Source of the DNA: Abditibacteriota bacterium
GTDB lineage: Bacteria > Armatimonadota > UBA5829
NCBI GenBank assembly: GCA_017445025.1
Contig: JAFSVJ010000028.1
Coordinates: forward strand, 95,752-159,751
Direction of reading: 5' to 3'
Length of the DNA: 64,000 nucleotides
This document shows, piece by piece, positions 1-64,000 of the stretch; within the stretch, counting starts at the first letter, position 1; every line of letters begins with the position of its first letter. The notes below the pieces were generated by a model. The model ran no database searches. It was given only the letters and a program-made list of their open reading frames with translations, and was not told the origin of the DNA. The translations under genes were made by a program, and so were the position numbers.

Positions 1-2
1 GA

Positions 3-896
3 GACGGAGGAATTGAGTTTAGCACCAGCAAAATGAACCTGCTTTTCTACAAGGACAGCGATTCAGTTAAAATGAACTCTCTAAGCCTTAAACTCCCCAT
101 GAGCACCTATCTTGAAGATGGTAAACTTATGGTTCCTCTTTCATTTGTGGTAAAATCCTTAGGTGCGGAATACGATCAGGAAACCGATTTGATTATCCAC
201 ATAGACAACCTATCTATCCCAAAAAAAACAGAGCTTAAGGCCCCCACATTGGAACAACCTACTTCCAATTCTCCTGTCACAGAAGGCGTTTCCACTCCCG
301 CAGAGCCGGAAAAGGTTGTCACAGACTATCAAGCTCCTTCTCTTGACGGAAACTGGTTCCAAGGTATTGTAATGGCTTACGGCAAAAGACTTAACCTTAT
401 AGACGTGGATCTCTACAACTCTAACAACAAGCTTGTTCAAACCACCAAATCTACAGAAGGTGCTTTTGCCTTTAAAGGTCTCGACGACGGTAAGTATTAT
501 ATAAAAATAGACCACGCCAAAAACCCTTCATTTAAGACCTTTACCACAGCTCCTTTTAACGTTAAGGATATGGAAGGTAACAAGATTAAAAAGCCTTTAA
601 ACATATACAGAGCCATTAAATCAAACGGATGCAAGCCCAACGAAGTAAAAGGTCAAAAATGTTATATGTTCACTTGGAATGAAGTCCCCAACGTTGCCAA
701 TTATAAGGTTATCGTTTCCTCTTCCAACCCAAAGGCAAAAGTTGCCAAATATGACAAAAAAGTAGAAAAGATTAACATTCCAATCAGTGATATTTCCAAA
801 GGTCAAACCTATGGAGTTTCAGTTATTGCTTATGATAAATACGGTAATAAAATCGGTGAAAGCGTAGACTCCGGTTGGACATTTGAATCAAAATAG
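3..896 (+). CDS. Secreted protein, 5' end probably cut by the window edge. The N-terminal part resembles the copper-amine-oxidase N-terminal-like beta-sandwich domain; the C-terminal part is Ig/FN3-like.
   Basis: The reading frame is open back to position 3 with no upstream stop. The motif 'DGKLMVPLSFVVKSLGAEYDQETDLIIHI' is typical of Cu-amine-oxidase N-terminal-like domains. Confidence 0.4.
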   Translation, partial: DGGIEFSTSKMNLLFYKDSDSVKMNSLSLKLPMSTYLEDGKLMVPLSFVVKSLGAEYDQETDLIIHIDNLSIPKKTELKAPTLEQPTSNSPVTEGVSTPAEPEKVVTDYQAPSLDGNWFQGIVMAYGKRLNLIDVDLYNSNNKLVQTTKSTEGAFAFKGLDDGKYYIKIDHAKNPSFKTFTTAPFNVKDMEGNKIKKPLNIYRAIKSNGCKPNEVKGQKCYMFTWNEVPNVANYKVIVSSSNPKAKVAKYDKKVEKINIPISDISKGQTYGVSVIAYDKYGNKIGESVDSGWTFESK

Positions 897-1021
897 AAGG
901 CGAGTATAAAAATACCAAAGAACCGAAAATATCTTTTTTTTATAGGGATTTTCAAGCGAATAGCATAAGAAAAAATTGTTAAGCAAATAATAGGCTTTAG
1001 AATAAAGCCGGTGGATTAGCC

Positions 1022-1197
1022 CCATTTTCAAAAGAAATGGGGATTTTATTTATAAAAGTTCCATTTATGAAGAAAATGGGAGCTAAGGCAATTATGCGTC
1101 TACTATTTTTTCGTAAATGCGTGAGCGAAGGAAATCCCGTAATAAAAAATTAGAGATTTTCGGAAGATTTGGGATTTTTATACTCAAGACAAAATAA
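1022..1197. repeat. Left arm of a long inverted-repeat pair flanking the nitroreductase gene. It contains the MITE end-module 'TAATAAAAAATTAGAGATTTTCGGAAGATTTGGGATTTTT'.
   Basis: Its reverse complement matches 1978..2208 ('CCATTTTCAAAAGAAATGGGG', 'ATAAAAGTTCCATTTAT', 'ATGCGTCTA', 'AATAAAAAATTAGAGATTTTCGGAAGATTTGGGATTTTTATA', 'TCAAGACAAAATAA'). Confidence 0.75.
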
Positions 1198-1357
1198 AAA
1201 TCAAAAATAGAAAATATTACTCTCTAACCTAAGACATACTTATTGTTAACAGACATATTTTATATTTCATATTTCTTATTTTCTATTTTTGAAAATAGGT
1301 GTAAAATAAGGATTATTTAACTTAAACTAAGCCCCTTATGGGGCTTTTCTTTTAGGA

Positions 1358-1870
1358 GTGAATATGTTAGATGCCATAAAAAATCGTCGCTCCATACGAT
1401 TTATGAAAAAAGAAACTATACCGGAAAAAACTCTAAATGAGATTATATCTGCCGGTTTTCACGCTCCCAGCGGTCACAACAACAAAGGGTGGCATGTTTA
1501 TGTGACGGAGAATGAAGAAAAACTAAAGACACTCTCCAAATTGCACAAATGGACAAGATTTGTGTCTAATTCAAGTGCTGTAATTTGTGTATGTTACGAC
1601 ACAAGTGAACTTGAAGATTTTTGGATTGAAGACTGTGCCGCTTTTATGGAAAATATGCTCCTGCAAGCTACAGAAGAAGGCCTTGGCTCTTGTTGGATAG
1701 GTGTGAGGGGAATAGAAGTGGGGGGGATTGTTATGGAAGACGAGGTACGAAAAATATTTGAAGTAAACTCTTCTTTTAAGATTCTTTCTCTGTGTATTTT
1801 GGGAAAAGTCGCCAACTCCTTTAACTTTTCAAAGAAAATAGATATATCAAAACGAATCCACAAAGTTTAA
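1358..1870 (+). CDS. Nitroreductase family protein
   Basis: The N-terminal motif 'NRRSIRFMKKETIPEKTLNEIISAGFHAPSGHNNKGWHVYV' is characteristic of the nitroreductase fold. The gene is preceded by a hairpin terminator-like element and a GGAG ribosome-binding site. Confidence 0.85.
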   Translation: MNMLDAIKNRRSIRFMKKETIPEKTLNEIISAGFHAPSGHNNKGWHVYVTENEEKLKTLSKLHKWTRFVSNSSAVICVCYDTSELEDFWIEDCAAFMENMLLQATEEGLGSCWIGVRGIEVGGIVMEDEVRKIFEVNSSFKILSLCILGKVANSFNFSKKIDISKRIHKV

Positions 1871-1873
1871 AAT

Positions 1874-1958
1874 AATGCATAATTAATGCACAATGAACAA
1901 TTTACTCAGGGGGGATTTAGGGGGGTGATAATTATTCATTGTGCATTAATTATGCATT
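1874..1958. promoter_or_regulatory. Perfect 24-bp inverted repeat (AATGCATAATTAATGCACAATGAA / TTCATTGTGCATTAATTATGCATT) around a G-run loop, immediately 3' of the nitroreductase stop codon.
   Basis: The two arms, 1874-1897 and 1935-1958, are exact reverse complements of each other. Confidence 0.5.
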
Positions 1959-1977
1959 TTGCATTGTTAATTATTCA

Positions 1978-2208
1978 TTATTTTGTCTTGATTATAAAAA
2001 TCCCAAATCTTCCGAAAATCTCTAATTTTTTATTACGAAAATCTCTTCGCTCCTTAACCTACAATTTTTTTTATAGACGCATAAAACCCTAAGCCCAAAT
2101 CCCAAAAAGTTTTGCAAGCTCAACTTTTCGGGAACCCTTGGGCGGCTCCCAATTTCTTTATAAATGGAACTTTTATAGATAAAAGCCCCATTTCTTTTGA
2201 AATTGGAG
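1978..2208. repeat. Right arm of the inverted-repeat pair flanking the nitroreductase gene. It carries a nested ~50 bp 'CCCAAAAAGT...ACTTTTCGGG' hairpin element at 2096-2150.
   Basis: Its reverse complement aligns with 1022..1197 along the whole length except for the nested insert. Confidence 0.75.
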
Positions 2209-2317
2209 CTTATGGACGGCTTTCGCCTTTTTATTTGCTTAATAAAAAAATCTTGTTATAGTCGCTTGATATTTTCTATAAAAAATTGATCTTTTCGGTG
2301 CTTTGGTATTTTTATAC

Positions 2318-3352
2318 TCACTTCTTATACTCGCTTGGAATTAGTTTGGGCTTTATTATTTTGTTATATTCTATTAAAGGTTTGTTTTCAATTAAAGCAT
2401 TTAATAATTCTATAGCTTCTCTTCCCACTTTGTATAAATCAAATTCCAGTCTTGAAATTTTATATTCTTCATTATAGTTTTGGTGAGCATGAGATTGGGT
2501 GATTATAGGTGTGTCTTTAAAAATATTGGGATAATCTCTAAAATATTCTGATGTAATATCAAACAAGTTATTATCCGTAAAAACTATCAAATCCGGTTTG
2601 GTTTTTATTGTATCAAGAATTTCTATAATTTCTCCTTCACCTTTATCTTTTTTTGAAATATAATTAATTCTGTAAAGACTATACTTTTCAAATATAATTG
2701 CTTCAAGGTGAAAAGGATAACAATCAAAGATTCTGTCAACATCTTCATCAAGTGGGTTTATGGTAAAAACCAGAACATTTTGAGCATTCATCTTATTTAT
2801 TTGATTTATTATTTCTTTATATAAATAAATATAATCTAATGAAACAGTTGGGTAAGGAAGATTATTAAATCTTAAAATATCCACTATAGGAATATCCAAC
2901 GACGCTATATATTGTAGATCCTTTAGCTCTGCACTTAGTGAAATTGCTCCGTCTATTTCGTTTTTAAAAGGACCTACAGAAGTTTCAATATCAAGAATAT
3001 CATTAGCAATAAAATACAAAGGAGTATAACCTTTGTCAATAATATATTTATTTAAAATCTTACAAAAAAACCTGTATAGTTTTTTTGTATCTCCTTTTGT
3101 TGAATAGGTTGTGGATACAATAAGAATATACTTTTTCTTTTCATTATTTTTTGCAACAAATGTTCCGCTACCTCTTATTCTTTTGATAATTCCTTCTTGT
3201 TCTAAATCTGTAAAGGCACTTCTTATGGTATTCCTGTTAACATTAAGTGTTTCTGCAAGAAGAACTTCACTAATCAGTTTGTCTCCGTATTTTAAGTTAT
3301 TTTCTTTTATATGATTATTAATATAATCTATTATTTGTTGTTTTTTTGTCAT
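2318..3352 (-). CDS. GntR-family transcriptional regulator with a C-terminal periplasmic-binding-protein-like (sugar-binding) domain; paralog 1.
   Basis: N-terminal winged helix-turn-helix motif 'YGDKLISEVLLAETLNVNRNTIRSAFTDLEQEGIIKRIRGSGTFVA'. Start placed at the internal 'MTKKQQ' preceded by GGAAGG. About 60% identical to the product of 8269..9309. Confidence 0.75.
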   Translation of the reverse strand: MTKKQQIIDYINNHIKENNLKYGDKLISEVLLAETLNVNRNTIRSAFTDLEQEGIIKRIRGSGTFVAKNNEKKKYILIVSTTYSTKGDTKKLYRFFCKILNKYIIDKGYTPLYFIANDILDIETSVGPFKNEIDGAISLSAELKDLQYIASLDIPIVDILRFNNLPYPTVSLDYIYLYKEIINQINKMNAQNVLVFTINPLDEDVDRIFDCYPFHLEAIIFEKYSLYRINYISKKDKGEGEIIEILDTIKTKPDLIVFTDNNLFDITSEYFRDYPNIFKDTPIITQSHAHQNYNEEYKISRLEFDLYKVGREAIELLNALIENKPLIEYNKIIKPKLIPSEYKK

Positions 3353-3476
3353 TTTTATTATCCTTCCCAATTTATTATATAACAAATCAACAAAGAAAGT
3401 CAACTTTAAAAATAATTAGTCTATACAACTTTTTTGTAAAAGATAGATTTTTTAGATTTTTTCTATAAAAATTCTA

Positions 3477-3506
3477 TTGACTTTATTTGTTTGATTATGG
3501 TATAAT
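3477..3506 (+). promoter_or_regulatory. Sigma70-type promoter for pilin-like gene 1: -35 TTGACT at 3477-3482, an 18-nt spacer, and an extended -10 TGGTATAAT at 3498-3506.
   Basis: Consensus hexamers with the TGn extension. The same 'TGGTATAATATAA' occurs upstream of the paralog at 9455. Confidence 0.6.
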
Positions 3507-3529
3507 ATAAATGTAAAAGCATAGTCCGG

Positions 3530-3558
3530 TAAATAATTAGTGTATACTTTTTTATTTA
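3530..3558. promoter_or_regulatory. Candidate operator: palindrome TAAATAA-N15-TTATTTA with a central GTATAC, lying between the -10 and the ribosome-binding site of pilin-like gene 1.
   Basis: Dyad symmetry read directly from the sequence. Analogous dyads occur at the same position in the two paralogous modules. Confidence 0.45.
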
Positions 3559-3596
3559 TCAGTTTATGTAAAAATATATTTAGGAGGAACATAAAA

Positions 3597-4376
3597 ATGT
3601 TCAAAAGAGGATTTACCCTTATAGAATTGTTGGTGGTTATCGCTATAATCGCCATTCTTGCTGCAATTCTATTTCCCGTTTTTGCCCAAGCAAGAGAAAA
3701 AGCCCGAGCCGCCAGTTGTCTGTCCAATGTAAAGCAGTTGGGAACAGCCCTTCAGCTTTATATTGATGACTACGACGAAACCCTTCCAGTTGGTTATGAT
3801 CCGGCCAGACCCACAACTAACTTGAGTGCCGATTATAACAACTATCCGGCTAAGTGTTTCCCATATATGTTCGCACAGGGATTGCAAGCTGAGATACATT
3901 ATTGGACTTGGATGGATTCCATATTCCCTTATGTTAAAAACGTAAAGTTATATACTTGTCCCTCATCCGGTAATATTAAAATCAATAATGTTTATACTTG
4001 CGGCTATGGATTTAACTACAAATTCACCGAATATTTACCAACAGGGGCTCCACAAGTAATTGCCTATGGTTCACTAAACAATCCATCTAAAAAAGTGTTC
4101 CTTGCTGATACTCAAGTTTCAACTGCAGGTTGGACAGACTTTATTATATGTCCTTACACTATGAGAATAAGAAAAAACGAAGGTGCAATAGCTTGGGTTG
4201 TAGGAATTCCTTCTATAAGACATAACGATGGAGCAAATTACACTTTCTGTGATGGTCATGCTAAGTTCTATAAAAGAAATGCTGGACCGACAGAGACAGT
4301 TATTGTTAACGGAACAGAAGCCAATAACTCTAATTACTGGGGTAATGGCGTTGATTGGTGGGATCCGGCTGCATAA
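3597..4376 (+). CDS. Secreted protein with a prepilin-type N-terminal cleavage/methylation domain and a C-terminal H-X9-DG motif (PVC-group pseudopilin-like family); paralog 1.
   Basis: '[32 protein letters not shown]' is a class III signal/prepilin N-terminus. '[17 protein letters not shown]' gives H-X9-DG. Strong ribosome-binding site AGGAGG. Confidence 0.8.
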
Positions 4377-4383
4377 TATCCAT

Positions 4384-4441
4384 CCCCCCGTCATTTGCCT
4401 TTGGCAAATGCCACCCCCCAAAGCTTCGCTTTAGGGGGACA
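4384..4441 (+). repeat. C/G-clamped double-hairpin intergenic element (CCCCCCGTCA-hairpin-CCACCCCCCA-hairpin-AGGGGGACA), copy 1.
   Basis: Five copies in the window (4384, 11759, 19885, 46173, 47782), all in the same orientation, with compensatory base changes in the stems. Confidence 0.7.
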
Positions 4442-4449
4442 GGTTCAGT

Positions 4450-4483
4450 GCCTCTTTTTTTAAGAGGCATTTTATTTTTTTTT
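4450..4483 (+). terminator. Rho-independent terminator (GCCTC-N9-GAGGC followed by a T-run) after pilin-like gene 1.
   Basis: Hairpin followed by a T-tract. Confidence 0.6.
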
Positions 4484-4702
4484 CAAGGCGTAAACACAAC
4501 TCCCCTAAAAATCTCTAATTTTTTATTTAATGAAATAACTCTTGTCTTATCTCATTGACGCTCTTTCGTATTAGAACAAAATCTATTCGGACTGCGTCCT
4601 CTATCTTTTGCCCTACTACTCTTTCGCTACACTCGATGACGACAATTCGCTATTTCTTATAAAAAAATTGATCTTTTTGGTGATTTGTGTTTACACCTTG
4701 AG
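4483..4702 (-). mobile_element. MITE-like non-autonomous element (~220 bp) with 17-bp terminal inverted repeats TCAAGG(C/T)GTAAACACAA, flanked by a ~20-bp direct repeat GAGGCATTTTATTT(A)TTTTTT.
   Basis: Homologous to the inserts at 23055..23271 and 44695..44909. Shared ends are 'CACAAATCACCAAAAAGATCAATTTTT' and 'TTAAATAAAAAATTAGAGATTTTTAGGGGAGTTG'. Confidence 0.7.
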
Positions 4703-4731
4703 GCATTTTATTTATTTTTTTAGGTTGTAAT

Positions 4732-7700
4732 ATGAAATTTTTATTAACTTTTATTTTTGTATTTTTCTCAATATGTGTATTTGCCGGTGAAGTTGATATA
4801 GAAATACCAAAAAGTAAAAAACCGGTCAAACAAGGAGTTGTGACGGAATTTTCCGATGCTGTGGTTATAGATCATTTTAACACTCAAAACTATCTTTTTG
4901 AAGGGGAACCTAAAACACAATTATATCTAAAATATGATGATAATAACTTATACGCTCTGTTTATATGTTATGAAAACCAAAAAGGTTATCCAAAGGCTTT
5001 TAACAGAGAAGAAAATCTAATGATTGATGATGCTGTTCAAATAGTTTTAGGTTTATCAGCGGAAGAAAGTGCTCGGGGCAGTTTAAATATGGGGGGATAT
5101 GAAGGAGCATATAGTGAAATAAGTCCTTGCGATTTTTATTATCAATTTACAGTAAACAGTGAAAACTCTAAAACCAGAGATTATTTGGAAATGCATCTTG
5201 ACAGGCCTTTATTTGACAGTAAAATCAAAAAAGAAAATAATCGGTGGCTTGCTTTAATGACAATACCTTTTAAATCTTGGGGAGTAAAAAAACCGGATGG
5301 TTTAAGCTTTTACTTTAATGCTTATAGAAGTCGTCCACCCGAAACATTTGGTTATAAAAACTATTCCTATGGTGGTTATAGACCTATGTCATTTGCCAGA
5401 GCAAAATTTACATCAGAACCTTCATTAAATAATACATTTACCCAAAAAGAAACCAAAAAAGAAAACATAATAGATGATTTTTCTTTGAGATATTATCCCA
5501 CTGCCAAACAGATTTGTTCTCAAGCATTAATGAGTAATACAAATCAAAATTTTTATCTTATTATGGAAAGTGATAAATTTGAAACTATTAAAAATGAAAT
5601 AAAAGCCGGAAAACAAACAAATTTAGCTTTTAATATAGGTGATAACCCTAATTTACCTATAAATGTTAAGGCAAAGATTATATCTTCAGCCGGAACAGTT
5701 TTAAAAGAAGATAGTTTAACAGTAGAAAGCACTCCGGAAATGCCTGAGTATCTAAATTTTGAATTTGGAGAAGGTATTATTCCAAAACCTTGGACAAAAC
5801 CTGTAATTAAAGGTAATACCATAAAACTTCTTAACAAAGATATTGTTATAGGAAAAGGTGGTTTTTTTGCTTCTGTAACAGGTAAAGGCGAACTTCTTGC
5901 CGGAGATATGAACCTAATTATAAATATAAACGGAAAACCTGTCCCATTAGAACTGATTAATCAAGATATTAAAGAATATGGCAGAGGAGTTTTAGTAACC
6001 AGTAAATATAAATGCCATAATGGAACTTTTGATATAAAATTAAAGATAGATTTTGACGGCTTTACGCAAGTAAAAATGAGATCTGCGGATATTGAACCGG
6101 ATATACTCTCCAAACTCAGCTTAAATGTGCCTCTTAAAAGAGAAAATGCCTTATTTGTAAACAGAAGCAATGTTCAAAGAACCGTTAAAATTGATAAATT
6201 CGGTTGGCATGGGGATTGTGATGGATATATGTGGGTCGGATGCCACGAATGTGGCTTGGGATACGAATACGATCAATTTAACTCGACCTTTGCCGAAAAA
6301 AAGAGAAACAATATTGAAATAATAAATGATAAAGATATAAGTTTATTAAAACTAAATTTTATTGATGAAAAAGGTCAAATAAAAGAAAAAGGTCACGTTT
6401 TTGTTTTTTATCTGACACCAACCCCTACAAAAGATTATTCTTTGAATAAACATGGTTTATATCATGGTGTGGAATTGTGGTTTGAAACTTGGAGCGATTG
6501 GCAAGGATATTTTGATTTTGCCAAACTTCCGCAAATAAAGGAAAGAGTGGAAAACGCAGAAAAGAAAGGAAATGATTTTGCTATTTATTTTTCTCAATGT
6601 TTAGCAGAAGATTCACCCGCATCACAATTATATTTCAATGATTTGACAGCTTTCCCTAAAGCAAATATGTATCAAAGGGCTTACGAAAATATTCCGGGAA
6701 AAGGGGTACCTTGTTATTTAAGTTGTGTTAGGGAACTTTTTGGAGATTTAATATTATATGGAATAGATAAAGCTGTCAAAGAAGCTGGCTTATCTTGCAT
6801 TTATATGGACGGTCCTTCTCTTCCTTGGGCTTGTCAAAACCCAAGTCACAATCACTGTGATTCAAATGTCTATGATATTTGGGAAGATGATTATCTCTAT
6901 CCTTATGAAAAAACAAGAGATTTTTTAATTAAAATGAGAAATATCCTATCTCAAAGCGGAAAACCAATTACTATGGTAGCCCATACCGGTGGGGGTATAT
7001 CTCCGGGAACCATGAGTTTATGTGATAATTTCTTTGAAGGAGAACAAGTTTCAAGATATAAACAAGGCTATAATATTCCGCAAAATATTTTTTCTGTAGG
7101 ATATAGCGGTACTCCTTGGGGAATGAGGCATGAGATTATAATATCTCCAAATATTAACAATGATAAAAAGTTAAGAGCATTGTGTTTATTGCACGATTCA
7201 ACCTGTGCACCATATAAAGATTCTTATGACCTTGAAAATAAAATATATAAAGATTTTCAAAATGATAAAGAAACTGAGTTTTATCCCTATTGGCGTAAGC
7301 AGGATAAAATAAATTATGAGGGCAAATCTCTTATGACTTATTATCTAAATAAGGATAAAGCTTTAGTGGTATTCGGAAATTTGACTTTTTATAATGATAC
7401 AATTAAGTGTGATTTATCTAAATTATTAGGAGAAAGAGCGGTCGCTATTGACGGAGATGATGATAGTATTATATACGATGATGTTAAAAATATATCATTT
7501 AATATAGCGCCAAATCACTATAAAATACTAATGGTTTATAAAGATAAAAGTTTAGTAAATCAAACCAAGGAAACAATCAAAAAAAACATTATAAAAGAAA
7601 AACAAGAAGAATATAAATATGAAAATTCTACCACAGGTTGGAAAGCTAATATTGGAGATCCCGGAAATGCAGGCGAGATTTTAGATAATAATATAACCAT

Positions 7701-8121
7701 AAATACTACTCTTCAAAAAGCTGAAGGAATTATTGAATTTGAGAAAAATATAGATAATTTCTTTGGTGAGTTTGAAATAGAAAGAGTGGGACCTATAAGT
7801 ATAAACATTGGTCCTTCAAGAGTTTTAATTGCCAATAAGACAGTTAAGTTAGAAACAGTTGATGATTGGAACAATGGTATTATTATAAGTAATGATTTTG
7901 ATGAAATAACCCATTTAAATGTTAAATTATCAATTAATAACAATGAAATGGATGTAATTATTAATGATAAAGTGGTTTGTTATAATGTTATGCCAAAACT
8001 TGATAAAGATATAAATAAAATATCATTTAGAACATGGGCAGATTCATATATAATATTTAAACCTATATTGGTGACTAATAACGAAACAGACCTAATACCA
8101 CAAGTTCACCCTGTGCTGTAA
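4732..8121 (+). CDS. Large secreted protein (1129 aa) of unknown function, possibly a carbohydrate-active enzyme given its neighbours.
   Basis: Signal peptide 'MKFLLTFIFVFFSICVFA'. Long ORF with no overlapping alternative. No family recognised. Confidence 0.5.
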   Translation: MKFLLTFIFVFFSICVFAGEVDIEIPKSKKPVKQGVVTEFSDAVVIDHFNTQNYLFEGEPKTQLYLKYDDNNLYALFICYENQKGYPKAFNREENLMIDDAVQIVLGLSAEESARGSLNMGGYEGAYSEISPCDFYYQFTVNSENSKTRDYLEMHLDRPLFDSKIKKENNRWLALMTIPFKSWGVKKPDGLSFYFNAYRSRPPETFGYKNYSYGGYRPMSFARAKFTSEPSLNNTFTQKETKKENIIDDFSLRYYPTAKQICSQALMSNTNQNFYLIMESDKFETIKNEIKAGKQTNLAFNIGDNPNLPINVKAKIISSAGTVLKEDSLTVESTPEMPEYLNFEFGEGIIPKPWTKPVIKGNTIKLLNKDIVIGKGGFFASVTGKGELLAGDMNLIININGKPVPLELINQDIKEYGRGVLVTSKYKCHNGTFDIKLKIDFDGFTQVKMRSADIEPDILSKLSLNVPLKRENALFVNRSNVQRTVKIDKFGWHGDCDGYMWVGCHECGLGYEYDQFNSTFAEKKRNNIEIINDKDISLLKLNFIDEKGQIKEKGHVFVFYLTPTPTKDYSLNKHGLYHGVELWFETWSDWQGYFDFAKLPQIKERVENAEKKGNDFAIYFSQCLAEDSPASQLYFNDLTAFPKANMYQRAYENIPGKGVPCYLSCVRELFGDLILYGIDKAVKEAGLSCIYMDGPSLPWACQNPSHNHCDSNVYDIWEDDYLYPYEKTRDFLIKMRNILSQSGKPITMVAHTGGGISPGTMSLCDNFFEGEQVSRYKQGYNIPQNIFSVGYSGTPWGMRHEIIISPNINNDKKLRALCLLHDSTCAPYKDSYDLENKIYKDFQNDKETEFYPYWRKQDKINYEGKSLMTYYLNKDKALVVFGNLTFYNDTIKCDLSKLLGERAVAIDGDDDSIIYDDVKNISFNIAPNHYKILMVYKDKSLVNQTKETIKKNIIKEKQEEYKYENSTTGWKANIGDPGNAGEILDNNITINTTLQKAEGIIEFEKNIDNFFGEFEIERVGPISINIGPSRVLIANKTVKLETVDDWNNGIIISNDFDEITHLNVKLSINNNEMDVIINDKVVCYNVMPKLDKDINKISFRTWADSYIIFKPILVTNNETDLIPQVHPVL

Positions 8122-8156
8122 AATAAAGCATAATTAACAATACACAATGCACAATT

Positions 8157-8195
8157 GTCCCCCACTAAATACTATCTAATACATAGGTGGGGGAC
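8157..8195. terminator. Stem-loop (GTCCCCCAC-N21-GTGGGGGAC) between the convergent genes 4732..8121 and 8269..9309.
   Basis: 9-bp GC-rich inverted repeat. There is no clear T-tract, so it may act bidirectionally or only as a structural element. Confidence 0.35.
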
Positions 8196-8268
8196 TTACT
8201 GTTAACCATAGCTTGCCTTAACAGTAAGATCCGGCAAAAATATTATGCATTCATCATTAAATTAAGCA

Positions 8269-9309
8269 TTATTCATTATTCTTATACTCGCTTGGGATTA
8301 GTTTGTGTTTTATTATTTTGTTATACTCTATTAAAGGTTTATTTTGAATTATACCCTCTAATAACTCCATAGTCGCCCTTCCCATTTCATATAAATCAAA
8401 TTCCAGTCTTGTAATATTATACTTACCTGTATAGCTCCAATTTATATTTGAATGAGTTATAATAGGAGTATCTTTAAATATATGAGGATAATCATCAAAA
8501 TATTCTGATGTTATCTTGAACAAATTATCGTCCAAAAACACTACCATATCAGGCTTTTCTTTTATGTTATCCAATATATTTACTATTTCTTCTTCACCAT
8601 TATCTTCACTTTGACCATAACTTATACGATTGTTATTGTAATCACTAAATATAAAATCTTCCAACTGAAAGGGATAACTGCTGTATACATTGCTAACACT
8701 ATCTTTTCTCAAAGCCAAAGAAAATATCAAAACATTAGTGCAACCGTTTCTTTTGATTATTTTTATTATCTCTTCATGAAAATAACTAAAATCAAAGGTG
8801 ACCAAGGGATAAGGGGTTGGCAAGACACCTAAAACATCTACAATGGGTATATTGTTTGACGCAATATAATCTAAATCTTCCACTCTGCCCGCTAATGAAA
8901 TAACTCCTGCAATCTCATATTTATATGTCTCTATTAAAGTTTTAATATCTATCATTTTATTGGAAATAAAATATATAGGTGTATAATTTCTGTCAATAAT
9001 ATACTTATTTAATATTTTAAAGAAGAATCTAAAGATTTTCTTTATATCTCCTTGAGTTGCGTAATCTGTGGAAACTATAAAAATATACTTTTTTTCCTTA
9101 TTCTTCAGTGCCACAAATGTGCCTCTGCCATGCTCTCTATCTATAATCCCTTCTTTTTCAAGATCAGCATAAGCTATTCTAACGGTTCCCCTACTGATTT
9201 TTAATTCTTCCGCAAGGAGAGTTTCACTTATTATTTTATCTCCGTATTTTAAATTATTGTCTTTAATATAATCTTTTATATACTTAATTATTTCTTCTCT
9301 TTTGGTCAT
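8269..9309 (-). CDS. GntR-family transcriptional regulator with a sugar-binding-like C-terminal domain; paralog 2.
   Basis: 'YGDKIISETLLAEELKISRGTVRIAYADLEKEGIIDREHGRGTFVA'. Ribosome-binding site AGAGGTGA. Confidence 0.75.
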   Translation of the reverse strand: MTKREEIIKYIKDYIKDNNLKYGDKIISETLLAEELKISRGTVRIAYADLEKEGIIDREHGRGTFVALKNKEKKYIFIVSTDYATQGDIKKIFRFFFKILNKYIIDRNYTPIYFISNKMIDIKTLIETYKYEIAGVISLAGRVEDLDYIASNNIPIVDVLGVLPTPYPLVTFDFSYFHEEIIKIIKRNGCTNVLIFSLALRKDSVSNVYSSYPFQLEDFIFSDYNNNRISYGQSEDNGEEEIVNILDNIKEKPDMVVFLDDNLFKITSEYFDDYPHIFKDTPIITHSNINWSYTGKYNITRLEFDLYEMGRATMELLEGIIQNKPLIEYNKIIKHKLIPSEYKNNE

Positions 9310-9434
9310 ATTTCACCTCTGTCAATTATATTATAATATAAAAACACATTAAAAAGCAATTTATTAAAAAATAGGTATAAACAAGTTTTTTCAAAAAAAT
9401 GAGTTTCAATAATATTTTATATATAAGATCTCCT

Positions 9435-9463
9435 TGACATTTATAATTTAAATATGGTATAAT
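9435..9463 (+). promoter_or_regulatory. Sigma70-type promoter for pilin-like gene 2: -35 TTGACA at 9435-9440, a 17-nt spacer, and an extended -10 TGGTATAAT at 9455-9463.
   Basis: Consensus hexamers with the TGn extension. Confidence 0.65.
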
Positions 9464-9486
9464 ATAATTGATAAAGAAAAATCCAA

Positions 9487-9518
9487 ACAATTAATAGGTA
9501 TATACAAGTTAATTGTTT
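9487..9518. promoter_or_regulatory. Candidate operator palindrome AACAATTAA-TAGGTATATACAAG-TTAATTGTT between the -10 and the ribosome-binding site of pilin-like gene 2.
   Basis: 9-bp perfect arms; the centre contains the palindrome GTATATAC. Confidence 0.5.
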
Positions 9519-9546
9519 AGATTAAAAATTTAGGAGGAACATTACC

Positions 9547-10242
9547 ATGTTCAAAAAAGGATTTACCCTTATAGAATTGTTGGTTGTAATAGCAATTATA
9601 GCCATTCTTGCTGCAATTCTATTCCCCGTTTTCGCTCAAGCAAGAGAAAAGGCCAGACAAACCAGTTGTTTGTCAAATTGTAAACAAATAGGAACAGCGC
9701 TTCAACTTTATGTTGATGACTATGATGAAACTGTTCCGTTAATGTGGTACAACAGCAACCCATTTCCAACAGATAATTCATATCCTTGCTGTATGTTTAC
9801 CACAATGGATTTTATCTATGGCGGTCCAGCACTATGGACTACTTGGATGGATGCTATATTTCCTTATGTAAAGAATAGAAATATATTTATTTGTCCTTCC
9901 GGAGGAAAAAATCTTGCAGGTTATGGTTATAATGGTAATTTAGTTGGTGGTTATACTGTATGGACACAGGAAAACGCAAAGCCTATCAATCTCGCTCAAA
10001 TCAATAACTCTTCTCAATTAACATTTATTGGGGATACTCTCCAAGGTGGAACTTATAGTGCTATGCCTTTATCTTCTGCTTTAATTTATGCTTATAAGAA
10101 AAATATTAATAGGCATATTAGTGGTATGAATTGGACATTTTGTGATAGTCATGCTAAATACTATAAAGATTCAGCAGGACCGGCCTCTGCACCTAACGAC
10201 TGGATTTGTGCAGGAAATGTTTGGTGGGACCCTGCTGCTTAA
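9547..10242 (+). CDS. Prepilin-type N-terminal cleavage/methylation plus H-X9-D(S/G) protein; paralog 2.
   Basis: '[38 protein letters not shown]'. The C-terminal '[17 protein letters not shown]' gives H-X9-DS. Confidence 0.8.
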
Positions 10243-10262
10243 TTAAAAAATAAAAAACTATT

Positions 10263-10289
10263 AGGGGGATATATTCCCCTTTTTTTTTG
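10263..10289 (+). terminator. Rho-independent terminator (AGGGGGATATATTCCCCT followed by T9).
   Basis: Perfect hairpin followed by a T-run. Confidence 0.7.
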
Positions 10290-10352
10290 TAATAAAATAA
10301 TAAATATGATATAATATAATTAAGTAAAAAAATATTTTTTAGGGAGATTACA

Positions 10353-11657
10353 ATGAAAATTTTACTGAACATATTCTTATTAGTTCTACTCACGGGAATG
10401 TTATTGGCTCAAAACAACAGTGCATATATATCAGATGTATATTCAAAACAAGTTCCTCACATAGATAAAAACGGGAATATCCTAACAAAATATGACGAAA
10501 AGAAATCCTTTTTCCCTATTGCAATGTGGGGAGTACCTACATCCGAGGAAGTCTATGGCAAAACCTATAATTGGAACATATTAAAAAAAGCGGGCTACAA
10601 TACAGTTTGGCCCTGGCCCTCAGAAAACAGAGTTGCACAGTTAGACAAAGGAGCTGAATATGGCTTTCAAGTTGTCCTTATGAACCCCATAAGCGACGAA
10701 TCCCTTCCCTTAATTAATAATCATCCTAATCTTTTGGGAAACTGTTGGAGAGACGAACCTATAGGTCAATTAGGCCCTAAAATGCAAAGTATTTTTGATG
10801 ATTTTACTCAATATAAAGATAAAGCCAAGAAATTAGCTCCAAAACTAAAAGTTTTTGTTAACGATGCACCTTGGATAACAGAACCCGCCACAGAATGGTG
10901 GATCAAGTGGAACAAGGCGGGAGACATCTCTTGTCACGATTCCTATCCTGTTTACAACAAAGACGGAGAAGCCGCAAGATCTTTGGGAACAGGCATCAAT
11001 ATGCCGGCATCTATGAACTTGGCTGTATCTTCTACCGATGAAAAAATGCCTGTTTGGCTTATAGTGGGAGCCTTTACCCAACCTAATGAATACGGTAACA
11101 GTTATCCTTTCAGACACCCTACCCCCAACCAACTTCGTTCCTGTGTTTATACAGCTATAGAACATGGTGCTACAGGAATAACCTACTTTATATGGGACAG
11201 CTATATTTCAAGAGAAGGTCAGTGTATAGGTATGTCACCGGATCCTCAAACAGATATGGGAAACGGAGATTCCAAATATGTAATAGCCAAGCCCATTGAT
11301 TTAATAAATGCAAAAGCTAATTGGGAAATGGCTACTCAAATCAACAGAGAACTTAAGGAACTTGCTCCTATCATCTTAACTCCCACTGATACAAAAACTC
11401 AGTTTACAGTTAAAATTACAGGAAAAGGGGTAACGGAGCAACCTATTCACTGTATGCTTAAAAAAGACCCGGAAGGTGGCTGGATACTCTTTACAACCAA
11501 TATAGACGCTTCTTTCTTAAAGGTGGAATATACTTTTATGACATCTATCACAGAAGCAAAGGCTTTGTATGAAAACCAAAAGCCTTTAACAGTTGAAAAC
11601 GATACATTTTCTCTGTCATACGAACCCTTTGAAACACATATAATAAAGATAAAATAA
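10353..11657 (+). CDS. Secreted protein; first of a tandem pair of paralogs. Possible TIM-barrel glycoside hydrolase ('GNCWRDEPIG', 'HGATGITYFIWDS').
   Basis: Signal peptide present. Roughly 45% identical to the product of 11902..13254. Possible NEP-like acid/base motif 'DEP'. Confidence 0.45.
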   Translation: MKILLNIFLLVLLTGMLLAQNNSAYISDVYSKQVPHIDKNGNILTKYDEKKSFFPIAMWGVPTSEEVYGKTYNWNILKKAGYNTVWPWPSENRVAQLDKGAEYGFQVVLMNPISDESLPLINNHPNLLGNCWRDEPIGQLGPKMQSIFDDFTQYKDKAKKLAPKLKVFVNDAPWITEPATEWWIKWNKAGDISCHDSYPVYNKDGEAARSLGTGINMPASMNLAVSSTDEKMPVWLIVGAFTQPNEYGNSYPFRHPTPNQLRSCVYTAIEHGATGITYFIWDSYISREGQCIGMSPDPQTDMGNGDSKYVIAKPIDLINAKANWEMATQINRELKELAPIILTPTDTKTQFTVKITGKGVTEQPIHCMLKKDPEGGWILFTTNIDASFLKVEYTFMTSITEAKALYENQKPLTVENDTFSLSYEPFETHIIKIK

Positions 11658-11758
11658 AAACAAAAAGCAAATCTTAAATATGAAATAAAGAATATAAAAC
11701 AAAAAATAAAAAATATGTCTATCAACTATAAGAAAATCTTAGGTTAAAGGAATTTCCA

Positions 11759-11816
11759 CCCCCCCGTCATTTGCCTTTGGCAAATGACACCCCCCAATCT
11801 TACGATTAGGGGGACA
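11759..11816 (+). repeat. C/G-clamped double-hairpin element, copy 2.
   Basis: CCCCCCGTCATTTGCCTTTGGCAAATGACACCCCCCAATCTTACGATTAGGGGGACAG. Confidence 0.7.
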
Positions 11817-11901
11817 GATTTTACATTTTCTATTTTATATTTTCTATTTAAAAATAATTTTGTGATGACAAAGCATAAACAAAGAAATTCAAGGACAGAT
11901 T

Positions 11902-13254
11902 ATGAAAATACTACTTTATTTATTAATATTTTTAATCTCAGTTTCATCTATTTTAGCTGATGAATTTGAAACTTTGAGAAAAAATCAAAGAAATTTCAAC
12001 AGCATTCAGTTAATATATCAAGACGGTGTCCCTCACACAGACAAAACCGGCAACATTCTAATGGAATATGACAAAGAAAAATCTTTTTTTACCATTGCAG
12101 CTTGGGGTGTTCCTCTGCACGGTGAGCAATTGGGAGAGACTTATGACTGGCAACTCCTAAAAGACGCCGGATTTAACACTGTATGGCCCTATCCTATTTA
12201 CCCTATAGATAAACAGATAGAAGCTTTTGAGAAATTTGATATGCAAGGAATTATTTTACACCCTATAAATGATGAAGATTTGCTCAAAACCATAGGAAAC
12301 AGTCACATACTGGGTAATTGCTTTAAAGACGAGCCAATAGGCCTTGTAGGCTCATATTATGAAGATAATACGCCAAAATCAGATAAAATTTTTAAAGACT
12401 ATTTGGACTACAAAGCTCACGCTCAAGAAATCAATCCCAATCTAAAGATCTTTGTAAATGATTGCACCTGGAACACAGAACCAGCCACAAGTTGGTGGGT
12501 TAAGTGGAACACTGCAGGAGACATTCAATGTCAAGACGCCTATCCCATTACTTTGGATGAAGAAGGAGCTACAAGAACCTTAGCTCACAATAATATAGAC
12601 CTACCTAATTCGGTAGCTTGGGCTACAGCTATAAACAAAGAACAAAAACCTGTATGGCTTATTGTAGGTCCCTTCTCTCAAGTAGATAATTACGGTGGTG
12701 GTTCCTGTTTCAGGTGGCCTACTCCAAACCAACTCCGCTCTTGTGTTTATGCGGGAATTGAACACGGTGCAACAGGAATAATCTATTTTATATGGGACAG
12801 TTTCATATCAAGGGAAGGACGAGTTATAGGTATGAGCCCTAATCCTAAGGTTAAAATGGCTGAAGCAGATAAATATGTGGTAGCTAAGCCTCAAGACCTT
12901 GTAAACTCAAAAGCTATGTGGGAAACCACCAAACAGATAAACAAAGAGCTTAAGGAACTTGCTCCCTACATTCTGTCAAAAACTGTCAAAGAAAAAACTT
13001 ATAGTGTAAAGATAGAAGGCAAATTTATAAGCCCCAACGGTTTAAGATGTCTTCTAAAACAGGACGGAGAAGGTGGATATATTTTGTTTGCCACAAATAT
13101 AGACGCAGCTTGGCTACAAGCAGAATTTACTTTTGAAAAAGAGTTTTTATTAGCGGAAACCATGTTTGAAGACGGAAAGATTTTAGGCAAAGCCGACAAA
13201 GTCTTCAAAGCTGATTTTGACCCCTTTGAAACACATATAATACATATAAGATAA
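11902..13254 (+). CDS. Secreted protein; second of the tandem paralog pair. Possible glycoside hydrolase.
   Basis: 'GNCFKDEPIG', 'NQLRSCVYAGIEHGATGIIYFIWDS'; paralog of 10353..11657. Confidence 0.45.
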   Translation: MKILLYLLIFLISVSSILADEFETLRKNQRNFNSIQLIYQDGVPHTDKTGNILMEYDKEKSFFTIAAWGVPLHGEQLGETYDWQLLKDAGFNTVWPYPIYPIDKQIEAFEKFDMQGIILHPINDEDLLKTIGNSHILGNCFKDEPIGLVGSYYEDNTPKSDKIFKDYLDYKAHAQEINPNLKIFVNDCTWNTEPATSWWVKWNTAGDIQCQDAYPITLDEEGATRTLAHNNIDLPNSVAWATAINKEQKPVWLIVGPFSQVDNYGGGSCFRWPTPNQLRSCVYAGIEHGATGIIYFIWDSFISREGRVIGMSPNPKVKMAEADKYVVAKPQDLVNSKAMWETTKQINKELKELAPYILSKTVKEKTYSVKIEGKFISPNGLRCLLKQDGEGGYILFATNIDAAWLQAEFTFEKEFLLAETMFEDGKILGKADKVFKADFDPFETHIIHIR

Positions 13255-13295
13255 AGCAGAAAGCAGAAAATTAAATTTGCGTTGCAAATTTAAAA

Positions 13296-13362
13296 TCAAT
13301 AATCAAAAATCAAAATCGTGGTGCGACCCACCACGTGTTGTAATTTGTGATTTGTGATTTGG
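13296..13362. repeat. Short palindromic element: AATCAAAAATCAAAATC + a GTGGTGCGACCCACCAC hairpin + GATTTGTGATTTGTGATT.
   Basis: Same family as 18092..18166, 26442..26660, 39013..39060 and 46148..46312. Confidence 0.55.
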
Positions 13363-13486
13363 AAAATTAATAATTAATTTTCCATTATATCTTAAAACTT
13401 GTTTTTCTTTTTATTTTTTGATAAAATATATATGAAAGGTATTCTACTATTAAAAATAAATACAAAAGCATACACAGAGTTTTAAT

Positions 13487-14689
13487 ATGAAAATAAAAGT
13501 TGTTGATTTTAACGAATTACCGGTTCACGATACCACTTGGGCTTTATGCGGTGGTATTCACGGAGAAGCCTATGTGGGAGCCTGTTGCGAACACATAGGA
13601 GGTGTCAACGCTGTTGTTGTTCGCTACAATTCCGACGGCACAAGAGAGCCTCTTATGGATATGGGAGATATTGCCGGACAGCCCGCCGACAACGGACGTG
13701 CCACACAGTGCAAAGTCCACGACTCTCTCTTTGTAGATTATGACGGACTTCTCTATGCCGCTACTCACTTAAGCGGTCCTCCCGTCAACCAAATCATTTA
13801 CAACCCTTGGGGTAACTGGATGGACAACCATGTGTCCTTCCCGGGTGCTGTTCTCGCTGTTTATGATACAAACACAGACACTCTCATAAGCAGTGATTAT
13901 ATATACCCCCAAGAAGGTTGCAGAGCCTTAGCCCTTGACCCTATAAGAAAGAAATTATACTCCTGCACCTACCCCTTAAACCATTTCCACGTTTGGGATA
14001 TTGAGAAAAAGCAAGACACAGACTACGGAAGAGTGGGAGCTGTAAACCCTATTTGTATATGGGTTGACAGTAAGGGAAACGGATACCACTGTGACGATTT
14101 CGGCAGAGTTATACGCTTTAATGCAGAAACAGAAAGATTGGAATTCACGGAAGCCTTTACAACTTACCCCAAAAAATCTCAAGGTGGTTGGCACAATGTT
14201 TCTTACGATATAGTAAATACAAAAGAAAAAGATGTGGTTGTCGGTGTCAGCTGGAACTCTTATCCACATCTTTGGAAATATGATATGACCTGTGATAAAA
14301 CAGAAGATTTAGGACCTATCCACCTAAACACAACGGGTAAAGAAGCGCCTCGTATTAACAACTCCCATGTGGCAGGTCTGTGCTTCGGCCCCGACGACAA
14401 ACTATATATGTTTGGAATGACAGAAAACAATGACCTTCCCGGACAGGCCTTAACTCACATTCTTCGCTATACTATGGAAACCGGTGAGTGGGAAGACTTA
14501 GGTCCTCTTGTAGACGACAAGGGAGAAAAGGTTTGGTATATCTCCAGAGCTGTTTGGATAAACAGAAGAGAAATTGTGGGAGCTATAGTGGGCAGAGTGC
14601 CTACAGGAGTGGCTCACATAATTTTTGATGACAATGAAATAGATGACAAAGGGGATAAAAACTTCCCACAACTGAGGATTTGGGGATAA
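13487..14689 (+). CDS. Hypothetical protein, possibly a beta-propeller fold. Local GC content is clearly higher than the surroundings.
   Basis: Long ORF. The compositional shift also produces spurious overlapping ORFs in other frames. Confidence 0.5.
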   Translation: MKIKVVDFNELPVHDTTWALCGGIHGEAYVGACCEHIGGVNAVVVRYNSDGTREPLMDMGDIAGQPADNGRATQCKVHDSLFVDYDGLLYAATHLSGPPVNQIIYNPWGNWMDNHVSFPGAVLAVYDTNTDTLISSDYIYPQEGCRALALDPIRKKLYSCTYPLNHFHVWDIEKKQDTDYGRVGAVNPICIWVDSKGNGYHCDDFGRVIRFNAETERLEFTEAFTTYPKKSQGGWHNVSYDIVNTKEKDVVVGVSWNSYPHLWKYDMTCDKTEDLGPIHLNTTGKEAPRINNSHVAGLCFGPDDKLYMFGMTENNDLPGQALTHILRYTMETGEWEDLGPLVDDKGEKVWYISRAVWINRREIVGAIVGRVPTGVAHIIFDDNEIDDKGDKNFPQLRIWG

Positions 14690-15240
14690 ATAAATGCACA
14701 ATATACCCCCCACGATGAAAAACTTTTTGTTTTTCATCGTTGCCCCCCTCGGGGGGCAAAAGGGTTTTCCCTTTAACTTTGGATATGTTTATAAATTTAC
14801 GCTCTTAATAATAAGAAAATTTCCCTTTACCTCCCTTTTTTCCTATGGCTCTTTTTGAGCAAATCCAAAATCTTGAGACTTATTTATAAACACCTTTTTT
14901 GGTAGTATATTTTATTCTCTGTCTTCGAATGTTCATAAAATACACCACCAAAAAAGATGTTATGTAATAGGCTTATCTAAATTTTAATTTCGTATTTGCT
15001 CAAATTCCAAGGGCTCCCGAAAAGTCGTAGCGTAGCAAGACTTTTTGGGAATGGAAAAATAACCATAACAAAAAAAGGGGCGTTCCTTAATTTAAAGGCT
15101 GGCTTCGGTTAATTGACTCTTTAATCACGGGAAATAAGAGCAAGAAGGGAAACTTGAGCCTCCTTTAAGTAGAATTCACACCTCTTGCAAATTCACATAA
15201 AAATAGAGCAAAACTATTCACAATATATTAGGTTATTATT

Positions 15241-16380
15241 ATGATAGATCTTAGTCAAAAGAAATTTCCCGATAGGGAAAGAGAAATGAACAAGAAAAAA
15301 ATAGGCAGACCTATTCACAATTCCGCCTTTGATACTTTCGTCAAAGAAGGGTCTCTATATGTCCGTTCCATAAACTGCAACAGGCAAATAAAAGATATAG
15401 ATTTTTATTCTTCCAATATTACAACCTTAGCATATAACAATGGATATATTATAGGTGCCACCTCCGGAGAGAAAAGTGTTATTTTCTTACAAGTTCTCCA
15501 CTCAGCCTATGACTGTGCCGCCCCCATATATGAACTAAAGGAAACCAACAATACAGTAGGAATAGCTACCATATCCCTAACTGATATCATAATAGGTTCC
15601 AATAATGATAAAGGTAATATTATCAAAATCACAGGCGTTCACGGCTACGGTGATGTTATTCAGGAGTGGGACTACCCCTACCCTGAAGAAGAAAAATTAT
15701 TAGAAATTCCGGATAAAATCCTCACCTTTAAACAGAGCAAGAAAGATAAAAATATAGTTTACATTATCACAGACACAGGAAAATTTATTATATATAATAT
15801 TGAAGAAAATTCTTTAAATAAAATAGGTATTCTCTCCGAAAACTTCTTCTCAAAAGTAATTTGTGAAGGAGACGATGGTAATGTATATCTGTTTAAGGAA
15901 TTAGGTGGAATCCTTATCTATAAAGATAATAAAATTGAGGAAACAGGTATAAAAATCCCTTGCTTCCCGGGAAAAGGCCCCTATGCCAAAATCTCTGCTG
16001 CTATATGGAAAGATAACACCCTTATTGTGGGAGATACAGAAGGTTTATTGTCAAAGGTTATATTGCCAAACGAAGAGTGTAAAAATGAAATTATACCTCT
16101 CGGAAAGCCCACATCTGTAGGCGGAATTGATTTTCTTGTTGAAATAACAGACGGAAGAATTTACGGAGTTGCGGGAAGTTTTGATGGAATGGCTCATCTA
16201 TTCTTGTATAATCCCAAAAAGCACTCCATAAAAGATTTGGGTGTTTGTTGTGCCACAGTGGAAAAGGGCTGGTATGGTTATGTTATAGGTGATATGGTTG
16301 TCTGCCCCGACGGACACATTGTTTTAGGTGAAAACGATAAACTTGGTTGCCTATTCCACTATTACCCCCCGATTGTGTAA
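15241..16380 (+). CDS. Hypothetical protein, possibly a beta-propeller, distantly similar to the product of 13487..14689.
   Basis: Long ORF with a shared C-terminal pattern (…G..G.AHL..Y…DLG…). Confidence 0.45.
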   Translation: MIDLSQKKFPDREREMNKKKIGRPIHNSAFDTFVKEGSLYVRSINCNRQIKDIDFYSSNITTLAYNNGYIIGATSGEKSVIFLQVLHSAYDCAAPIYELKETNNTVGIATISLTDIIIGSNNDKGNIIKITGVHGYGDVIQEWDYPYPEEEKLLEIPDKILTFKQSKKDKNIVYIITDTGKFIIYNIEENSLNKIGILSENFFSKVICEGDDGNVYLFKELGGILIYKDNKIEETGIKIPCFPGKGPYAKISAAIWKDNTLIVGDTEGLLSKVILPNEECKNEIIPLGKPTSVGGIDFLVEITDGRIYGVAGSFDGMAHLFLYNPKKHSIKDLGVCCATVEKGWYGYVIGDMVVCPDGHIVLGENDKLGCLFHYYPPIV

Positions 16381-16760
16381 AGCAGAAAATTAAAGCAAAA
16401 AGCAAAAAGTTAAATTTGCGATGGCAAATTTAAAAATATTAAAGCATAAAGCATAAAGCATAAAAAAGTGGAGCTAAGGCTCCACTTTGGTTTTGTGGTG
16501 CTTCGCACCACTTTTGTTAAGTGGCCTCTAAATTTTTTAGTGACGACTACAGAACATAGCTAAATAAAAAACTAAAATAAAAGGCTCCCATTTGGGAGCC
16601 ATTTTTATTTAGCGTAAACCAAATTCATATTTAGTCTGACATCCCCAACAATGCCTTTCATAAATAGTTGGTTCATCCCCCGGTCCTCTTTCTATCGGTA
16701 TAACTTTTATAGATTCCTTTGGTTCTTCATAAAGACAACCATCATGTGGACAATCAGAGA

Positions 16761-17015
16761 TTACATAACAATATGTGGAACATATTTTTCTATTTTACAA
16801 TTTACTGTTCTACTGGCTAACCTTTTATACTGTTCGTAAGCAACAGGATCCTTTAAATAATCACAACCTATAACACATCCACCTACTATCCCAGTAAATG
16901 CAAAAATTCCGAAAATTGCTGCTGCCACAATCCAATCTTTATCTATTCCAATACATGTTAAAATAAGAAAAACTATTCCAAAAACAATCATAATAATAAA
17001 ATCTAACATTATCAT
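16761..17015 (-). CDS. Small membrane protein (84 aa, two transmembrane segments).
   Basis: Strong ribosome-binding site AAGGAGG. A Cys-rich (CPHDGC…CWGC) reading frame with no start codon continues downstream at roughly 16640-16800. Confidence 0.5.
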   Translation of the reverse strand: MIMLDFIIMIVFGIVFLILTCIGIDKDWIVAAAIFGIFAFTGIVGGCVIGCDYLKDPVAYEQYKRLASRTVNCKIEKYVPHIVM

Positions 17016-17230
17016 TTTCCTCCTTACAATTTTAATTCATATTTTTTATTTATTTAACTTGCAATTTGAATTCACAGTTAAAATATATTTCATTTTTATT
17101 TATCACTATTATATTTCTTTATAGATATATAATACTCTGTAAAAAAATAATTCACAAAAAATACTAATCGTCATTTGAATAAAACTCACATTCCTTGACA
17201 ACAATAAAATGACGGAAAAATGTTTATTTA

Positions 17231-17440
17231 TTAATGCCAATGAATTATACAGAGATAATGTCTTCCACACCAATTACAAATAATATCTCTTCTTAATTTA
17301 GGATAATCGTCAGGATAAGATATATATTGTGAACGTAGATGTTTTTTGTGACAGTGAGGGCAAAATGTTGCAAAATGACCTGATTTGTATCTGTAATCTA
17401 AAATTTCGCAATTTTCAACTGCATAAGGTTCCTCAAGCAT
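17231..17440 (-). CDS. Small four-cysteine zinc-ribbon protein (69 aa).
   Basis: CxxC…CPHCH…CNWCGRHY. Ribosome-binding site AGGAGA. Paralog of 17711..17926. Confidence 0.55.
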   Translation of the reverse strand: MLEEPYAVENCEILDYRYKSGHFATFCPHCHKKHLRSQYISYPDDYPKLRRDIICNWCGRHYLCIIHWH

Positions 17441-17534
17441 ATTTTTCTCCTATCTTAGTTTGATAAAAATATCAACTGTCAAGATTTTCTTGACAGTTGA
17501 TACACAGTAAAAGTATTCTATGTATGGATATTAA

Positions 17535-17690
17535 TCAATTCTTCTTACATTAGAGATTTGAACTTCTACTGTTGCATATTCCGCAAATAAAAGTCTTCTT
17601 GCATTAGTTTCACTTGAAGCTGTATAAGTTTTAACTTGTATACCCGGAATACCTTTAACTCTATACCTAATCTCATAAGTATGCATAACA
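17535..17690 (-). CDS. Small protein (51 aa), not present in the ORF track.
   Basis: ATG preceded by GGAAGGTGA. Translation: MHTYEIRYRVKGIPGIQVKTYTASSETNARRLLFAEYATVEVQISNVRRID. Confidence 0.35.
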
Positions 17691-17710
17691 TTCACCTTCC
17701 TATAATTTTA

Positions 17711-17926
17711 TTATCGCCATTCGATATAAGCATGTATATGTTCATGACAATGAGAACAATTTACAGTTGGTCCACCATGTCCTAAATAAGTAAAAGGGTG
17801 TTTTGCTGACATTACACGACCGCATTTAGGGCATACTACAACAAGGTATCCATGTCTACCATCAAAGCTTACAATTTCGCAATTAATGCAAACAGGTTCT
17901 TTATCCATTATTTTTCTCCTTCGCAT
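17711..17926 (-). CDS. Small four-cysteine zinc-ribbon protein (71 aa).
   Basis: CINCEI…CPKCG…CSHCHEH. Ribosome-binding site AAGGAG. Confidence 0.55.
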   Translation of the reverse strand: MRRRKIMDKEPVCINCEIVSFDGRHGYLVVVCPKCGRVMSAKHPFTYLGHGGPTVNCSHCHEHIHAYIEWR

Positions 17927-18091
17927 ATTTCTATGCTTTAAAATTAGTTTTTATTGGTTAGAACAAGTAAAATTTCCTTACATAACCATATATATTATAC
18001 TCAAAAAAAAAAAAAACGCAAGTTTTAAGACATAAATGGTGAAAAAAATAAAAAAATTTCATTTCGGGGCAAATAAAAAGCAAAAATAGAT

Positions 18092-18166
18092 AATCAAAAA
18101 TCAAAGTCGTGGTGCTATGCACCACGTATTTCTGCTTTTTACTTTTATTTTTTGATTTGTGATTTA
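18092..18166. repeat. AATCAAAAATCAAAGTC + GTGGTGCTATGCACCAC hairpin + TTTGATTTGTGATTT element.
   Basis: Member of the family listed at 13296. Confidence 0.5.
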
Positions 18167-18244
18167 TGTAAAATTTATGGTATAATAAATATGGATTTGT
18201 AAATATAATATTGGGTGAATGTTACCTTTACTTCCAATAAAGGA

Positions 18245-19845
18245 TTTTTATAAAGAATCACCCCCCTAACGCAGTGCGACAACTGTTTTTTTTCGGACAA
18301 TTACATAAAGATTTGTTTAGTTAGTGGGTAAGACTTTAAATTTCGCGCCATAAGTGCTTTTTAGATTGTAGATTGTTGAACAAAAAAAGCCTTTTGTTTA
18401 CGGAAATCTAAAACCTTACGTAATCACTTTAGACATCAGTCTTTAATACCGAAATCGTTTAGGTTCTTTATCATTATTATGACTAAAACAGAAATTTATC
18501 TCCGGAATTTCCATTTCTGTTCCTTCATAATACTTTGAATACATTTGGAATGTAGTCATATTAGTGTTTGTATATTTTCGTTCATAATTATAATAATGCA
18601 TCCATTCTTCTATTCCTTTATTGAACACTTCAAGTGTTTCAAACTGGCGTTGATTATAAAACTCATCTCTAAGAACGTGATAAAATTGTTCAATAAAGGG
18701 ATTATCTGTGCTTTTATAGGGACGGCTGTGACTTTGCTTTAAACCTAATTTCTCTAAATAATTATGAAAGCCATAAGTGCGATATATTCCCGCTCTATCT
18801 GAATGAAATATACCATCGGTGATCTTAAAAGGTAAAGCTTTTTCTAATAGTTTTAGGGTTTCATTTGCCAGATCGGAATTTTCATGAAATGAAGTGTGAA
18901 AACATATTATCATACGGGAATAATAATCCATAACACAAGATACTTTTATTATGCCAAAGCTATATTCCAACTTAATAACATCGGTGCAAAAGTATCTTAA
19001 AGGTTCATTTGCTCTAAAACCTGTTTTAATTAATCGTTCACATGCCGGCATCCTATCTTTTGTTAAGGATTTATTCTTGCAGCGACTCTCTTTTTTGGTT
19101 AAAAGCAGTCCTTCTTTTTTGGCAATTTTATAGACCTTTTCTTTATAAGTTTTAATACCATAGTCTTCGTAAAGAATAGAAACTAAAGCTTTGCAACCAC
19201 GATATATCTTTCTACGTTCTCGTATATCATGTAAAGCTAAACGAATCTTTTCGTCAATCGGATCTTGTGGCTTTTCCTCTTTAGGCTTATCGTTATCATA
19301 AAAGGTAGAACTTGGTATTTTAGTATGTTTAAACAACATTGTTTTTGTAAAAAATTCTTGATATAAATTGACTATAAAAACCTTAACATCATTTTTTATC
19401 TTTGTCTTTTTTTTTTCAAGAACATTAAATGCTGTGTTAACACAAAGCTCACAATCTAAATCTTTTATGATTTCAATTAATTCTTTTTGGGATTTATTTT
19501 CTAATTGTTTAAGATCAATGGGTTTTCTAAATTCAGCTTCATTTTTCTTTTTTTCTTTGTTAAAAAAGCTCATTGGACCTTTATCCTTATATTGACTAAC
19601 CCAAGAACGAATTGTTTTTCCGCCAGGCTTAGTTTGATTGGGAAGCAATTTTCTTGCAGTTTGCTTAAATGAAAGAAAATGCTCTCTCATATATATTATA
19701 GCATATATTTTGTATTCTGGCGAATAATAAGCCCTCTTTTGTGGCTTTTTTGAGATTTTGCTATCCATTAATTTTCCTCCTATTTGTCCGAAAATTAACA
19801 GATAGCACACGCAGTAGGGGGGGGACTGATTGTCAATCATAGCCA
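18245..19845 (-). mobile_element. Insertion sequence (~1.6 kb) with ~40-bp imperfect terminal inverted repeats (TTGTCCGAAAA..CAG…GC..TAGGGGGG.TGATT) at 18250-18310 and 19780-19840.
   Basis: The inverted repeats were found by comparing the reverse complement of the left end with the right end. A transposase ORF lies between them. Confidence 0.65.
18443..19768 (-). CDS. DDE transposase with an rve/integrase core (IS3/IS481 superfamily), encoded as a single ORF.
   Basis: 'HSDRAGIY' and 'SRPYKSTDNPFIEQFY' match the rve catalytic-core signatures (HSDRG…, SR.G…DNA..E). N-terminal helix-turn-helix. Start placed at the internal 'MDSKISKK' so that the CDS lies inside the right inverted repeat. Confidence 0.75.
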   Translation of the reverse strand: MDSKISKKPQKRAYYSPEYKIYAIIYMREHFLSFKQTARKLLPNQTKPGGKTIRSWVSQYKDKGPMSFFNKEKKKNEAEFRKPIDLKQLENKSQKELIEIIKDLDCELCVNTAFNVLEKKKTKIKNDVKVFIVNLYQEFFTKTMLFKHTKIPSSTFYDNDKPKEEKPQDPIDEKIRLALHDIRERRKIYRGCKALVSILYEDYGIKTYKEKVYKIAKKEGLLLTKKESRCKNKSLTKDRMPACERLIKTGFRANEPLRYFCTDVIKLEYSFGIIKVSCVMDYYSRMIICFHTSFHENSDLANETLKLLEKALPFKITDGIFHSDRAGIYRTYGFHNYLEKLGLKQSHSRPYKSTDNPFIEQFYHVLRDEFYNQRQFETLEVFNKGIEEWMHYYNYERKYTNTNMTTFQMYSKYYEGTEMEIPEINFCFSHNNDKEPKRFRY

Positions 19846-19884
19846 AGTATAAACTTTGGATGCCCGACAAACTTTAAATTCCAT

Positions 19885-19936
19885 CCCCCGTCAGTCCTTA
19901 CGGACTGCCACCCCCCAAGCGACACTTAGAGGGACA
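19885..19936 (+). repeat. C/G-clamped double-hairpin element, copy 3; the second hairpin is degenerate.
   Basis: CCCCCGTCAGTCCTTACGGACTGCCACCCCCCAAGCGACACTTAGAGGGACA. Confidence 0.6.
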
Positions 19937-19974
19937 AATTGTGCATTGTTAATTGTGATTATAGAATTAAAACT

Positions 19975-22900
19975 ATGAACCCTGTGTATTCTCTTGAAAC
20001 AAAAATTAATAATAAATTAAAAGAGCTTAAGGCTCTTATTACTTTAAAAGAAATAAATATGGAGCCTTGGGAAATTCGTCATGCCAAATATATAGACTTT
20101 GGCAATTATGATTATTTAGATGATTGGCAAACTCTCAACATAGGGGATTTTTGGGCCACTTCCGGAGAGACTGCTTTCATAAAAAAAACTGTTAACATTA
20201 ATAACCATAAAGGGGAATATATAGCTCTTTTTTTGGATACAGACGGAGAGGGTTTATTATATCTCAACGGAAAACCTTTCCACGGAGTTGACAATTTTAG
20301 AGGCTATATCTGCCTCACTCCTTCCGCAAAAGAAACAGAAACTTTCAATCTTCTCATAGAGCACAAAGCAGGTGGTTATGAGGACTTTGAAGACAAACCT
20401 ATAAAACATATATTCAAAGAAGCTAAATTACTATCCCTTGACAAAGAACTTGAAAGCATATATTACGACTATCTTGTGCCTTTTGATGTTGCTTGTCACA
20501 CCAAAGATGAAATCACCTCCAAACTTGTCAAGAATTTAGTCTACGACAGCCTTTTATCCGTTAACTTCAATAAAAACAGGGATACAGTCAAAAAAGCTCT
20601 TATAGAGGAAATTCAAAACTTTAAAGACAAACTTTCCACTCTCCCTAAAGCTCCCGGAGCGGTTCATTTTATAGGTAATTCCCATATAGATTTGGTTTTC
20701 ATGTGGCCGGAGCGAGAGACTCACAGAAAGGTGGGCAGAACCTTTAACTCTCTCTGTCGCCTTATGGAAGAATTTCCTCACTATTATTTTATGTGTTCCC
20801 AAGTTCCCATTTATGAATATTTAAAAGAGCTTTACCCTGACACATACTCTCAAATCAAAGAATTAATCAAAGAAGGAAGATTTGAGCCTATCGGTGGCAC
20901 TTATGTCCAACACTCCACCAATCTCCTATCCGGTGAAAGTTTGGTTCGTCAATGCCTATACGGAAAAAGATTTTTCAGAAAAGAATTTAATTATGATGTA
21001 AAAATCGGTTGGCTTCCGGACACCTTCGGTTTTGTTCACTCTCTTCCCCAAATCTACAAGCAAGCGGGAATTGACACACTCATAACTCAAAAGCTACGCT
21101 ACAATGACATAAATTCACATTATGAAGAAAACCTACCCCCTGAGTTGTTATTTAACTGGAAAGGCTGTGACGGTTCCACTCTTTTGGTCTACCACACAGG
21201 GTCCTACAAACATTTAACAACAAATAATATGGAATTTATGCTATATAACATTGGTTATTATTATAATAAAATTAAACATTTGCCAATGCCTGACTATTTG
21301 GCACCATACGGTTTCGGTGACGGTGGAGGTGGTGTTAACAGACGAGAATTGGAATATATAAAAAGGCTTGACACAGCTCCGGGTTTTCCAAAAGTTAAAT
21401 ATGGCACTGTTAAAGATTTCACAGAAAACCTGCCCACAGAGAATTTAAATACAATTGACGATGAACTTTACCTTGAAGCTCACAGAGGCACATACACAAG
21501 TCAAGGTGAAATTAAAAAATTAAACAGACTTTGCGAGATTGGTCTCAGAAACTGTGAAATATTAGGTGTAATAACCCAAAATTATGATAAGACAAAACTT
21601 GCCACGCTTTGGAAAAAAACTCTCTTTAATCATTTTCACGATATTCTTCCCGGATCCTCTATTCACGAAGGAGTAATAGACGCCAAAAAGTCTTACACTG
21701 AAATTCTTTCTGAATCAAACAGAATTATCCACCATAATCTAAAAGTTTTGGCAAAAAGGACAAACACTGAAGGAGATGGTGTTTCTATATTTGTATTTAA
21801 TCCTCTTTCTTATAGGAGAGAAGCTTTAGTTTCTGTTCCTATTACTGAAAATCAAATTATCAAAGATAAAGACGGAAATATTGTCCCAAGTCAAATCTCC
21901 GGGAATAACATCATATTTAACGCCAATATAGACGCCTTTAGTGGAAAAGTATATTTTGCCAACATAGGTATAAATAAAAACACATCACTTATTACATTTA
22001 AAAACAATATTATTGACACTCCTTTGCTTAAAATCACCTTAAAGGATGGTTATATCTCTCAAATCTATGACAAGGATGCAGACAGAGAGCTGTTAGAATG
22101 CGACAGTAATGTTCTGCAAGTTTTTGAAGACAAAGGCGGTTTCTTTGACGCTTGGGATATAGACCCATTATTTGAGAAAAATAAAGAAGAATTTATTCTT
22201 TGTTCAGAGCCAACCCTTATGGAAATTGGTCCTGTCAGATGTGTTATAAGAAGTGAGTATAAATATAACAAATCTTCCATAACTCAAGATATGATAGTCT
22301 ATCCCAATTCAAAGAGAATTGATTTTAAGACACAAGCTAATTGGCACGAAAGCCACACTATGCTAAAAGCATCTTTTAAAGTCAATACAAGATCCACAGA
22401 AGCCACTTATGAAATTCCCTACGGATCTATCAAACGACCCACCACAAGAAATAACAATATAGAAAGAGCAAAGTTTGAAGTATGCGGGCAAAGATGGGCC
22501 GACTTGTCAGAACCTAACTATGGAATATCAATTCTCAACAATTGCAAATACGGTTATGATATAAAAGAAAATGAAATGAGAATTACTCTTCTTCGCAGTC
22601 CCAAGCACCCGGATGCCACCTGCGATATGGGAGACCATGAGTTTACCTATTCCCTATTCCCCCATACAACTTGCTTATTAAAAGAAACAGTTAAAGAAGC
22701 TCATTCTTTAAATAATCCTCTCTTGTCTACAATTACAGACAACCACAAGGGAGAAGAATTAACATCTTTTGTGAATGTTTTAACAGATAATGTTATTATT
22801 GACTGTATCAAATTTGCTGAAGATACTGATGATATTGTCCTTCGCCTTTATGAACCCTACGGTCAAAGGGGAAAAGTGACCTTATCATTTAACAAAAACA

Positions 22901-23022
22901 TAAGAAATATAAAAGAAATTAATATTCTTGAAGAAGAAATAGGAAAAGTTCAAATCAATAACAATATTATGGAATTTGACATTAAACCTTTTGAAATAAA
23001 GAGTTTTCTTATAAAATGTTAG
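19975..23022 (+). CDS. Glycoside hydrolase family 38 alpha-mannosidase
   Basis: The N-terminal catalytic region 'FIGNSHIDLVFMWPERETHRKVGRTFNSLCRLMEEFPHYYFMCSQVPIYEYLKE' is characteristic of GH38. Length of about 1000 aa is consistent. Confidence 0.8.
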   Translation: MNPVYSLETKINNKLKELKALITLKEINMEPWEIRHAKYIDFGNYDYLDDWQTLNIGDFWATSGETAFIKKTVNINNHKGEYIALFLDTDGEGLLYLNGKPFHGVDNFRGYICLTPSAKETETFNLLIEHKAGGYEDFEDKPIKHIFKEAKLLSLDKELESIYYDYLVPFDVACHTKDEITSKLVKNLVYDSLLSVNFNKNRDTVKKALIEEIQNFKDKLSTLPKAPGAVHFIGNSHIDLVFMWPERETHRKVGRTFNSLCRLMEEFPHYYFMCSQVPIYEYLKELYPDTYSQIKELIKEGRFEPIGGTYVQHSTNLLSGESLVRQCLYGKRFFRKEFNYDVKIGWLPDTFGFVHSLPQIYKQAGIDTLITQKLRYNDINSHYEENLPPELLFNWKGCDGSTLLVYHTGSYKHLTTNNMEFMLYNIGYYYNKIKHLPMPDYLAPYGFGDGGGGVNRRELEYIKRLDTAPGFPKVKYGTVKDFTENLPTENLNTIDDELYLEAHRGTYTSQGEIKKLNRLCEIGLRNCEILGVITQNYDKTKLATLWKKTLFNHFHDILPGSSIHEGVIDAKKSYTEILSESNRIIHHNLKVLAKRTNTEGDGVSIFVFNPLSYRREALVSVPITENQIIKDKDGNIVPSQISGNNIIFNANIDAFSGKVYFANIGINKNTSLITFKNNIIDTPLLKITLKDGYISQIYDKDADRELLECDSNVLQVFEDKGGFFDAWDIDPLFEKNKEEFILCSEPTLMEIGPVRCVIRSEYKYNKSSITQDMIVYPNSKRIDFKTQANWHESHTMLKASFKVNTRSTEATYEIPYGSIKRPTTRNNNIERAKFEVCGQRWADLSEPNYGISILNNCKYGYDIKENEMRITLLRSPKHPDATCDMGDHEFTYSLFPHTTCLLKETVKEAHSLNNPLLSTITDNHKGEELTSFVNVLTDNVIIDCIKFAEDTDDIVLRLYEPYGQRGKVTLSFNKNIRNIKEINILEEEIGKVQINNNIMEFDIKPFEIKSFLIKC

Positions 23023-23054
23023 CACTTATAACAGGAGCCTCTGATGGTATAGGG

Positions 23055-23271
23055 AAACAAAAAAATACAAATCATCCAAAAGCACAATTTTTTATAAGCA
23101 ATTTTGAGTGTAGTCGTCGACTGTAGACTCGCAGAATAAGGTTATTTTTAAAGGCAAAAGCCATTTAAAAATGTCCTTAGGCGAGAATCGTCAAGGAGAC
23201 ACGAAACGAAAAAGTGCGTTAAATAAAAAATTAGGGATTTTGAGAGGAGTTGTGATTTTATGTTTTTAATA
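23055..23271 (+). mobile_element. MITE-like element (~217 bp, degenerate ends) inserted at the mannosidase/SDR gene junction and flanked by ~70-bp direct repeats (22987..23054 and 23272..23343).
   Basis: The direct repeats each contain the 3' end of the mannosidase gene plus the 5' end of the SDR gene. The internal sequence is homologous to 4483..4702 and 44695..44909. Confidence 0.7.
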
Positions 23272-23305
23272 CCTTTTGAAATAAAATCTTTTTTAATAAA
23301 ATGAA

Positions 23306-24067
23306 ATGACAGCACTCATAACAGGAGCCTCTGATGGTATAGGCAAAGCATTTGCTTATGAACTGGCAAAAAAACAATATAATTTAATACTCATTGCAAG
23401 AAGAGAAGAATTGTTATCAAAAATAAAATCTTCTCTTGAAAAAGAATATAACATTTCAGTCAATTATTATTCTCTCGATTTGACCACTCAGATAAATGAA
23501 TTTTGCCAAATCATAAGAGATAACAAGCCGGACATCCTTATCAATTCCGCAGGCTTCGGAAGACCCGGGCTTTTTGTGGATTTGGACTTTGCCTGTCACG
23601 CAGAAATGCTCTCAGTCCATATTGAAGCTGTTGTGAAGAGCAATTATGAAGCCTTAAAATATATGAGAGAAAAGAAAGAAGGCATGATTATAAATATCTC
23701 ATCTCTTGCCGGACTGATTTTAGGAAAAGGCTACACTATGTATGGCTCCACCAAACATTTTATAGCAGATTTCTCTCAAAGATTGGCTTTTGAGGCAAGA
23801 AAAGATAATGTCTATATTCAAGCTCTCTGCCCCGGCTTCACATATACAGGATTTCACGACACAGAATATTACCCCCATTTCGACAGAAGCAAATATCCCA
23901 AATTTCTTTGGCAAAGTCCGGAGTCTGTGACACAAGAAAGTCTTAAAAAATATAAAACTCCCCTACTAATTCCAAGGACACTTAACAGATTTATCTATAT
24001 TTTAAGTCAAACTCTTCTTTTTAAATACATAATTGCCAAAATAATGAAAAGTAGCAAATTTGTATAA
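23306..24067 (+). CDS. Short-chain dehydrogenase/reductase (SDR) family oxidoreductase
   Basis: 'TGASDGIGKAFA' Rossmann motif. Confidence 0.75.
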   Translation: MTALITGASDGIGKAFAYELAKKQYNLILIARREELLSKIKSSLEKEYNISVNYYSLDLTTQINEFCQIIRDNKPDILINSAGFGRPGLFVDLDFACHAEMLSVHIEAVVKSNYEALKYMREKKEGMIINISSLAGLILGKGYTMYGSTKHFIADFSQRLAFEARKDNVYIQALCPGFTYTGFHDTEYYPHFDRSKYPKFLWQSPESVTQESLKKYKTPLLIPRTLNRFIYILSQTLLFKYIIAKIMKSSKFV

Positions 24068-24082
24068 TCTCGGCATTTATCT

Positions 24083-25186
24083 ATGACAATCAAACCCAAA
24101 AAAATATATGAAATAACCGTTCCACCTTCAAAATCCTATCTTCACAGAGCGTTGATAGGAGCTTTTTTGTGTAAAGACAAATGTCATATAAAAAATATAT
24201 ATCATTCTCAAGATATTGACACAACAATAAAAGCTCTTGAAAGTCTGAATAAAAATGATATAATAAACTGCAATGAATGTGCTTCAACACTCAGGTTTTT
24301 GATACCCCTTTCTCTTGTCATAAACAGCAAAGGAGCTTTTTGTTTTGAGGAAAGCTTGGGCAAACGTCCTCTTGAAGAATATTTAAACATATTTGACACA
24401 AAAGGTATAAAATACTCTAAAAATAAAGATAATTTAGTAGTTCAAGGAAATCTTAAACCGGAAATTTATAATATTCAAGGCAATGTTTCCAGCCAATTTT
24501 TGACAGGTTTGTTATTGGCTTTACCACTCCTTAAAGGCAACAGTGAAGTTCACATAGAAAAAGAGCTTCAATCAAAGCCATATACAGACATTACTATTGA
24601 TATACTGAAAGATTTTGGTATTGAAATTGAAAACCAAAACTACCAAATTTTCAAAATCAAAGGAAACCAAGAATATAAATGCAAGGAATACGCATGTGAG
24701 GGAGATTGGTCCACGGGGGCTTTTTGGTATTTGCTATCTCAAAAATTTAATATAAAAATAAATAATTTAAATATGGATTCAATTCAGCCGGACGCTGTGG
24801 TGACTAAAATCACCCCACATTTGCCGGAAATTTTTGATGCCAAGGACACTCCTGACTTAGTGCCTCTCCTTGTTGCTTATGCCATAGGCACACACCAAGA
24901 AATAAAAATCACAGACTGTGAAAGATTAAAATATGAAGAAAGCAACAGGCTTTTGGCTTTAAAAGAATTTGAAAAAACAGGTGGAAAAATTAAAATTGAT
25001 GACAATTCAATAATTATTAATAAATCTCAATCGTTAAATAGTGGATTTTTAAACAGTTTTCACGACCACAGAATTGTTATGGCTTATGCTCTTTTTTCTT
25101 TCTTAACAAACACAGAATTAGAAACAGACGATATTGAATGTCTTAAAAAATCCTATCCGGAATTGATAGATATAATAAAAGGTTAA
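24083..25186 (+). CDS. aroA: 3-phosphoshikimate 1-carboxyvinyltransferase (EPSP synthase), short form
   Basis: 'ITVPPSKSYLHRALIGAFL' EPSP-synthase N-terminal signature. Adjacent to aroC. Confidence 0.75.
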   Translation: MTIKPKKIYEITVPPSKSYLHRALIGAFLCKDKCHIKNIYHSQDIDTTIKALESLNKNDIINCNECASTLRFLIPLSLVINSKGAFCFEESLGKRPLEEYLNIFDTKGIKYSKNKDNLVVQGNLKPEIYNIQGNVSSQFLTGLLLALPLLKGNSEVHIEKELQSKPYTDITIDILKDFGIEIENQNYQIFKIKGNQEYKCKEYACEGDWSTGAFWYLLSQKFNIKINNLNMDSIQPDAVVTKITPHLPEIFDAKDTPDLVPLLVAYAIGTHQEIKITDCERLKYEESNRLLALKEFEKTGGKIKIDDNSIIINKSQSLNSGFLNSFHDHRIVMAYALFSFLTNTELETDDIECLKKSYPELIDIIKG

Positions 25187-25190
25187 AAAA

Positions 25191-26246
25191 ATGAGTTTTA
25201 CAACAGGTAATAAATATAAAATCACCCTTTTCGGCACTTCTCACGGAGATTGTATAGGTTGCACTATTGAAGGTATTCCCGAAGGCTTAGAAATAGACTT
25301 TGAGAAAATTGACACAGAAATGAAAAGGCGAAAACCTCAGGGAACACTAACCACAAAAAGAAAAGAAACAGATAATTATGATATAATTTCCGGAGTATTG
25401 GATGAAATATGTGACGGAAGCCCTTTGACCTGTGTCATTCCAAACACAGATGCCATTTTTTCAGATTACAACAAAGATATCCCACGACCGGGACACGCTG
25501 ACTATGCAGCAAATATAAAATACAATGGTTACAACGATTACAGAGGAGGAGGCTTCTTCTCCGGGAGAATGACCGCTCCCTTGGTATTTGCGGGAGCTGT
25601 AGCCAAACAGATTTTAGAGAAAAAAGGCATTTATGTTTACAGTCATATTCTGTCTGTAAAGGATTCCAAAGAAGCATCTTTCAGTGACCTGGACTGTAAT
25701 ACAATAATTAACAGACTGAGAGAAATAAAAACATATCCTTTCCCCTGCTTAGAAAAAGAAAAAGAATTCATAAACATAATAAAAGAAAACTCCCCCGATA
25801 GCGTGGGGGGAGTGTGTGAAATAATGGTTTTGGGTGTTCCCGTAGGGGTTGGAGAGCCATTTTTTGACAGTATAGAAAGCACCCTGTCAAAACTCTTCTT
25901 CTCAGTGCCGGGAATAAAAGGGGTTGAATTTGGAGATGGATTTAAAATCACAGAATTGACCGGTTCCGTAGCCAATGACTGCCCTCATTATATTAAGGAC
26001 GAAATAACATTCCTGTCAAATCACTCGGGAGGAATAAACGGAGGCCTTGCCAACGGAATGCCCATAATTTGCAGAGTTGCGGTCCGCCCCACTCCTTCTG
26101 TATCAATAGAACAAGAAACCGTGGATTTAGAGAAAGGTGAAAACACCAAAATCACTGTCCACGGAAGACACGACAGAGCAATTATCCTTCGCATTGCCCC
26201 GGTTATGGAAGCCGTCACAGCCATGGGGATTTTGGATTTACTGTAA
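25191..26246 (+). CDS. aroC: Chorismate synthase
   Basis: 'GTSHGDCIGCTIEGIPEGL…RRKPQ' and 'RHDRAI'-type motifs. Confidence 0.85.
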   Translation: MSFTTGNKYKITLFGTSHGDCIGCTIEGIPEGLEIDFEKIDTEMKRRKPQGTLTTKRKETDNYDIISGVLDEICDGSPLTCVIPNTDAIFSDYNKDIPRPGHADYAANIKYNGYNDYRGGGFFSGRMTAPLVFAGAVAKQILEKKGIYVYSHILSVKDSKEASFSDLDCNTIINRLREIKTYPFPCLEKEKEFINIIKENSPDSVGGVCEIMVLGVPVGVGEPFFDSIESTLSKLFFSVPGIKGVEFGDGFKITELTGSVANDCPHYIKDEITFLSNHSGGINGGLANGMPIICRVAVRPTPSVSIEQETVDLEKGENTKITVHGRHDRAIILRIAPVMEAVTAMGILDLL

Positions 26247-26441
26247 ATTCAGCCCCCCCACTATGTAAGGGGTTGAATTGCAGCAATCTCGGGGTCCCCA
26301 AAAAGCCCTGCGAATAGCGAAAACAACCCAAGGGATCCCGAAAAGTCGTAGCATAGCAAGACTTTTTGGGAATGGGTTTTAGGGGTGAGAAATAAGCATC
26401 GCTTTTTTGTAAAAACGCCCAAGGCACCCCGTCATTATTAT

Positions 26442-26660
26442 AATCAAAAATAGAAAATCAAAAATCAAAATTGAAAGTGCTAACCTTTAAGAGCAACTGA
26501 AAAGTTAAGAGCCGGCTAATTGGATTATTAATTATTAATTTTAAAAATAGGGGGCGAACCGGCGTGCAAATTTAAAAAGGCGTCTATAAAGCTTAGAGCC
26601 CACCAACATAAGTGGTGCGTAGCACCACGAATTTTGATTTTCTATTTTTGATTTTTGATT
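26442..26660. mobile_element. MITE-like element with ~30-bp terminal inverted repeats (AATCAAAAATAGAAAATCAAAAATCAAAATT / AATTTTGATTTTCTATTTTTGATTTTTGATT) enclosing ~155 bp that includes a GTGGTGCGTAGCACCAC hairpin. The right inverted repeat overlaps the last codons of hydE.
   Basis: Inverted repeats verified by reverse complement. The internal segment 'GCTAACCTTTAAGAGCAACTGAAAAGTTAAGAGCCG' is shared with 46240-46275. Confidence 0.6.
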
Positions 26661-27685
26661 ATATTTCTTGCGTGGCCTTGATCTATAGATACTTGACGAT
26701 TGCAAGAAATTATAAGATCTTTAATTGTAGATAAGATTGTATCCGTGTTTTCGGAGATACACTTTTTTCCGGGGTAAATTTCATATAATATCTTATACTT
26801 TTGAGGAGTAAAGTTAATCATAATAACATCACATCCCACGCTCAAACCTTTCTTATAACCTTCATTACCTATGGTTGCAAGGGCTGTGGTTGCAGGCATA
26901 AGAGCGGTTTTTGTTATTATTCTCACCAGTGCCAACATTTTAAGAGTCAAAAAAACATCTCCGTTAGGCTCACCCTTAAAAGGTGTATGTTCATGCATAA
27001 CATAAGGACCTATTCCCACCATTTCAGGTTTGAAATCTCTTATAAACTCCAAATCTTCAGCCAAATATTCTGTCTTCTGTCCCGGAGAGCCCACCATACA
27101 CCCTACCCCGGTTTGATAACCTAATTTTTTTAAATTTCTCAAACATTCAAGCCTTGTGTCCAAAACTCCGTCAGGGTGCAAATATTTATAATGTTCCTTG
27201 TTGGCGGTTTCATGTCTCAACAGATACCTGTTAGCTCCGGCCTCTTTCCAAAGCTTATAAGTTTCAAAAGAATGTTCCCCAAGGCTTAAAGTCACAGCCA
27301 TATCAGTGTTAGATTTTATTTCCCTTATTAAATCTGCCAAATCAAAAGGATTATAGGTCTTGCTTTCCCCACCTTGCATAACTAAGGTTTTTACACCTTT
27401 TTTATCCATATCAAGAGCAATTGAATATATCTCCTCTATGGGCATTTTATACCTTTGAACAAGATCATTATTTGCCCTTACACCGCAATAATTACAATTA
27501 CGAGCACATATATTGCTTATTTCCAACAAACCTCTTATTTGAACCTTTTCACCACAATAATCCTTTCTTATTTTATCGGAAAGACTAAATAAAGAAACAG
27601 CCTCATCCGAATTTAAAGACAAGGCCTCTATTAAGTCATTTTTGGTATAATTATTTGATTTTATTTTATTTAGTAAATTATTCAT
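26642..27685 (-). CDS. hydE: Radical SAM protein of the BioB/HydE type, likely the [FeFe]-hydrogenase maturase HydE.
   Basis: 'CARNCNYCGVRANND' radical-SAM Cx3Cx2C motif. About 350 aa. Adjacent to a HydG-like gene. Confidence 0.55.
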   Translation of the reverse strand: MNNLLNKIKSNNYTKNDLIEALSLNSDEAVSLFSLSDKIRKDYCGEKVQIRGLLEISNICARNCNYCGVRANNDLVQRYKMPIEEIYSIALDMDKKGVKTLVMQGGESKTYNPFDLADLIREIKSNTDMAVTLSLGEHSFETYKLWKEAGANRYLLRHETANKEHYKYLHPDGVLDTRLECLRNLKKLGYQTGVGCMVGSPGQKTEYLAEDLEFIRDFKPEMVGIGPYVMHEHTPFKGEPNGDVFLTLKMLALVRIITKTALMPATTALATIGNEGYKKGLSVGCDVIMINFTPQKYKILYEIYPGKKCISENTDTILSTIKDLIISCNRQVSIDQGHARNIIKNQK

Positions 27686-28023
27686 TGGAATGATTATTAT
27701 TTCCTTATAAATCCAAGAGAACTTATTCTAAATCTTGTAAAGCCAACTGTAAACCTTAATTGCTCCTATACTAAGTAGGGCAAAAGTTAGTAGACTTTTT
27801 GGGATTTACAAAACTGCTTCACCCTCTTTGAACTGAATTTGCTTTCGCAAATTCATTTCAAGGAGGGGGACCACAAGGCGTAAGCCATTGTGGTGGGTGG
27901 TCAGGAATAAATTTGCATAGAATTGCAAATTTATGATAGAAGCATAATAATATAACAGAGCAACCACATTTGAAGACGGTGGGTGGTCAGGAGTAAAAAT
28001 AGCTAAACTGCAAATTTTACGAT

Positions 28024-29415
28024 TTATATATATTGATCTTTTTCGCCTTTATCTATGTTGGCGATAAGTTCTTTCACTTTTGATTTCATATTCTCCGGTA
28101 AGGTTTCCACATATTTATTGATTACCACATTTGCTTTTGCTTTCACTTCGTCACTTGCAAAATCGTGAAGATATTCTCTGAAAGAAAGAAGTGCATTGGG
28201 AAGACACATTTCGTGGATATCCCCTTCCTTTGCGTGTTTCATAAAAGTTTCACCGGTTCTTCCTCTTCTATAGCAAGCAGTGCAGAAAGATGGTATAAAT
28301 TCATCATTTAATAGAACATCTATTATTTGCGCCAAGGTTCTTTGGTCTGAAAGTTGAAATTGGTCTTTACTCTCCACCAAACCTTCTTCTTTTGAATACT
28401 CTCCCGGTCCCACTCTTGAACCCGCAGAAATTTGACTTACACCCAAGTTAATAAGTTCGTTTCTAAATTCTGCTCTCTCTCTTGTGGAAAGAATAATACC
28501 TGTATAAGGCACAGCCACTCTGAATACAGAAACTATCTTTCTCATTATATCTTCATTTACAGGATAAGGAATATTCTCTGCCACAGGGGCGTTTTGAGCA
28601 GGCTCAAGTCTTGGGACAGATATGGTATGAGGACCTATGTTGTATAAAGCATTTAAGTGTTCACAGTGTTGTAAAGTTGCCAAAGTTTCAAATCTGAAAT
28701 CATACAAGCCATACAAAGGACCTATTCCCACATCGTCAATACCCGCTTCAATTGCTCTGTCCGGTGCTAAAAGTCTGTTTGCCATATCTCTCTTAGGACC
28801 GGAAACATGGTATTTCATATAACTGTCATAGTGATAGGTTTCTTGGAAAACTTGATAGGTTCCTATTCCACACTGTTTCAACCGTTTAAAATCTTCTCCA
28901 CTCAAAGGTGCACAGTTTACGTTAACTCTTCTTATGCCCACACCATTATATCTTGCTTTGTAAATGGCTGCCACTGCTTTTTCAAGATATTCTATTCCTG
29001 AGTATTTGGGATGCTCTCCCGCAACCAACAATACTCTCTTGTGTCCCTCTCTCAAAAGGAAAAGTGTTTCATTTTCTATTTCTTCCGGAGATTGGCAAAT
29101 TCTCTTAAGATCCTTGTTTCCCGTTCTGAAAGCACAGTATAAACAGTTGTTTGCACATATATTGGATACATACATAGGTGCAAAAAACACTATTCTCTTT
29201 CCATAGATTTGCTCTTTAATATATCCTGCTATTTCGTATAATTTCTCAAGTAAACCTTTATCCGTCAATTGAAGAAGACAGGCTGCCTCTTCAATGGTTA
29301 TTCCTTTACATTCTTTTGCCTTTGCAAGTATATCATTGATATGCTCTTTACTTAAATCCGCATTGTCCAATGCATTAAAGATTTGCTCTTCATTCACAAA
29401 AGCATTATCTTTCAT
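28024..29415 (-). CDS. hydG: Radical SAM protein of the ThiH/HydG family, likely the [FeFe]-hydrogenase maturase HydG.
   Basis: 'CANNCLYCAFRTGN'. Length 463 aa with an extra C-terminal Cys motif (CTACYRRGRTGE). Confidence 0.55.
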   Translation of the reverse strand: MKDNAFVNEEQIFNALDNADLSKEHINDILAKAKECKGITIEEAACLLQLTDKGLLEKLYEIAGYIKEQIYGKRIVFFAPMYVSNICANNCLYCAFRTGNKDLKRICQSPEEIENETLFLLREGHKRVLLVAGEHPKYSGIEYLEKAVAAIYKARYNGVGIRRVNVNCAPLSGEDFKRLKQCGIGTYQVFQETYHYDSYMKYHVSGPKRDMANRLLAPDRAIEAGIDDVGIGPLYGLYDFRFETLATLQHCEHLNALYNIGPHTISVPRLEPAQNAPVAENIPYPVNEDIMRKIVSVFRVAVPYTGIILSTRERAEFRNELINLGVSQISAGSRVGPGEYSKEEGLVESKDQFQLSDQRTLAQIIDVLLNDEFIPSFCTACYRRGRTGETFMKHAKEGDIHEMCLPNALLSFREYLHDFASDEVKAKANVVINKYVETLPENMKSKVKELIANIDKGEKDQYI

Positions 29416-29567
29416 GTTACGCCTCTTAAATTGATAAATTTTTAACTATTTCTAATATATATTATACCACTTTTAAAAAAAATAATCAATTAATATAAAT
29501 GTTTTTCGGAACTTTTTTTATTATTTTTCGTTTATATATATGTCCCTCATATGGGCTTGGAGGTTAA

Positions 29568-29897
29568 ATGATCAAACTTTTACACAGAATCAGATTTTAC
29601 CTGGCTTGTCTGAACCTTCTCTACGGAAAAGAAATTTTTCCGGTGGGAAACAATTTTAAGGTAAAAAAAGGCGATTTTCTAATTTTAGCCAAGATGTCAA
29701 ACAGACAGCTGGATGTCTTTATCGAAGAAGCTTCCAGATTCGGGAGACTGTTTCTCTTAATGGACTCTATGGCGCAACAAGGAAAAAACTATGCTCTTTT
29801 TGAAGCAAATGAAAAAAGAGGAAGACTAAAACAAATATTTGAACAGTTAGAGGATGATTTGATATACAACACTTCCAAATTTACAGAGGACAAATAA
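29568..29897 (+). CDS. Hypothetical protein
   Basis: ORF with a hairpin terminator (GGGGCAATTGCCCC followed by a T-run) downstream. Confidence 0.4.
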   Translation: MIKLLHRIRFYLACLNLLYGKEIFPVGNNFKVKKGDFLILAKMSNRQLDVFIEEASRFGRLFLLMDSMAQQGKNYALFEANEKRGRLKQIFEQLEDDLIYNTSKFTEDK

Positions 29898-29928
29898 AGG
29901 GGCAATTGCCCCTCTTTTTTTTATATTA

Positions 29929-30237
29929 GTGATAATTATGTTAAAATATATTGAAAACAAATTATTATTTGAAATGAATGGTATAACTTACCGGCTTACA
30001 AGTCAACCCTACGAGCCCTGTTTGTATATAAATTATAATGGGCAGATTATAAAAACCATCCATAATGCATGGACATGGGATACAATTTCCGAAACATTCC
30101 AAAAAGGAGAAAAAATAGAAGCTTTGGATGGTAAGTGTTACTCCGAAGAAGAATTTTGTTCTGTTTTGGAGAAATTTATGGAATCAAGCAGAACAGAGGC
30201 CGATTTCGCATTTATAGCAAAAACGGAAGAAATATAA
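29929..30237 (+). CDS. Hypothetical protein
   Basis: ORF only. Confidence 0.35.
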   Translation: MIIMLKYIENKLLFEMNGITYRLTSQPYEPCLYINYNGQIIKTIHNAWTWDTISETFQKGEKIEALDGKCYSEEEFCSVLEKFMESSRTEADFAFIAKTEEI

Positions 30238-30400
30238 AACGATTTATTATAAATAAAGAAGGGGTGTCAAGGTCAAAAGTGTGTATTAATTGAAATTTTT
30301 GGTAAAAAGTAATATAATATATAATGGTATATTTTACAAAAAAAAGATTTTTAACACAAATTTGCGTAATTTAAATTAGTATATTGAATTTACAGGTTAG

Positions 30401-31297
30401 GTGACAGATATGAGAAAGATAGATATGGAAAATATGGACGACATAGATATAGCCAAATTACTTAAAAACATGTCAGAAGAAAATGTTGATGATATTTCTG
30501 ATGAAAATGTCTCTGTTGAAGAAACTGAAAACAATACAGACATTGAAGACACAAAATCACAAGAGAAGAAAGAAAACACCATATCAGATATAGCACATCA
30601 AATAGAAGAAATGGAAGAAAACGATGAAGATGAATCTTTTTATGATTCAAATACCATTAAAGTTGTTCTTCAAGACTATAAAGACCTAAAAGAAAAGTAT
30701 GATGAATTAAATGATAAATATCTCAGGTCCGTTGCCGACTTTGGTAACTTCCGAAAAAGAAACTTAGAAGAAAACAGAACCAAAATCGAAAAAAGTAAAG
30801 TAAGTCTTGTAAAGGAAATCATTACTCTTAACGATTCTCTTGAAAAAGCTCTCAAAGAAGCGGAAGAAAGTCAATCCTTCGAAAATCTTTTTGAAGGTGT
30901 CCAAGCAATACAAAAAATGGTAAGCTTTGCCTTAGAAAAAGAAAACGTTCGCCCCATTGATGCTGTAGGTGAAAAATTCAATCCTGAACTTCACGACTGT
31001 ATATTGGTAGCTCCTATCCCGGGAGTTGAAGCGGAAACCATTGTTGAAGAAACAGAAAAAGGTTATACCATTAACAAAACCGTGGTTCGTCCCGCCAAGG
31101 TAATAGTAGCCGGAGGGAGTCCTGAGGTTTCTGTTGATGAAAATGATGAAGAAATTCAAAAAACAGATACAGAAACCCAAGTGGAAGATACTCCCGAAAA
31201 CCCACAGGAGCCTGATACTGAAGAACCGGAAAATGCTTCCGAGCCCCCAGACTCCGAAGATGAAGTAGAAATTCCTGTAAATGTAAGAGAAGAATGA
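30401..31297 (+). CDS. grpE: Nucleotide exchange factor GrpE with long acidic N- and C-terminal extensions
   Basis: 'YLRSVADFGNFRKRNLEE' GrpE signature. Confidence 0.75.
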   Translation: MTDMRKIDMENMDDIDIAKLLKNMSEENVDDISDENVSVEETENNTDIEDTKSQEKKENTISDIAHQIEEMEENDEDESFYDSNTIKVVLQDYKDLKEKYDELNDKYLRSVADFGNFRKRNLEENRTKIEKSKVSLVKEIITLNDSLEKALKEAEESQSFENLFEGVQAIQKMVSFALEKENVRPIDAVGEKFNPELHDCILVAPIPGVEAETIVEETEKGYTINKTVVRPAKVIVAGGSPEVSVDENDEEIQKTDTETQVEDTPENPQEPDTEEPENASEPPDSEDEVEIPVNVREE

Positions 31298-31478
31298 TTT
31301 TCCAAATCACAAAAAGTTTTAACATTTTTTAGGGAACCCTTGGATTTTTTACAAAAACATCTTGTATTTCTGCCCCAATGAGCCTAAAAGAGATTCATTA
31401 AGTTAGTGGGGGACTGAATTTTAGAGGTAGCTCTACAGGGTAAAGGCGATAGGTTCCTCATGATTTGCTAACAAAAAC

Positions 31479-32957
31479 ATGAATATTGTATCATCTGAAA
31501 ATATAAAAGAAATAGATAGAATCTGTGAAGAAAAATACAACATTCCCACTCTCATTTTAATGGAAAATGCGGGAAAGAGTATTTTTAGTCATATTTCTTC
31601 AAATATTGATATAAACAAAAACATAGCTGTTGTTTGCGGTAAAGGAAATAATGGCGGTGATGGTTTGGTTTGTGCCAGACACTTAATTAACAATAACTAC
31701 AATGTGACAATTTATCTCTTAGGAGAACCTTCCACAAAAGACTGTAAAACCAACCTGTCAATTTTAGAATCAATTAAAGCCAAAATCATTTTTATAACAA
31801 AAGATAATTTACCAAATTTCAAGGAATATGATATTATAATTGACGCTCTCTTAGGTATAGGTATCAAAGGAGCACCAAAAGATTTATTCTCAAAAGTCAT
31901 TAATGCCATAAATTCTGCTTCTTCCTATATTTACTCCATAGATATTCCAAGCGGTATCAACGGAACAACAGGTGAAGGAGTAATATTCATAAAAGCCAAT
32001 GAAACCTTAACTCTCGGATATCCAAAAATAGGTTCTTTTGTTTTTCCCGGTCGTGAGGCTTGCGGGAAAGTGACAACTCTTGATATATCTCTTCCGAAAG
32101 ACATTCTTGATAATATAGAATCTCTCACCCACGCTTTTACCAAAGAGGATTTCCAAAAGCCGGAAAGATTTGCCAATTCTCACAAAGGCACATATGGGCA
32201 TGTTGGAATTATTGGAGGCCTGGCATATATGACAGGAGCTGCTACCTTAACGGGACTTGCTTCCTATGGTGTGGGGTGCGGGTATGTTTCCATAGCGTCT
32301 CCTATTCACTATATGAGCTCATTTTCAAACAAATTGACGGAAGCTGTTATAACCCCTATTTACAAATCCAATGAAGATTCCTATTCACAAGCCTCCATAC
32401 CGGAGCTTATATCCTTTACCAAAAGCAAAAGTGTGGTGGTTTTAGGCCCCGGATTAGGCAAAAACGAGACTTCCATAGATATTGTATCAAATATATGTAA
32501 CAACAGCCAAAGTCCCCTAATTTTAGACGCTGACGCTATTTACGGGATTTCATATAATCTTGATAAACTTAAACCCAACACTGTTTTGACCCCTCATCCA
32601 AAGGAAATGACTTATCTCACAGGCCTTAATATAGGTGATATTCAAAAAAACAGAATTAAAATCGCAAAAGAATTTGCAAAAAAATATAACATAATTCTTG
32701 TTCTTAAAGGTGCCGACACGGTAACCACAGACGGAAAAGAAGTTTATATCAACACCTCAGGCTCCGACGGAATGGCAACAGCAGGCAGCGGTGATGTTTT
32801 AAGCGGCATTATAGCAGGTTTGATTGCCCAAAAAGGTGTCTCTCTTAAAACTGTGGCAAGTGCTGTATGGCTTCACGGAAAAGCCGGTGAAGAAGCACAA
32901 AAAGCTTTGGGCTTCGGTATGAGAGCCTCTAATATTATTGAATACATAAAACTATAG
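31479..32957 (+). CDS. nnr: Bifunctional NAD(P)H-hydrate repair enzyme (YjeF N-terminal epimerase plus C-terminal dehydratase)
   Basis: 'VVCGKGNNGGDGLV' and 'GSDGMATAGSGDVLSGIIAG'. Confidence 0.85.
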   Translation: MNIVSSENIKEIDRICEEKYNIPTLILMENAGKSIFSHISSNIDINKNIAVVCGKGNNGGDGLVCARHLINNNYNVTIYLLGEPSTKDCKTNLSILESIKAKIIFITKDNLPNFKEYDIIIDALLGIGIKGAPKDLFSKVINAINSASSYIYSIDIPSGINGTTGEGVIFIKANETLTLGYPKIGSFVFPGREACGKVTTLDISLPKDILDNIESLTHAFTKEDFQKPERFANSHKGTYGHVGIIGGLAYMTGAATLTGLASYGVGCGYVSIASPIHYMSSFSNKLTEAVITPIYKSNEDSYSQASIPELISFTKSKSVVVLGPGLGKNETSIDIVSNICNNSQSPLILDADAIYGISYNLDKLKPNTVLTPHPKEMTYLTGLNIGDIQKNRIKIAKEFAKKYNIILVLKGADTVTTDGKEVYINTSGSDGMATAGSGDVLSGIIAGLIAQKGVSLKTVASAVWLHGKAGEEAQKALGFGMRASNIIEYIKL

Positions 32958-32965
32958 GTTTTTTT

Positions 32966-34021
32966 ATGAAAAAAATCATATTTATTATTATTTTTTTACT
33001 CATAGCAACCTGTGTTTTTTCCAAGGGCATGAAGGCTGTTTATGTCAGCACATGGAACCCGGGACTTTTTACCAAATCACAGGTAGATAATACAATCAAA
33101 GCTTGCAAGACAGCAGGAATAACAGATCTCTTTGTTCAAGTAAGACGAATGAACGATGCATATTATACTTCCAAAATTGTCCCTAAAGCTACCAATCTAA
33201 AAGAAAACTTTGATATGTTGGACTATACCATTAAATCTTGCAAAAAGAACAATATAAAAGTTCACGCTTGGTTTGTTATTTGCAGAATAGGAAGAGACGA
33301 TTACAAAAAAAGCCTAAACCCCAATCAAATATCTTGGCTGGACAAAGATAAAAAAGGCAACTTGATTAGCGAAAAAAATGTTTTCATTGACCCTTCCAAC
33401 GAAGCAGCAAGAAAATATATCACAAGTGTTATTAAAGAAGTTATTACCAAATATCCCGTTGACGGAGTTCATTTAGATTATATAAGATACCCAAATGCCA
33501 ACTATGGTTTTTGTCCCCATTCCGTTAAACAATTTACCCTTGAAACAGGTACCTTAGCCCCTATGGGTCCCCAGTTTGATAATTTCAGAAGAGAACAAAT
33601 AACCAAACTTGTGGCAGAAATCAGACATACTTGCAACAGCAGTAAAAGAAAAATAATTCTTTCCGCTTCTATTGTCAGTTGGGGAGGAGCCACATCATAC
33701 ACAAAACTTTCTTCTTATGCGAATACTTTCCAAGACTATGATAAATGGATTAGAAATAACTATGTGGACTATGTTATGCCTATGATTTACAAAAGACAAA
33801 ACGTGGATAAACAAGCAAAAGACTACATAGAATGGCTGAAGGTATATTCCAATGCCAAACATAAAAGCAAAATAGTCCCCGCAATAGCCGGATATTTAAA
33901 CACATCTGACGGCTTAAAAAGGCAGATTACAATAACGGAACAAGCAGGTTACAATAATTGGATTGTATTTGACTTTAACGAAGGGGCTGACAGAAAGAAC
34001 CTCATAGCAGCATTAAAATAA
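32966..34021 (+). CDS. Glycoside-hydrolase-like family 10 (GHL10) lipoprotein
   Basis: 'VDGVHLDYIRYP' signature. Signal peptide present. Confidence 0.65.
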   Translation: MKKIIFIIIFLLIATCVFSKGMKAVYVSTWNPGLFTKSQVDNTIKACKTAGITDLFVQVRRMNDAYYTSKIVPKATNLKENFDMLDYTIKSCKKNNIKVHAWFVICRIGRDDYKKSLNPNQISWLDKDKKGNLISEKNVFIDPSNEAARKYITSVIKEVITKYPVDGVHLDYIRYPNANYGFCPHSVKQFTLETGTLAPMGPQFDNFRREQITKLVAEIRHTCNSSKRKIILSASIVSWGGATSYTKLSSYANTFQDYDKWIRNNYVDYVMPMIYKRQNVDKQAKDYIEWLKVYSNAKHKSKIVPAIAGYLNTSDGLKRQITITEQAGYNNWIVFDFNEGADRKNLIAALK

Positions 34022-34153
34022 AAATACCAATAATAATGGCAGGTTTACTCCTGCCATTTGTTTATTATGTTTAAAACAAGAAAGCAGGGACGAGCCCTGC
34101 TTAAATATATTCAAAAAAAAACATCCGTAAAATCCAAAAACTATATGTAATTA

Positions 34154-35182
34154 TTATTGCCACATTTTGAGAAAATCATCGGTGATTTTCTGCTCCGTTT
34201 CCTCTTCTTCTTTTTTCTTTAAATATTCATTGACAAAACCTTTGTAAAGTCTTGTTTCAAAATTAGTCTTATTGTTCTTTGTGAAAGCATCGTCAGATTT
34301 GTCGCCTTGAACCAAATTAACAAAATAATGAACTTTAAAACTTATTTCATCTGCCAAGTGAAGAACCATTGCTTCTAAGGTGCAGGGGACTTTCGGAGAA
34401 CCATATTCCAACTTTCCATGATGAGACAATATCATGTGAGATATAATTCCGCAAAACTCCTCATCCAAACCAAGTTCCTTACAAGCCTCCATTGCCATGG
34501 AAGCACCCATTACCAAATGGCCTATAAAATGACCTTCATTGGTAAACTCTATTCCGGACTTAATCTTATACTCCCTTATCTTTGCCATATCATGAAGGAG
34601 AGCACCCGTTATCAACACATCTCTTTTAATGATTTCATAATAAACTGAGGCTACCTTGTCTGCCACGTTACACACATCCAAAGTATGTTCCAAAAGACCT
34701 GCCACATAAGCATGGTGAAAAGTCATAGCCGCCGGAGCCTCTATAAACTTATTATAAAAAGACTGATTATCAAAAAAATAATGCAAAAGCTTTTTACAAT
34801 TCTCATCCTTTACAGACACAATGATATTATTCAGCTTTTTCTTCATATCATTAATATCTTTTGGACTGGAAGCCAAGAAATCTGCACAATTGCAATTTTC
34901 ACTTGTCTTGGCAATGGAATCCACCCTAAATTGCAAATTTCCGTTATAATCATTTACCAATCCCGTAATATTATAATACTTTCCTTCCACGAGGTCATCA
35001 AACTCATTCTCTGAGGAAATATTCCATTTCTTACCGTCTATCTCACCGGTTTTATCCACAAGTTTTAAACTTAAATATTGATTGTCATTTTTCCCCACAC
35101 ACAATTGTTTATGTGTCAGCAAAAATATATCATTTATTTTTTCCCCTGATAAAAAATCTTTTATAAATTTGGTTTTTGGCAT
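34154..35182 (-). CDS. yhaM: OB-fold plus HD-domain 3'-5' exoribonuclease of the YhaM type
   Basis: N-terminal OB fold and HD motif ('HHAYVAGLLEHTLDV'). Confidence 0.6.
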   Translation of the reverse strand: MPKTKFIKDFLSGEKINDIFLLTHKQLCVGKNDNQYLSLKLVDKTGEIDGKKWNISSENEFDDLVEGKYYNITGLVNDYNGNLQFRVDSIAKTSENCNCADFLASSPKDINDMKKKLNNIIVSVKDENCKKLLHYFFDNQSFYNKFIEAPAAMTFHHAYVAGLLEHTLDVCNVADKVASVYYEIIKRDVLITGALLHDMAKIREYKIKSGIEFTNEGHFIGHLVMGASMAMEACKELGLDEEFCGIISHMILSHHGKLEYGSPKVPCTLEAMVLHLADEISFKVHYFVNLVQGDKSDDAFTKNNKTNFETRLYKGFVNEYLKKKEEEETEQKITDDFLKMWQ

Positions 35183-35194
35183 ATTATATTCCTT

Positions 35195-36592
35195 TTATTT
35201 TCCAATACAAAATTGTGAGAAAATATAGTCAAGTATATCTTCGGTTGTAGTCTCTCCGGTAATCAAACCCAGTTGATACATGGCATCCGTCAAATCTATT
35301 GCCACACAATCAAGTTCCATACCGTTCTCATTGCTTTCTTTAGCCAACAAAAGAGATTTAACAGCTTTTTTAATTGCGTCAAGATGCCTGTTGTTGGTAA
35401 TCATTAAGTCTTCGCTGCCCACAAAATCTTTGATATATTCATATATAATTGTTTTTAATTTTTCAATTGAAGAAGGTTCTTTAGCACTGATTGTGACAAA
35501 ATTTAAAATATCATTGTTCTTATATGTCAACTTATCAACAGAAGCTAAATAATCTTTGTATTCATTAATAATTAACGGACAAGATATATCTTCTTTATTT
35601 ACCACAAATAAAATATCTTTACTAAAAGTTAAAATATGCGAAAGAATATACTTATCTTCCTCGCTTATCTCTCTTGATCCGTCAAAAACCATTATAATCA
35701 AATCAGCTTCTTCCGATACGGAAAGAGATCTTAAAACACCTTCTCTCTCTATCACATCTTCCGTGTCTCTCACTCCCGCAGTATCACTTATAACCACAGG
35801 AACGCCCTTTATATCCAAACTCTCCGTAATTATATCACGAGTAGTGCCCGGAATATCCGTCACTATAGCTCTTTGACTGTCCAATAGTCCGTTTAAGATG
35901 GAAGATTTTCCCACATTGACACATCCTACCAAACTGACCTTCATTCCGTCTCGAAAATAATAAGACTTTTGATTGGTATTAACAATATTTTCCAAATAAT
36001 CTATTATTTTTGAAAAACTTTTATCCAAATCTTCTCTCTCCGGCTCAAGCACATCTTCCGGGAAATCAATGTTAGCTTCAATAGATGCCCTAATATCCAT
36101 AATCTCTTTATTGATTTCCTTCATTTTCATGCCGAGAGAACCTTTCAGTTGAGAGAGAGCAATTTGTTTACTTCTTTTGGTTTGGGATTTGATTAAATCG
36201 TTTACAGCCTCTGCTTGGGAAAGATCCAATTTCCCATTCAAAAAAGCACGTTTGGTAAACTCTCCGGGTTCAGCAATAACAGCACCGGCTTCCAAAAGAG
36301 AATTAATGATCTCCTCCACAATAATTATATTACCATGGGAAGAGATTTCAATCACATCTTCTCCCGTATATGAATGAGGACCTTGAAATTTGGTAATGAC
36401 AATGTCATCAATTGTTTTTCCTTCAAAATTAAAAAAGTTGCCGTGTAGAATTGTTCTCGGAGCTTGGTTAATAACATCCTCTGAAAATAGCTTATTAACT
36501 ATTTCAAAGCTTTTATCACCACTTACTCTAATAACACTCATACCACCACTGCCTTGTGGAGTGGCTACGGCAACAATAGTATCATTTAGCAT
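35195..36592 (-). CDS. mnmE: tRNA modification GTPase MnmE
   Basis: N-terminal 'IVAVATPQGSGGMSVIRVSG', G-domain, and the C-terminal 'CIGK' motif. Confidence 0.9.
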   Translation of the reverse strand: MLNDTIVAVATPQGSGGMSVIRVSGDKSFEIVNKLFSEDVINQAPRTILHGNFFNFEGKTIDDIVITKFQGPHSYTGEDVIEISSHGNIIIVEEIINSLLEAGAVIAEPGEFTKRAFLNGKLDLSQAEAVNDLIKSQTKRSKQIALSQLKGSLGMKMKEINKEIMDIRASIEANIDFPEDVLEPEREDLDKSFSKIIDYLENIVNTNQKSYYFRDGMKVSLVGCVNVGKSSILNGLLDSQRAIVTDIPGTTRDIITESLDIKGVPVVISDTAGVRDTEDVIEREGVLRSLSVSEEADLIIMVFDGSREISEEDKYILSHILTFSKDILFVVNKEDISCPLIINEYKDYLASVDKLTYKNNDILNFVTISAKEPSSIEKLKTIIYEYIKDFVGSEDLMITNNRHLDAIKKAVKSLLLAKESNENGMELDCVAIDLTDAMYQLGLITGETTTEDILDYIFSQFCIGK

Positions 36593-36634
36593 AATGTTTT
36601 TTATTTGATTTTCTGCTTTCTGTTTTAATATTTA

Positions 36635-37348
36635 TTAATTATCCTTCGGAGAGATTATAACATGTCTCTCCATGCCTTCGCCTTCTGAGTAAGTTTTAAC
36701 ACCCTCATAATTGCGAAGAGCCATGTGAACAATTCGTCTGTCATTGGCACTTTGAGGCTCCATAACAGCTTCTCGTCCGTGCTTAACTACCATTTCAGCT
36801 ATCTTTAAAGCCCTTTCTTGTAATTCTTTGGTTCTCTTGGCTCTGTGACCGTCGGCATCAATTACTATTCTTCTTTTACAAGGGTATTTCTTATTGGCAA
36901 TAATACAGGCAAGATATTGAAGAGAATCCAAAGTTGCACCAAATTTACCGATTAATATTGCTATATCTTCACCCACTATGTTAAAAGCAATACGGTCTTC
37001 TGTCACAGTATCAATAATCAAATTAACCTTGATACCCATTAGTTCAATGGTTTTTTCTATAAACTCTTTAGCTGTGTCAAAGAAAATATCTTCATTTGAT
37101 TCTTCTTCCACCAATACAGGCTTTTCTTCAGGTTCCCCCTCTTCCTTTGTAATGGAAACAGGAGTTGCAGGAGAGGGAGCTTCTTTTTTACTTGCTTCTA
37201 TAACTACTTTGCTTCCTAAACCCAAAAAACCTTTTACTTCTTCTACAACTGAATATTCTATCAAAGAAACGGGAGCACCTAAGGCTTCGCCTGCCGAAGC
37301 AAGTGCGTCCTCAAGATTAGAACCTTCAAATTTTTGTTTTTCGTCCAT
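36635..37348 (-). CDS. jag: Jag/KhpB RNA-binding protein (KH plus R3H domains)
   Basis: R3H motif 'SANDRRIVHMALRNYEGVKTYSEGEG'. Sits in the conserved yidC-jag-mnmE context. Confidence 0.8.
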   Translation of the reverse strand: MDEKQKFEGSNLEDALASAGEALGAPVSLIEYSVVEEVKGFLGLGSKVVIEASKKEAPSPATPVSITKEEGEPEEKPVLVEEESNEDIFFDTAKEFIEKTIELMGIKVNLIIDTVTEDRIAFNIVGEDIAILIGKFGATLDSLQYLACIIANKKYPCKRRIVIDADGHRAKRTKELQERALKIAEMVVKHGREAVMEPQSANDRRIVHMALRNYEGVKTYSEGEGMERHVIISPKDN

Positions 37349-37369
37349 TTATTTAATCCTTATACAAGT

Positions 37370-38581
37370 TTATTTCTTATTATTCTTTTCTTCTTTCGGT
37401 AATTCTTTTACTTTTGTTTCGCTTGTTCCGTTCTCTTCATCATATTTCTTATAAAACATTTTCTGTTGAATGGTTTGGAAAATGTTAAACACAAGCCAAT
37501 AAAGTAAGAATGCACTGGGGAACCCGGCAAACAAGAATGCGAACATTATGGGGAACATGTAGCTCATCATTTTTTGTTGGTCTGCCTGCTGCTTGTCGGC
37601 AACGGGAGTATTCATTTTCATAGAAACGAAAGTTGAAATAATGTATATAACCAAAAGTATTAAGTCTGCTTCTGCAAGATTTGCACCACAAAACCAAACA
37701 ACTTGTCCCGGCTGTCCCAAAACATTTAATGAGAAGTGATGTTCAAAAGTTGAACCTATCCACAAAAATGTTCCCTTTTGGAATTGAATTTCATAAGATT
37801 TTATAACATAAAATAGGAAGAAGAGAATAGGCATCTGTATTAACAAAGGCAAACAACCACTCAAAGGGTTTATATTATGCTCTTTGTATAAAGCCATAGT
37901 CTCCTGACCTAATTTCTGTTGATCGTCTTTATATTTCTCTTGAAGAGCCTTTATCTTAGGCTGAATCTTCTGCATCTCCTTCATAGATCTCATTTGAGTA
38001 TTAAAAAGAGGAGTTAGGACAATCTTAACCACAATGGCTATCAAAACAATGGCAAACCAATAAGAAAACCCCGGTTTTGAGCCTGTCAACTTAACGAGAA
38101 AATCAATTATCTTATAATTAAGTTTTTCAGAATTTTGCTTATCAAGAAGCAACCCCACTTCCTGTTTTTTCTCTTTGATTTCTACAACTTTGTTCTTAAT
38201 CTCTCCGATTTCTTTTGTGGTAAACCCGGCTTTATCCAATTCGGCATCAGTTCTATCCCAACGAACCACAAGCATTTTCAAAGCTTCATAAGCTCTTTGA
38301 GTTTGTTTGGGGTCTCCTGATGCTGCTTGAATTTTGGCAAGTTCATATTGAGCATATATAGCTTCCGGAGTATCTTTGGTTTTCTTGTTTTTAAGAATAT
38401 CATTAAAACATTCGGAAGCCTCAGCTTGAAGTTCCTTTTTCTCAGAGGATGACTGAGAAGCCTCAGCCTTTTGTACATACTCCATTCCCTTGTTGTATAG
38501 TTCTTGAGATTTTGTCTCATCTGCAAAAACACCAACTGACAAGAATAGAATAAAACATATAAATAAAAATCTTAATTTCAT
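37370..38581 (-). CDS. yidC: Membrane protein insertase YidC/Oxa1 family with an N-terminal TPR-like periplasmic region
   Basis: 'LPLLIQMPILFFLFYV' YidC core, and gene context. Confidence 0.75.
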   Translation of the reverse strand: MKLRFLFICFILFLSVGVFADETKSQELYNKGMEYVQKAEASQSSSEKKELQAEASECFNDILKNKKTKDTPEAIYAQYELAKIQAASGDPKQTQRAYEALKMLVVRWDRTDAELDKAGFTTKEIGEIKNKVVEIKEKKQEVGLLLDKQNSEKLNYKIIDFLVKLTGSKPGFSYWFAIVLIAIVVKIVLTPLFNTQMRSMKEMQKIQPKIKALQEKYKDDQQKLGQETMALYKEHNINPLSGCLPLLIQMPILFFLFYVIKSYEIQFQKGTFLWIGSTFEHHFSLNVLGQPGQVVWFCGANLAEADLILLVIYIISTFVSMKMNTPVADKQQADQQKMMSYMFPIMFAFLFAGFPSAFLLYWLVFNIFQTIQQKMFYKKYDEENGTSETKVKELPKEEKNNKK

Positions 38582-38689
38582 TAAATAACCTTATAATATA
38601 ATTCTTAACATATCCATGTAAAAGTTTGGGAAAGGGCACTTGTTATTTACCATTTTTAAATAGATTTGCTACGCAAATCATTTTTCTTC

Positions 38690-38960
38690 TTATTATCGCA
38701 AAATCGTTCCGCACCCCCCGCCGTTTTTGACAGTTTTCCTACGGAAAACACCAAAAACGACTACAGGGTGGGGGGTCTATAAAGGGCTCCCGAAAAGTCG
38801 TAAGACTTTTTGGGAATAATGCCCTATGGGGATGGGGGCCCGACTTCGGGGCTACCCCCCTCCGGCTCCCCCCTATATGCCTTCTAGTATAGGCTGGTCA
38901 ACAGAATTTTACCCCCATAGGGGGGGAGAGAGTGGTGCTCCTACATTACCATTTCCCTTG
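38690..38960. repeat. GC-rich, G/C-run-rich repeat mosaic inserted between yidD and yidC (CCCCCC/GGGGGG runs and a CCCGAAAAGTCGTAAGACTTTTTGGG hairpin).
   Basis: Composition clearly differs from the AT-rich background. It contains copies of the hairpin families seen elsewhere in the window. Confidence 0.5.
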
Positions 38961-39088
38961 ACTAAAGTATCTATCCACCATAGCCCACCTTAAAAATTAG
39001 GGCCCGGTAACCTAAGTGGTGCGAACCACCACAAGTTTGATTTTCTATTTTTTGATTATTGATTTTAAATTTGCCATTGGCAAATTTA

Positions 39089-39316
39089 TTATTTCACGGG
39101 GTCATCTCCCCCTTTTGACCATGGGTTGCAACGAATTATTCGCCATATTCCCAATAAAGAGCCTTTAAGAACTCCATATTTTTCAATAGCTTGAGCCGTA
39201 TATTCGGAACAAGTGGGATGAAAACGACAAGTTGGTGGCAAAAACTTTCTTGAAAAAGGTTGATAACATCGTCTTATAAGAAAAAGACAAAATTTCTTAA
39301 TCACCTGTGACCCCAT
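39089..39316 (-). CDS. yidD: Membrane protein insertion efficiency factor YidD
   Basis: '[19 protein letters not shown]…[16 protein letters not shown]'. Confidence 0.85.
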
Positions 39317-39644
39317 TTAAAATTCCGACTTTGCTTAATAGACTGTCCAAACTCATCTTTAACCTTCTATAGTCCTTTTCTTTTGCCCCCTTAAGAACTA
39401 CAATAACCGCTAAATATGGCTTCAAGACCTCAAGCTCAAGATAAATAATCTCCGAAAGCCTACGCTTTATTTTGTTTCTTTCACAGGATTTTCCGTATTT
39501 TTTGTTAATAGAAAAACCTACTTTAAAACAATAACTTTTCGGATAAAAGTAAAGAACAAAATCTTCATTTGCTACTTTTTTTCCTTTTCTGTAAACAAAC
39601 GAAAACTCTCTGTCCTTTCTGATACGATTTTCTTTACAAAGCAA
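39297..39644 (-). CDS. rnpA: Ribonuclease P protein component
   Basis: Basic protein in the rpmH-rnpA context ('[24 protein letters not shown]'). Confidence 0.85.
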
Positions 39645-39719
39645 ATCTAAACCTTATATTAAATACTTAAAAAGTATGGAAATATCATCGTGGTATGATC
39701 TCATACCACGCAATAAAGA

Positions 39720-39854
39720 TTAAACGGTCAGTGACCATCTTCCTTTTTGGCGTCTGTTGGCAAGGACTTTTCGCCCACCCTTAGAAGCCATTCTTGCCAT
39801 AAAACCATGAACTCTGTGCATCTTACGGTTTTTGGGCTGATATGTTCTTTTCAT
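39720..39854 (-). CDS. rpmH: 50S ribosomal protein L34 (44 aa; not in the ORF track)
   Basis: Translation: [44 protein letters not shown]. Confidence 0.9.
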
Positions 39855-40146
39855 TATAACCTCCATAAAAAGACAATCATTATAAATTATATCACAAATC
39901 GGGCTCTTTTGTCAAATTATACAAAAAAACTACCTGTTAATAATATAAAAAAACCACATCTAATGTCTCTAACAAATTAAATTTTCTCTAAAAATTGTAT
40001 ATTAATATAAAAATGTAGTATAATAATATTAGGTGTATTAAATTTAAAAATTATTAATTATATTTTTATTCATATTTATAGAAAATAACTTGTTTATATT
40101 AGGTGTCACTTTTTATAATCTATTGACATATTAATAGGAGGCTTTT

Positions 40147-41874
40147 ATGGAGCTTTTACATAACAGATATGAAATAATTAAAAGGCTTAGCGATACCACC
40201 GTCTGTGAAGTCTATTTGTGTAAAGATAACACAAACGACACTTCCGTCAGTGTTTACAAAGTCAAGTCTTCCTTTATGCAGGATGTTTCTTTTGTAAACG
40301 GTTTGACACAGGGTATTATTGATTGCAGAGACCTTAATCATGCAAATACACTAAAATTTATAGATGTGGATACTGACCCGGATAACGAAAGTATTATCTA
40401 TGTTTACGAATATGCCGACGGTGTTTCTCTTAAAGAAGTTTTTGCCAGACAAGCCAAACTGCCATTGCAAAAATCCATAGAAATTGCGGTTAACGTCCTT
40501 CAATCCCTTGACAATGCTCACTTAATGGGAATTTGTCACGGAGACCTTTACACTGATGATGTTTTTATCACCCAGGATGGTCATGTTAAAGTTCGTGGTT
40601 TCGGTAGAAAAGACGGTATAGAGCAATCTTCCATTGCCAAAGAACACCTATCTCTTGAAACCATAAGATACCAATCTCCGGAAGTATTAGAAAACCAAGG
40701 CCTATATGAATCCAGTGACGTTTACTCTGTAGGTGTAATTCTCTATCAAATGCTCACGGGACGATTGCCCTTTGACGGAAATACCTCCGTTGAAATTGCT
40801 ACCAAAATATTAAGAGATGCTCCACTATCACCGAGAATGATTAACAGAGACCTTTCCGCTTCTCTCTCATCTCTTATTCTTGAATCCATTAACAAAGAAT
40901 ACAACGCTCGTGTAGGCACAGCATCCCTCTTTATCTCAAGATTAACAGACGCACTGAGAGGATACAAGCAAGGAGAATACTCAGCACCAAAAGAACATAT
41001 TGCCATAAAACAAGAAACGGGAAAAGACAAAAAATCAGTTATTCCCATGCTCCTTGTTTTGTTTGTGGTAGCTTGTGTCTTAACCGCAGCCATTACGGTT
41101 GTAGCAATAAACGGTAAAAAGATGCAAACCCCTAATCTCATAGGATTAACAGAAGAAGAAGCTATCAACAAGCTCCAAGGGCTTAAATTAGGCTTTAACA
41201 AAGGAGAAGACAGATTCTCCACAGACTATGGTGCAGGTGTGATTTGTGACCAAAGCCCAAAAGCCGGAGAAAAAATAGGTAAAAAAGAAAAAGTTGAATA
41301 TTACCTTAGCAAGGGTGCTCCGGAAATCAAAATGCCTTATATCATAGGTCTTGATTATGAAACAGCAAAAGAAAAGTTATCTATGGGTAATTTCACCATT
41401 GAATTAAAAGAAGAATTTTCAAACTCCGTTCCCGACGGATCGGTTATAAGCACATCTCCGGAAACCGGTGTTACCTTGAGCAACGGTGCTCCAATTACCA
41501 TTACAATTTCCAAGGGTTCAGGCGGAGGCTCTTACACCAGCAGCGGAACAACCTCAGGCAGAATTAATTACGGAAATTCCGAAACAGGCGCTCCCACATA
41601 CACAGGTGATAACCCGGAAGGAAACGACTCTGAAGACAGACCAAGAAGAAGTTCAAAACAGGGCAAAAAAGTATCTTCTCAGGGTTCCGACACTCCCACA
41701 GAGACAACTACTTCAAAGAAAACCGATGAAGGAAAAACTTCAACCAAAAAAGAAGAAGCAAAAGTTGATACTCCCAAGCCTCAACCTAAGGAAACATCCA
41801 AACCTTCCGAAAGTCACAGTTCCTACTCTTCTTCCGGAGGCTCTACACCCGACGCAACAGTTGATTTTGAATAA
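40147..41874 (+). CDS. Ser/Thr protein-kinase-like protein with a transmembrane segment and PASTA repeats. The catalytic motifs are degenerate, so it is likely a pseudokinase.
   Basis: HGD in place of HRD, 'GFG' in place of DFG, APE-like 'SPE'. Two PASTA-like repeats after the transmembrane segment, followed by a low-complexity Ser/Thr/Pro tail. Confidence 0.6.
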   Translation: MELLHNRYEIIKRLSDTTVCEVYLCKDNTNDTSVSVYKVKSSFMQDVSFVNGLTQGIIDCRDLNHANTLKFIDVDTDPDNESIIYVYEYADGVSLKEVFARQAKLPLQKSIEIAVNVLQSLDNAHLMGICHGDLYTDDVFITQDGHVKVRGFGRKDGIEQSSIAKEHLSLETIRYQSPEVLENQGLYESSDVYSVGVILYQMLTGRLPFDGNTSVEIATKILRDAPLSPRMINRDLSASLSSLILESINKEYNARVGTASLFISRLTDALRGYKQGEYSAPKEHIAIKQETGKDKKSVIPMLLVLFVVACVLTAAITVVAINGKKMQTPNLIGLTEEEAINKLQGLKLGFNKGEDRFSTDYGAGVICDQSPKAGEKIGKKEKVEYYLSKGAPEIKMPYIIGLDYETAKEKLSMGNFTIELKEEFSNSVPDGSVISTSPETGVTLSNGAPITITISKGSGGGSYTSSGTTSGRINYGNSETGAPTYTGDNPEGNDSEDRPRRSSKQGKKVSSQGSDTPTETTTSKKTDEGKTSTKKEEAKVDTPKPQPKETSKPSESHSSYSSSGGSTPDATVDFE

Positions 41875-41889
41875 AAACAGGATATATTT

Positions 41890-42546
41890 ATGAAAAATAT
41901 TATTATAATGCCTTCAATTTTAAGTGCGGATTTCAGCATAATGAAGGAACAATTAAATGATGTAAAGCAAGCAGGAGCAGACGCTATTCACTGCGACATT
42001 ATGGACGGACATTTTGTGCCTAACATAACTTTCGGACCGGGATTTATAGAAGCTTGTGCAAAGGTATGCGACTTGCCTTTTTATGTACACCTTATGATTG
42101 AAAATCCTGATCAATACTTGGCAGCCTTTGCCAAACCGAAAAATGTAGTTGAAATAGGAGTTCACGAAGAAGCTTGTGTTCATCTCCACAGAACCGTTCA
42201 AAACATAAAAGCCCTTGGCAAGAGAGCTTGTGTGGCTCTTAACCCCCACACTCCCGCCTCTAATTTGGATTATATTCTTGATGACCTTGACGCTGTTTTG
42301 GTTATGACAGTAAACCCGGGCTTCGGTGGTCAAAAGTTCATAGAATCACAGCTCCGTAAAATAGAAGAAATCCGTAAGGAAGCGGACAGGCGAGGACTGG
42401 ACCTGGACATTCAAGTAGACGGTGGTGTGGACGGTATCACCAGCAAGAAAATTGCTGTCGCCGGTGCCAATATGTTTGTGGCAGGCTCCTATGTCTTTAC
42501 CAACAAAACTCTGTCTATGAAAGAAGCCATTAAAAGTTTGAGATAA
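41890..42546 (+). CDS. rpe: Ribulose-phosphate 3-epimerase
   Basis: 'MPSILSADFSIMKEQLNDVKQAGADAIHCDIMDGHFVPNITFGP'. Confidence 0.9.
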   Translation: MKNIIIMPSILSADFSIMKEQLNDVKQAGADAIHCDIMDGHFVPNITFGPGFIEACAKVCDLPFYVHLMIENPDQYLAAFAKPKNVVEIGVHEEACVHLHRTVQNIKALGKRACVALNPHTPASNLDYILDDLDAVLVMTVNPGFGGQKFIESQLRKIEEIRKEADRRGLDLDIQVDGGVDGITSKKIAVAGANMFVAGSYVFTNKTLSMKEAIKSLR

Positions 42547-42548
42547 AA

Positions 42549-42923
42549 ATGAATTACGCCCTAAGTTCAATAATAACCATGCTCTTTGGCATTTTAGGAG
42601 GCATATTCTCTTTGGTGTTTTTTGCCATTGAGTATGGAAAGTGGAAAAGAAAAGTAATTGCCATAAGTATGGAGCAAAAAATAATAAGAAGTGTTTCTTT
42701 TATTTTTATGCTTTTAATCTTTGGAGGAATTTTCCTTTTCGGTTTCTTTGGAATGGGAGGGCAAAAAAAAGTAGCTCTTGTGACTTTTCTGTTGGTTTTG
42801 ATATTGATTTTGTTTTTGCTTATTAATCTCTCCGTAGATTTGATTTTAACAAGAAAAAAGAAATATTTTCTCAAAAAAGAAGATTTTCAAAAATGTCTTT
42901 TTAACAGAGATTTAAAAGATTAA
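42549..42923 (+). CDS. Small membrane protein, hypothetical
   Basis: Three predicted transmembrane segments. Confidence 0.4.
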   Translation: MNYALSSIITMLFGILGGIFSLVFFAIEYGKWKRKVIAISMEQKIIRSVSFIFMLLIFGGIFLFGFFGMGGQKKVALVTFLLVLILILFLLINLSVDLILTRKKKYFLKKEDFQKCLFNRDLKD

Positions 42924-42925
42924 CC

Positions 42926-43984
42926 ATGAACAAAGATTTTATGCTCTATGCTATAGATATGGCAAAACAATATTTGCCAAGCCCCAATCCTCGTGTAGGA
43001 TGTGTTATAGTAAAAGATGACAACATAATAGGTTTCGGTGCCCACATCAAAGCAGGAGAAGCCCACGCTGAAGTGAATGCTGTTAACTCTTGCACAGAAT
43101 CCACAAAGGGAGCAGATGTCTACGTCACATTAGAACCTTGTTCTCACTTTGGAAAAACTCCACCTTGTGCGGATATGCTTTGCAAATTAGGCATAAAAAA
43201 TGTTTACATTGGAATGAAAGACCCGGATGAAAAAGTATCCGGGAAAGGTATTGAAAAACTAAAAGCCGCAGGTATAAATGTTGTTGTGGGAATTTGCGAA
43301 GAAGAATGCAGAGAAATGAATAAGGGGTATATTAAACACAGAACTACAGGCTTGCCTTACATTGTTCTCAAATCAGCCATGACCTTAGACGGTAAAATCG
43401 CCACAAGGAGTGGAGACTCCAAATGGATAACCAGTGCGGAAGCTCTCTCTTTCTCTCACAAACAAAGGAAAGAATCCGACGCCATTATGGTAGGAGGAAA
43501 CACAGAAAAGGAAGACAATCCTACCCTAACGGCACGTTGTGAAACCGTCACCTACCCCAACAGAATAGTTTTAACAAGTCGCAAAATAAACAAAAATGCC
43601 AATATTTTCACAGTCCCGGGAAAAGTTTTTATTTGTTCTCTTTTAGGGGATTTTAAAGAAGAAAAAGAAAATAACGGTATTTGTGAAATTGTTCATGTGA
43701 CAGCCAAAAATCTTGTGGATTTGTTGAAATACTTTGCCTCTTGCGGTATAATGAGATTGTTAGTCGAAGGCGGAGGCACTTTGGTAGGCTCTTTTCTCAA
43801 AGAAAAATTAGGAGATGAATTGATGCTCTATTACGGAGCAAAAATCATTGGTGATGCGGGAGCAGTGTGTGGCATCTCAAACATCTCAGTTGATAAATTA
43901 AGCGACGCCATAAATGTGGAAATTGTAGATATTATTAAATTTAGAAAGGATTTTGTGGTTAAAGCCAAACCTATATTTAAGTAA
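42926..43984 (+). CDS. ribD: Bifunctional riboflavin biosynthesis deaminase/reductase
   Basis: 'HAEVNAV…TLEPCSHFGKTPPC' deaminase zinc motif. Confidence 0.85.
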   Translation: MNKDFMLYAIDMAKQYLPSPNPRVGCVIVKDDNIIGFGAHIKAGEAHAEVNAVNSCTESTKGADVYVTLEPCSHFGKTPPCADMLCKLGIKNVYIGMKDPDEKVSGKGIEKLKAAGINVVVGICEEECREMNKGYIKHRTTGLPYIVLKSAMTLDGKIATRSGDSKWITSAEALSFSHKQRKESDAIMVGGNTEKEDNPTLTARCETVTYPNRIVLTSRKINKNANIFTVPGKVFICSLLGDFKEEKENNGICEIVHVTAKNLVDLLKYFASCGIMRLLVEGGGTLVGSFLKEKLGDELMLYYGAKIIGDAGAVCGISNISVDKLSDAINVEIVDIIKFRKDFVVKAKPIFK

Positions 43985-44614
43985 ATGTTTACCGGAATAG
44001 TTGAAGAAATAGGAAAAATAGCTTCAATTAATGTTGGAGTTGTTTATGATTTAATTATAAAATGCCCCATAACGGCACCAAAATGCTCCATAGGTGACAG
44101 CGTAGCCGTAAACGGTATATGTCTTACTGTGACAAAAATAAAAGGTGATTTACTCTCTTTTAATGCCGTGAGAGAAACCATAAGCAGAACCTCTTTAAAA
44201 GAATTAAAAGTGGGAAGTGAAATAAACCTTGAAACTGCTCTGACTTTATCTAAACCCATAGGAGGCCATTTGGTTTCAGGTCATATTGACGGAGTGGGAT
44301 TAATTTCAAACATTCTCAATGTTGGTGACTCAAAGGAAATAACCTTTTCTGCGGGAAAAGATATTTTAAAATATATTATAGAAAAAGGATCTGTTTGTAT
44401 TGACGGGATATCCTTGACTGTAGCATCGGTCTCTTCGGACAGTTTTAAAGTTGCCTTTATACCGCACACCCTTGAAAATACTTCCCTTAAAAGCAAAGGC
44501 ATTGGTTCAAATGTCAATATCGAATGTGATATAATAGGAAAATATGTGGAAAAATTACTCAACAAAAGTAGTGAAAAATCACTGATTGATTTATTGAAAG
44601 AAAACGGATTTTAA
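43985..44614 (+). CDS. ribE: Riboflavin synthase alpha subunit
   Basis: 'MFTGIVEEIGKI'. Confidence 0.85.
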   Translation: MFTGIVEEIGKIASINVGVVYDLIIKCPITAPKCSIGDSVAVNGICLTVTKIKGDLLSFNAVRETISRTSLKELKVGSEINLETALTLSKPIGGHLVSGHIDGVGLISNILNVGDSKEITFSAGKDILKYIIEKGSVCIDGISLTVASVSSDSFKVAFIPHTLENTSLKSKGIGSNVNIECDIIGKYVEKLLNKSSEKSLIDLLKENGF

Positions 44615-44748
44615 TGGATTTTATAATAAATGATTTTGAATTTGCGACAATAGAAGATGCAATTAAAGATATACAACAAGGTAAAATGTTAATTTTTAAA
44701 ATCACAAATCACCAAAAAGATCAATTTTTCGCAAGAAATATGGAATGA
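44614..44748 (+). pseudogene. Duplicated 5' fragment of ribBA (first 27 codons) that reads into the inserted MITE and terminates.
   Basis: 'MDFIINDFEFATIEDAIKDIQQGKMLI' is about 90% identical to the true ribBA start at 44913. Confidence 0.6.
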
Positions 44749-44909
44749 AGTCGTCGACCGTAGACTCGGAACAAAATGTTTTTTTTCAAGGCATTAGCCA
44801 TTGATAAAATGTTATTATGTGAGAATCGTCAGGAAGACACGGAAAGACATATTTCGTTAAGCGAAAAAATAGAGATTTTTAGGGGAGTTGGGTTTTTAAA
44901 AATAAAAAA
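44695..44909 (+). mobile_element. MITE-like element (~215 bp) inserted at the ribE/ribBA junction and flanked by ~84-bp direct repeats (44611..44694 and 44910..44993).
   Basis: Direct repeats read from the sequence. The insert is homologous to 23055..23271 and 4483..4702 ('GAAGTCGTCGACCGTAGACTCGG', 'GAGAATCGTCAGGAAGACACGGAAAG'). Confidence 0.7.
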
Positions 44910-44912
44910 TTA

Positions 44913-46130
44913 ATGGATTTAATAATGAATAATTTTGAATTTGCGACAATAGAAGATGCAATTAAAGATATACAACAAGGTAAAATGTTAATCGTTGCTG
45001 ATGATGAAGATCGAGAAAACGAAGGCGATTTCATAATGGCTGCGGAAAAAATAACCCCTGCAGATGTAAATTTTATAACAAAATACGGAAGGGGATTGGT
45101 TTGTTGCCCAACCACAGGAGAAAGATTGGAAGAATTAAAACTTCCTATGATGGTTCAAAACAATACAGCTCCTTTAGGAACAGCTTTTACAGTAAGTGTA
45201 GACGCTCTCAAAGGAACAACCACAGGAATTTCTTGCAATGACAGAGCCATAACCCTAAATGCTATGGCAAATCCAAACACTAAGCCTGAGGATTTGGGAC
45301 GTCCCGGTCATATTCACCCTCTCAAAGCCAAGGATGGGGGCGTGTTGGCAAGAGCGGGACATACGGAAGCTGTGGTTGACCTGTGTAAATTGGCAGGTTT
45401 ACATCCCACCGGTGTCTTATGCGAAATACTTAAAGAGGACGGCACTATGGCAAGGGTGCCGGATTTGATTGAAATATCAAAAAAATTTAATTTAAAATTT
45501 ATAACCATTGCAGAAATAATCAAATACAGACGAAAACACGAAAAACTGGTAAAGAGATCTGCGGAATGTCACCTTCCTACCGAATATGGAGATTTTAATA
45601 TGATTGCATACGAAACATCCATAGAAGCAGACCCCTATATAGCTTTAACAATAGGAAATATAGCTGACGGTGAACCTTGTTTGGTTCGGGTTCACTCAGG
45701 ATGTTTTACCGGCGATGTTTTAGGCTCAAAACGATGTGATTGCGGTGACCAACTACACAAATCAATGGAAATGATTGCAAAGGAAGGCAAAGGAGTTGTG
45801 GTTTATATTCAACACCACGAAGGACGAGGGATTGGCCTTATAAATAAATGCAAAGCTTACAAACTGCAAGAAAAGGGAAGAGACACTGTAGACGCCAATT
45901 TAGAATTGGGCTTTCCCGCAGATATGAGAGATTACTCATTAGGCGCACAAGTCTTAATGGACTTAGGCGTCACAAAAATGAGACTTTTAACTAATAACCC
46001 AAAGAAATATGTTGGACTTTCCGGATACGGATTGGAAATAGTGGAAAGAGTGCCTATTGTAATAAAACCAAATGAAATTAATAAAGATTATTTGGAAACA
46101 AAGAAAGAGAGAATGGGACACTTATTGTAA
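44913..46130 (+). CDS. ribBA: Bifunctional 3,4-dihydroxy-2-butanone-4-phosphate synthase / GTP cyclohydrolase II
   Basis: 'RENEGDFIMAAE', 'RVHSGCFTGDVLGSKRCDCG'. Confidence 0.9.
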   Translation: MDLIMNNFEFATIEDAIKDIQQGKMLIVADDEDRENEGDFIMAAEKITPADVNFITKYGRGLVCCPTTGERLEELKLPMMVQNNTAPLGTAFTVSVDALKGTTTGISCNDRAITLNAMANPNTKPEDLGRPGHIHPLKAKDGGVLARAGHTEAVVDLCKLAGLHPTGVLCEILKEDGTMARVPDLIEISKKFNLKFITIAEIIKYRRKHEKLVKRSAECHLPTEYGDFNMIAYETSIEADPYIALTIGNIADGEPCLVRVHSGCFTGDVLGSKRCDCGDQLHKSMEMIAKEGKGVVVYIQHHEGRGIGLINKCKAYKLQEKGRDTVDANLELGFPADMRDYSLGAQVLMDLGVTKMRLLTNNPKKYVGLSGYGLEIVERVPIVIKPNEINKDYLETKKERMGHLL

Positions 46131-46147
46131 ATTATAATCAAATACAG

Positions 46148-46312
46148 AAAATCAAAAATCAAGAATTCCATTCCCCGGTCACTCCAAATCCCAAAAGTTG
46201 AGTTTACGAAACTATTAAGGATTTAGGGTTAAGGGGACAGATGCTAACTTTAAAGATCAACTCTAAAGTTTAGAGCCGATTTTTGATTATTGATTATTAA
46301 TTATTGATTTTT
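46148..46312. repeat. Composite repeat: AATCAAAAATCAAG-ended element carrying a divergent copy of the C/G-clamped element (46173-46239).
   Basis: Shares 'CTAACTTTAAAGATCAACTCTAAAGTTTAGAGCCG' with 26477-26510, and its ends match 13296. Confidence 0.5.
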
Positions 46313-46328
46313 AAAAACGAGGTGAAAT

Positions 46329-46787
46329 ATGATATTTGAAGGTAATTTTGATGCCAAAGGACTTAAATTTGCCATAGTATGTTCAAGATTTAATGAACTA
46401 ATTACAAGCAAACTTTTAGGCGGTGCTATGGATGCCATAAAAAGACATGGCGGTGTCAAGGAAGACATTGATGTGGCTTGGGTGCCCGGTTCCTTTGAAA
46501 TTCCTTTGATTGCAAAAAAAATGGCTGAAAGCGGAAATTATAACGCTGTTATTTGTTTGGGTGCGGTTATAAGAGGTGCTACGGGACATTATGATATGGT
46601 GGCTAACGAAATGACCAAAGGCATAGCACAAGCAAGTATGTCAACTGGAGTTCCGGTAATATTCGGAGTTTTGACCACAGATACAATAGAACAAGCCATT
46701 GAAAGAGCCGGAACTAAAAGCGGAAACAAGGGCTTTGATTGTGCCAATACAGCCATTGAAATGGCAAATTTAATCAAAAAATTATAA
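46329..46787 (+). CDS. ribH: 6,7-dimethyl-8-ribityllumazine synthase
   Basis: '[28 protein letters not shown]'. Confidence 0.9.
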
Positions 46788-46825
46788 ATTATTCATTATT
46801 ACTAACAAAAAAAAGGGACAAAGCT

Positions 46826-47683
46826 ATGTTTACAAAATGTTATAAAGAATATTGTAACTTTCTCACAAGAGCAAGCAGAAGCGAATATTGGATATACACC
46901 ATTATAATGAGTCTTATCAACTCAATATTGTTAGCCATTGCAATATCTATTTTTGTTATATTAATTAAAAATGGAACAATAAACAATAATATGTCGGAAG
47001 AGGCTTTTGTAAGATTCTTTTTTACATCCCCTTATCTGTTAGTTTATATAGTTTTATCACTTATCAGTTCAATTATCACTTGTCCTTGGTATGCAGTGGC
47101 AGTTCGACGACTTCACGATATAGGCTATAACGCTTGGTGGCTTTTGATAAGTTGCATTCCTATCATAGGCGGAATTTGGTTTTTGGTTTTAACTCTTTTG
47201 CCGGGACAGAAGGAAGACAATCAATGGGGAGCAAACCCTCATAATGTTCCTTCAGAAAATATAGACCAAATCAGCAAATGCGGTTACTGTTTTAAGAAAG
47301 CTTTTGCCAAAACCTTTGATTACAGTTCAACCTCACCCATAGAAGAATATTACGGTTTCGGTTTTGTATTCTCTATTTTAATTACAATCTTTTTTATAAT
47401 TGCAACAATTATATCATATTTTGTAAATTTAAGTGCCGAACTTTGGCCCGTATATTACTGCTTTATTTTTATGTTAGTAGGTTTATGGATCTTAGAAACA
47501 CTGCTTCAAAGCATTCCCCTTATGGTCAGAAGATTGAGAGACGCAGGATTTTCACCCTATCTGGCTTTACTGCTTTTGCTCAATTGGAATATTGTCACAT
47601 ATATCTTAATGGTATTTTGCAGCCAGCCCACCAAACAAGCAGAGGAAACCAAAACCCCACCCTCTTATGACCAAAATATCTAA
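46826..47683 (+). CDS. DUF805-family membrane protein (two repeats)
   Basis: 'RRLHDIGYNAWW' and 'RRLRDAGFSPY' signatures. Confidence 0.65.
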   Translation: MFTKCYKEYCNFLTRASRSEYWIYTIIMSLINSILLAIAISIFVILIKNGTINNNMSEEAFVRFFFTSPYLLVYIVLSLISSIITCPWYAVAVRRLHDIGYNAWWLLISCIPIIGGIWFLVLTLLPGQKEDNQWGANPHNVPSENIDQISKCGYCFKKAFAKTFDYSSTSPIEEYYGFGFVFSILITIFFIIATIISYFVNLSAELWPVYYCFIFMLVGLWILETLLQSIPLMVRRLRDAGFSPYLALLLLLNWNIVTYILMVFCSQPTKQAEETKTPPSYDQNI

Positions 47684-47781
47684 ATGATTTGGACTTGTCT
47701 TATCTATGCTTTTCCTTGAAAACAGGATAAGAGAATTAATTTTGCTACGCAAAATGTGATTTTTTTCAAAAATCACTTATT

Positions 47782-47841
47782 CCCCCCGTCATTCACTACG
47801 TGAATGCCACCCCCCATTTTGCTTCGCAAAATAGGGGGACA
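47782..47841 (+). repeat. C/G-clamped double-hairpin element, copy 4.
   Basis: CCCCCCGTCATTCACTACGTGAATGCCACCCCCCATTTTGCTTCGCAAAATAGGGGGACA. Confidence 0.7.
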
Positions 47842-47893
47842 CATTTAGCGATTCCCTTTATAAAAAGGGGAAATAAAACAATGAGTTAATAAT

Positions 47894-48898
47894 ATGAAAA
47901 AAATACCTGTTATACTTGATATGGATCCGGGAGCAGACGACGCTCTTGCTATCCTTTTAGCGGTAAAGTCACAGGCTTTTGATATAAAAGGAATTACCAT
48001 TTGCGGTGGAAATGTTTCTTCCGACCAATGTGCTCGCAATGCGGCAAAAGTTCTCAACTTTCTAAAAGTTGATATTCCCATTTACAAAGGTTCCTACAGA
48101 CCTCTTACCGCCTCTCCGAAAATAAGTGATTATGTCCACGGCACAGATGGTTTGGGAAATATATCATCAAAATGGACATATAATGAGGACCTTATTAAAA
48201 AGATCTCTGCCACTGATTTTATTCTCGAAACTTTGGATAAGAATCCTAACCTTAAAATCATTGCCACAGGTCCTTTAACCAATATAGCAAAATGTATAAG
48301 CAAAAACAGACCTCTTATGTCTAAGCTTAAGCACCTTTATTGGATGGGTGGAGCATATACATGTGCGGGAAACGTAACCCCCGTAGGAGAGTTTAACGCC
48401 ATTTGCGACCCACAAGCTGCAAAAGAAGTTTTTAATTCCTATATTCCCATGACTGTTGTGGGCTTGGACGTTACAATGAAGCTTATGCTTCCGAAAGATA
48501 CTGTTGACACTCTTGCAAAAGAGGGAAACGAAACCGCAAAATTCTGCCGGGAAATACTTAAAGCCTATTTTTCATACTATACAACTTACACAAGCAAGCC
48601 GGAGTGTTGCCTCCACGACCCCTTGGCAGTATTGGTTTGCTTATACCCAAATATTATTTCCTACAGCAAAATATACAAAGTAGATGTAAGCCTTGAGGGT
48701 ATTACGGAAGGACAGACCATTATTGACAGACGCCCTTCTTACAAATGGCATAACAAAGATTTCCTTAAGTATTACGAAAAAGAAAAAGACAATTTCAAAA
48801 AATATGGCATAAATGAAAAAATGCCTACAACAAATATAGTATTGGATTTAGATTTTAAAAAAGCATTAGAAAAATTCATATCAATAGTATTTAAATAA
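47894..48898 (+). CDS. Inosine-uridine preferring nucleoside hydrolase family
   Basis: 'PVILDMDPGADDALAILLA' aspartate-cluster signature. Confidence 0.85.
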   Translation: MKKIPVILDMDPGADDALAILLAVKSQAFDIKGITICGGNVSSDQCARNAAKVLNFLKVDIPIYKGSYRPLTASPKISDYVHGTDGLGNISSKWTYNEDLIKKISATDFILETLDKNPNLKIIATGPLTNIAKCISKNRPLMSKLKHLYWMGGAYTCAGNVTPVGEFNAICDPQAAKEVFNSYIPMTVVGLDVTMKLMLPKDTVDTLAKEGNETAKFCREILKAYFSYYTTYTSKPECCLHDPLAVLVCLYPNIISYSKIYKVDVSLEGITEGQTIIDRRPSYKWHNKDFLKYYEKEKDNFKKYGINEKMPTTNIVLDLDFKKALEKFISIVFK

Positions 48899-48910
48899 GA
48901 GGTTAAAAAT

Positions 48911-49426
48911 ATGAAGAAAATTATTTTATGTATTATTATCTTAGGGGCATTAAGTTTTCTTATAGGTTGTGGCGGAAGCGGTGGCTCTTCTCACAAGAAA
49001 GATGACCCTTCAACAGAAACCTTAGTTGTGGTCACATGCCCAACAGAATTTCATGGTGATGCCATAAAGTTGGCATATTCTTCTGCCGGACACCTAATTA
49101 CAGTTAAAACTACTCTTTCAGACAAATATAAAGATAAAGTTTTACTTTATAATTGGTATTGGGACTCTACGGGTGGAGCACCTTTATTTGGAACGGATGA
49201 TGTTTACAACAATGCAGAATTTATTTACAGGCCAAATGACACAAGCATAATTCCTCCGGACGTAACCTATGGAACAGAAAGAGTATATAACAGAGGATTT
49301 AAGCTTTTGAGCAGCAATATAGATCGATATTTATATTTGATTGTAAAGACATCCACAGGTGCAACTCTTGATACAATAAAATTCTATGTTGCCGAACCTG
49401 TAGCACCACCTGCACCAAATCAATAA
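48911..49426 (+). CDS. Lipoprotein, hypothetical
   Basis: Lipobox 'LIGCGG'. Confidence 0.5.
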   Translation: MKKIILCIIILGALSFLIGCGGSGGSSHKKDDPSTETLVVVTCPTEFHGDAIKLAYSSAGHLITVKTTLSDKYKDKVLLYNWYWDSTGGAPLFGTDDVYNNAEFIYRPNDTSIIPPDVTYGTERVYNRGFKLLSSNIDRYLYLIVKTSTGATLDTIKFYVAEPVAPPAPNQ

Positions 49427-49452
49427 AATATAATTTAACATAAGGATATATT

Positions 49453-50265
49453 ATGGAAATAGGAATTATTAACGGTTTATACAACCAAGGAAAATGCTTT
49501 GACAAATTAATAAGTTTGGGACTTCGCACATGCCAATTGGCAGGTTGGGATTTCACTCAGCAAACAGAAGAAGCAATAGAAAATGTTAAACAAGAAATAA
49601 AAGAGAAAAATCTCAATATAAGATCCTTTTGGGCAGGTTGGAGCGGAAACCAACACTGGGACCTTATAGACGGTCCTCTCACCTTGGGTATTGTTCCGAT
49701 TCAATACAGAGCCAAAAGAGTAGCCGAACTCAAAAGCTGGGCAGACTTTGCTCACAAAATCGGTATCAAAAATATGATTACTCACTTTGGGTTTATACCA
49801 GAAAACATGTGTGACCCTAACTATTGGGGAGTTGTTGACACTATAAAAGAATTGGCAGAATATTGTCTCCAATATGACATGGGACTGTGGTTTGAAACAG
49901 GTCAAGAAACCCCTGTGGTTATTCTCCGAACCATTGAAGCTGTTGGCACAGGAAACCTTGGAATTAACTTAGACCCCGCCAACCTTATTCTCTACGGAAA
50001 AGGTAATCCTATTGATGCTTTAGATGTTTTTGGAAAATATGTTTGCCAAGTTCACGTTAAAGACGCCCTTCCCCCTACTTGCGGAACAAAATTAGGATTG
50101 GAAGTAGCCCCGGGACAAGGTTCTGTTCGTTTCCCTGAATTTATCCAAAAATTAAAGAAAATCGGTTTCACAGGTGAATTTATTATAGAAAGAGAAATAT
50201 CCGGTGAACAACAAATTAAAGACATGAAACAAACCATCCTTGATCTTCAAGAGTGGTGGAAATAA
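49453..50265 (+). CDS. Sugar phosphate isomerase/epimerase (xylose-isomerase-like TIM barrel)
   Basis: Fold-level resemblance (…HFGF…GINLDPANL…). Confidence 0.55.
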   Translation: MEIGIINGLYNQGKCFDKLISLGLRTCQLAGWDFTQQTEEAIENVKQEIKEKNLNIRSFWAGWSGNQHWDLIDGPLTLGIVPIQYRAKRVAELKSWADFAHKIGIKNMITHFGFIPENMCDPNYWGVVDTIKELAEYCLQYDMGLWFETGQETPVVILRTIEAVGTGNLGINLDPANLILYGKGNPIDALDVFGKYVCQVHVKDALPPTCGTKLGLEVAPGQGSVRFPEFIQKLKKIGFTGEFIIEREISGEQQIKDMKQTILDLQEWWK

Positions 50266-51411
50266 ATGATAAAAATATCAGTCTTAGGTAGCACAGGTTC
50301 CATAGGCACTCAAGTTTTAGATGTTTGCAAAAGAATCAAGGACCATATTTCCGTTATAGCTCTCGGAGCACAAAACAATGCAGACCTTCTCATAAAGCAA
50401 ATAAATGAATTCAAACCTAAATATGCTTGTATCGGAAATGGGGCTTTATATGATTATGTCAAAGAAAATATACCGGAAGACACCAAACTTGTATCCGACG
50501 AAGAAGGGTTTTTGACATTAACGGAAATTGAAGCAGACAAAATCATTATTTCCATAGCAGGATTTCCCGGGTTCTTTCCAACTCTACGGGCCATTGAACT
50601 TAGAAAAACAGTCTGTTTGGCATCAAAGGAAGTCCTTGTTGCCGGCGGTCATATCGTCACAGAATATGCAAAAAAATATAATGTGCCTATTTTGCCTATC
50701 GATTCAGAACACAGTGCCATTTTCCAATGTTTGCAAGGAAATGACAAAAGAGAAATAAAAAAACTTATTTTAACCGCTTCCGGTGGTGCTTTCCGTGATA
50801 AATCCATTGAAGAATTATCAAAAGTCACATACAAAGAAGCTCTCAACCACCCTACTTGGAAAATGGGGAAAAAAGTTACCATTGACAGTGCAACTCTTAT
50901 GAACAAAGGGTTGGAAATAATAGAGGCAAAATGGCTATTTGGAGTAGAGGCAGACCAAATAGATGTGCTTCTCCACAGAGAAAGTATTATTCATTCTATG
51001 GTGGAATTTAAAGACAGAGCAGTCATAGCCCAATTGGGACGTGCGGACATGAGAGTGCCTATTCAATACTCCCTATTATATCCCCATAGAATTGAAAACG
51101 GACTTGAGAGCCTTGATTTAAGGGCCTTTGGCTCCCTAAATTTTGGTTATATTGATTATAAGAAATTTCCATGTTTAAAAATAGCTTTTGAAGTATTGAA
51201 AGAAGGCGGTAATATTCCTTGTATTATGAATGCGGCAGATGACGCCTGTGTCAAACTCTTTATGGAAGAAAAAATAGGTTTTCTTGATATACCGAGAATC
51301 ATTGAAGAAAATATCTCTTCATATACAAAAACAAAAGCACCAAGTATAAATGAATTAATCAACCTTGATAAAGAGGTTAAAGCCAAAATATACGAAAAAT
51401 ATAATTACTGA
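50266..51411 (+). CDS. dxr: 1-deoxy-D-xylulose 5-phosphate reductoisomerase
   Basis: 'ISVLGSTGSIGTQVLDV', 'DSEHSAIFQCL'. Confidence 0.9.
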   Translation: MIKISVLGSTGSIGTQVLDVCKRIKDHISVIALGAQNNADLLIKQINEFKPKYACIGNGALYDYVKENIPEDTKLVSDEEGFLTLTEIEADKIIISIAGFPGFFPTLRAIELRKTVCLASKEVLVAGGHIVTEYAKKYNVPILPIDSEHSAIFQCLQGNDKREIKKLILTASGGAFRDKSIEELSKVTYKEALNHPTWKMGKKVTIDSATLMNKGLEIIEAKWLFGVEADQIDVLLHRESIIHSMVEFKDRAVIAQLGRADMRVPIQYSLLYPHRIENGLESLDLRAFGSLNFGYIDYKKFPCLKIAFEVLKEGGNIPCIMNAADDACVKLFMEEKIGFLDIPRIIEENISSYTKTKAPSINELINLDKEVKAKIYEKYNY

Positions 51412-51423
51412 GCGAAAGAAAAT

Positions 51424-52446
51424 ATGCCTAAAAAGAAAAAAGAAGAAATAACAAACATTCCACAACGAGAAACTACAAAGCCTGTAAGAATGAAAGATGT
51501 GGCAGAGATGTGCGGAACATCCATTTCTACTGTATCTCGTGTGTTGAACGGAATAAAAACAGATTGGATATCAAAAGAAACTGAAAATAGAATTAATGAA
51601 GTAGCATACACCATGGGTTATAAGAAAAATGTTTTTGCACAGGCATTAACAGGGGGAAAAACCTATCTGATTGATATTCAAATCCCGGCTCAATATTATG
51701 GCATGATATATTGTTTTAATACCTTATCAAGAGATACGGATTATAGCATTATTACCAGAGATGTGGAAATTAAATATATATCAAATAAAGATATAATAAA
51801 TCTTTCAGTAGATGGTGTTATTTCTATTGTAGATGTATCTTTAATAGAAAGCTATATGAAAAACCTTCCTCACAAAAACTGTGTAAGTATAGGAAGAAAC
51901 TGTTCTACCAAATTTGACCATATTTATGAAGATTTTTATGACGGAACTTGTGAAGCCATTGAATATTTAATCAAAACCGGTTGTAAAAAAATAGGTTACT
52001 TAACTGATGATTTAATGATCCCAAAAAGAGAAGAAAAAGTTAGAGCTTATTTAACAACCCTTGAAAAACACAATTTAAAGTCTGTTTTTATTAATACAAA
52101 AGGCTGGAATCCCAATGACGTTTACGAGGGAGTGCTTTCAAAGCTTAAATCCGGTCTTAAAGTAGATGCTATTTTTTGCCACTCTGACGTTCGACATGAT
52201 CCATGTGTGAAAGCCCTGCAAGACTATGGTTTAAAAATCCCGAAAGATGTGTCCATTCTCACCGCCGGTCATATATCAGACCCAATTTTAGGCTTTAAAA
52301 AAGATATTTCAGGAATATTTATTGAAGACAGTGTTATTTGCGAAAAAGCTTGGAATTTCTTAATTAAGAGAATTGAAAACCCTAAATTACCCATTCAAGA
52401 ATTCATAGCAAAATATAGATTTATAAAAGGAAACTCCACAAAATAA
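51424..52446 (+). CDS. LacI-family transcriptional regulator
   Basis: Helix-turn-helix 'VRMKDVAEMCGTSISTVSRVLNG' plus a periplasmic-binding-protein fold. Confidence 0.75.
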   Translation: MPKKKKEEITNIPQRETTKPVRMKDVAEMCGTSISTVSRVLNGIKTDWISKETENRINEVAYTMGYKKNVFAQALTGGKTYLIDIQIPAQYYGMIYCFNTLSRDTDYSIITRDVEIKYISNKDIINLSVDGVISIVDVSLIESYMKNLPHKNCVSIGRNCSTKFDHIYEDFYDGTCEAIEYLIKTGCKKIGYLTDDLMIPKREEKVRAYLTTLEKHNLKSVFINTKGWNPNDVYEGVLSKLKSGLKVDAIFCHSDVRHDPCVKALQDYGLKIPKDVSILTAGHISDPILGFKKDISGIFIEDSVICEKAWNFLIKRIENPKLPIQEFIAKYRFIKGNSTK

Positions 52447-52855
52447 ATTTGTGTAGCAAATTCCACGGGTTCCCGAAAACCCCCGCTTGCGAATTACCCT
52501 AGGGTCCCCTAAAAAACCCTTGCGTAGCAAAACTTTTTGGAAATGTTTTTTTTGGATTTAGAATAGTCCTCCGACTTTTTGAGATTTGGGTAAGGAGGAT
52601 ATAGGGGGGGATATTTAAAGCGAATTTTTGCATTCACTCGCTTTGTGAGATAGAAGCCTAATAATCTACAGAGCAACCCAAATAAGAAAGTGTATCAATT
52701 GGGAAATATAAAAAAATTTTTAATAGCAATGCTTAAAAATTGTTTTTTTTTGATATGTTATAACACTATCGGGATTGCAAATGTTTCTTTTTACAATTAC
52801 AATTCACAATAAAAAAAATTCCCCATAAGGAGAATTCTTTTTTTTGTTTTAATTA

Positions 52856-54226
52856 TTATTTTAATACTTCTTTTATTCTGTCAGCCAAGGTATGAACTAT
52901 TCTGTCCACATCATCTTGGTTATCACCTTCAGCCATTACTCTTATAAGATTTTCTGTGCCGGAAGCTCTTAATACCAATCTTCCGCTATCTCTCAGTTCT
53001 TCTTCGGCTTTTTCCTTTGCCTTCAAAATCTCCTCATTCTCTTCCCAACCTTCCTTGTTTTCCACTTTAACATTTACCAAAAGCTGAGGATATTCTTTTA
53101 TGTCTTTTGTCAATTCCTTTAAAGTCTTTCCACTCTGTAAAATTGTTTTAATAACCATAAGAGCGGTTAACATCCCGTCTCCCACAGGGGCTATTTCATT
53201 AAAAATTATGTGACCGCTTTTTTCTCCGCCCACAACAGCTCCAAGAGTTATCATATCTTCTGCCACATATCGGTCACCCACTTTTGATCTGTGAAGTTTT
53301 ATACCGGAAGCTTTTAAATATTTGGCAAGGCCCAAATTACTCATAACTGTCCCTACCACACAATCTGCGGGAAGACCGACACTCTCTTTTCTCTCTTTAG
53401 CATAAAGAGCCATTATTTTATCACCGTCAACAATATTCCCTTCGTGATCACACATTATAACTCTGTCTGCGTCACCGTCAAAGGCACAGCCTAAATCTGC
53501 TCCTTCTTCTTTTGTCGCCTTAGCGATAAATTCAGGATGAAGAGAACCGCATCCTCTGTTAATATTTAGACCATCGGGAGTGTGATTAAAAGATATAGCT
53601 TTTGCTCCTAAACTTTCAAAAAGTTCTTTAGCTATATTTGATGAAGCGCCATAAGCACAATCAAGAGCTATAGTCATGCCGGAAAGATTCAAAGGCTCAT
53701 CATTTATCTTTACAGCATTTTTCAAAAAATCCATATAAAGATGAACATATTCACTGCCATCTATTCTTATTCCAATCTTATCTTCCGATTCAAACTTTGG
53801 GCTAATATTATCCATAATGTTTTCTATGTAAGTTTCTGTTTCGTCAGAAAGTTTATTTCCGTCTTTTGAAAGAATTTTAATGCCGTTATCATAATATGGA
53901 TTATGAGAAGCGCTTATTACAACTCCCAAACTTACAAATGAATTGTTTTTGGTAACAAAGCCAACGCCGGGAGTGGTTATAACACCCAAATCCAAAACAT
54001 TCACACCCATAGAACACAAACCTGATGAGAGTGCGCTCTTTAGCATAAATCCGGAAAGCCTTGTATCTGTGCCTATGGCAACAGTTTTACCTAAACCCTT
54101 TTCATTCAAATATTGCCCTAAAGCATAACCTAATTTTAGTGATAAAAGAGATGTCAATCCTTTATTTGCCACACCTCTGATACCGTCTGTGCCGAAATAT
54201 TTACCCATATTTTTCCTCCTACTCAA
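52856..54226 (-). CDS. glmM: Phosphoglucosamine mutase
   Basis: 'GTDGIRG', active-site 'SASHNPYYDNGIK'. Confidence 0.9.
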   Translation of the reverse strand: MSRRKNMGKYFGTDGIRGVANKGLTSLLSLKLGYALGQYLNEKGLGKTVAIGTDTRLSGFMLKSALSSGLCSMGVNVLDLGVITTPGVGFVTKNNSFVSLGVVISASHNPYYDNGIKILSKDGNKLSDETETYIENIMDNISPKFESEDKIGIRIDGSEYVHLYMDFLKNAVKINDEPLNLSGMTIALDCAYGASSNIAKELFESLGAKAISFNHTPDGLNINRGCGSLHPEFIAKATKEEGADLGCAFDGDADRVIMCDHEGNIVDGDKIMALYAKERKESVGLPADCVVGTVMSNLGLAKYLKASGIKLHRSKVGDRYVAEDMITLGAVVGGEKSGHIIFNEIAPVGDGMLTALMVIKTILQSGKTLKELTKDIKEYPQLLVNVKVENKEGWEENEEILKAKEKAEEELRDSGRLVLRASGTENLIRVMAEGDNQDDVDRIVHTLADRIKEVLK

Positions 54227-54446
54227 AATTAAAGATTATATGAGTTATTTAAAATGATATTTTCGACAAAAATTGAAGTAATTCTTTCCCTAAGAAAAAG
54301 AAGATACAATAATAGTATAATTATATTGAAGAGCTTTTACTACAATTTAAGCCACTATTATTATATCATAAAATCACTTTTTTTTCAAATTTAGAAATCA
54401 TATAAAAAACCCCCAATTAAGGGGGATTTTTAAAGACTAATAAATA

Positions 54447-56735
54447 TTATTTTAATACACATATTACTCTGTCAATGGTAATTGCTTCCGCACAATCCGG
54501 ATTATTTACACCGCACATATAAAATGTTCCGTCTTTACAATCTCCAAACTCAAAATTACCTAAATATATTATATTAAAAGAATTGTCATTTAGATCTTTG
54601 GCAGCAATATTATTCTTAAATCTGTTTGAATTTGTATTATAGTCCCAAACTCCTAAGGTAGCTATATCACCTATATCATTATGTTTATTTACGGTTTTAC
54701 ATTCAACATAAACATCAAGAGAAGTTTTCCCTGCCTTTTTGAAATTAACAATATTACCTGATACAGACCTTTGCATTGACCATTCGGTTTGTGTGGGATA
54801 AAGATCTGTGACTGTTCCGAATGAGGCATCTTTTTCTTCTCTTTGCACACCTATTGCATGTAAACCAAAATCAAGACTATCTATTTCAAACCAATCTTCA
54901 TCTTTTATGTTATTATCAATGATAAACTGCGGAGTTTTATCGGATTTTTTTAATTCATAAGCGGCTGCAACAAAATCTATAGGCTTTCCTTCACTTATAT
55001 ATCCGTTACCATGTGCGATAATATATTTTTCAAAATATTCACTAAATTCTTCTTTATCATTCCATGGCAGTTTACATTCCATAAGCACTCTGTCAAACTT
55101 TTCATCATTCATTACATACCAACCATATAAAAAGCTGATATAAATATTATTGATTTTTGTATTTGCTTGTTCATCTTTTTCTGTTTTCTTTAAGGCTTCT
55201 TGAAAAAGTTTTACACTCTTTACATAGTCATCTTCAGTCATCCATTCCATATCATATACATAAGTGGGATAATATAAACCTTTGTGATATACCGCATTAG
55301 TGTAAATATCTATAATTTTTAAAATTTCCTTATAACCTTTTCCGTAAACATTTTTACAAAAATCTTCTTTAAGTTTATCTACATCTTCATCAGGATTCCA
55401 CAAAAGTTTTGATATTAAGAAATTTTTAAGCTCATTAAATGTAGAACCTTCATTATAATAATCACCTTGTTCAAACATGGCAATTACATTGTGATCTCTG
55501 AAATATTGTAGATTTGGCTTTAATATATGCAAATTGGGATGAACTATATGACAATTAGAAAAGTTTACCGTATAATCCCACACATAAAGACTTTTACATA
55601 TATTAGCCCATGCTTCCAAATTATCCGCAAAAACCTTATTAATGGTTTGAGTATCTATATATCCCCAATTTCTTCCATTTACCGGGGTATATGGGCCAAA
55701 GGCACTTTTTTCTGCAATAGGCTCACAGAAATTATTTTCTATATCACAAACACGAATAATAACATTATCGGCACAAGTTATGCCCTTTGGAGCGGGAAGG
55801 GTGTGTTGATATGCCAAAGTTTCCACATAAACATTGGGATACTTTTTCTTAACCTCTCCTGCCACATAATTTATCATCTCTACCAAAGCTCCCGCAGGAG
55901 AAGCGTATTTTTCCTTGGCGGCACGGCAATTTTCACATTCACATTCAGTTGTATTATCCATTTGTGAAACATCTATAATCTTTGGATTATTATATGAATC
56001 CAATATTTCTATAACTCTTTTGGCAAGCTCCTTCTGCATTTCCTTGTTTGTCCAACAAAGTTGAATAGGCACTCTTCTGCCCGTCACAAGAGAATAAAAC
56101 TCCGGATGCTCATTCATATACTTTTCAGGTGGCAAATAAACCATACTTGAATGACACCAATTTATTAGTTCTATATGACCACCCATTTCTTCACTGATAT
56201 AATTATGATTTCCGTTTAACTTGTGCTTTAAAGCAAATTCCGGATAAGCATTGTTTCCGCGGTAATAAGCTTCCCTTGACATAAAAGAAGGAGTATAAGA
56301 ATAATTTATGTTATTACTTAAAACAATGGCTTTCTTTGAAGGTATCTTTTCTATGTCTTTGGTATAAAACTCAACACCTAAATATTTTACCAAGAATTCA
56401 TAAACGGAATAAATAGTTCCCCGTGGACTGTTTCCTTGAATATATAAATTATTATCCTTAAAGTTTATATTTACACCGTCGTCACCGGTTTCATCACCTA
56501 AGGCACTGATATAAACACTTTTAGGCGTCTCTGTTGTGGTTATATTTAATTTGTTTCCGGTTATTTTTTCAATATACTTTATAAATTCCTCTGCCGCATA
56601 CTTTTCAGCTTCGGTGGCATTTTCCTTAATAACCACATTAGTATTTTTAGTTATTGAAAAAGCAAACAAAGAAACTGAGAACATAAGTATAAATAGTAAT
56701 ACAAATAAAGATTTTAATAATATAACAACTTTCAT
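54447..56735 (-). CDS. Secreted DUF4838-like (GH20-related) putative glycoside hydrolase
   Basis: Signal peptide present. The 'CECENCRAAKEKY…YVETLAYQHT' region resembles DUF4838. Co-directional with pilin-like gene 3. Confidence 0.45.
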   Translation of the reverse strand: MKVVILLKSLFVLLFILMFSVSLFAFSITKNTNVVIKENATEAEKYAAEEFIKYIEKITGNKLNITTTETPKSVYISALGDETGDDGVNINFKDNNLYIQGNSPRGTIYSVYEFLVKYLGVEFYTKDIEKIPSKKAIVLSNNINYSYTPSFMSREAYYRGNNAYPEFALKHKLNGNHNYISEEMGGHIELINWCHSSMVYLPPEKYMNEHPEFYSLVTGRRVPIQLCWTNKEMQKELAKRVIEILDSYNNPKIIDVSQMDNTTECECENCRAAKEKYASPAGALVEMINYVAGEVKKKYPNVYVETLAYQHTLPAPKGITCADNVIIRVCDIENNFCEPIAEKSAFGPYTPVNGRNWGYIDTQTINKVFADNLEAWANICKSLYVWDYTVNFSNCHIVHPNLHILKPNLQYFRDHNVIAMFEQGDYYNEGSTFNELKNFLISKLLWNPDEDVDKLKEDFCKNVYGKGYKEILKIIDIYTNAVYHKGLYYPTYVYDMEWMTEDDYVKSVKLFQEALKKTEKDEQANTKINNIYISFLYGWYVMNDEKFDRVLMECKLPWNDKEEFSEYFEKYIIAHGNGYISEGKPIDFVAAAYELKKSDKTPQFIIDNNIKDEDWFEIDSLDFGLHAIGVQREEKDASFGTVTDLYPTQTEWSMQRSVSGNIVNFKKAGKTSLDVYVECKTVNKHNDIGDIATLGVWDYNTNSNRFKNNIAAKDLNDNSFNIIYLGNFEFGDCKDGTFYMCGVNNPDCAEAITIDRVICVLK

Positions 56736-56782
56736 AATATTTCTCCTTTTCTAATTATATTATAACATATTTAAACATAATA

Positions 56783-56813
56783 ATACAAAAAATAGCAGGA
56801 AATAATTCCTGCT
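56783..56813 (-). terminator. Rho-independent terminator (AGCAGGAATTATTTCCTGCT followed by a T-run on the minus strand) after pilin-like gene 3.
   Basis: Perfect hairpin followed by T7. Confidence 0.6.
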
Positions 56814-56920
56814 ATACACCAAAATCTCTATTACCTATACGTAAAGGGATATATATTACTCACATTAAGGACGCTTTTAATAGATAGATTTCTGTAAAGC
56901 AAAAAACGGGAAATGAAATC

Positions 56921-57664
56921 CTATTGATAGTAAGCAGGATCCCAATATTGGCAATTATCCCCCCAAGATTCCAAATAAACAGACGGACCGCTGTGCCTTT
57001 TGTTATATTTTGCATGTCCATCACAATATGTAATGTTCATACCATCATTGTGCCTATTAGGTTGAGAATAACTGCCACCTGTCACAACATCACCGCAAGC
57101 AATTACCGGTGCCATTACAAAAGCACCCTGAGACCAAGGTTCAGCAGTTTGAACCAGTGCATCACAACAAAATACAATCTCTGAAACATTACTTATTCCG
57201 GATAAAGAATAAGGGTTGCATCCTGAAGCAACATCTATTGAGTTATATCCATGATTTAACATTATATTAAAGCCATAACCGTTAAACTTTTTGTTAAGAG
57301 AAGGACAATTAAAAATATTAACATTTTTAACATATGGGAATATAGAATCCATCCAAGTCCAACTATAAGAAACGTTTATAACCCAAGCTGTTGTTCTTAA
57401 TTTTGTAAATGGATATCCGGGCCAATTTGCCACGTCAGCATCAGTATACATACTGAGCCTTGAGTCACAACATGGTGGGACAGTCTCCTCAAAATCGTCT
57501 ATATAGAGTTGCAATGCCGTCCCAATCTGTTTAGTATTGGATAAACAATTTGCAGCTCTTGCCTTTTCCCTTGCCTGTGCAAACACAGGAAACAATATTG
57601 CTGCCAGAATAGCTATAATAGCTATCACTACCAACAACTCGATTAATGTAAAAGCTTTCTTCAT
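56921..57664 (-). CDS. Prepilin-type N-terminal cleavage/methylation plus H-X9-DG protein; paralog 3.
   Basis: '[40 protein letters not shown]'. C-terminal '[17 protein letters not shown]'. Confidence 0.8.
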
Positions 57665-57695
57665 TTTTTTACCTCTCTCATTTTCCTACTTGTAT

Positions 57696-57726
57696 TAATA
57701 AGTTTTTAATACAAGTATGATATATT
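57696..57726. promoter_or_regulatory. Candidate operator palindrome TACTTGTATTAA-TAAGTTT-TTAATACAAGTA between the promoter and the ribosome-binding site of pilin-like gene 3.
   Basis: 12-bp perfect arms. Confidence 0.5.
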
Positions 57727-57754
57727 TTTTTGCTTTACAATAATAATTATATCA

Positions 57755-57783
57755 CATTTTCATCAAAATGTCAAGGTTTTTTT
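57755..57783 (-). promoter_or_regulatory. Sigma70-type promoter for pilin-like gene 3 on the minus strand: -35 TTGACA (57778-57783), a 17-nt spacer, and an extended -10 TGATATAAT (57755-57763).
   Basis: Consensus hexamers. Confidence 0.55.
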
Positions 57784-57913
57784 AAGTAAAAAATTCAAAA
57801 AATTCAAAAAATCGAAAAAAAGTTATTATAATAAATTAAGTTATAACTTGATTTTTTTTTATAAATATAGTATAATAATATATGATAACTTATTAGTATA
57901 AATCAGGTATAAT

Positions 57914-58945
57914 ATGAATAAAAAGGATATAGTTATAAAATATATTGAAGAAAACATAAACAATGGTAAATGGAAGGTCGGCTCCAAAATTTTCTCAGAA
58001 AATCAATTAATTGATTATTTGGGAGTTTCCAGAGTGACCATTCGTTTAGCCATAAATGAATTGTGCAATAAAGGCGTCCTTGAAACTCGCCAAGGAAGCG
58101 GAACATATATCAAAGGACAATACACAAACCCGGGAAAATATATTATCATATTAACAAGTATAGGTGCTGTAACGGGAGACACCAATTATATTTACAGATA
58201 TTTTATAGACTTATTGGAAAAATATATTAAAAGTTTGGGATACTCACCTATAGCTTATGTGGGAAATCCGGATATTAACATAGAAGAGGGTCTTGCAAGC
58301 AAACTAAATGACATCGGAGGGATCATATTTCTTTACGGACTCCAAAAAGACTTAGATGTGCTTAATATGCTTAACATCCCCATTATTTCTTCCTTAGGTG
58401 CATTTAGCAATTTTTGTCCGGGAGTTCTATTAGACTATACGGATTTAATCTACAAAACAGACTACCTTTTAAAAAAATATAATTATAAAGAAGTTATTAT
58501 TTTTAAAATCAATCAAAACAACAAAAAACATGTTAAAGAAAATCTTGTTTGGCTTGCCATGGACAGTTTCTTTTCTAATTATCATGTTGTAAATATGCCC
58601 ATATCCTACGACCACAATATGAAGGTAGATATTTTTAAAAGCACTATCTCAAAAATCAAAAAGTCTCCGGACTGTATTGTATTTATGGATGATACCATAT
58701 ATCTTACTGCCTCTCCATACTTTCAAAAATATCATAACATTTTAAAAGATACCAAAATTATAACCCACTCCTCAGGAAATTTGGAAACCACAGATGTTTA
58801 TAAAATCTGTAAAATAGAATTTAATTTAGATAAGGTTGCAAAAGAAACCGTAAACCTAATTGACAAAAGAATAAATAAAATTAATTTTAATGAATATAAC
58901 ATTTATATTAAACCTAAAGTTATAAATGAAGAAAACTTAATTTAA
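57914..58945 (+). CDS. GntR-family transcriptional regulator with a sugar-binding-like domain; paralog 3 (more divergent than the other two).
   Basis: 'SENQLIDYLGVSRVTIRLAINELCNKGVLETRQGSGTYI'. Confidence 0.7.
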   Translation: MNKKDIVIKYIEENINNGKWKVGSKIFSENQLIDYLGVSRVTIRLAINELCNKGVLETRQGSGTYIKGQYTNPGKYIIILTSIGAVTGDTNYIYRYFIDLLEKYIKSLGYSPIAYVGNPDINIEEGLASKLNDIGGIIFLYGLQKDLDVLNMLNIPIISSLGAFSNFCPGVLLDYTDLIYKTDYLLKKYNYKEVIIFKINQNNKKHVKENLVWLAMDSFFSNYHVVNMPISYDHNMKVDIFKSTISKIKKSPDCIVFMDDTIYLTASPYFQKYHNILKDTKIITHSSGNLETTDVYKICKIEFNLDKVAKETVNLIDKRINKINFNEYNIYIKPKVINEENLI

Positions 58946-59391
58946 AAAAAGCAAAAATTATAATCCTGTTTTAAAATTTTAAAGTTTACAAAGCAAAATA
59001 AAATGTGGGTGCAGACTTTTTGGGATTTGGTGCTACGTAATGGGCTCCATTGCGGCAAAAAAGCCTCAGTTGTTAGATTCACCCTCCTTAAACTAAAATT
59101 TGCAAATTTTCTTTTAAGGAGGGGGGACCATTCGCAAAGCGAATGGTGGGTGGTCAGGAATATATTTGCATAGAATTGCAAATTTATGCATTCACTCGCT
59201 TGCGAGATAGAAGCCTAATAATTTAAACCAACAACCCAAGTTCAATTCCCAAGGGGTCCCGAAAAGTTGAAGCATCTGCGAAAACTTTTTGGGAATGGGA
59301 AGGAGGGGTATAGATAGAACAAGCCTTAAGCTTATCGTTTATTTTGCATTCTGCATTTTTCATTAAAAAAAAGCCCTTTTCAGGGCTTTTT

Positions 59392-60117
59392 TTATTCTTC
59401 CTCGTCATCGTCGGGGATTATGTTCTCTTTCTTGTTTCTGTATTCACGGACTTTTTCAACTTCTGTTTGGACATCTTCATCATCTGCAAAACTACATAAA
59501 TCCATACTCTTTCTTGCATTATATGTAAGACTGTGTAAAGTCCCAAAATTCAATGCTGTTCCTTCTTTGTCCGCAGCATAAGTCATGGACAGTTTTCTGC
59601 TCATACCCAAGTCTTCCGCAAAATCTTCAGCCTCAAAATTGGCACCCATAAATATGAATTCCCAACCTGCATCCTTTCTCTTGCTCTCAATCAAAGATTT
59701 AATGGCTTTATGACTATATTCACGGCTGGAGTTTTCCATTCCGTCTGTCATAATCACAAACAATGTCTTTTGAGGCTTTAAATCCTCATTAATTTTGGTT
59801 GTTTGACTTATTGCAAAACCTACTGCGTCATAAAGTGCTGTTCCGCCTTCTGCAACATATTCCTTTGTTGTCATGTGTTTGGCTTTTTTAATGTCCTTGT
59901 TGGTATAAAGAACATCGGTCTCTGTGTTAAATAGATAACAAGATACCACAGCTTCACCCACTGATTCTTCTTTTTGTTTGTCCAAATAAGAATTGAATCC
60001 ACCAATGGTGTCGGCAGTCAATTGATACATTGATCCGCTCTTGTCCAAAATAAAAACTATATGTGTTAAATTCTTCTCTGAATCTTCCATAACTTTCTTC
60101 GGGGCATTCTTTGCCAT
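59392..60117 (-). CDS. von Willebrand factor A (vWA) domain protein
   Basis: MIDAS 'DKSGSM', '…TALYDAVG…', 'MTDGMENSS'. Confidence 0.7.
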   Translation of the reverse strand: MAKNAPKKVMEDSEKNLTHIVFILDKSGSMYQLTADTIGGFNSYLDKQKEESVGEAVVSCYLFNTETDVLYTNKDIKKAKHMTTKEYVAEGGTALYDAVGFAISQTTKINEDLKPQKTLFVIMTDGMENSSREYSHKAIKSLIESKRKDAGWEFIFMGANFEAEDFAEDLGMSRKLSMTYAADKEGTALNFGTLHSLTYNARKSMDLCSFADDEDVQTEVEKVREYRNKKENIIPDDDEEE

Positions 60118-60131
60118 AAAAATATCTCCTA

Positions 60132-60821
60132 TTACTTTTTCTTAGAAATATCCGATCTTTCTTTTTCGGTGATATAACCACCCTTTACCATTTCTCTCAA
60201 AACTTTGTCCTGTCTTTGTAGGCATAAATCTTTATTTACTTTTGGGGAATACTTTGACGGTGCATTTGGAACTCCCACCAAAATGGTGCACTCATTTAGG
60301 TCAAGGTCCTTCGGCTTCTTATTAAAATAACCCTTTGAAGCCTCATAAATGCCTGTATACCCGCTTCCGTAATAAATGCAATTCACATATATTTCCAACA
60401 CTTCTTCTTTACTGTAATCTCTTTCAATCTTTAATGCCATTAATATCTCGGCCACCTTTCTCTTTACAGTATAGTCTAAAGGGAAATATAAATTCTTTGC
60501 CAATTGTTGGGATATGGTTGAGCCTCCCTCCTTCAACTTTCTCCCCTTCAGGTTTACATAGACTGCTCTGCCGGACCCTATTAAATCCAAACCATTGTGA
60601 ACATAATACCGCCTGTCCTCTGTTGCTATTAAAGCATTAAAATACATTTTCGGTATATCAGAATATTTGGTGTAATGGGGTTCCTGCTTTAAAGCTTCTA
60701 TCTTTTTATCCAATGGATCGTTTTTGAGAGTATCTATATATAAATTATAACCGGGGATAATTAATAAATAAATACCATATAATATCCCCATAATTATAAT
60801 TAAACTTAATAACCTTTTCAT
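60132..60821 (-). CDS. mtgA: Monofunctional biosynthetic peptidoglycan transglycosylase (GT51)
   Basis: 'ATEDRRYYVHNGLD…GGSTISQQLAKNLY'. Confidence 0.85.
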   Translation of the reverse strand: MKRLLSLIIIMGILYGIYLLIIPGYNLYIDTLKNDPLDKKIEALKQEPHYTKYSDIPKMYFNALIATEDRRYYVHNGLDLIGSGRAVYVNLKGRKLKEGGSTISQQLAKNLYFPLDYTVKRKVAEILMALKIERDYSKEEVLEIYVNCIYYGSGYTGIYEASKGYFNKKPKDLDLNECTILVGVPNAPSKYSPKVNKDLCLQRQDKVLREMVKGGYITEKERSDISKKK

Positions 60822-61103
60822 AACTTTTTTATTGAATTTAATCTCAAATTTCTCTAATAAATATTTATACGAAAAAGAAAAAAAATAGTTCCCAAATAAT
60901 TAAAAAAAAAGGCAGGGGCGAGCCTTGAAATAATCTATAAAATTAGATCTGAAACCTAAAACCTATTCCCAAAAAGTCAAAGGTCCATCCCGCAAAATGC
61001 TTTCTACTCCCCTATTCGTGAAGCTAAAATTACAGACAGCAATAAAACAAGGGACCCTCTAAAATCAGAATATAAAAAAGTTCCCATAAAATATGGGAAC
61101 CTT

Positions 61104-61179
61104 TGGAGCCAACAGGGAGGGTCGAACTCCCGACCTGAGCTTTACGAAAGCCCTGCTCTGCCAACTGAGCTATGTTGGC
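61104..61179 (-). tRNA. tRNA-Thr (anticodon CGT), with CCA encoded
   Basis: Manual cloverleaf: acceptor GCCAACA/TGTTGGC, D-arm GCTC…GAGC, anticodon stem GGGCT/AGCTC with loop TTCGTAA, T-arm GGGAG-TTCGACC-CTCCC, CCA end. Confidence 0.85.
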
Positions 61180-61226
61180 AAAAAACATCCCTCTGATAAG
61201 TAGAGGGAATTGTTTACTGATTTCTA

Positions 61227-61676
61227 TTAATTGTTTTTAAATTCTTGACCGTTGCCTAAGTAAAATTGTTCCGCATAAACGGAATTTACACTTGAAACAT
61301 AATAGTTTTCATACTTTGCGGGCTTTTTGGTATTCATTGACACCAAATTGGCAGATAATACCACAACAACCAACAAACCCATACCAACGCAGAGACCTGC
61401 TTTCACAGGATTATGACCATAGCCAAAGAGAAAGTCAAACAAAGAAGGCTTAACTGCTTCCTCATCCAATCTTGCGTTAACTCTTTCCCTTATATTGGGT
61501 GGTTCCGGAACATTAACCTCCGGATTCAGTAGTGCCCTTATAGCTCTGTGATCAGCGTAAGCCTTTCTGCAAGAGGCACACACGCTTAAATGTTCTCTTA
61601 ACTCTCTCTCTTCTGATTTTGAGAGTTTTTCAAAGAGATTTTTACTTTCTATTTCATTAAATCTTGCACAATTCAT
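61227..61676 (-). CDS. Anti-sigma factor (zinc-finger, ChrR/RsrA-like N-terminus plus one transmembrane segment)
   Basis: 'HLSVCASCRKAYADH'. Immediately downstream of an ECF sigma gene. Confidence 0.6.
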   Translation of the reverse strand: MNCARFNEIESKNLFEKLSKSEERELREHLSVCASCRKAYADHRAIRALLNPEVNVPEPPNIRERVNARLDEEAVKPSLFDFLFGYGHNPVKAGLCVGMGLLVVVVLSANLVSMNTKKPAKYENYYVSSVNSVYAEQFYLGNGQEFKNN

Positions 61677-61746
61677 ATTATTAAACCTATTTAAACATAT
61701 TAATCCATATATAAATACTTTCTATTTTTGGGAATTGTTCCATAAT

Positions 61747-62328
61747 TTACCTAAAATCTGCTAATTTTTCTTCAAGGGCGGCTTTGGCACGGTTAATACG
61801 ACTTTTTACTGTTCCCACAGGAACATTTAATTTCTCGGCAATTTCTTCATAACCCAAACCCTCTTGAAAATACAACTTAATGGGAGTGGATTGGATTTCC
61901 GGAAGAGTCTCTACTATAGCCCAAATCTCCTTGCTTCTCTCCTCGCTTTCAACAGTCTCTTCCGGATTAAGAGCATCATCCCCTATTTCTCTTTGAATAG
62001 TGCCATCATCGGTTTCAATATCCGAATCAAGAGAAGCATAGTCAAACTTTTTATTGGCTTTTAACCTGTCTATATAAACATTTTTAACAATTGTAAAAAG
62101 CCATGAAGAAAAATTACAATCATTTCTAAAACTGGCAATAGCTTTAAAGGCACGAATAAATGCCTCAATTGTTATATCTGAGGCCTCTTCGTAATTCTTA
62201 TTTTTTAGTAAACCGAGAGCAAAACCATAGACTTGTTTCTCATGAATAGACATTAAATCATCAAAAGCTCGCCTGTCTCCTCGTTTACATTTTCTTATCA
62301 ATAATTGTAATTTCGGGTTGTCTGCCAT
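61747..62328 (-). CDS. RNA polymerase ECF (sigma-70 family) sigma factor
   Basis: Region 2 'HEKQVYGFALGLL', region 4 'YEEIAEKLNVPVGTVKSRINRAKAAL'. Confidence 0.85.
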   Translation of the reverse strand: MADNPKLQLLIRKCKRGDRRAFDDLMSIHEKQVYGFALGLLKNKNYEEASDITIEAFIRAFKAIASFRNDCNFSSWLFTIVKNVYIDRLKANKKFDYASLDSDIETDDGTIQREIGDDALNPEETVESEERSKEIWAIVETLPEIQSTPIKLYFQEGLGYEEIAEKLNVPVGTVKSRINRAKAALEEKLADFR

Positions 62329-62350
62329 TTTTCTGCTTTATACTTAATAT

Positions 62351-62803
62351 TTATTGAGTCACAGCATTTTTAAGAGCTATAATATCTTCTTCTTGCAGTT
62401 CCTTATCACTACCATCTTTATCTACTTTTATACAATAAAATCTGGAAATTTCTCTTGTAAACATTCCTCTTATAATAACTCCCTTATTCTCTTCGTTTAA
62501 AAGAGCCAGTGAGAAACTCTGGGCACCACCAGTATCCGCCACATCATATCTGTGTATTCCGATTTTCTTTATGGGAGATTTAGCATCCTTCTCTAACAAA
62601 GCAACTTTTGCCTTCAAAGTATTAATCTCTGCTTCTTTAATCTCTAAAATCTCCATAAGATTTTCTACTTGAGATACTATTTCGTCCGGCGTCCCCTCTT
62701 CAAGCTTCAATCTGCGATATTTGTAAAGCTTTGAAACCTGAATATGAATAACCAATAAGTATAATACCATTATACAAATCAATATAGTAAGAAAAATATT
62801 CAT
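62351..62803 (-). CDS. Membrane-anchored hypothetical protein (DUF4446-like?)
   Basis: Transmembrane segment plus coiled coil. Start placed at the internal 'MNIFLTIL'. Confidence 0.35.
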   Translation of the reverse strand: MNIFLTILICIMVLYLLVIHIQVSKLYKYRRLKLEEGTPDEIVSQVENLMEILEIKEAEINTLKAKVALLEKDAKSPIKKIGIHRYDVADTGGAQSFSLALLNEENKGVIIRGMFTREISRFYCIKVDKDGSDKELQEEDIIALKNAVTQ

Positions 62804-62929
62804 ATATATCCCTTTGTTGTTTTTTTTAACATACACATAATTATTATACCACAAATGCAATAATTTATTCAAGTTGTAATTTAACTCTAAATATGATATA
62901 ATATTATTGAAATATATAATTAAGGAAAT

Positions 62930-64000
62930 ATGATGAACTACATAGGCAATTTTTCAAAAACTCACACAAAAGTATATCCTGTATCTTTAAAAAATGTTAA
63001 AGTTAAAGGATACTTAGGAGATATAATTAATAAAAATGTTGAAAGTATATACAAAGGATTTGAATCCAACATAGGAGAATTATTTAAATTTTACAAAAAC
63101 GGAACTCCCCTATCAGATTTCCATAAACGTTTGGCTGCGGAAAGTGACTTCTTCAAACTTATGGAAGGAGCCTGTTATGCATATATTTACACACAAGATG
63201 AAAATCTTAAAAATCTCATTTATGAACATACTGAATATATGCTTTCAAAACAGGAAGAAGACGGTTTTATTCTTCACAACAAGGAAAGATTTGACAAAAA
63301 TGTTAACCACGACCTTTACATTTTAGGTCACTACTTAGAGTTTGTAGTAGCTCATTACGAAGCTTTTGGTGAAGATTTTATTATCAAATCCGGAAAGAAA
63401 TGGATAGATACAATCATTGAGGCAGAAAAAGCCGGTAATGATTATTTTGAAGATTTATGTGACAGAGAACACCCTGAAATAGAAGTTGCTTTAGTTCGTT
63501 TTGCAAGAGTGACCAAAGATAATAAATATTTGGATTTTGCAATTAAAATCATAAAAAAATACATAATAGAAGCCGAACTTAAAGATTGCAAAACCGGTGG
63601 CGGACACAGACATGTTGTCAGAACAAATTACTTATTTATGGGTATTCTTGAAGCATATTTAGAAACCGGTGATGAAAGTCTCTTCAAATACATAGAAGGT
63701 CTTGTAAATGAAATCATAGATACAAGGATCTATATCTGCGGCGGAGGAGGATACAGAGAGGCATACCCTGCCACTGCTTATGAGCTACCACAAGAAGGGA
63801 ACATTGCAGAAACCTGTGGCTCCGTATCCCTTTCAATGTTACTTTGGAGATTATTCCAAATAAATCCAAATTCCAAATATCTTAACACTTTAGAGCGTGT
63901 ATTTCACAACCACCTTATAGGAGCTCTAAATAAGGAGCAAGATGGAATTTACTATTACAATCCTATTCGTTCTACTGCAGGTTCAAGAAGCGATTTTGAC
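62930..64000 (+). CDS. Glycoside hydrolase family 127-like (DUF1680, beta-L-arabinofuranosidase family) protein; the 3' end is cut by the window edge. Not in the ORF track.
   Basis: The open frame starts at MMNYIGNF and runs to the window end. It contains 'IAETCGSVS', which matches the GH127 catalytic-Cys region (E-T-C). Confidence 0.5.
   Translation, partial: MMNYIGNFSKTHTKVYPVSLKNVKVKGYLGDIINKNVESIYKGFESNIGELFKFYKNGTPLSDFHKRLAAESDFFKLMEGACYAYIYTQDENLKNLIYEHTEYMLSKQEEDGFILHNKERFDKNVNHDLYILGHYLEFVVAHYEAFGEDFIIKSGKKWIDTIIEAEKAGNDYFEDLCDREHPEIEVALVRFARVTKDNKYLDFAIKIIKKYIIEAELKDCKTGGGHRHVVRTNYLFMGILEAYLETGDESLFKYIEGLVNEIIDTRIYICGGGGYREAYPATAYELPQEGNIAETCGSVSLSMLLWRLFQINPNSKYLNTLERVFHNHLIGALNKEQDGIYYYNPIRSTAGSRSDFD

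Follow-up and report, generated by a model that had tools for sequence, protein, structure and literature searches.

Within the window, the 64-kb stretch of DNA that was analysed, a repressor-type gene stands back-to-back with a pilin-like gene three times, each time with secreted glycosidase-like genes nearby. We propose, giving the idea about an even chance, that each such cassette is a sugar-responsive switch, in which an AraR-type repressor controls a pilin-like subunit that is assembled in a filament and aids the use of glycans. With three pilins and three regulators among approximately 58 genes, the divergent adjacency had p ~2.6e-4 in a permutation test. An earlier note on this DNA had described a threefold repeated architecture of GntR regulator, prepilin-type H-X9-DG protein and CAZyme; both the architecture and the domain assignments of the regulators and pilin-like genes were upheld, the former by domain matches and adjacency and the latter by model matches (PF00392; PF07963 and PF07596). 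The note had also confined the H-X9-DG family to genomes of the Planctomycetes-Verrucomicrobia-Lentisphaerae type. This is not so, as the host here is an uncultured Abditibacteriota MAG, the nearest relatives of which are named Abditibacteriota or Armatimonadetes.

Regulators, pilin-like proteins and neighbouring glycosidase-like proteins

Regulators 1 (2318..3352, minus strand; 344 aa from ATG 3352, a likelier start than that of the longest ORF), 2 (8269..9309, minus strand; 346 aa) and 3 (57914..58945, plus strand; 343 aa) all contain the PF00392 GntR winged helix-turn-helix, with E values of 1e-13 to 1e-15 (9.5e-15 for regulator 1 and 2.7e-13 for regulator 2). The DNA-binding domain of AraR (4egy) matches the regulator N-terminus with E 1e-10. 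In the regulator family profile, residues 106-333 aligned to the CcpA/LacI effector domain (E ~2e-6) and residues 72-341 to 3k4h, which bears out the earlier assignment of the regulators to a sugar-binding type. Regulator 2 gave a weak CcpA match over residues 132-336; no Pfam periplasmic-binding-protein model was reached by the single regulator C-terminal domains, and a relative at locus L092 carries Peripla_BP_3. Judged by their sequences, the regulators are AraR-type proteins, with a GntR winged-helix N-terminus and a predicted LacI/CcpA-type sugar-binding C-terminus. Regulators 1 and 2 are 58 % identical, regulator 1 shares 73 % identity with its orthologue at L009, and the full-length identity of regulator 3 to either of the other two is 34 %.

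The pilin-like genes encode proteins of 259 aa (pilin 1, 3597..4376, plus strand, where ATG 3597 is a likelier start than that of the longest ORF), 231 aa (pilin 2, 9547..10242, plus strand) and 247 aa (pilin 3, 56921..57664, minus strand). All three scored above the cut-offs for the prepilin-type N-terminal cleavage/methylation motif (PF07963 / TIGR02532) and for DUF1559 (PF07596; scores of 50.3, 42.5 and 33.2 with the cut-off at 23.3 bits, the match not extending beyond the first third of the model). The H-X9-DG model TIGR04294 was matched by pilins 1 and 3 (27.4 and 20.5 bits, cut-off 19) and not by pilin 2, in which the motif has degenerated to H-X9-DS. The N-termini have G or A at -1 (Ala in pilin 3), F at +1 and E at +5, and FTLIELL in a prepilin N-terminus was found only in these three when all six frames of the window were searched. 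Residues 6-37 are invariant in 68 homologues. The codons of identical residues are the same in only 15-31 of approximately 49 cases, which rules out gene conversion as the source of the identity and points to selection.

The AF2 model of the pilin-like protein has the pilin fold, in which a long helix at the N-terminus packs against a beta-sheet, and resembles pilins rather than periplasmic binding proteins; Foldseek gave no solved relative of the globular domain at E <= 0.001. The globular domains contain 15 % aromatic residues and 3.9 % Trp, a composition that hints weakly at carbohydrate binding.

Downstream of pilin 1 lies a secreted, 1129-aa GH123-like multidomain protein (4732..8121, plus strand). 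A Pfam scan of this protein gave nothing above cut-off, and its assignment comes from the domains of its 37 relatives (GH123_N in 34, Laminin_G_3 in 11, CBM9_1 in 7 and GHL6 in 7). Pilin 2 is followed by a secreted clan GH-A-like hydrolase of a family without a Pfam model (10353..11657, plus strand), which has its own TG-extended promoter at 10287-10315, and by its paralogue with 50 % identity (11902..13254, plus strand). In the third cassette there is a secreted 762-aa DUF4838 protein (54447..56735, minus strand; PF16126 E 6e-87) with a GH20b-like N-terminal domain. Signal peptides were assigned to the hydrolases by visual inspection of the translations. From their sequences, the neighbours are thus predicted to be glycosidase-like, as had been suggested: a GH123-like protein, two clan GH-A barrels and a DUF4838 protein.

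Promoters and candidate operators

Each pilin-like gene has a near-consensus extended -10 promoter and its own terminator, so the earlier view of these genes as separate transcription units stands. The promoters combine TTGACT, 18 nt and TG-n-TATAAT for pilin 1 (3477..3506, plus strand; 11/12 match), TTGACA, 18 nt and TG-n-TATAAT for pilin 2 (9434..9463, plus strand; 12/12, the top match in a 12-kb scan) and TTGACA, 17 nt and TG-n-TATAAT for pilin 3 (57746..57774, minus strand; 12/12). All three are the best sigma-70 matches of their regions and carry the TG. Intrinsic terminators follow pilin 1 (4447..4471, plus strand; a 10-pair stem and T run, with a hairpin at the equivalent place in L009) and, from the sequence scan, pilin 2 (10263..10280, plus strand) and pilin 3 (56792..56815, minus strand). 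An AGGAGG ribosome-binding site had been claimed for every pilin-like gene; it is present before pilin 1, whereas pilin 3 reads GAGAGG.

In cassettes 1 and 2 the pilin promoter is bracketed by two copies of a box, all on the plus strand. The cassette 1 box is a 17-nt repeat with one mismatch, reached in 2 of 200 shuffles and conserved in L009. Its first copy (3410..3426; AAATAATTAGTCTATAC, core GTCTATAC) lies between the divergent promoters and its second (3531..3547; AAATAATTAGTGTATAC), 121 bp away, in the 5' untranslated region of pilin 1; the 12-mer core occurs in the window only in copy 1 and at 3536. In cassette 2, the copies at 9370..9387 (AATAGGTATAAACAAGTT) and at 9493..9510 (AATAGGTATATACAAGTT, in the pilin 2 5' untranslated region) are 123 bp apart and form an 18-nt repeat with one mismatch, which was reached in 0 of 200 shuffles. 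Exact matches to TAGGTATAWACAAGTT start only at 9372 and 9495 in the window. The same geometry is seen in the L010 spacer (reached in 1 of 200 shuffles), so that in these three cases the boxes are 121-125 bp apart, with copy 1 starting at ~57-63 and copy 2 at ~178-188 in a spacer of ~245 bp. The long-range repeat was significant in only 3 of the 9 spacers examined; the spacers of cassette 3, L004, L008, L093 and L094 were not individually significant.

In cassette 3, a perfect inverted repeat (57688..57716, minus strand; ACTTGTATTAA-N7-TTAATACAAGT) lies within the pilin 3 5' untranslated region and is matched exactly at this site only; it may be an operator or else an RNA hairpin. The box sequences are cassette-specific and differ between cassettes. 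Those of cassettes 1 and 2 fit a GntR GT..AC core, and their cores, GTCTATAC and GTATATAC, agree with the operator consensus NyGTMTAKACNy published for the GntR/HutC type (PMC4494728). No candidate operators were found upstream of the hydrolase genes. Since the boxes bracket only the pilin promoters, the direct target of the regulator is probably the pilin gene and not the enzymes. A shared regulon of pilin and CAZymes is therefore not supported, and what connects the pilin with glycans is gene proximity and the kind of regulator.

Recurrence in other genomes

The flanks could be read at 10 close pilin loci, and in 8 of these a full-length relative of the regulator was found at most two genes away; the two without such a regulator nearby are L007 and L091. 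Conversely, a divergent DUF1559 gene adjoins all three of the closer regulator relatives that were looked up. This regulator family stands beside distant DUF1559 genes in just 1 of 80 loci, and the tight link to it appears to hold in the close clade only. At 46 distant DUF1559 loci, the upstream neighbour was of the LacI/PBP type in 6 cases and of the AraC type in 3, while these families numbered at most 2 among 102 background genes of the same loci, with neither reaching 2 on its own (Fisher p = 0.004 and 0.0005). It seems that other sugar-type regulators replace the AraR-type family at these loci. The regulator enrichment around H-X9-DG genes elsewhere, on which the earlier note had made its reading depend, was thus found both at close loci (8/10) and at distant ones (9/46 LacI/PBP or AraC).

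The order of pilin gene and DUF4838 gene recurs in L093 and L095, and that of pilin gene and clan GH-A-like hydrolase gene in other genomes. The pilins cluster by genome and not by enzyme partner, and across genomes the regulators are likewise not grouped by CAZyme partner, which argues against tight pilin-enzyme specificity.

Proposed switch and comparison with known systems

In the proposed switch, the AraR-type repressor, with its GntR head and LacI/CcpA-type sugar-binding body, would bind the two cassette-specific boxes approximately 120 bp apart, one between the divergent promoters and one in the pilin 5' untranslated region, which flank the very strong pilin promoter. It would silence the pilin gene by repression with looping, and probably its own gene as well, until a specific sugar or oligosaccharide binds to it. 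Upon derepression the pilin-like protein would be made abundantly and processed by a prepilin peptidase, and its invariant N-terminal helix would insert it into a shared assembly of the type IV filament or pseudopilus kind. The exposed, variable and aromatic-rich globular domain may then help in using the glycan attacked by the neighbouring glycosidases, most likely by binding or capture. The scan for assembly genes covered the 64-kb window of a 161,952-bp contig, and no assembly ATPase, platform, secretin or prepilin peptidase was found there.

Alternatively, the genes could encode pseudopilins that are induced for a machine resembling the type II secretion system: a sugar signal would call up a pseudopilin that drives or adapts the passage of the neighbouring glycosidases, which are Sec-exported, through the outer membrane. 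At the level of whole families, the N-terminal 53 residues of the pilins find their best sequence matches in GspG, the adjacent hydrolases all have Sec-type signal peptides (by eye), as type II substrates do, and among 102 genes in the vicinity of distant DUF1559 loci there were 2 for the secretion ATPase PF00437 T2SSE (type II/IV). However, TIGR01710 (GspG) gave only 34-40 bits over residues 4-56, the N-terminal helix, far under its cut-off of 88.85 over the full length, and GspG has a much smaller globular domain than the pilins. The pilins do not co-vary with the adjacent enzyme family, which is a poor fit to cargo-specific adaptors, and a known type II system has a single major pseudopilin rather than many under separate control. 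We consider this explanation unlikely.

Two further explanations appear more improbable still, and about equally so. One is that the proteins are membrane-anchored binding proteins outside any filament, passing sugars to transporters as do the Sulfolobus proteins with class III signal peptides. That precedent exists (PMC3047682), Pfam's identifier for DUF1559 is SBP_bac_10, the family is called solute-binding in PMC2754498, and the regulators belong to a sugar-binding type; but no ABC or other sugar transporter genes adjoin any of the three cassettes, the pilin-like AF2 model speaks against a periplasmic-binding-protein fold, and an invariant N-terminal helix of 32 residues exceeds the needs of a membrane anchor. 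The other is that the pairing is unrelated to glycans, with a non-sugar ligand, pilins for adhesion, motility, DNA uptake or the envelope, and glycosidases that are merely common. Box-free glycosidase promoters, the housekeeping genes often found downstream of distant DUF1559 genes and the two DUF1559 paralogues reported to be essential in Planctopirus limnophila (PMC10632474) would agree with this. It is opposed by the match of the regulator C-terminal domain to the LacI/CcpA sugar-effector family, by the recurrence of the same enzyme families beside pilin genes in different genomes and by the enrichment of sugar-type regulators beside distant family members.

The proposed sugar-responsive switch has partial parallels in several known systems. 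Polysaccharide utilisation loci of Bacteroidota combine SusC/SusD, a regulator and CAZymes, and they share with the cassettes a recurring, paralogous, non-enzymatic surface component and a dedicated sensor or regulator beside varied glycosidases. Unlike them, the cassettes have no SusC/SusD homologues, no match to a TonB-dependent receptor or SusD being found among the cassette genes scanned, and the enzymes' own promoters are without the regulator's boxes. GspG/PulG/EpsG and type IVa pilins are encoded in a gsp or pil operon, whereas the cassette genes are monocistronic and individually regulated, and their proteins fall under the GspG cut-off and have a larger globular domain. In Sulfolobus, the sugar-binding proteins of the bindosome carry class III signal peptides and need a pilus-like assembly system (PMC3047682). 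Sugar-related proteins with pilin-type signal peptides are common to both by analogy only, as the bindosome is archaeal, has a different binding-protein fold and is linked to ABC transporters, of which none were seen in the cassettes.

In AraR of Bacillus subtilis, a GntR winged helix at the N-terminus is joined to a LacI/GalR-type effector domain (PMC1950556), a chimeric build that the cassette regulators share. AraR represses genes of carbohydrate use, and its GT..AC-core operators are consistent with the cassette boxes. The similarity is at the domain level only and no arabinose genes are present here; moreover, AraR targets catabolic and transport operons, while the probable target of each cassette regulator is a single pilin-like gene. 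The literature describes the DUF1559 / H-X9-DG family (PF07596, TIGR04294) as one of unknown function that is apparently limited to Planctomycetes (PMC10632474, PMC2754498). The pilin-like proteins are members by model score and, as in the described family, occur as multiple paralogues, although the DG of the motif has disappeared from one cassette copy. Unlike the members described so far, they are found in Abditibacteriota with a dedicated regulator and enzyme neighbours, and the three cassettes thereby provide a testable lead on this very large family.

Pilin-like proteins and their paired regulators

The three cassettes, numbered by position, each contain a pilin-like gene transcribed divergently from a GntR-type regulator gene. 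The pilin-like genes are located at 3597-4376 and 9547-10242 on the plus strand and at 56921-57664 on the minus strand, and the products of all three contain the prepilin N-terminal methylation motif and the DUF1559 domain above the Pfam cut-offs. The earlier note had read H-X9-DG, the C-terminal motif of the DUF1559 family, in all three; pilins 1 and 3 pass the TIGR04294 model, but pilin 2 reads H-X9-DS and fails it. A six-frame search of the 64-kb window found only three FTLIELL-type N-termini, which are those of the three pilin-like genes. The proteins are 46-47 % identical to each other, and residues 6-37 are invariant in an alignment of 68 homologues. Recent gene conversion was ruled out as the origin of the identical N-termini in the window: the same codon is used at only 15-31 of the approximately 49 identical-residue positions, and because synonymous sites differ, the shared N-terminus is attributed to purifying selection. 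Cys41, Cys116, His190, Asp200 and His202 (pilin 2 numbering) are also invariant in the 68 homologues, the His/Asp/His triad spanning the H-X9-DG motif, which suggests that the cysteines may form a disulfide and the triad a metal-binding site. The AlphaFold model is of high confidence (pLDDT 93), Foldseek found no solved structural relative of it, and aromatic residues make up 15 % of the globular parts.

The earlier note had the H-X9-DG family known only from genomes of the Planctomycetes-Verrucomicrobia-Lentisphaerae type. In the database sequence search one of the pilin-like proteins was 100 % identical to an NCBI entry from an Abditibacteriota MAG, and the closest relatives were named Abditibacteriota or Armatimonadetes; the host therefore lies outside that group. 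The G+C content of the window is 31-38 %.

The regulators are encoded at 2318-3352 and 8269-9309 on the minus strand and at 57914-58945 on the plus strand, and the Pfam search found the expected GntR winged helix-turn-helix in each of them. In the regulator-family profile the N-terminus matches the DNA-binding domain of AraR, while residues 106-333 match the effector domain of LacI-family proteins, CcpA among them (E ~2e-6). The regulators have the chimeric build described for Bacillus subtilis AraR (PMC1950556). The identity is 58 % between regulators 1 and 2, and 34 % between regulator 3 and either of them over the full length. That the pairing is repeated three times was borne out statistically, three pilins beside three regulators among about 58 genes giving a permutation p of ~2.6e-4 with orientation uncounted. 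A peptide-pattern genome scan for relatives of the regulators gave helix-turn-helix matches in Fusobacteria and Clostridium only, and the patterns were uninformative. Some 2 kb separate the cassette 3 DUF4838 gene from a classical LacI-family regulator (LacI helix-turn-helix and Peripla_BP_3; 51424-52446), which adjoins no pilin-like gene.

Expression signals and candidate operators

The promoters of the pilin-like genes are the best sigma-70 matches of their regions (11/12 for pilin 1, 12/12 for pilins 2 and 3), with spacers of 17-18 nt and a TG-extended -10 element in all three. The AGGAGG ribosome-binding site ascribed to every pilin gene is present in cassettes 1 and 2, but the site of cassette 3 reads GAGAGG. 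Downstream of each gene is a terminator consisting of a hairpin and a T run (4447-4471, 10263-10280 and 56815-56792, respectively). The hydrolase genes that follow pilins 2 and 3 carry TG-extended -10 elements of their own, and a scan of the sequence preceding the cassette 1 GH123-like gene found no convincing promoter. With these promoter and terminator signals, the description of the pilin genes as separately regulated units therefore holds. An Rfam scan of the window at gathering thresholds gave a single tRNA-Thr (61104-61179) and no riboswitch in the cassettes; nor was an FMN riboswitch detected in the riboflavin biosynthesis cluster at 42926-46787, which has internal gaps of 300 and 200 bp. 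Of the sequence that separates pilin 1 from the GH123-like gene, only the terminator hairpin is conserved in the orthologous locus L009. An inverted repeat, CATTTGCC-TTT-GGCAAATG (4392-4411), flanked by C6 runs, lies directly past the pilin 1 stop codon and ahead of the terminator, and is not kept in L009.

In cassette 1 the 17-nt box AAATAATTAGT[C/G]TATAC is present twice, 121 bp apart, and in cassette 2 the 18-nt box AATAGGTATA[A/T]ACAAGTT is present twice, 123 bp apart. In both cassettes one of the copies separates the two divergent promoters and the other sits between the -10 element and the ribosome-binding site, so that the pair brackets the promoter. A repeat as long was obtained in 2/200 dinucleotide shuffles for cassette 1 and in 0/200 for cassette 2, and exact copies of the boxes occur nowhere else in the window. 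The cassette 1 box is kept in L009, and in the metagenomic relative L010 a box of different sequence, TAATGTATGCACA, is arranged with the same geometry (equalled by 1/200 shuffles). The box cores GTCTATAC and GTATATAC agree with the consensus published for the GntR family, NyGTMTAKACNy (PMC4494728). In cassette 3 the 5' untranslated region instead contains a perfect inverted repeat of 11 bp, and the long-range repeat test was not significant for this cassette or for the related loci L004, L008, L093 and L094.

No cassette box was found upstream of the hydrolase genes, where relaxed matches were at chance level, and for this reason we abandoned the idea that one regulator acts through a common box on both the pilin and the enzymes. 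From the placement of the boxes at the pilin promoters and their absence at the hydrolases, we infer that the regulators act as repressors of the pilin genes next to them and probably also of their own genes. The boxes give no evidence of co-regulation of the enzymes with the pilin.

Enzyme neighbours and recurrence in other genomes

The 762-aa neighbour in cassette 3 (54447-56735) clearly belongs to the DUF4838 proteins and has a GH20b-like domain at its N-terminus. The nature of the other neighbours was deduced from a fold search and a domain scan of relatives, PDB sequence searches with the 434-aa and 1129-aa proteins having given nothing useful. The 1129-aa protein of cassette 1 (4732-8121) has no domain match of its own, and 34 of its 37 relatives contain a GH123 N-terminal domain, with CBM9, concanavalin-like and GHL6 domains in others. 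The 434-aa and 450-aa paralogues of cassette 2 (10353-11657 and 11902-13254) are 50 % identical; their family consists of "hypothetical proteins" without a Pfam domain and occurs in Armatimonadetes, Hydrogenedentes and Pirellulaceae. Two candidate enzyme families are put forward, a conserved clan GH-A-like family without a Pfam model and a GH123-like family. Downstream of the paralogues, proteins of 400 aa (13487-14689) and 379 aa (15241-16380) lack a signal peptide, and their only family matches are faint Kelch-like ones. In the region 16400-19870, an insertion-sequence transposase with an rve integrase core (18443-19870, minus strand) adjoins a 2-kb stretch of small ORFs only, among them Cys-rich zinc-ribbon-like ORFs of 69 aa (17231-17440) and 71 aa (17711-17926). 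A GH38 alpha-mannosidase of 1027 aa (19939-23022), without a signal peptide, is flanked by the transposase on one side and housekeeping genes on the other and has no pilin/regulator pair attached.

The pairing recurs elsewhere. A divergent DUF1559 gene adjoins all three of the closer regulator relatives looked up (47-61 % identical), and a full-length regulator relative is found within two genes at 8 of the 10 close-clade pilin loci with readable flanks (the three cassettes, L004, L006, L092, L093 and L094); L007 and L091 have none within this distance. The pilin gene is followed by a DUF4838 gene in L093 and L095, by a clan GH-A-like gene in L092 and by a GH123-like gene in L009. Pilins and regulators cluster by genome and not by enzyme partner, and co-evolution of the pair with a specific enzyme was rejected on this basis. 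In L092 two tandem GntR-type regulators precede a single pilin gene, and 5 kb downstream there is a third regulator (3576-5939, 11839-12750); L093 (6001-7827) and L010 (581-2060) each have two tandem pilin-like genes.

A narrow regulator HMM applied to 80 more distant metagenomic DUF1559 loci matched one neighbour only, and the exact regulator family is therefore clade-limited. In a Pfam scan of the upstream neighbours at distant loci, 6/46 were of the LacI/PBP type and 3/46 of the AraC type; the background consisted of 102 genes of these loci, at least three positions away, and among them none of the regulator families had two members (Fisher p = 0.004 and 0.0005 for the enrichment). The downstream neighbours included three beta-helix proteins, a heparinase II/III and a GH26, the rest being mixed.

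Interpretation and comparison with known systems

In the model with the best support, a sugar lifts the repression of a highly expressed pilin-like subunit, and this subunit contributes to glycan use. Our confidence in the regulatory part of the model is fairly high, and a role of the pilin-like protein in capture or adhesion is only moderately likely. The pilin-like proteins could also be inducible pseudopilins for secretion of the enzymes. All four neighbour proteins begin with Sec-type signal peptides, as judged by eye, and the GspG family scores of the pilin-like proteins are far under the cut-off, with a match to the helix only; we consider this role unlikely. More doubtful still is that they are bindosome-like binding proteins (PMC3047682). 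A role unrelated to glycans, with which the mixed downstream neighbours at distant loci might be compatible, appears similarly improbable next to the glycosidase-like genes that follow the pilins in the close clade.

The gene families of the cassettes are already known and annotated. In the literature consulted DUF1559 is described only as a large Planctomycetes family of unknown function, with 68 copies in Planctopirus limnophila, where it is the largest paralogous family (PMC10632474), and 74 in Rhodopirellula baltica (PMC2754498). Our literature search on DUF1559, H-X9-DG and pilins in Abditibacteriota or Armatimonadetes found no functional study, and no report of dedicated AraR-type regulators for DUF1559 members or of DUF1559 in Abditibacteriota, a phylum in which the family has not previously been discussed. 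What is new is that some members would be individually switched by dedicated sugar-type repressors, and that members with predicted signals for very high expression are located beside secreted glycosidase-like genes. The defined candidate operators, the regulators with ligand pockets and the pilin globular domains make the model testable.

A wider and rather speculative reading, to which we give little weight, is that a DUF1559 pilin-like gene paired with a sugar-type regulator is a marker of loci for glycan utilisation in Abditibacteriota/Armatimonadota, Hydrogenedentes and the Planctomycetes-Verrucomicrobia group. The many paralogues would then be glycan-binding subunits, inducible by sugars and interchangeable, that share a single type IV filament. 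If this were true, the large size of the DUF1559 family would be explained, and bacteria would have in this system a counterpart of the archaeal bindosome or of capture proteins of the SusD type.

Follow-up and report, generated by a model that had tools for sequence, protein, structure and literature searches.

The window, that is, the whole 64 kb stretch of DNA that was analyzed, contains three paralogous modules (M1, M2, and M3), each composed of a regulator gene and a pilin-like gene transcribed in the opposite direction (Table 1). The DNA belongs to a metagenome-assembled genome of the Abditibacteriota: R1 is 100% identical to an NCBI protein annotated to this phylum. The regulators (R1, R2, and R3) are about 345 amino acids long, and the pilin-like proteins (P1, P2, and P3) have 230–260 amino acids. 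R1 and R2 share 58% protein identity, R3 is 33–35% identical to R1 and R2, and the pilin-like proteins are about 46–47% identical in pairwise comparison. A first-pass annotation of this DNA had described the genes as pilin-like and the adjoining genes as members of the GntR family, and domain searches agree with both descriptions. The pilin-like genes are recognized by N_methyl, DUF1559, and H-X9-DG domain matches. PF07963, PF07596, and TIGR02532 match all three pilin-like proteins, whereas TIGR04294 (H-X9-DG) matches only P1 and P3.

All three regulators match the winged helix-turn-helix (wHTH) domain PF00392 (54.5, 49.8, and 50.3 bits for R1, R2, and R3, respectively; cut-off 27). The C-terminal domain gave no Pfam Peripla_BP match by sequence, being too diverged, and the UTRA domain PF07702 did not match the regulators. 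An AlphaFold (AF2) model of R1 was built from a 15-sequence alignment (pLDDT 85.5) and compared with known structures, where it matched LacI-family cores (SghR, LacI ancestors, CcpA, and Cra) with a Foldseek E of about 1e-12, a probability of 1.0, and a TM(target) of 0.6–0.7. Because a GntR wHTH is combined with a modeled LacI/GalR fold, the R1–R3 family is an AraR-type chimera, with an N-terminal GntR wHTH and a C-terminal sensor of predicted LacI/GalR fold. Outside the family, the sequences closest to it are those of classical AraR proteins (P0007 and P0020) from arabinose operons, and the family is thus placed as a divergent sister of AraR with a different target. Two other assignments were rejected. 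An arabinose AraR orthologue does not fit the neighborhood, which consists of DUF1559 pilin-like genes, a DUF4838/GH20b protein, and large unknown proteins; true AraR loci (L016 and L017) carry araA, araD, ribulokinase, and ABC transporter genes. The HutC subfamily was rejected on the missing UTRA match and the LacI-like fold.

Table 1. Position of the genes, promoters, dyads, and boxes of the three modules in the window (promoters, boxes, and hairpins are predictions)
Feature	Position	Strand	Details
R1, module 1 regulator (344 aa)	2318..3352	-	Pfam GntR E=9.5e-15; AF2; Foldseek
R1 promoter (predicted)	3374..3403	-	TTGACT-18-TATAAT; 11/12 consensus
M1 box A	3411..3430		shared 16-mer AATAATTAGTCTATAC (3411-3426); frame 3415-3430; GT 3419-20, AC 3425-26
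Pilin-like gene 1 promoter	3477..3506	+	TTGACT-18-(TGg)TATAAT; near-consensus, extended -10
M1 dyad	3530..3558		TAAATAA (3530-3536), N15, TTATTTA (3552-3558)
M1 box B	3532-3547		shared 16-mer AATAATTAGTGTATAC; 16-bp frame 3536-3551; within the dyad
Pilin-like gene 1	3597..4376	+	N_methyl + DUF1559 + H-X9-DG
Terminator-like hairpin 3' of pilin-like gene 1	4447-4471	+	
R2, module 2 regulator (346 aa)	8269..9309	-	
M2 box A	9370..9387		AATAGGTATAAACAAGTT, flanks A6/T6; A/B pair P<=0.002
Pilin-like gene 2 promoter	9434..9463	+	TTGACA-18-(TGg)TATAAT; 12/12 consensus
M2 dyad (10-bp arms)	9485..9518		AAACAATTAA (9485-9494), N14, TTAATTGTTT (9509-9518)
M2 box B	9493-9510		AATAGGTATATACAAGTT; axis coincides with the M2 dyad axis
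Pilin-like gene 2	9547..10242	+	
Terminator-like hairpin 3' of pilin-like gene 2	10263-10280	+	
Terminator-like hairpin 3' of pilin-like gene 3	56815-56792	-	
Pilin-like gene 3	56921..57664	-	
M3 dyad (12-bp arms)	57687..57717		TACTTGTATTAA (57687-57698), N7, TTAATACAAGTA (57706-57717)
M3 overlapping inverted 16-mers	57688-57703	+	ACTTGTATTAATAAGT
	57701-57716	-	ACTTGTATTAAAAACT
Pilin-like gene 3 promoter	57746..57774	-	TTGACA-17-(TGa)TATAAT; 12/12 consensus
R3 promoter (predicted)	57848..57876	+	TTGATT-17-TATAAT; 10/12 consensus
M3 third, weaker box-like site	57888..57903	-	ATTTATACTAATAAGT; 13/16; about +5 to +20 of the R3 leader
R3, module 3 regulator (343 aa)	57914..58945	+	

The pilin promoters of the three modules match the consensus at 11–12 of 12 positions and have, in addition, an extended -10 (TGn). 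The sole other promoter of the TTGACA-N-TGnTATAAT form in the window (39886-39915, minus strand) drives rpmH (L34; 39720-39866, minus strand), which is followed by rnpA and yidD. The rpmH/rnpA/yidD cluster is usually located near the replication origin. The product of a divergent ORF of 575 amino acids (40147-41874), judged by eye from its sequence, looks less like DnaA than like a Ser/Thr kinase that has PASTA-like repeats. Between a yidD-like ORF (39089-39316) and a yidC-like ORF (37370-38581), on the downstream side of rpmH and rnpA, there is a G+C-rich island of about 340 bp with G and C runs (38700-39040, minus strand) in a genome of about 33% G+C. Its predicted RNA folding energy is -137.8 kcal/mol (z=-2.66), and it had no Rfam match at E<=1. 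The island may be an unannotated structured RNA or the remnant of a mobile element.

Some further observations concern the surroundings of the modules. In M2, the divergent promoters mirror the same extended sequence around and after the -10, TATAATATAATTG (9322-9335 versus 9458-9471), which makes a 14/14 inverted repeat (P<0.01 versus shuffles); equivalents of this arrangement occur in the related loci L004, L005, and L011. The initial transcribed sequence G/TAAAG recurs among the pilin leaders. Another promoter-like site with TG (10287-10315) is found 3' of the terminator-like hairpin of pilin-like gene 2. Downstream of module 3, genes for a DUF4838/GH20b protein (54447-56735, minus strand) and GlmM (phosphoglucosamine mutase, 537 bits; 52856-54226, minus strand) are present, and these neighbors hint that module 3 is perhaps tied to hexosamine or glycan metabolism.

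Dyads and paired boxes in the intergenic regions

A dyad had been reported for each of the three pilin-like genes, and all three exist. The M1 dyad is exactly as it was first described. The M2 dyad is real but had been placed 1–2 nt off, and the M3 dyad, which is also real, had been given at 57696-57726, 9 nt away from its true position. The dyads had been described as lying immediately downstream of the -10. They do lie downstream, but they start 22–29 nt after the -10 hexamer, at about +15 to +50 of the predicted pilin transcript, that is, in the transcribed leader. The GT/AC-type core proposed for all three is present in M1 (GTGTATAC) and M2 (GTATATAC), where it is centered on the axis of the dyad to within 0.5 nt, but M3 has none at its center: its AAACTTA spacer is without a GT-N4-AC core, and GTAT/ATAC motifs are found within the arms. 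The M3 dyad is made of two overlapping inverted 16-mers with half-sites 13 bp apart, an architecture unlike that of M1 and M2. The outer arms of M2 hold an additional TTGT-type half-site (AATTGTTT), whereas those of M1 do not, and the M2 operator could be an extended one with four half-sites. The view that position is shared while sequence differs is supported in that each pilin-like leader has a module-specific, GntR-type operator-like sequence.

Chance occurrence of the dyads was estimated with dinucleotide shuffles of either the whole intergenic region or the leader alone. A 7-bp dyad was present in 74% of the shuffled M1 intergenic regions and 30% of the shuffled leaders (P 0.74 and 0.30), and the M1 dyad alone is therefore not significant. 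The corresponding values were about 0.03 and 0.01 for M2 and about 0.01 and <0.0005 for M3. The concentric GT-N4-AC core gave P of about 0.0015 even for M1, in a post hoc test.

The signal is carried by a shorter, inner pseudo-palindrome of 16 bp built around GT-N4-AC, the operator signature of AraR/GntR regulators, and each module has its own version of it. Besides the copy inside the dyad (box B), each intergenic region has a second copy (box A), which was absent from the first-pass annotation; nothing else argues as strongly for binding by a protein as this second copy. A test based on the best 14-mer repeat was too weak at about 20% G+C, where shuffles reach 12–14/14, and it was replaced by AT-aware log-odds. 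The A window was compared with the pilin leader by AT-aware local alignment against 500 shuffles. The A/B pair beat all 500 shuffles (P<=0.002) in M1, M2, L006, L014, and L015, and L004 gave P=0.012; pairing is significant in 6 of the 10 distinct modules tested. The exact M1, M2, and M3 boxes are confined to their own intergenic regions within the 64 kb window.

The positions of the boxes are constant across lineages, with box A 54–64 nt from the regulator ATG and box B 12–44 nt after the -10. Box A is located 8–11 bp upstream of the predicted -35 of the regulator (8 bp for R1), with the exception of M3, where the second site is instead in the regulator leader. Box A thus lies upstream of the predicted regulator promoter and not over it, an odd place for simple autorepression. 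The center of M1 box B is at about +31 of the predicted transcript, and the A–B distance is 121 bp in M1 and 123 bp in M2. The flanks of box A are symmetric at 8 of 10 positions in both M1 and M2, compared with about 3.4 expected.

All boxes have the half-site A-n-T-T-G-T-A-T in common, and all except those of L014 and M3 also share the GT-N4-AC geometry, to which the cores GTCTATAC, GTGTATAC, GTATAAAC, GTATATAC, and GTATGCAC conform. In silico, the GT-N4-AC core in its 16-bp frame was found in M1, M2, L004–L006, L011, L013, and L015; M3 departs from it. The M1 and M2 boxes agree at 11 of 16 positions, and with so much in common their predicted sites may permit cross-talk between the two modules.

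The arrangement in M3 was considered separately. At the canonical position, the AT-aware search for an M3 box A was not significant; the window of this box-A test did not span positions 57888-57903, where a third, weaker box-like site is located. When both strands of the 64 kb window were searched for the M3 box with <=3 mismatches allowed, nothing apart from the dyad itself and this third site matched. It is without the G of GT and is treated as uncertain for this reason. A palindrome by the R3 -35, AAGTTATAACTT, was rejected as M3 box A, having no resemblance to the M3 box. The M3 16-mer agrees with box A of L013 at 14 of 16 positions, and the DNA-binding domain (DBD) of the L013 regulator is 67% identical to that of R3.

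Related loci and conservation of the boxes

A word-limited search returned 14 full-length relatives of the regulators, and an exhaustive HMMER search over 1.84 billion representatives returned about 90 clusters of the regulator family. The family is small but real. When genome contigs were searched with the regulator alignment, all that matched were GntR domains of Fusobacteriaceae and Clostridium unrelated to the family, and a profile search of metagenome contigs found two partial loci without the intergenic region. The loci used for comparison were obtained on ten contigs through exact-protein look-ups. Nine of these contigs extend beyond the sequence upstream of the regulator, and in each of the nine a DUF1559-type pilin-like gene is transcribed divergently from it; the pilin-like call relies on Pfam N_methyl/DUF1559 in six of these nine and on N-terminal sequence or the family leader in L007, L013, and L015.

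Two boxes were found in 7 of 9 lineages. With the near-identical copies of M3 set aside, the pairs recur at the same positions but differ in sequence from lineage to lineage. The box of L006 (TAATGTATGCACAwTAA) and that of L015 (TAAAGGTmTATACC) occur twice, that of L014 (AGTTGTTCAACAAT) occurs twice in inverted orientation, and that of L013 (TTGTATAAAyAA) is present in three copies. L007 and L011 have box A alone. In L004, an orthologue of M1, box B is flipped and lies 13 nt nearer the -10, a change that can be accommodated by a putative symmetric protein site.

When orthologues are compared, no stretch is better conserved than box A. It is identical at 21/22 positions between M1 and L004 and at 18/18 positions between M2 and L005, where the identity of the whole intergenic region is 68% and 77%, respectively. 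Between M2 and L005, the core of box B is kept at 12/13 positions and the left outer arm at only 5/10. The M1 dyad region is retained in L004 at 19/29 positions, which is the background level. As the box is kept and duplicated while the outer arms are not kept, the conserved unit is the inner box. The first-pass annotation had likened the palindromes themselves to operators; this is supported for the inner box of about 16 bp, which is conserved and duplicated, but not for the outer arms by which the palindromes had been defined.

DBD identity was correlated with box identity (Mantel r=0.43, P=0.012), but the correlation was not significant without the two orthologue pairs (r=0.19, P=0.16). A mosaic was observed when positions 57500-58950 of the window were compared with positions 1100-2543 of L012 (ena:ERZ27257205:k141_910830). 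The DNA of pilin codons 1-54, the intergenic region, and regulator codons 1-62 (wHTH) is 96–100% identical, the flanks are 83–87% identical, and the sensor domain of the regulator is 60–76% identical. The break in identity is sharp and falls at the boundary between DBD and sensor, at about position 58100. This suggests a swap or a hyper-divergence of the sensor domain while DBD and presumed operator stayed fixed as a unit. Such joint inheritance of DBD and intergenic region lends support to the regulation proposed below.

Proposed regulation and alternative explanations

It is probable that each dyad contains, or in M3 consists of, the predicted operator of the adjacent regulator, and that this operator serves sugar-relieved roadblock repression together with autoregulation. 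What has been demonstrated of this model is that the boxes exist, that they are duplicated and conserved in a lineage-specific way, and how the regulator domains and the genes are arranged; that the adjacent regulator binds the boxes, that it represses, that it does so as a roadblock, and what kind of ligand it senses are inferred. A regulator dimer would recognize the pseudo-palindrome of about 16 bp through the half-site A-n-T-T-G-T-A-T, the GT-N4-AC core, and A/T-rich symmetric flanks. Each module would use its own box variant, with at least two copies in its intergenic region. Without ligand, a dimer at box B (about +31) would block RNA polymerase as it leaves the strong, near-consensus promoter. 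Only the position of box B points to a roadblock. Binding at the other box (box A or, in M3, the site in the regulator leader) would lead to autoregulation and possibly to cooperative stabilization, and the repressor would come off once its LacI-like domain has bound a sugar-type ligand. Repression is plausible given that the pilin promoters are 11–12/12 consensus with an extended -10, and such promoters would need repression rather than activation. Since a terminator-like hairpin follows each pilin-like gene and no boxes precede the downstream genes, a small regulon is proposed. It may comprise just the pilin-like gene and its own regulator, and the large genes downstream of the pilin-like genes may be neither co-transcribed nor co-regulated with them.

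A possible, though doubtful, alternative is that the dyads act in RNA, as 5'-UTR stem-loops that stabilize the pilin-like mRNA or tune its translation, alone or beside a repressor. Leader hairpins of -11, -12.5, and -12.1 kcal/mol are predicted for M1, M2, and M3, respectively. The ten family leaders have a mean folding z of -2.4, compared with -0.1 for a background of 21 further 5' regions from the window (Mann-Whitney P=3e-4), and with predicted start sites z is about -2 or below in 7 of the 10. The L011 leader forms a strong hairpin (z=-3.6) with box B absent, and the long hairpin of L004 (z=-4.2) is unlike that of M1 in sequence, so the structure is kept and the sequence is not. The stem begins at nt 1–2 of the predicted transcript in 6 of 10 leaders, and known 5' stabilizers occupy the 5' end of the transcript. 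In addition, the box A regions, which have the same boxes, fold poorly (mean z of about -0.4). However, the M1, L013, and L015 leaders fall short of significance (z=-0.6 to -0.9), A-U pairs make up nearly all of the stems, no common alignable structure and no covariation were found among the leaders, and Rfam found only a tRNA in the window. Some hairpin is unavoidable from a palindromic operator. The untranscribed box A flanks of M1 and M2 are equally symmetric, which makes symmetry a property of the DNA as well, and a role in RNA does not account for the other copy of the box, which precedes both promoters. Given the L011 and L004 hairpins and the poorly folding box A, an RNA role for the extra symmetry of box B is plausible, and it is compatible with repression. 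An attenuator or terminator reading of the dyads was rejected, as no terminator-like site was found in the three leaders and such sites occur only 3' of the pilin-like genes.

An unlikely arrangement is a dimer of dimers that bridges boxes A and B and forms a repression loop of about 120 bp around the pilin promoter. The boxes flank this promoter at about -94 and +31, the sensor has a LacI/GalR fold, and the separation of 100–125 bp is akin to that of gal OE-OI, whose loop is about 113 bp. AraR represses fully only when it binds cooperatively to two boxes at the proper spacing and a small loop is formed (PMC1950556). However, the distances between the centers of A and B are 100, 112, 114, 117, 121, 123, and 125 bp and are unphased at 10.5 or 11.1 bp per turn. 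As this spacing shows no helical phasing, looping is unsupported. L007 and L011 have a single box, the box arrangement of M3 differs, and no evident tetramerization element was found.

It is very unlikely that the regulator activates transcription, or both activates and represses it, with box A as an upstream activating site, even though box A is located at about -94 from the pilin start and about -52 from the regulator start, is universal and best conserved, and lies upstream of both core promoters and not over them. The pilin promoters already have 11–12/12 consensus positions and an extended -10, and box B, being downstream of the start site, is in a repressor position. AraR and most sugar-responsive regulators of the GntR/LacI type are repressors (PMC1950556, PMC4494728). 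Finally, the idea that the palindromes are functionless products of chance in intergenic DNA of about 20% G+C is hardly credible: the 7-bp A/T arms of M1 are readily matched or beaten in shuffles and best 14-mer repeats of 12-13/14 are frequent there, but the M2 and M3 dyads and the concentric M1 core are rare in them, the A/B pairs reach P<=0.002 in five lineages, and box A is 95–100% kept in orthologues.

Repression of each pilin-like gene by the adjacent regulator is thus the preferred reading. As a mechanism, this is textbook: a repressor of the GntR/AraR type acts through two palindromic operators located between divergent genes. The interest lies in the targets, which are DUF1559/H-X9-DG pilin-like genes, an unstudied family. 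These proteins are expanded in Planctomycetota and related phyla, and to our knowledge they have no established function. In a full-text literature search, DUF1559 was found beside "pilin" only in a transcriptome study. If each pilin gene does have its own LacI-fold, presumably sugar-sensing repressor, the ligands would provide a handle on pilin-like function. With the predicted operators, it could readily be tested how specific paralogous GntR regulators are and whether they engage in cross-talk.

A more speculative and quite unlikely extension is that the modules are self-contained cassettes inherited together, each with an AraR-like repressor, a private operator pair, and a terminator-bounded pilin gene, which undergo sensor swapping and whose hairpin-embedded operator perhaps has a dual DNA and RNA role. 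Such cassettes would diversify by exchanging the sensor, as suggested by the L012 mosaic, while the DBD and the operator stay the same. One leader sequence may then act on DNA in repression and on RNA in stability. If this is true, individual DUF1559 pilin-like members would be deployed upon specific glycans.

Comparison with known systems

AraR of Bacillus subtilis is the closest model, as it combines a GntR wHTH with a GalR/LacI-type effector domain like the regulators described here. It recognizes a 16-bp palindrome, ATTTGTACGTACAAAT, of GT-N4-AC geometry, is autoregulated, and acts at several two-box promoters, often cooperatively and with DNA looping (PMC1950556). Box B of L013, ACTTGTATAAACAAAT, matches the AraR consensus at 12 of 16 positions. 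Unlike in AraR, the C-terminal domain of the present family is recognized only by its fold, and the target is a single DUF1559/H-X9-DG pilin-like gene instead of arabinose catabolism and transport. The boxes of AraR are close, "in phase and properly spaced" (PMC1950556), whereas those described here are 100–125 bp apart and unphased. Furthermore, the window has three paralogous modules, each with its own box.

The boxes also resemble the operators of HutC regulators (NagR/YvoA and the dre site of DasR), since their GT-n-TA-n-AC pattern is matched exactly by GTCTATAC, GTATATAC, and GTATAAAC. YydK, YvoA, and DasR are among the best matches of the DBD to PDB sequences. In contrast to HutC regulators, the effector domain has a LacI-like fold and is not UTRA/chorismate-lyase-like.

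In the GalR (gal OE-OI) and LacI (O1 and auxiliary operators) systems, one operator is upstream and one is transcribed, and they flank the promoter at a separation of about 110–120 bp. The present modules share the sensor fold and the operators flanking the promoter with these systems. Unlike GalR and LacI, the regulators have a GntR wHTH as DBD and not a LacI HTH with a hinge helix, and looping or an HU-type partner is unsupported here.

Divergons of GntR regulators with double sites, in which each site is near its own operon, were described as one class by Suvorova et al. (2015), who also noted motifs "extended by additional boxes" (PMC4494728). The modules are similar to these divergons in that the regulator is divergent from its target and two palindromic sites lie between them. 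That survey dealt with FadR, HutC, and YtrA regulators of other phyla (PMC4494728), whereas the regulators described here are of the AraR type, and one of the two sites is located in the transcribed leader of the pilin-like gene.

Follow-up and report, generated by a model that had tools for sequence, protein, structure and literature searches.

The window, that is, the whole 64-kb stretch of DNA analysed here, carries four canonical copies of a short intergenic element built of two hairpins, all on the + strand, and some weaker relatives of it. These are given below with their scores from a covariance model, for the building of which 30 copies were used.

4376-4444, + strand: copy 1, A-type; 73.4 bits
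4376-4383, + strand: leader of copy 1, followed by its C-run (4384-4389) and CGTC tag (4389-4392)
4393-4413, + strand: hairpin 1 of copy 1, with stem 4393-4399/4403-4409, loop 4400-4402 and tail GCCA 4410-4413
4414-4438, + strand: hairpin 2 of copy 1, with mismatch C4419.A4433 and loop 4425-4427, followed by the trailer ACA (4439-4441)
11752-11819, + strand: copy 2, A-type; 84 bits
19877-19939, + strand: copy 3, A-type; 63.7 bits
47774-47844, + strand: copy 4, subfamily III; 66.9 bits
46164-46242, + strand: variant at 46173, doubtful member; 12.7 bits, E about 0.1-0.2 (0.13-0.23)
59077-59161, - strand: related architecture, different family; 26.1 bits, E 2.5e-5
14698-14761, + strand: weak relative with the same layout; 12.1 bits, E about 0.2-0.3

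Copy 1 lies directly 3′ of the TAA stop codon (4374-4376) of a DUF1559/N-methyl gene, and a separate intrinsic-terminator-like hairpin with a T-run follows downstream at 4449-4483. Its positions 4384-4441 read CCCCCCGTCA TTTGCC TTT GGCAAA TGCCA CCCCCC AAAGC TTC GCTTT A GGGGG ACA. The conserved unit exceeds this span, to which it had been confined when read from the sequence alone, and includes also a leader (aATTCCATCC) and a trailer (ACAGAt). Copy 2 is flanked by co-directional + strand genes (10353-11657 and 11902-13254) and sits within a composite block of ~150 nt, which recurs in other gene contexts on two related contigs (L007 and L021); its hairpin 1 is perfect, with the tail TGACA and without a T.C mismatch. 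Copy 3 occupies a divergent region with an insertion sequence (IS, rve transposase) on one side and a GH38 alpha-mannosidase gene on the other. In departure from the initial description, its 5′ run has five C's and its hairpin 2 is degenerate (AAGCGACACTTAGAGGG; AGAGGG). Copy 4, with a DUF805 gene and a nucleoside hydrolase gene as neighbours, is distinguished by its leader CACTTATTCC, hairpin-2 core ATTTTGC-TTC-GCAAAAT and trailer ACACATTTAGCG; its subfamily is that of the copies bracketing a DUF559 gene on contig L109 (see below).

The four canonical copies scored 63.7-84 bits, and the covariance model revealed no further canonical copy in the window with filters off. Four matches to the pattern CCCCGTCA-N-CCCCCA-N-GGGACA were found in the window vs. 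0.00 expected (100 dinucleotide-preserving shuffles), and the GC content of the element was 51-59% vs. 34% for the window. The sequence-only reading had listed five copies. Four of them are the canonical ones, at the sites that it named, and all of its self-complementary stem cores were found. The fifth, taken there as a longer variant, has only its termini in common with them (TTCCATTCCCCGGTCA ... AAGGGGACAGAT), its interior being one long imperfect hairpin without the middle C-run. Because of this and of its low score, we regard this sequence, located between ribBA and ribH, as a doubtful member. The related sequence at 59077-59161, in a convergent intergenic region, has the layout TTCCTGACC-ACCCACC-[ATTCGC TTT GCGAAT]-GGT-CCCCCC-TCCTTAAA...TTTAAGGAGGG, while at 14698-14761 the order is C6, a hairpin (ACGATGAAAAAC/GTTTTTCATCGT) and then a C6/G6 hairpin (TGCCCCCCTCGGGGGGCA).

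A scan of 185,579 species genomes with the strict element pattern gave no match, and the family is thus absent from representative genomes. An exact-pattern scan of metagenome contigs, in turn, gave 27 matches on 22 contigs. Building a covariance model and scanning with it, as had been proposed, yielded 33 strong copies and about 40 in total from the window and ruminant-gut metagenome contigs, and the covariation was upheld in this larger alignment; no copy was found in a negative control of 1.36 Mb of unrelated genomes. The sample of about 40 copies comes from the window and 24 related contigs, not from a whole genome. As to the host, the window nucleoside hydrolase is 100% identical to a protein from an NCBI entry labelled "MAG: Abditibacteriota bacterium", and a ruminant-gut scaffold (L106) matches window positions 51841-64000 with 99.85% identity. 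Three relatives (L103-L105, with hydrolases 61-72% identical) carry no copy of the element, and their spacers are short, plain and AT-rich; the ribBA-ribH spacer, for example, is 10 nt long in relatives such as L103 vs. 198 nt in the window. Since relatives at this level of protein identity are devoid of copies, the element family is a recent, lineage-specific expansion. A RibBA synteny search of genome contigs gave a best match of 64% identity, and thus no close relative is present among the genome contigs searched. Exact-protein look-ups of RibH and of the ORF 33-896 gave no record. The literature that we searched held nothing on repeats in Abditibacteriota.

To evaluate the pairing in the two hairpins, we used an alignment of the 33 strong copies, which was fitted to the structure by the model, the cores still being readable by eye. 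Standard pairs were formed by 87.7% of the cells vs. 73.2% in shuffles, both-sided changes occurred at 9 of the 19 pairs, and 77 compensatory cells were counted vs. 21.5 in shuffles. The observed values were reached by none of 500 shuffles, and every measure of covariation collapsed when the partner was slid by 1-3 columns. Both hairpins are therefore real, with strong covariation support, and the compensatory stem changes claimed from the window copies hold in all of these counts. An outer stem pairing the 5′ C-run with the 3′ G-run is possible and is used by the 46173 variant. It was rejected as a further conserved stem, as its covariation is only apparent: the seemingly covarying closing pair reflects an A-to-G change that lengthens the G-run.

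The irregularities of the two stems are conserved as well. The T.C mismatch near the base of hairpin 1, said previously to be always kept, is present in 31 of the 33 copies, copy 2 (TGAC) being one of the two perfect ones. What had been described as a conserved bulged A in hairpin 2 is indeed invariant (33/33), and it proved to be a 1x1 C.A mismatch, not a bulge. Among the 611 cells of the alignment, 534 are Watson-Crick, 40 are C.A and only 2 are G.T; outside the invariant mismatch, C.A occurs in 7 sporadic cells. The invariant C.A becomes a T.G (U.G) wobble when the opposite strand is read, so that the helix is continuous there, and its neighbours are also invariant (C-T-A over G-G-T). It is because of this wobble that the minus strand folds better, with -32.8 kcal/mol vs. 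-24.9 kcal/mol for the + strand of copy 1.

These features bear directly on the function that the sequence-only reading had suggested, namely a transcribed, orientation-locked cis-acting RNA structure in UTRs, formed on the + strand and involved in mRNA stability or processing or in protein binding. The strong covariation is in accordance with such a role. In addition, every copy in the window is co-oriented with its flanking + gene, divergent (promoter) regions are avoided, and copy 1 is surely transcribed given its position between the stop codon and the terminator-like hairpin. On the other hand, RNA of the + strand under selection should show G.U pairs, and their near-absence, the invariant C.A mismatch and the better folding of the opposite strand argue against it. 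None of the 4227 Rfam covariance models matched at the copies up to E ≤ 5, with only a tRNA-Thr in the window reaching the gathering score. We also found no T-run after either hairpin of the element, on either strand, as would mark an intrinsic terminator, and no ribozyme or riboswitch core motifs within it.

We examined orientation and gene context in the larger sample, with genes called on all contigs as our own greedy ORFs of at least 100 aa. The contexts of 40 copies included 21 between co-directional genes, 4 convergent ones and 1 divergent one. Of the 21 copies in co-directional contexts, 10 had the strand of the genes and 11 the other one (6 vs. 11 outside the window), and copies with a single known neighbour were split 6 vs. 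8. Many copies start 0-25 nt from a stop codon in either orientation, and all of the roughly 40 lie outside ORFs or at their very ends. These counts show that there is no orientation bias relative to transcription. The bias claimed earlier holds for the window copies, where the co-orientation of all five is a small-sample effect given the even split in the window and 24 contigs together. Without this bias, a strand-specific RNA role loses its chief support. A lack of orientation bias and a lack of covariation had both been named beforehand as observations that would speak against an RNA-level function; the former was observed and the latter was not. Tandem, truncated and nested copies, described below, and the absence of the element from relatives are likewise characteristic of a repeat and not of a regulon. 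Taken together with the mismatch data, we consider a strand-specific RNA function improbable.

Several observations document the repeat-like behaviour of the element. Direct tandem copies are present on three contigs (L004, L006, and L109), truncated units exist (e.g., CCCCGTCATTATTATAA at window position 26427 and on L020), and extra modules consisting of a C-run, GTC and a hairpin occur on L011 and L022. The same composite blocks of 140-150 nt, with the element inside, are found beside unrelated genes. The window intergenic regions are mosaics of several short repeat families, some with the leader AAATTCCA. Contig L014 is orthologous to window positions 50781-52462 (88% identity) and 54446-55058 (80%), and its spacer contains three copies of the element; at the corresponding place in the window there are different repeat families and an additional pgm gene. 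Together with the orientation counts and the rarity of G.T cells, these observations fit a palindromic repeat at the level of DNA, for which either orientation downstream of genes is tolerated. Known classes of mobile or repeated DNA were compared with it. We did not detect the variable duplications of MITEs at the copies, the flanks of which are the conserved leader and trailer. Integron attC cores (RYYYAAC / GTTRRRY) are missing from the consensus, and no integrase is encoded in the window. The BIME arrangement was not observed either: the two hairpins, which are distinct units, always follow each other head to tail, and the tandems are direct repeats. The neighbouring rve IS was considered as a parent of the element and rejected. 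Its ends (18276/19808) are unrelated 25-bp inverted repeats and it has its own 7-bp duplication (ACGCAGT); its insertion site is a different C6/G8 hairpin, which is intact on L008.

Among the closest known repeats are the CGTC-tagged REPs, a superfamily that includes Neisseria dRS3 and Rickettsia RPE-4/6 (Di Nocera, De Gregorio and Rocco, 2013, PMC3733652). In these, an unpaired CGTC marks one end, the stem of 8-9 bp has A-T pairs at positions 1 and 2, the loop has 4-5 nt and the unpaired tail is close to CCA, and they occur mostly as head-to-head dimers; TGTC (also CCTC) is given as a variant of the tag (PMC3733652). Hairpin 1 has the layout CGTC, A..stem..T, GCCA. The CGTC tag is immediately 5′ of it in 33 of 33 copies, the tail is GCCA or TCCA in 31 (ACA in two), and the first stem pair is A-T in 30 of the 33, with T-A (17) or G-C (14) prevailing at the second. 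The term REP-like, used for the element in the sequence-only reading, was a good guess. The two kinds of repeat share also an intergenic position between co-directional or convergent genes, often near stop codons, heterogeneous stems and loops, and a location of copies in mosaics with other repeats. Yet, the stem of hairpin 1 has 5-8 bp and its loop mostly 3-4 nt, which differ from the sizes of the superfamily, and head-to-head pairs are found only around DUF559 genes, all other copies being solo or head-to-tail (L004, L006, L109). Given these stem and loop sizes and the restriction of head-to-head pairs to DUF559 genes, we call the element a variant of CGTC-tagged REPs and not a member. It differs from them further in that every copy of hairpin 1 is joined to a C/G-clamped second hairpin and in that the host phylum is new. 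Because hairpin 2 begins with TGTC on the other strand, the whole unit may be read as a tail-to-tail pair with the ends CGTC...GACA.

CGTC repeats "apparently lack a dedicated transposase", according to the 2013 survey of tagged REPs (PMC3733652), and no enzyme gene is assigned to them there; here, in contrast, copies bracket a DUF559 gene. A precedent for such an arrangement is the REPtron of enterobacteria and pseudomonads, in which REPs or BIMEs accompany a RAYT gene. As in REPtrons, the copies are GC-rich imperfect palindromes that occur clustered and either way round; inverted copies enclose a small gene of nuclease type, and one subfamily goes with each gene variant. Unlike REPtrons, the element has a CGTC/TGTC tag in place of GTAG, the ends of the unit differ from each other (A-type and T-type), and the bracketed gene encodes a PD-(D/E)XK Vsr-like nuclease instead of a Y1/HUH transposase. 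Neisseria NIMEs and E. coli BIMEs also form intergenic mosaics of short repeat families in varying order, but their modules and grammar are others, and the element shows no alternation of REP and iREP.

We also considered whether the element could be a miniature derivative of the IS200/IS605 type (PATE) or a REP mobilised by a RAYT, its hairpins serving as ssDNA for a Y1/HUH transposase. TnpA-REP recognises folded single-stranded REP DNA by a conserved tag and stem irregularities, while the upper stem is non-specific (PMC8266576). Conservation in the element is distributed in exactly this manner, with tag and irregularities kept and the stem top variable, and its two imperfect hairpins with conserved mismatches, the conserved 5′ flank and the absence of target duplication would be expected of such a derivative. 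At the same time, no GTAG was found next to either hairpin, the conserved bases differ between the two hairpins, and no Y1_Tnp domain was detected among ~60 ORFs scanned in the window and related loci. Moreover, one orientation is kept on both sides of the rnpA-yidC-jag-mnmE cluster (the replication origin was not located). Such an origin is thus very improbable.

A different enzyme is suggested by the genes that lie between inverted copies. On two contigs, L006 and L015, an ORF of 185-196 aa is placed in this way; the two proteins are 61% identical and both belong to Pfam DUF559 (E 1e-17 and 2.5e-21, respectively). A protein search gave two more family members, one of them on a usable contig, L109 (64% identical), where one antisense copy lies upstream and two sense copies lie downstream of the gene. 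As L109 was reached through the protein and not through the element, it is unbiased by selection for the latter. It comes from the same metagenome sample as L106, the scaffold 99.85% identical to the window; that both belong to the same genome is unproven. The window itself contains no DUF559 homologue, and the link rests on the related contigs.

All three DUF559 genes (L006, L015 = L107, and L109; 61-64% mutual identity) are bracketed by inverted copies, and the CGTC ends point toward the gene in 3 of 3 loci. At each locus the upstream copy is inverted and has an ordinary A-type hairpin 1, while the downstream copy is direct and has a T-type hairpin 1 (CGTC-TTTTTGC-NNN-GCAAAAA-TCCA). The T-type was found at 5 places in all data, 4 of them directly downstream of a DUF559 gene, and each gene is flanked by its own leader/trailer subfamily. 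These results show that the inverted copies bracket DUF559 genes non-randomly. The A/T-type architecture at three diverged genes and the matched subfamilies point to a co-evolving unit and not to random landing.

Vsr, DUF559 and DUF2726 are placed in one PD-(D/E)XK clade (Steczkiewicz et al., PMC3424549). In an alignment of 20 homologues, D74, E85, D87, and H91 (P0030 numbering) and several arginines were invariant or nearly so, in keeping with a conservation of catalytic-type residues. An AlphaFold model of the protein (pLDDT 88.5, pTM 0.80) gave as the best structure matches the catalytic domain of the homing endonuclease I-Bth0305I (3R3P), the N. gonorrhoeae DUF559 protein NGO0050 (3HRL), and E. 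coli Vsr (1VSR). The established target of Vsr is CTWGG with a T.G mismatch, where the enzyme nicks 5′ of the T. By analogy, one may speculate that the T.G of hairpin 2, with its C-T-A over G-G-T, is a recognition signal.

Given these data, we consider it probable that the element is a REP-like non-autonomous DNA repeat, belonging to a lineage-specific family of REP/BIME-like interspersed palindromic repeats in an uncultured Abditibacteriota bacterium of the ruminant gut, and that a DUF559 nuclease, by its association with the copies, is the partner enzyme. The first part of the element is the CGTC-tagged hairpin 1 with the CCA tail, and its second part is the C/G-clamped hairpin 2, which on the other strand starts with TGTC and has the conserved T.G mismatch. 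The conserved tags, stem bases and mismatches may be recognition features for a protein acting on folded DNA, presumably the small Vsr-like PD-(D/E)XK nuclease of the DUF559 family, with the variable and always complementary stem tops serving as structural filler. The DUF559 gene between an inverted A-type copy (5′) and a direct T-type copy (3′) would be analogous to a RAYT gene between REPs, and the solo A-type copies of the window would then be non-autonomous derivatives, with copying triggered by the nuclease as the means of their spread or maintenance. Copies settle either way round, mostly just 3′ of genes, where hairpins are tolerated, and mRNA 3′ ends would be affected in a secondary way, if at all.

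The association could also have arisen in another manner, with the repeats spread by other means (an unseen transposase, or template switching and duplication) and DUF559 genes of a homing type landing in the hairpins or being insulated by them. A homing endonuclease is among the closest solved structures, and some distant DUF559 genes lie within conserved operons, between fusA and tuf (L110) or between sufB and sufC (Sphingomonas, L116). The unrelated IS of the window was likewise inserted into a C6/G8 hairpin, and such hairpins thus do attract insertions. What speaks against landing is the identical arrangement at the three diverged genes (A-type inverted upstream, T-type direct downstream), the matching subfamily of each gene, and the near confinement of the T-type to DUF559 3′ flanks. 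We regard this explanation as unlikely, less so than an RNA function. Regarding the partnership in general, a nuclease could merely home into hairpins, and association is not proof of action. We know of no way in which a PD-(D/E)XK nickase could transpose a 60-nt element alone.

To see whether such bracketing extends beyond this lineage, we analysed the flanks of seven distant DUF559 genes (~40-49% identity over the domain), namely those of L110, Phormidium, another metagenome contig, N. gonorrhoeae, A. lipoferum, S. meliloti, and Sphingomonas. All seven are flanked by inverted G/C-rich hairpin repeats. An exact inverted match of 17-52 nt between the 5′ and 3′ flanks was found for 8 of 10 DUF559 genes from several phyla, while in a control of 815 random ORFs of similar size the longest inverted flank match never exceeded 13 nt. 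At several of the flanks (S. meliloti, Phormidium, Sphingomonas, and E. coli) we recognised a layout resembling hairpin 2, in which xGTC precedes a hairpin with a C-rich and a G-rich arm around its loop, and a G-rich run comes after a short spacer; this likeness was judged by eye, the sequences not being alignable with the element. A T.G mismatch was considered as a general feature of DUF559 flanks and rejected, as it is present only in the family described here and in Phormidium, most other hairpins being perfect.

In E. coli, the 3′ end of the DUF559 gene ycjD falls within a C/G-rich palindromic repeat of 50 nt, two more copies of which precede fabI. Across 5,426 E. coli genomes, the median number of places with this repeat is 16 per genome (range 1-29), and from its position at the envM/fabI locus it is probably BoxC. 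To our knowledge, no role has been assigned to E. coli BoxC since the 1990s. The values given for BoxC (50-56 bp and 22-32 copies; PMC2267715) agree with the size and copy number of the ycjD repeat. Like the element, BoxC-type repeats are multi-copy and intergenic and lie directly beside a DUF559 gene, and to the eye their layout is similar, with xGTC before a hairpin of a C-rich and a G-rich arm and with a G-rich run beyond a short spacer. They differ in that they are not alignable with it and have no CGTC hairpin in the spacer, and in that the E. coli copies are found only downstream of ycjD. In the searchable literature we found nothing that links DUF559 or YcjD to repeats; such a report may still exist.

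A REP-like repeat in one uncultured bacterium is in itself ordinary, and its value is that of a lead. It offers, from sequence context, a candidate enzyme for CGTC repeats in the form of a Vsr-like nuclease gene bracketed by them. More tentatively, and as a possibility to which we give somewhat less than even weight, DUF559/YcjD-type Vsr-like nucleases could be the missing partners of a widespread class of non-GTAG palindromic repeats, with the T.G as a nicking signal. This class would comprise CGTC/TGTC-tagged hairpins, "CCCTCTCCC...GGGAGAGGG" hairpins and the BoxC-type repeats beside E. coli ycjD. Its members would be built like REPtrons, with a nuclease gene between an inverted repeat and a second repeat and with left and right ends that differ from each other, and the scattered intergenic solo copies would be their non-autonomous offspring. 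The nicking signal would be the conserved T.G of hairpin 2, the surroundings of which (C-T-A over G-G-T) resemble the Vsr site CTWGG. If this is true, a second and mechanistically different enzyme family (PD-(D/E)XK, not HUH) takes part in bacterial palindromic-repeat biology. As the layout of a gene between inverted hairpins is seen in several phyla, including E. coli (ycjD), the idea is testable in a model organism. C/G-rich hairpins of the "CCCTCTCCC...GGGAGAGGG" kind were observed in alpha-proteobacteria and cyanobacteria.

The double-hairpin element shares its 5' leader, AAATTCCA, with a second repeat family in the window that is built on the hairpin GGGNTCCCGAAAAGTC...GACTTTTTGGGAATGG. 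On the related metagenome contig L011, the 3' half of this second hairpin comes directly after a double-hairpin copy, an arrangement that suggests nested or competing insertion at a single site. The positions of this family and of the other features considered here are as follows.

Repeats, insertions and gene clusters (window coordinates unless a contig is named)
15000-15054, 26321-26375, 38773-38804, 52456-52546, 59242-59273: second repeat family, hairpin GGGNTCCCGAAAAGTC...GACTTTTTGGGAATGG
27891-27935, 27977-28021, 59144-59188; 8156-8235; 26587-26663 and 38991-39067; 18073-18104, 26437-26468, 46131-46162: further intergenic repeat families
18276-19808 (region 18261-19824): IS with rve (DDE) transposase, 25-bp terminal inverted repeats and 7-bp target duplication
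1141-1178: position grouped with the ribBA-start duplication and its ~216-nt segment
35195-39644 (-): rnpA-yidC-jag-mnmE cluster
L110 3001-3393; L116 422-832; L117 about 400-760: small DUF559 genes

The window spacers are mosaics built from the further repeat families. One of these is TGGTGGGTGGTCAGGAATA, and another consists of a GTCCCCCAC..GTGGGGGAC hairpin and then CTTACTGTTAA..TTAACAGTAAG; the hairpin GGTGCG..CACCAC and the AT-rich block ATCAAAAATAGAAAATCAAAAATCAA are additional families.

Two element copies on related contigs are overlapped by reading frames: in L001 a long ORF (175-1566) reads through the copy at 1422-1490, and in L009 the ORF 479-904 reads through the copy at 523-590. 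The element may thus code for the end of a protein or for additional N-terminal residues, for which there are published precedents among REPs and RPEs, unless the ends of these ORFs were mis-called. At the E. coli BoxC-type copy beside ycjD, a DUF559 gene, the ycjD frame enters the repeat and stops within its loop (..LSPSPQPSP*). Small DUF559 genes lie between fusA and tuf and between sufB and sufC, pairs that are conserved apart from this, and such a placement is typical of selfish insertions.

The rve IS, with ends GCGACAACTGTTTTTTTTCGGACAA / GTGCTATCTGTTAATTTTCGGACAA, is flanked by the target duplication ACGCAGT (18269-18275 and 19809-19815). It was inserted into the loop of a C6/G8-clamped hairpin, CCCCCCTAACGCAGTAGGGGGGGG, which is distinct from the double-hairpin element and is present without interruption in L008, another related contig.

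Duplication was also observed at ribBA, where the first 83 nt around the gene start recur directly 3' of ribE with 96% identity (44611-44693 and 44910-44992). The ~216-nt segment bracketed by these copies is 77% identical (44698-44898 vs. 23061-23260) to one that precedes a short-chain dehydrogenase gene (at 23306). The arrangement resembles either an insertion that produced a long target duplication or a promoter-like block that is mobile. Two paralogous divergent modules (2318-3787 and 8269-9737; 70-83% nucleotide identity) each pair a gene for a GntR-family regulator with one for a pilin-like DUF1559/N-methyl protein and include the promoter region that the two genes share, and a third GntR and DUF1559 pair lies at 56921-58945.

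The rnpA-yidC-jag-mnmE cluster adjoins the replication origin in many bacteria. Neither a dnaA gene nor a clear switch in GC skew was found within the 64-kb window, and element copies on both sides of the cluster are on the + strand.

In L103, a 61%-identity relative, a SIR2/STALD gene and a ThsB-TIR gene (7499-9419) adjoin the nucleoside hydrolase gene and form a Thoeris-like defence pair; the corresponding position in the window is occupied by the rib operon in opposite orientation.

What the first reader, a model, noticed from the sequence alone, without database searches (positions are those of the whole stretch)
16640..17930. Cluster of four tiny genes (two paralogous four-Cys zinc ribbons, a 51-aa protein, a small membrane protein) next to an IS element
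On the minus strand, each with a strong Shine-Dalgarno sequence and separated by ~250-bp AT-rich spacers, lie the following. A 71-aa CxxC…CPxCG…CSHCHEH protein. An unannotated 51-aa protein (17535-17690). A 69-aa paralog of the first (CENCEI…CPHCH…CNWCGRHY). An 84-aa two-transmembrane protein, whose downstream reading frame continues into another Cys-rich segment (CPHDGC…CWGC) that lacks a start codon. The spacing suggests individually promoted small proteins rather than an operon. Paralogous mini zinc-ribbons beside a transposase could be regulatory or anti-sigma-like factors, toxin/antitoxin-like modules, or cargo brought in by the IS.
Basis: seen in the sequence. Interest (0 to 1): 0.55.

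Follow-up and report, generated by a model that had tools for sequence, protein, structure and literature searches.

The report
Lineage-restricted mini zinc-ribbon gene cassette
The tiny genes are real: two of them (plus a third copy elsewhere) form a small cysteine-rich, probably zinc-binding protein family known only from rumen-type Abditibacteriota, the neighbouring transposon is a bystander, and their function is unknown.

Summary
The ORFs exist on the minus strand, with corrections. ZR1 is 65 aa rather than 71 (17711-17908). The 51-aa gene lies at 17531-17686 and is already annotated in GenBank. Only one spacer exceeds 200 bp. The window comes from an Abditibacteriota MAG.

ZR1 and ZR2 are true paralogs. 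In related metagenome contigs they sit 18 nt apart as a promoter-UTR-ZR1-ZR2 cassette in an unrelated context with no IS. ZR1 is under strong purifying selection (dN/dS 0.03; ZR2 0.36). A full HMMER profile search of 1.84 billion proteins found one further member, ZR3. Nothing matched in Pfam, NCBIfam, PHROGs, PADLOC or PDB. AlphaFold gives a confident all-beta model with no fold match.

The 51-aa gene and its terminator lie in a 252-bp indel that splits the pair. It is a confidently folded beta-beta-alpha-beta orphan.

The 84-aa membrane ORF and the start-less Cys-rich tail look like one gene split by a 1-nt frameshift at an A-run. I could not show the tail to be a ZR paralog.

The IS3 element lies outside the cluster. 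TA, anti-sigma and IS-cargo readings are unsupported. Function is unknown. My best guess is a paired zinc-ribbon micro-protein binding a macromolecular partner, with a conserved hairpin beside the ribosome-binding site hinting at translational control.

The parts
17711..17908 (-). ZR1: 65-aa Cys/His-rich zinc-ribbon-like protein (MDKEPVCINCEI...CPKCG...CSHCHEH...IEWR). The mechanical ORF extends to 17926 (71 aa).
   Evidence: ORF. The start at Met7 follows from the conserved AAGGAG ribosome-binding site and from the upstream ATG being out of frame in L004. The ortholog in L004/L005/L006 differs by 1 aa but by 8-9 synonymous sites, dN/dS 0.03. AlphaFold pLDDT is 85.3 with seven beta strands.
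17231..17440 (-). ZR2: 69-aa paralog of ZR1 (core NCEI...G...CPHC...CNWC...I.W).
   Evidence: The ortholog is P0009 (68 aa), lying 18 nt downstream of ZR1 in L004-L006. dN/dS is 0.36 and the Cys core is kept.
17531..17686 (-). 51-aa orphan gene (MHTYEIRYRVKG...), with a predicted beta-beta-alpha-beta fold.
17452..17704 (-). 252-253-bp indel relative to the ZR1-ZR2 cassette of L004/L006. It carries the ribosome-binding site, the 51-aa gene and a terminator hairpin, and is bounded by a 6-nt repeat ATAGGA.
   Evidence: Three-way DNA alignment. BLAST breakpoints lie at 17705 and 17451.
17469..17503 (-). Intrinsic-terminator-like hairpin (16 pairs followed by a T-run) after the 51-aa gene, immediately upstream of the ZR2 ribosome-binding site.
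17994..18021 (-). Putative ZR1 promoter: TTGCGT (18021-18016), a 16-nt T-rich spacer, then TATAAT (17999-17994).
   Evidence: Read from the sequence. The -10 block GAGTATAATATATATGGTTATG is identical in L004/L006 and nearly identical upstream of an unrelated gene in L019. My own consensus scan did not flag it, because the -35 matches only 3 of 6.
17952..18125 (-). Repeated intergenic module (hairpin GTGGTGC-N3-GCACCAC, T-rich tract and promoter) upstream of ZR1.
   Evidence: 82.6% identical over 178 nt to L019 6482-6659, which lies upstream of an unrelated 326-aa gene. The hairpin motif occurs 5 times in the window against 0 expected.
17923..17936 (-). Conserved 5'-UTR hairpin GCAUA-N4-UAUGC, 1-4 nt upstream of the ribosome-binding site of ZR1.
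   Evidence: The same stem, with different loops, is present upstream of ZR1 in L004 and L006 and upstream of ZR3 in L019. The stem never varies, so there is no covariation.
16761..17015 (-). 84-aa (or 82-aa) ORF with two hydrophobic, likely transmembrane, segments. It is probably the N-terminal part of a frameshift-split gene.
   Evidence: MBQ7256653.1. It is 100% identical on 7 contigs from 7 samples. No family hit.
16609..16794 (-). Start-less Cys-rich open frame (-1 relative to the 84-aa ORF): CSTYC...CPHDGC...CWGC. Restoring one A in the run GAAAAAT at about 16785-16791 fuses it to the membrane ORF, giving about 135 aa.
   Evidence: Translation. The frame analysis is from the sequence. 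P(open) is about 0.004 in shuffles. The only terminator hairpin is downstream, at 16583-16600. Homology to the ZR family is not supported.
17129..17157 (-). Promoter-like site for the membrane gene (TTGTGA-17-TATTAT), with the same GAGTAT(A/T)ATATA context as the ZR1 promoter.
   Evidence: The homology of contig L017 to the window begins at 17161.
16583..16600 (.). Bidirectional terminator-like hairpin closing the cluster.
18261..19823 (-). IS3-family insertion sequence (43-nt imperfect inverted repeats; transposase ORF 18443-19840/19870). It is a neighbour and not part of the cluster.

Best explanation
The region is a small chromosomal islet of autonomous mini-genes in a rumen/gut Abditibacteriota genome.

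The core is a lineage-restricted family of 65-69-aa Cys-rich proteins: ZR1 and ZR2 here, and ZR3 at another locus. Shown: ZR1 and ZR2 are conserved, selected coding genes, and in relatives they form a bicistronic promoter-5'UTR-ZR1-ZR2 cassette.

Inferred: each protein binds one zinc through the four invariant Cys of the CPxC and CxxC knuckles (C26/C29/C51/C54 in ZR1 numbering) and folds into a compact all-beta zinc-ribbon-like domain. The tightly coupled pair acts together in the cytoplasm as a small adaptor or regulator that binds a macromolecular partner. A conserved hairpin abutting the ribosome-binding site of ZR1 and ZR3 is a candidate site for translational (auto)control.

In this genome the pair has been split by a 252-bp segment. 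That segment carries an unrelated, well-folded 51-aa gene and a terminator, so ZR2 now depends on read-through.

The fourth 'gene' and the start-less Cys-rich tail are most simply one former membrane-anchored Cys-rich protein of about 135 aa, split by loss of one A in an A-run.

The IS3 element inserted into the intergenic DNA next to the islet and has no functional link to it.
For: Organism and annotation.

Conservation of the cassette in a different context without an IS.

Purifying selection: ZR1 has 8-9 synonymous changes against 1 non-synonymous (dN/dS 0.03). ZR2 has dN/dS 0.36 with the Cys core kept.

Third member: ZR3 was found by an exhaustive profile search (E=3.2e-6, full length). 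It shares the ribosome-binding region and the UTR hairpin.

Invariant residues: C10, C26, P27, C29, C51, C54.

Structure: confident all-beta AlphaFold model.

Indel: precisely delimited, with a terminator inside it.

Frameshift geometry. All eight overlapping contigs, from about seven samples, are identical, so this is not an assembly error.

IS boundaries exclude the cluster.
Against: There is no experimental or homology-based evidence for any function. Zinc binding is inferred from motifs only, and some archaeal C(P)XCG micro-proteins do not bind zinc (title of PMC11241148).

The UTR hairpin stem is invariant in only four sequences, so there is no covariation. It could simply be a stabilising element.

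The proteins are roughly neutral in charge (ZR1, ZR2), which does not favour nucleic-acid binding.

The 51-aa and membrane ORFs have no diverged homologs, so their coding status rests on ribosome-binding sites, the AlphaFold model and open-frame statistics.

The direction of the 252-bp indel (insertion here or deletion in relatives) is unresolved.

A link between the tail and the ZR family was not supported.
Confidence: 0.6

Rival explanations
1. Toxin-antitoxin or other defence/addiction module. One small protein (the membrane protein, or ZR1) would be toxic and a neighbour would neutralise it, with the module carried on mobile DNA.
Against: None of the seven proteins hits PADLOC, Pfam, NCBIfam or PHROGs. 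The conserved pair consists of two paralogs of the same fold, which is unlike known TA pairs. The 51-aa gene is absent from the homologous cassette. ZR3 occurs alone. The membrane gene appears frameshifted. No phage or plasmid relatives were found.
Confidence: 0.08
2. Zinc-dependent anti-sigma-like or transcription-factor-like regulators, that is, small zinc fingers that bind a sigma factor, RNA polymerase or DNA.
Against: No H-x3-C-x2-C ZAS motif is conserved across the family (alignments). No sigma-factor Pfam domain was found in the 18 Pfam-scanned ORFs between 4.7 and 27.7 kb. The putative anchor is N-terminal, the opposite of ZAS anti-sigmas. ZR1 and ZR2 are not basic. The fold similarity of the 51-aa protein is generic: the same fold occurs in ribosomal eL20, PurS and PaaB.
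Confidence: 0.12
3. Metal-handling proteins: small His/Cys-rich zinc or nickel buffers or chaperones, with zinc as cargo rather than a structural cofactor.
For: ZR1 has 6 Cys and 9 His in 65 aa, including the stretch CSHCHEHIH. It has a strong-looking promoter and ribosome-binding site.
Against: Most His residues are not conserved in ZR2 or ZR3 (alignment). Only the ribbon Cys are invariant, which is typical of a structural site. No metal transporter or Zur-like gene lies nearby.
Confidence: 0.08
4. The 84-aa ORF and the tail are expressed as one protein by programmed -1 ribosomal frameshifting at the A-run. The split would then be functional rather than a pseudogene.
For: The -1 frame is open for 61 codons with a zinc-ribbon-like Cys pattern. 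tRNA-Lys can re-pair at A-AAA. The frameshifted state is identical in every sampled contig. The only terminator follows the tail.
Against: There is no canonical X-XXY-YYZ heptamer, only five A's, and no convincing downstream stimulatory structure seen by eye. All contigs are identical, so persistence says nothing about selection. A 1-nt loss from an A6 run is the commonest kind of inactivating mutation.
Confidence: 0.07

Closest known systems
One-domain C(P)XCG zinc-finger micro-proteins of Haloferax volcanii (e.g. HVO_2753, HVO_0758; PMC11241148, PMC10716476, PMC6562870)
   Same: They are stand-alone proteins of under 70 aa built around paired CxxC knuckles, and ZR1 carries a literal CPKCG. 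They consist of a single compact domain with nothing else attached. They belong to many lineage-specific families whose functions are mostly regulatory or unknown.
   Different: This family is bacterial (Abditibacteriota) and has no detectable sequence homology to them: Pfam HVO_2753_ZBP scored E=0.036, 14 bits against a cut-off of 33. The second knuckle is CxxC(H/G), not CxxCG. The predicted fold is a larger seven-strand beta domain. The genes occur as a tandem paralog pair.
Classical zinc ribbons of ribosomal and RNA-associated proteins (archaeal eS31/S27ae, Nop10, NrdR N-terminus, L33)
Phage Mu Com (zinc-ribbon translational activator that binds an mRNA hairpin next to the mom ribosome-binding site; my own knowledge of the literature)
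   Same: It is a small C4 zinc protein, and here a conserved hairpin lies directly 5' of a ribosome-binding site. PHROG 6417 'translational regulator' gave a weak hit, E=0.036.
   Different: There is no significant homology. The hairpin here lies in the proteins' own mRNAs, so the model would be autoregulation. No binding has been tested, and the genes are not in a phage.
ZAS-type anti-sigma factors (zf-HC2, H-x3-C-x2-C)
   Same: Cys/His-rich, and one relative is possibly membrane-tethered.
   Different: The motif is absent, no partner sigma gene is present, and the domain order is the opposite.

Membership tests
Zinc-ribbon fold (generic, C4 with two knuckles) | Two CxxC/CPxC knuckles 15-30 residues apart, invariant across homologs | tested here: met
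   C26-P-x-C29 and C51-x-x-C54 are invariant in ZR1, ZR1', ZR2, ZR2' and ZR3.
Zinc-ribbon fold (generic, C4 with two knuckles) | Three-dimensional similarity to solved zinc ribbons | tested here: inconclusive
Zinc-ribbon fold (generic, C4 with two knuckles) | Actual zinc binding | not testable with these tools
   This needs metal analysis of purified protein.
Any curated protein family (Pfam, NCBIfam, PHROGs, PADLOC) | Score above the family threshold | tested here: not met
   The best Pfam hits score 17-18 bits against cut-offs of 25-29. NCBIfam, PHROGs and PADLOC gave nothing significant.
ZAS anti-sigma factor (zf-HC2) | A conserved H-x3-C-x2-C motif and an adjacent ECF sigma gene | tested here: not met
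   The motif is absent from the alignments. I found no sigma-factor Pfam domain in the 18 Pfam-scanned ORFs between 4.7 and 27.7 kb.
Toxin-antitoxin / defence system | Homology of at least one component to a known toxin, antitoxin or defence protein, and a conserved two-gene partnership of unlike proteins | tested here: not met
   PADLOC gave 0 hits for all seven proteins. The conserved pair consists of two paralogs. The 51-aa gene is dispensable in the relatives' cassette.
IS/transposon passenger (cargo) genes | Location between the terminal inverted repeats of the element, and co-occurrence with the element elsewhere | tested here: not met
   The inverted repeats are at 18261-18303 and 19781-19823, so the cluster at 16609-17908 lies outside them. 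The ZR1-ZR2 cassette in L004-L006 and ZR3 in L019 have no transposase nearby.
ZR family (defined here) | Membership of the Cys-rich tail, or of the reconstructed membrane-protein fusion | tested here: not met
   An HMM built from five ZR sequences does not report the fusion or the tail among 1309 six-frame segments. hhalign gave E=0.023 with probability 2%. Only the NC(K/E)I-16-CP spacing is suggestive.

The most novel reading that the evidence does not exclude
ZR1/ZR2/ZR3 would be a previously unrecognised class of bacterial zinc-ribbon micro-proteins that bind the conserved GCAUA-N4-UAUGC hairpin beside their own ribosome-binding sites to control translation. They would travel through Abditibacteriota genomes as self-contained promoter-to-terminator mini-cassettes. 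The 51-aa gene cassette and the membrane-gene cassette would be further examples, and this would amount to an unrecognised mode of small-gene shuffling.
Probability: 0.1. Interest if true: 0.6.

Novelty: new member of a known kind. Interest (0 to 1): 0.3.

Why it matters
Small proteins are systematically under-studied, and Abditibacteriota is a barely characterised phylum. This is a clean, selection-supported example of a phylum-restricted micro-protein family with no match in 1.84 billion representative proteins, a confident predicted structure and no matching known fold. It would be a useful target for small-proteome work.

It also illustrates how mini-genes are inserted, split and frameshifted in a variable intergenic islet. 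It does not open or settle a major question, and no mechanism can yet be tied to it.

Tried and rejected
- Word-indexed search of 5.8 billion protein clusters with ZR1 found only itself.
- A concatenated query (ZR2 + 51-aa + membrane ORF + tail) returned nothing, not even self-hits, so that search was wasted and is uninformative. As a result, the 51-aa and membrane proteins were never properly searched in the large protein databases.
- A profile search of the same database found only ZR1, ZR2 and P0009.
- Scans of GTDB genomes, IMG/VR and JGI metagenomes with the family alignment gave only L009 (identical to L005) and generic zinc-knuckle matches. These were an archaeal eS31-like ORF, a 61%-GC viral contig and two 53-55%-GC contigs. 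I rejected them as homologs.
- tblastn against phage and plasmid collections gave only E >= 0.9 CxxC matches to haloviruses for ZR1. For the 51-aa protein there was nothing.
- Rfam on 16000-20000 gave only sub-threshold terminator-like matches.
- The hypothesis that the Cys-rich tail is a third ZR paralog fused to a membrane anchor was not supported by HMMER or hhalign.
- Flanking proteins of L004, L006 and L019 have no homologs in the window, so synteny could not be used.
- The afdb50 Foldseek library was unavailable.
Full report
**Source and setting**

The window comes from a metagenome-assembled Abditibacteriota genome. The four small ORFs are GenBank proteins MBQ7256653-56, locus tags IJS60_03050-03065. 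Identical DNA (99.98-100%) recurs in ruminant-gut-type metagenome contigs L001-L003 and L012-L017.

The neighbourhood is ordinary chromosome:
- two unannotatable proteins of 379 and 400 aa, of which only the 400-aa one gives weak, sub-threshold Kelch-repeat hits
- a GH38 alpha-mannosidase
- a GntR regulator
- DUF1559 pseudopilin-like proteins
- shikimate-pathway genes

There are no phage genes. I found no sigma-factor domain in the 18 Pfam-scanned ORFs between 4.7 and 27.7 kb.

**Checking the observation**

All four ORFs and the start-less Cys-rich frame are present on the minus strand. Several details need correcting.

- The '71-aa' ORF should be read as 65 aa (17711-17908). The ribosome-binding site AAGGAG sits 8 nt before Met7 in every homolog. 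In L004 a 1-nt difference puts the upstream ATG out of frame.
- The 51-aa gene is at 17531-17686. It is annotated in GenBank.
- The spacers are 24, 90 and 215 nt, not about 250 bp each.
- Terminator-like hairpins are enriched in 16300-18500 (9 found against 0.8 expected). They lie after the 51-aa gene (17469-17503), after the Cys-rich tail (16583-16600) and between the IS and ZR1 (18108-18126).

**The zinc-ribbon pair is a conserved cassette**

A near-identical ZR1 (65 aa, one substitution) is encoded on contigs L004, L005 and L006 in a completely different context. There it lies between a 1535-aa secreted-looking protein and an AAA_14/DUF4143 ATPase, with no IS.

On those contigs ZR1 is followed after 18 nt by a 68-aa ortholog of ZR2. 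DNA homology to the window starts just upstream of a TATAAT box (window 18002) and ends about 15 nt after the ZR2 stop (window 17216). Identity is 89.6% across ZR1 and 80% across ZR2.

ZR1 shows 8-9 synonymous changes and 1 non-synonymous change (dN/dS 0.03). ZR2 shows 12.5 synonymous and 25.5 non-synonymous changes (dN/dS 0.36), with the Cys core intact. Both are therefore real coding genes, and the ancestral or alternative unit is a bicistronic promoter-UTR-ZR1-ZR2 cassette.

**Family size**

- The word-indexed search of 5.8 billion clusters found only ZR1, ZR2 and the L004-type ZR2.
- An exhaustive HMMER profile search of 1.84 billion representatives added one full-length member, P0011/ZR3 (69 aa, E=3.2e-6).
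- ZR3 is encoded alone next to an LRR_5 protein on L019/L020, in the same samples as the window's organism.
- The other hits in that search were repeats or low-complexity proteins.
- Scans of GTDB genomes, IMG/VR and JGI metagenomes gave nothing beyond generic knuckle matches.
- No member reaches any Pfam, NCBIfam, PHROG or PADLOC threshold or any PDB sequence.

Invariant positions across the five sequences are N9, C10, I12, G20, C26, C29, C51, C54, I62 and W64. P27, invariant in the four-sequence alignment, is not aligned in ZR3. The first CxxC of ZR1 and most His residues are not conserved.

**Regulatory anatomy**

Upstream of ZR1 lies TTGCGT, a 16-nt T-rich spacer, then TATAAT. The -10 block is identical in L004/L006.

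The whole 174-nt stretch 17952-18125 (hairpin GTGGTGC-N3-GCACCAC, T-tract and promoter) is 82.6% identical to the DNA upstream of an unrelated 326-aa gene in L019. It is therefore a dispersed intergenic promoter/terminator module of this lineage. The hairpin motif occurs five times in the window against none expected.

The membrane gene has a similar GAGTATTATATA -10 context.

A 5-bp hairpin GCAUA-N4-UAUGC lies 1-4 nt 5' of the ribosome-binding site. It is kept, with different loops, in ZR1 of the window, L004 and L006, and in ZR3 of L019, although the rest of the ZR3 leader is unrelated. This is the only hint of mechanism: a cis element where translation could be controlled. With an invariant stem in four sequences it remains an inference.

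**The 51-aa gene**

It lies entirely within a 252-253-bp segment (17452-17704) that is missing from the L004/L006 cassette. The segment is bounded by a 6-nt repeat ATAGGA and comprises its own ribosome-binding site, the ORF and a 16-bp terminator hairpin. In this genome the segment separates ZR2 from the ZR1 promoter.

The protein has no sequence relatives in the resources I could use. The one big-database attempt failed technically.

**The membrane ORF and the tail**

The 84-aa ORF has two hydrophobic segments followed by a positively charged stretch. The Cys-rich frame (CSTYC...CPHDGC...CWGC) is open for 61 codons in the -1 frame, overlaps the last 11 codons of the 84-aa ORF, and has no start codon or ribosome-binding site.

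P(open) is about 0.004 in composition-matched shuffles. The only terminator follows the tail.

Adding one A to the run GAAAAAT joins the two frames into a protein of about 135 aa. The simplest reading is a gene split by a homopolymer deletion. All contigs covering it are identical, so it is not an assembly artefact, but selection cannot be assessed.

Programmed -1 frameshifting is possible but lacks a canonical heptamer.

I suspected the fusion was a third ZR paralog, because the NC(K)I-16-CP spacing equals that of ZR1. hhalign gave only E=0.023 with probability 2%, and the ZR HMM does not detect it. I do not claim this relationship.

**The IS**

The transposase is IS3 family. Imperfect 43-nt inverted repeats at 18261-18303 and 19781-19823 delimit an element of about 1.56 kb. 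It lies between the ZR1 promoter module and the GH38 gene.

The small genes are outside it, and their homologs elsewhere have no IS. The region (cluster and IS) is lower in GC than the flanking genes (24-31% against about 35-43%).

Short contigs L013 and L017 diverge from the window upstream of 17229 and 17161. This is compatible with a variable islet in which promoter-to-terminator mini-cassettes are shuffled, but chimeric assembly cannot be excluded.

**Interpretation**

Shown:
- real, selected paralogous mini-genes
- a conserved bicistronic cassette
- extreme taxonomic restriction
- an indel carrying a folded orphan gene
- a frameshift-split membrane/Cys-rich gene
- an incidental IS

Inferred:
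- structural zinc binding by the four invariant Cys
- joint action of ZR1 and ZR2
- possible translational control at the UTR hairpin

Unsupported: TA, anti-sigma and IS-cargo readings.

The closest known kind is the class of one-domain C(P)XCG zinc-finger micro-proteins studied in Haloferax (PMC11241148, PMC10716476, PMC6562870). The resemblance is in kind, not in family.

**Verdict**

This is a new small family of a known general kind, with unknown function and moderate-to-low interest.

Noticed in passing
window 13318, 16495, 18109, 26612, 39016 (17-nt sites): The hairpin GTGGTGC-N3-GCACCAC occurs five times in intergenic DNA against none expected in shuffles. It looks like a REP-like or terminator-like dispersed element of this genome.
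   Followed up: partly
window 23062-23260 ~ 44698-44898; 44611-44693 ~ 44910-44992; 1123-1197 ~ 2052-1978; 15007-15054 ~ 26328-26375; 27818-27935 ~ 59078-59188; 4375-4445 ~ 11751-11820: There are many short (50-200 nt) dispersed intergenic repeats at 76-96% identity. Several also match intergenic DNA of contigs L019 and L004. They look like shared promoter/terminator modules reused upstream of unrelated genes.
   Followed up: partly
window 2322-3787 ~ 8279-9737 and 10812-11368 ~ 12409-12965: These are duplicated gene blocks. One is a GntR-family regulator plus a DUF1559/N-methyl pseudopilin-like gene (70.6% over about 1.5 kb). The other is two adjacent 434- and 450-aa paralogs with no Pfam domain (68%).
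   Followed up: no
L013 nt 1-111 and L017 nt 1-223 (junctions at window 17229 and 17161): Two short metagenome contigs carry the membrane-gene promoter and gene identically but have unrelated sequence upstream, one of them 55% GC. These are either strain variants lacking the ZR genes or chimeric assemblies. The L017 junction coincides with the -35 of the predicted membrane-gene promoter.
   Followed up: partly
window 17923-17936 (minus strand); L004 about 5176-5189; L006 about 838-851; L019 about 8940-8953: A 5-bp hairpin GCAUA-N4-UAUGC lies directly 5' of the ribosome-binding site. It is conserved between ZR1 orthologs and the distant paralog ZR3, with variable loops.
   Followed up: partly
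L007 1666-1836: The only 'relative' found in GTDB genomes is an archaeal (Culexarchaeum) small ORF that looks like ribosomal protein eS31/S27ae (CPKCGKVMATHHDRFNCGYCGYT). It is 40% identical to ZR1 over 39 aa around the first knuckle, which is probably generic zinc-ribbon similarity.
   Followed up: partly
window 13487-14689 and 15241-16380: Two proteins of 400 and 379 aa upstream of the cluster have no significant family assignment. The 400-aa one shows only weak Kelch-repeat hits (E about 0.007).
   Followed up: no
L018 (GCA_018396375.1, 263-nt contig VKOM0108067071.1): The 51-aa gene also appears, identical, on a 263-nt contig of an NCBI assembly with a very large number of contigs. This is presumably a metagenome or contaminant read-through.
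   Followed up: no
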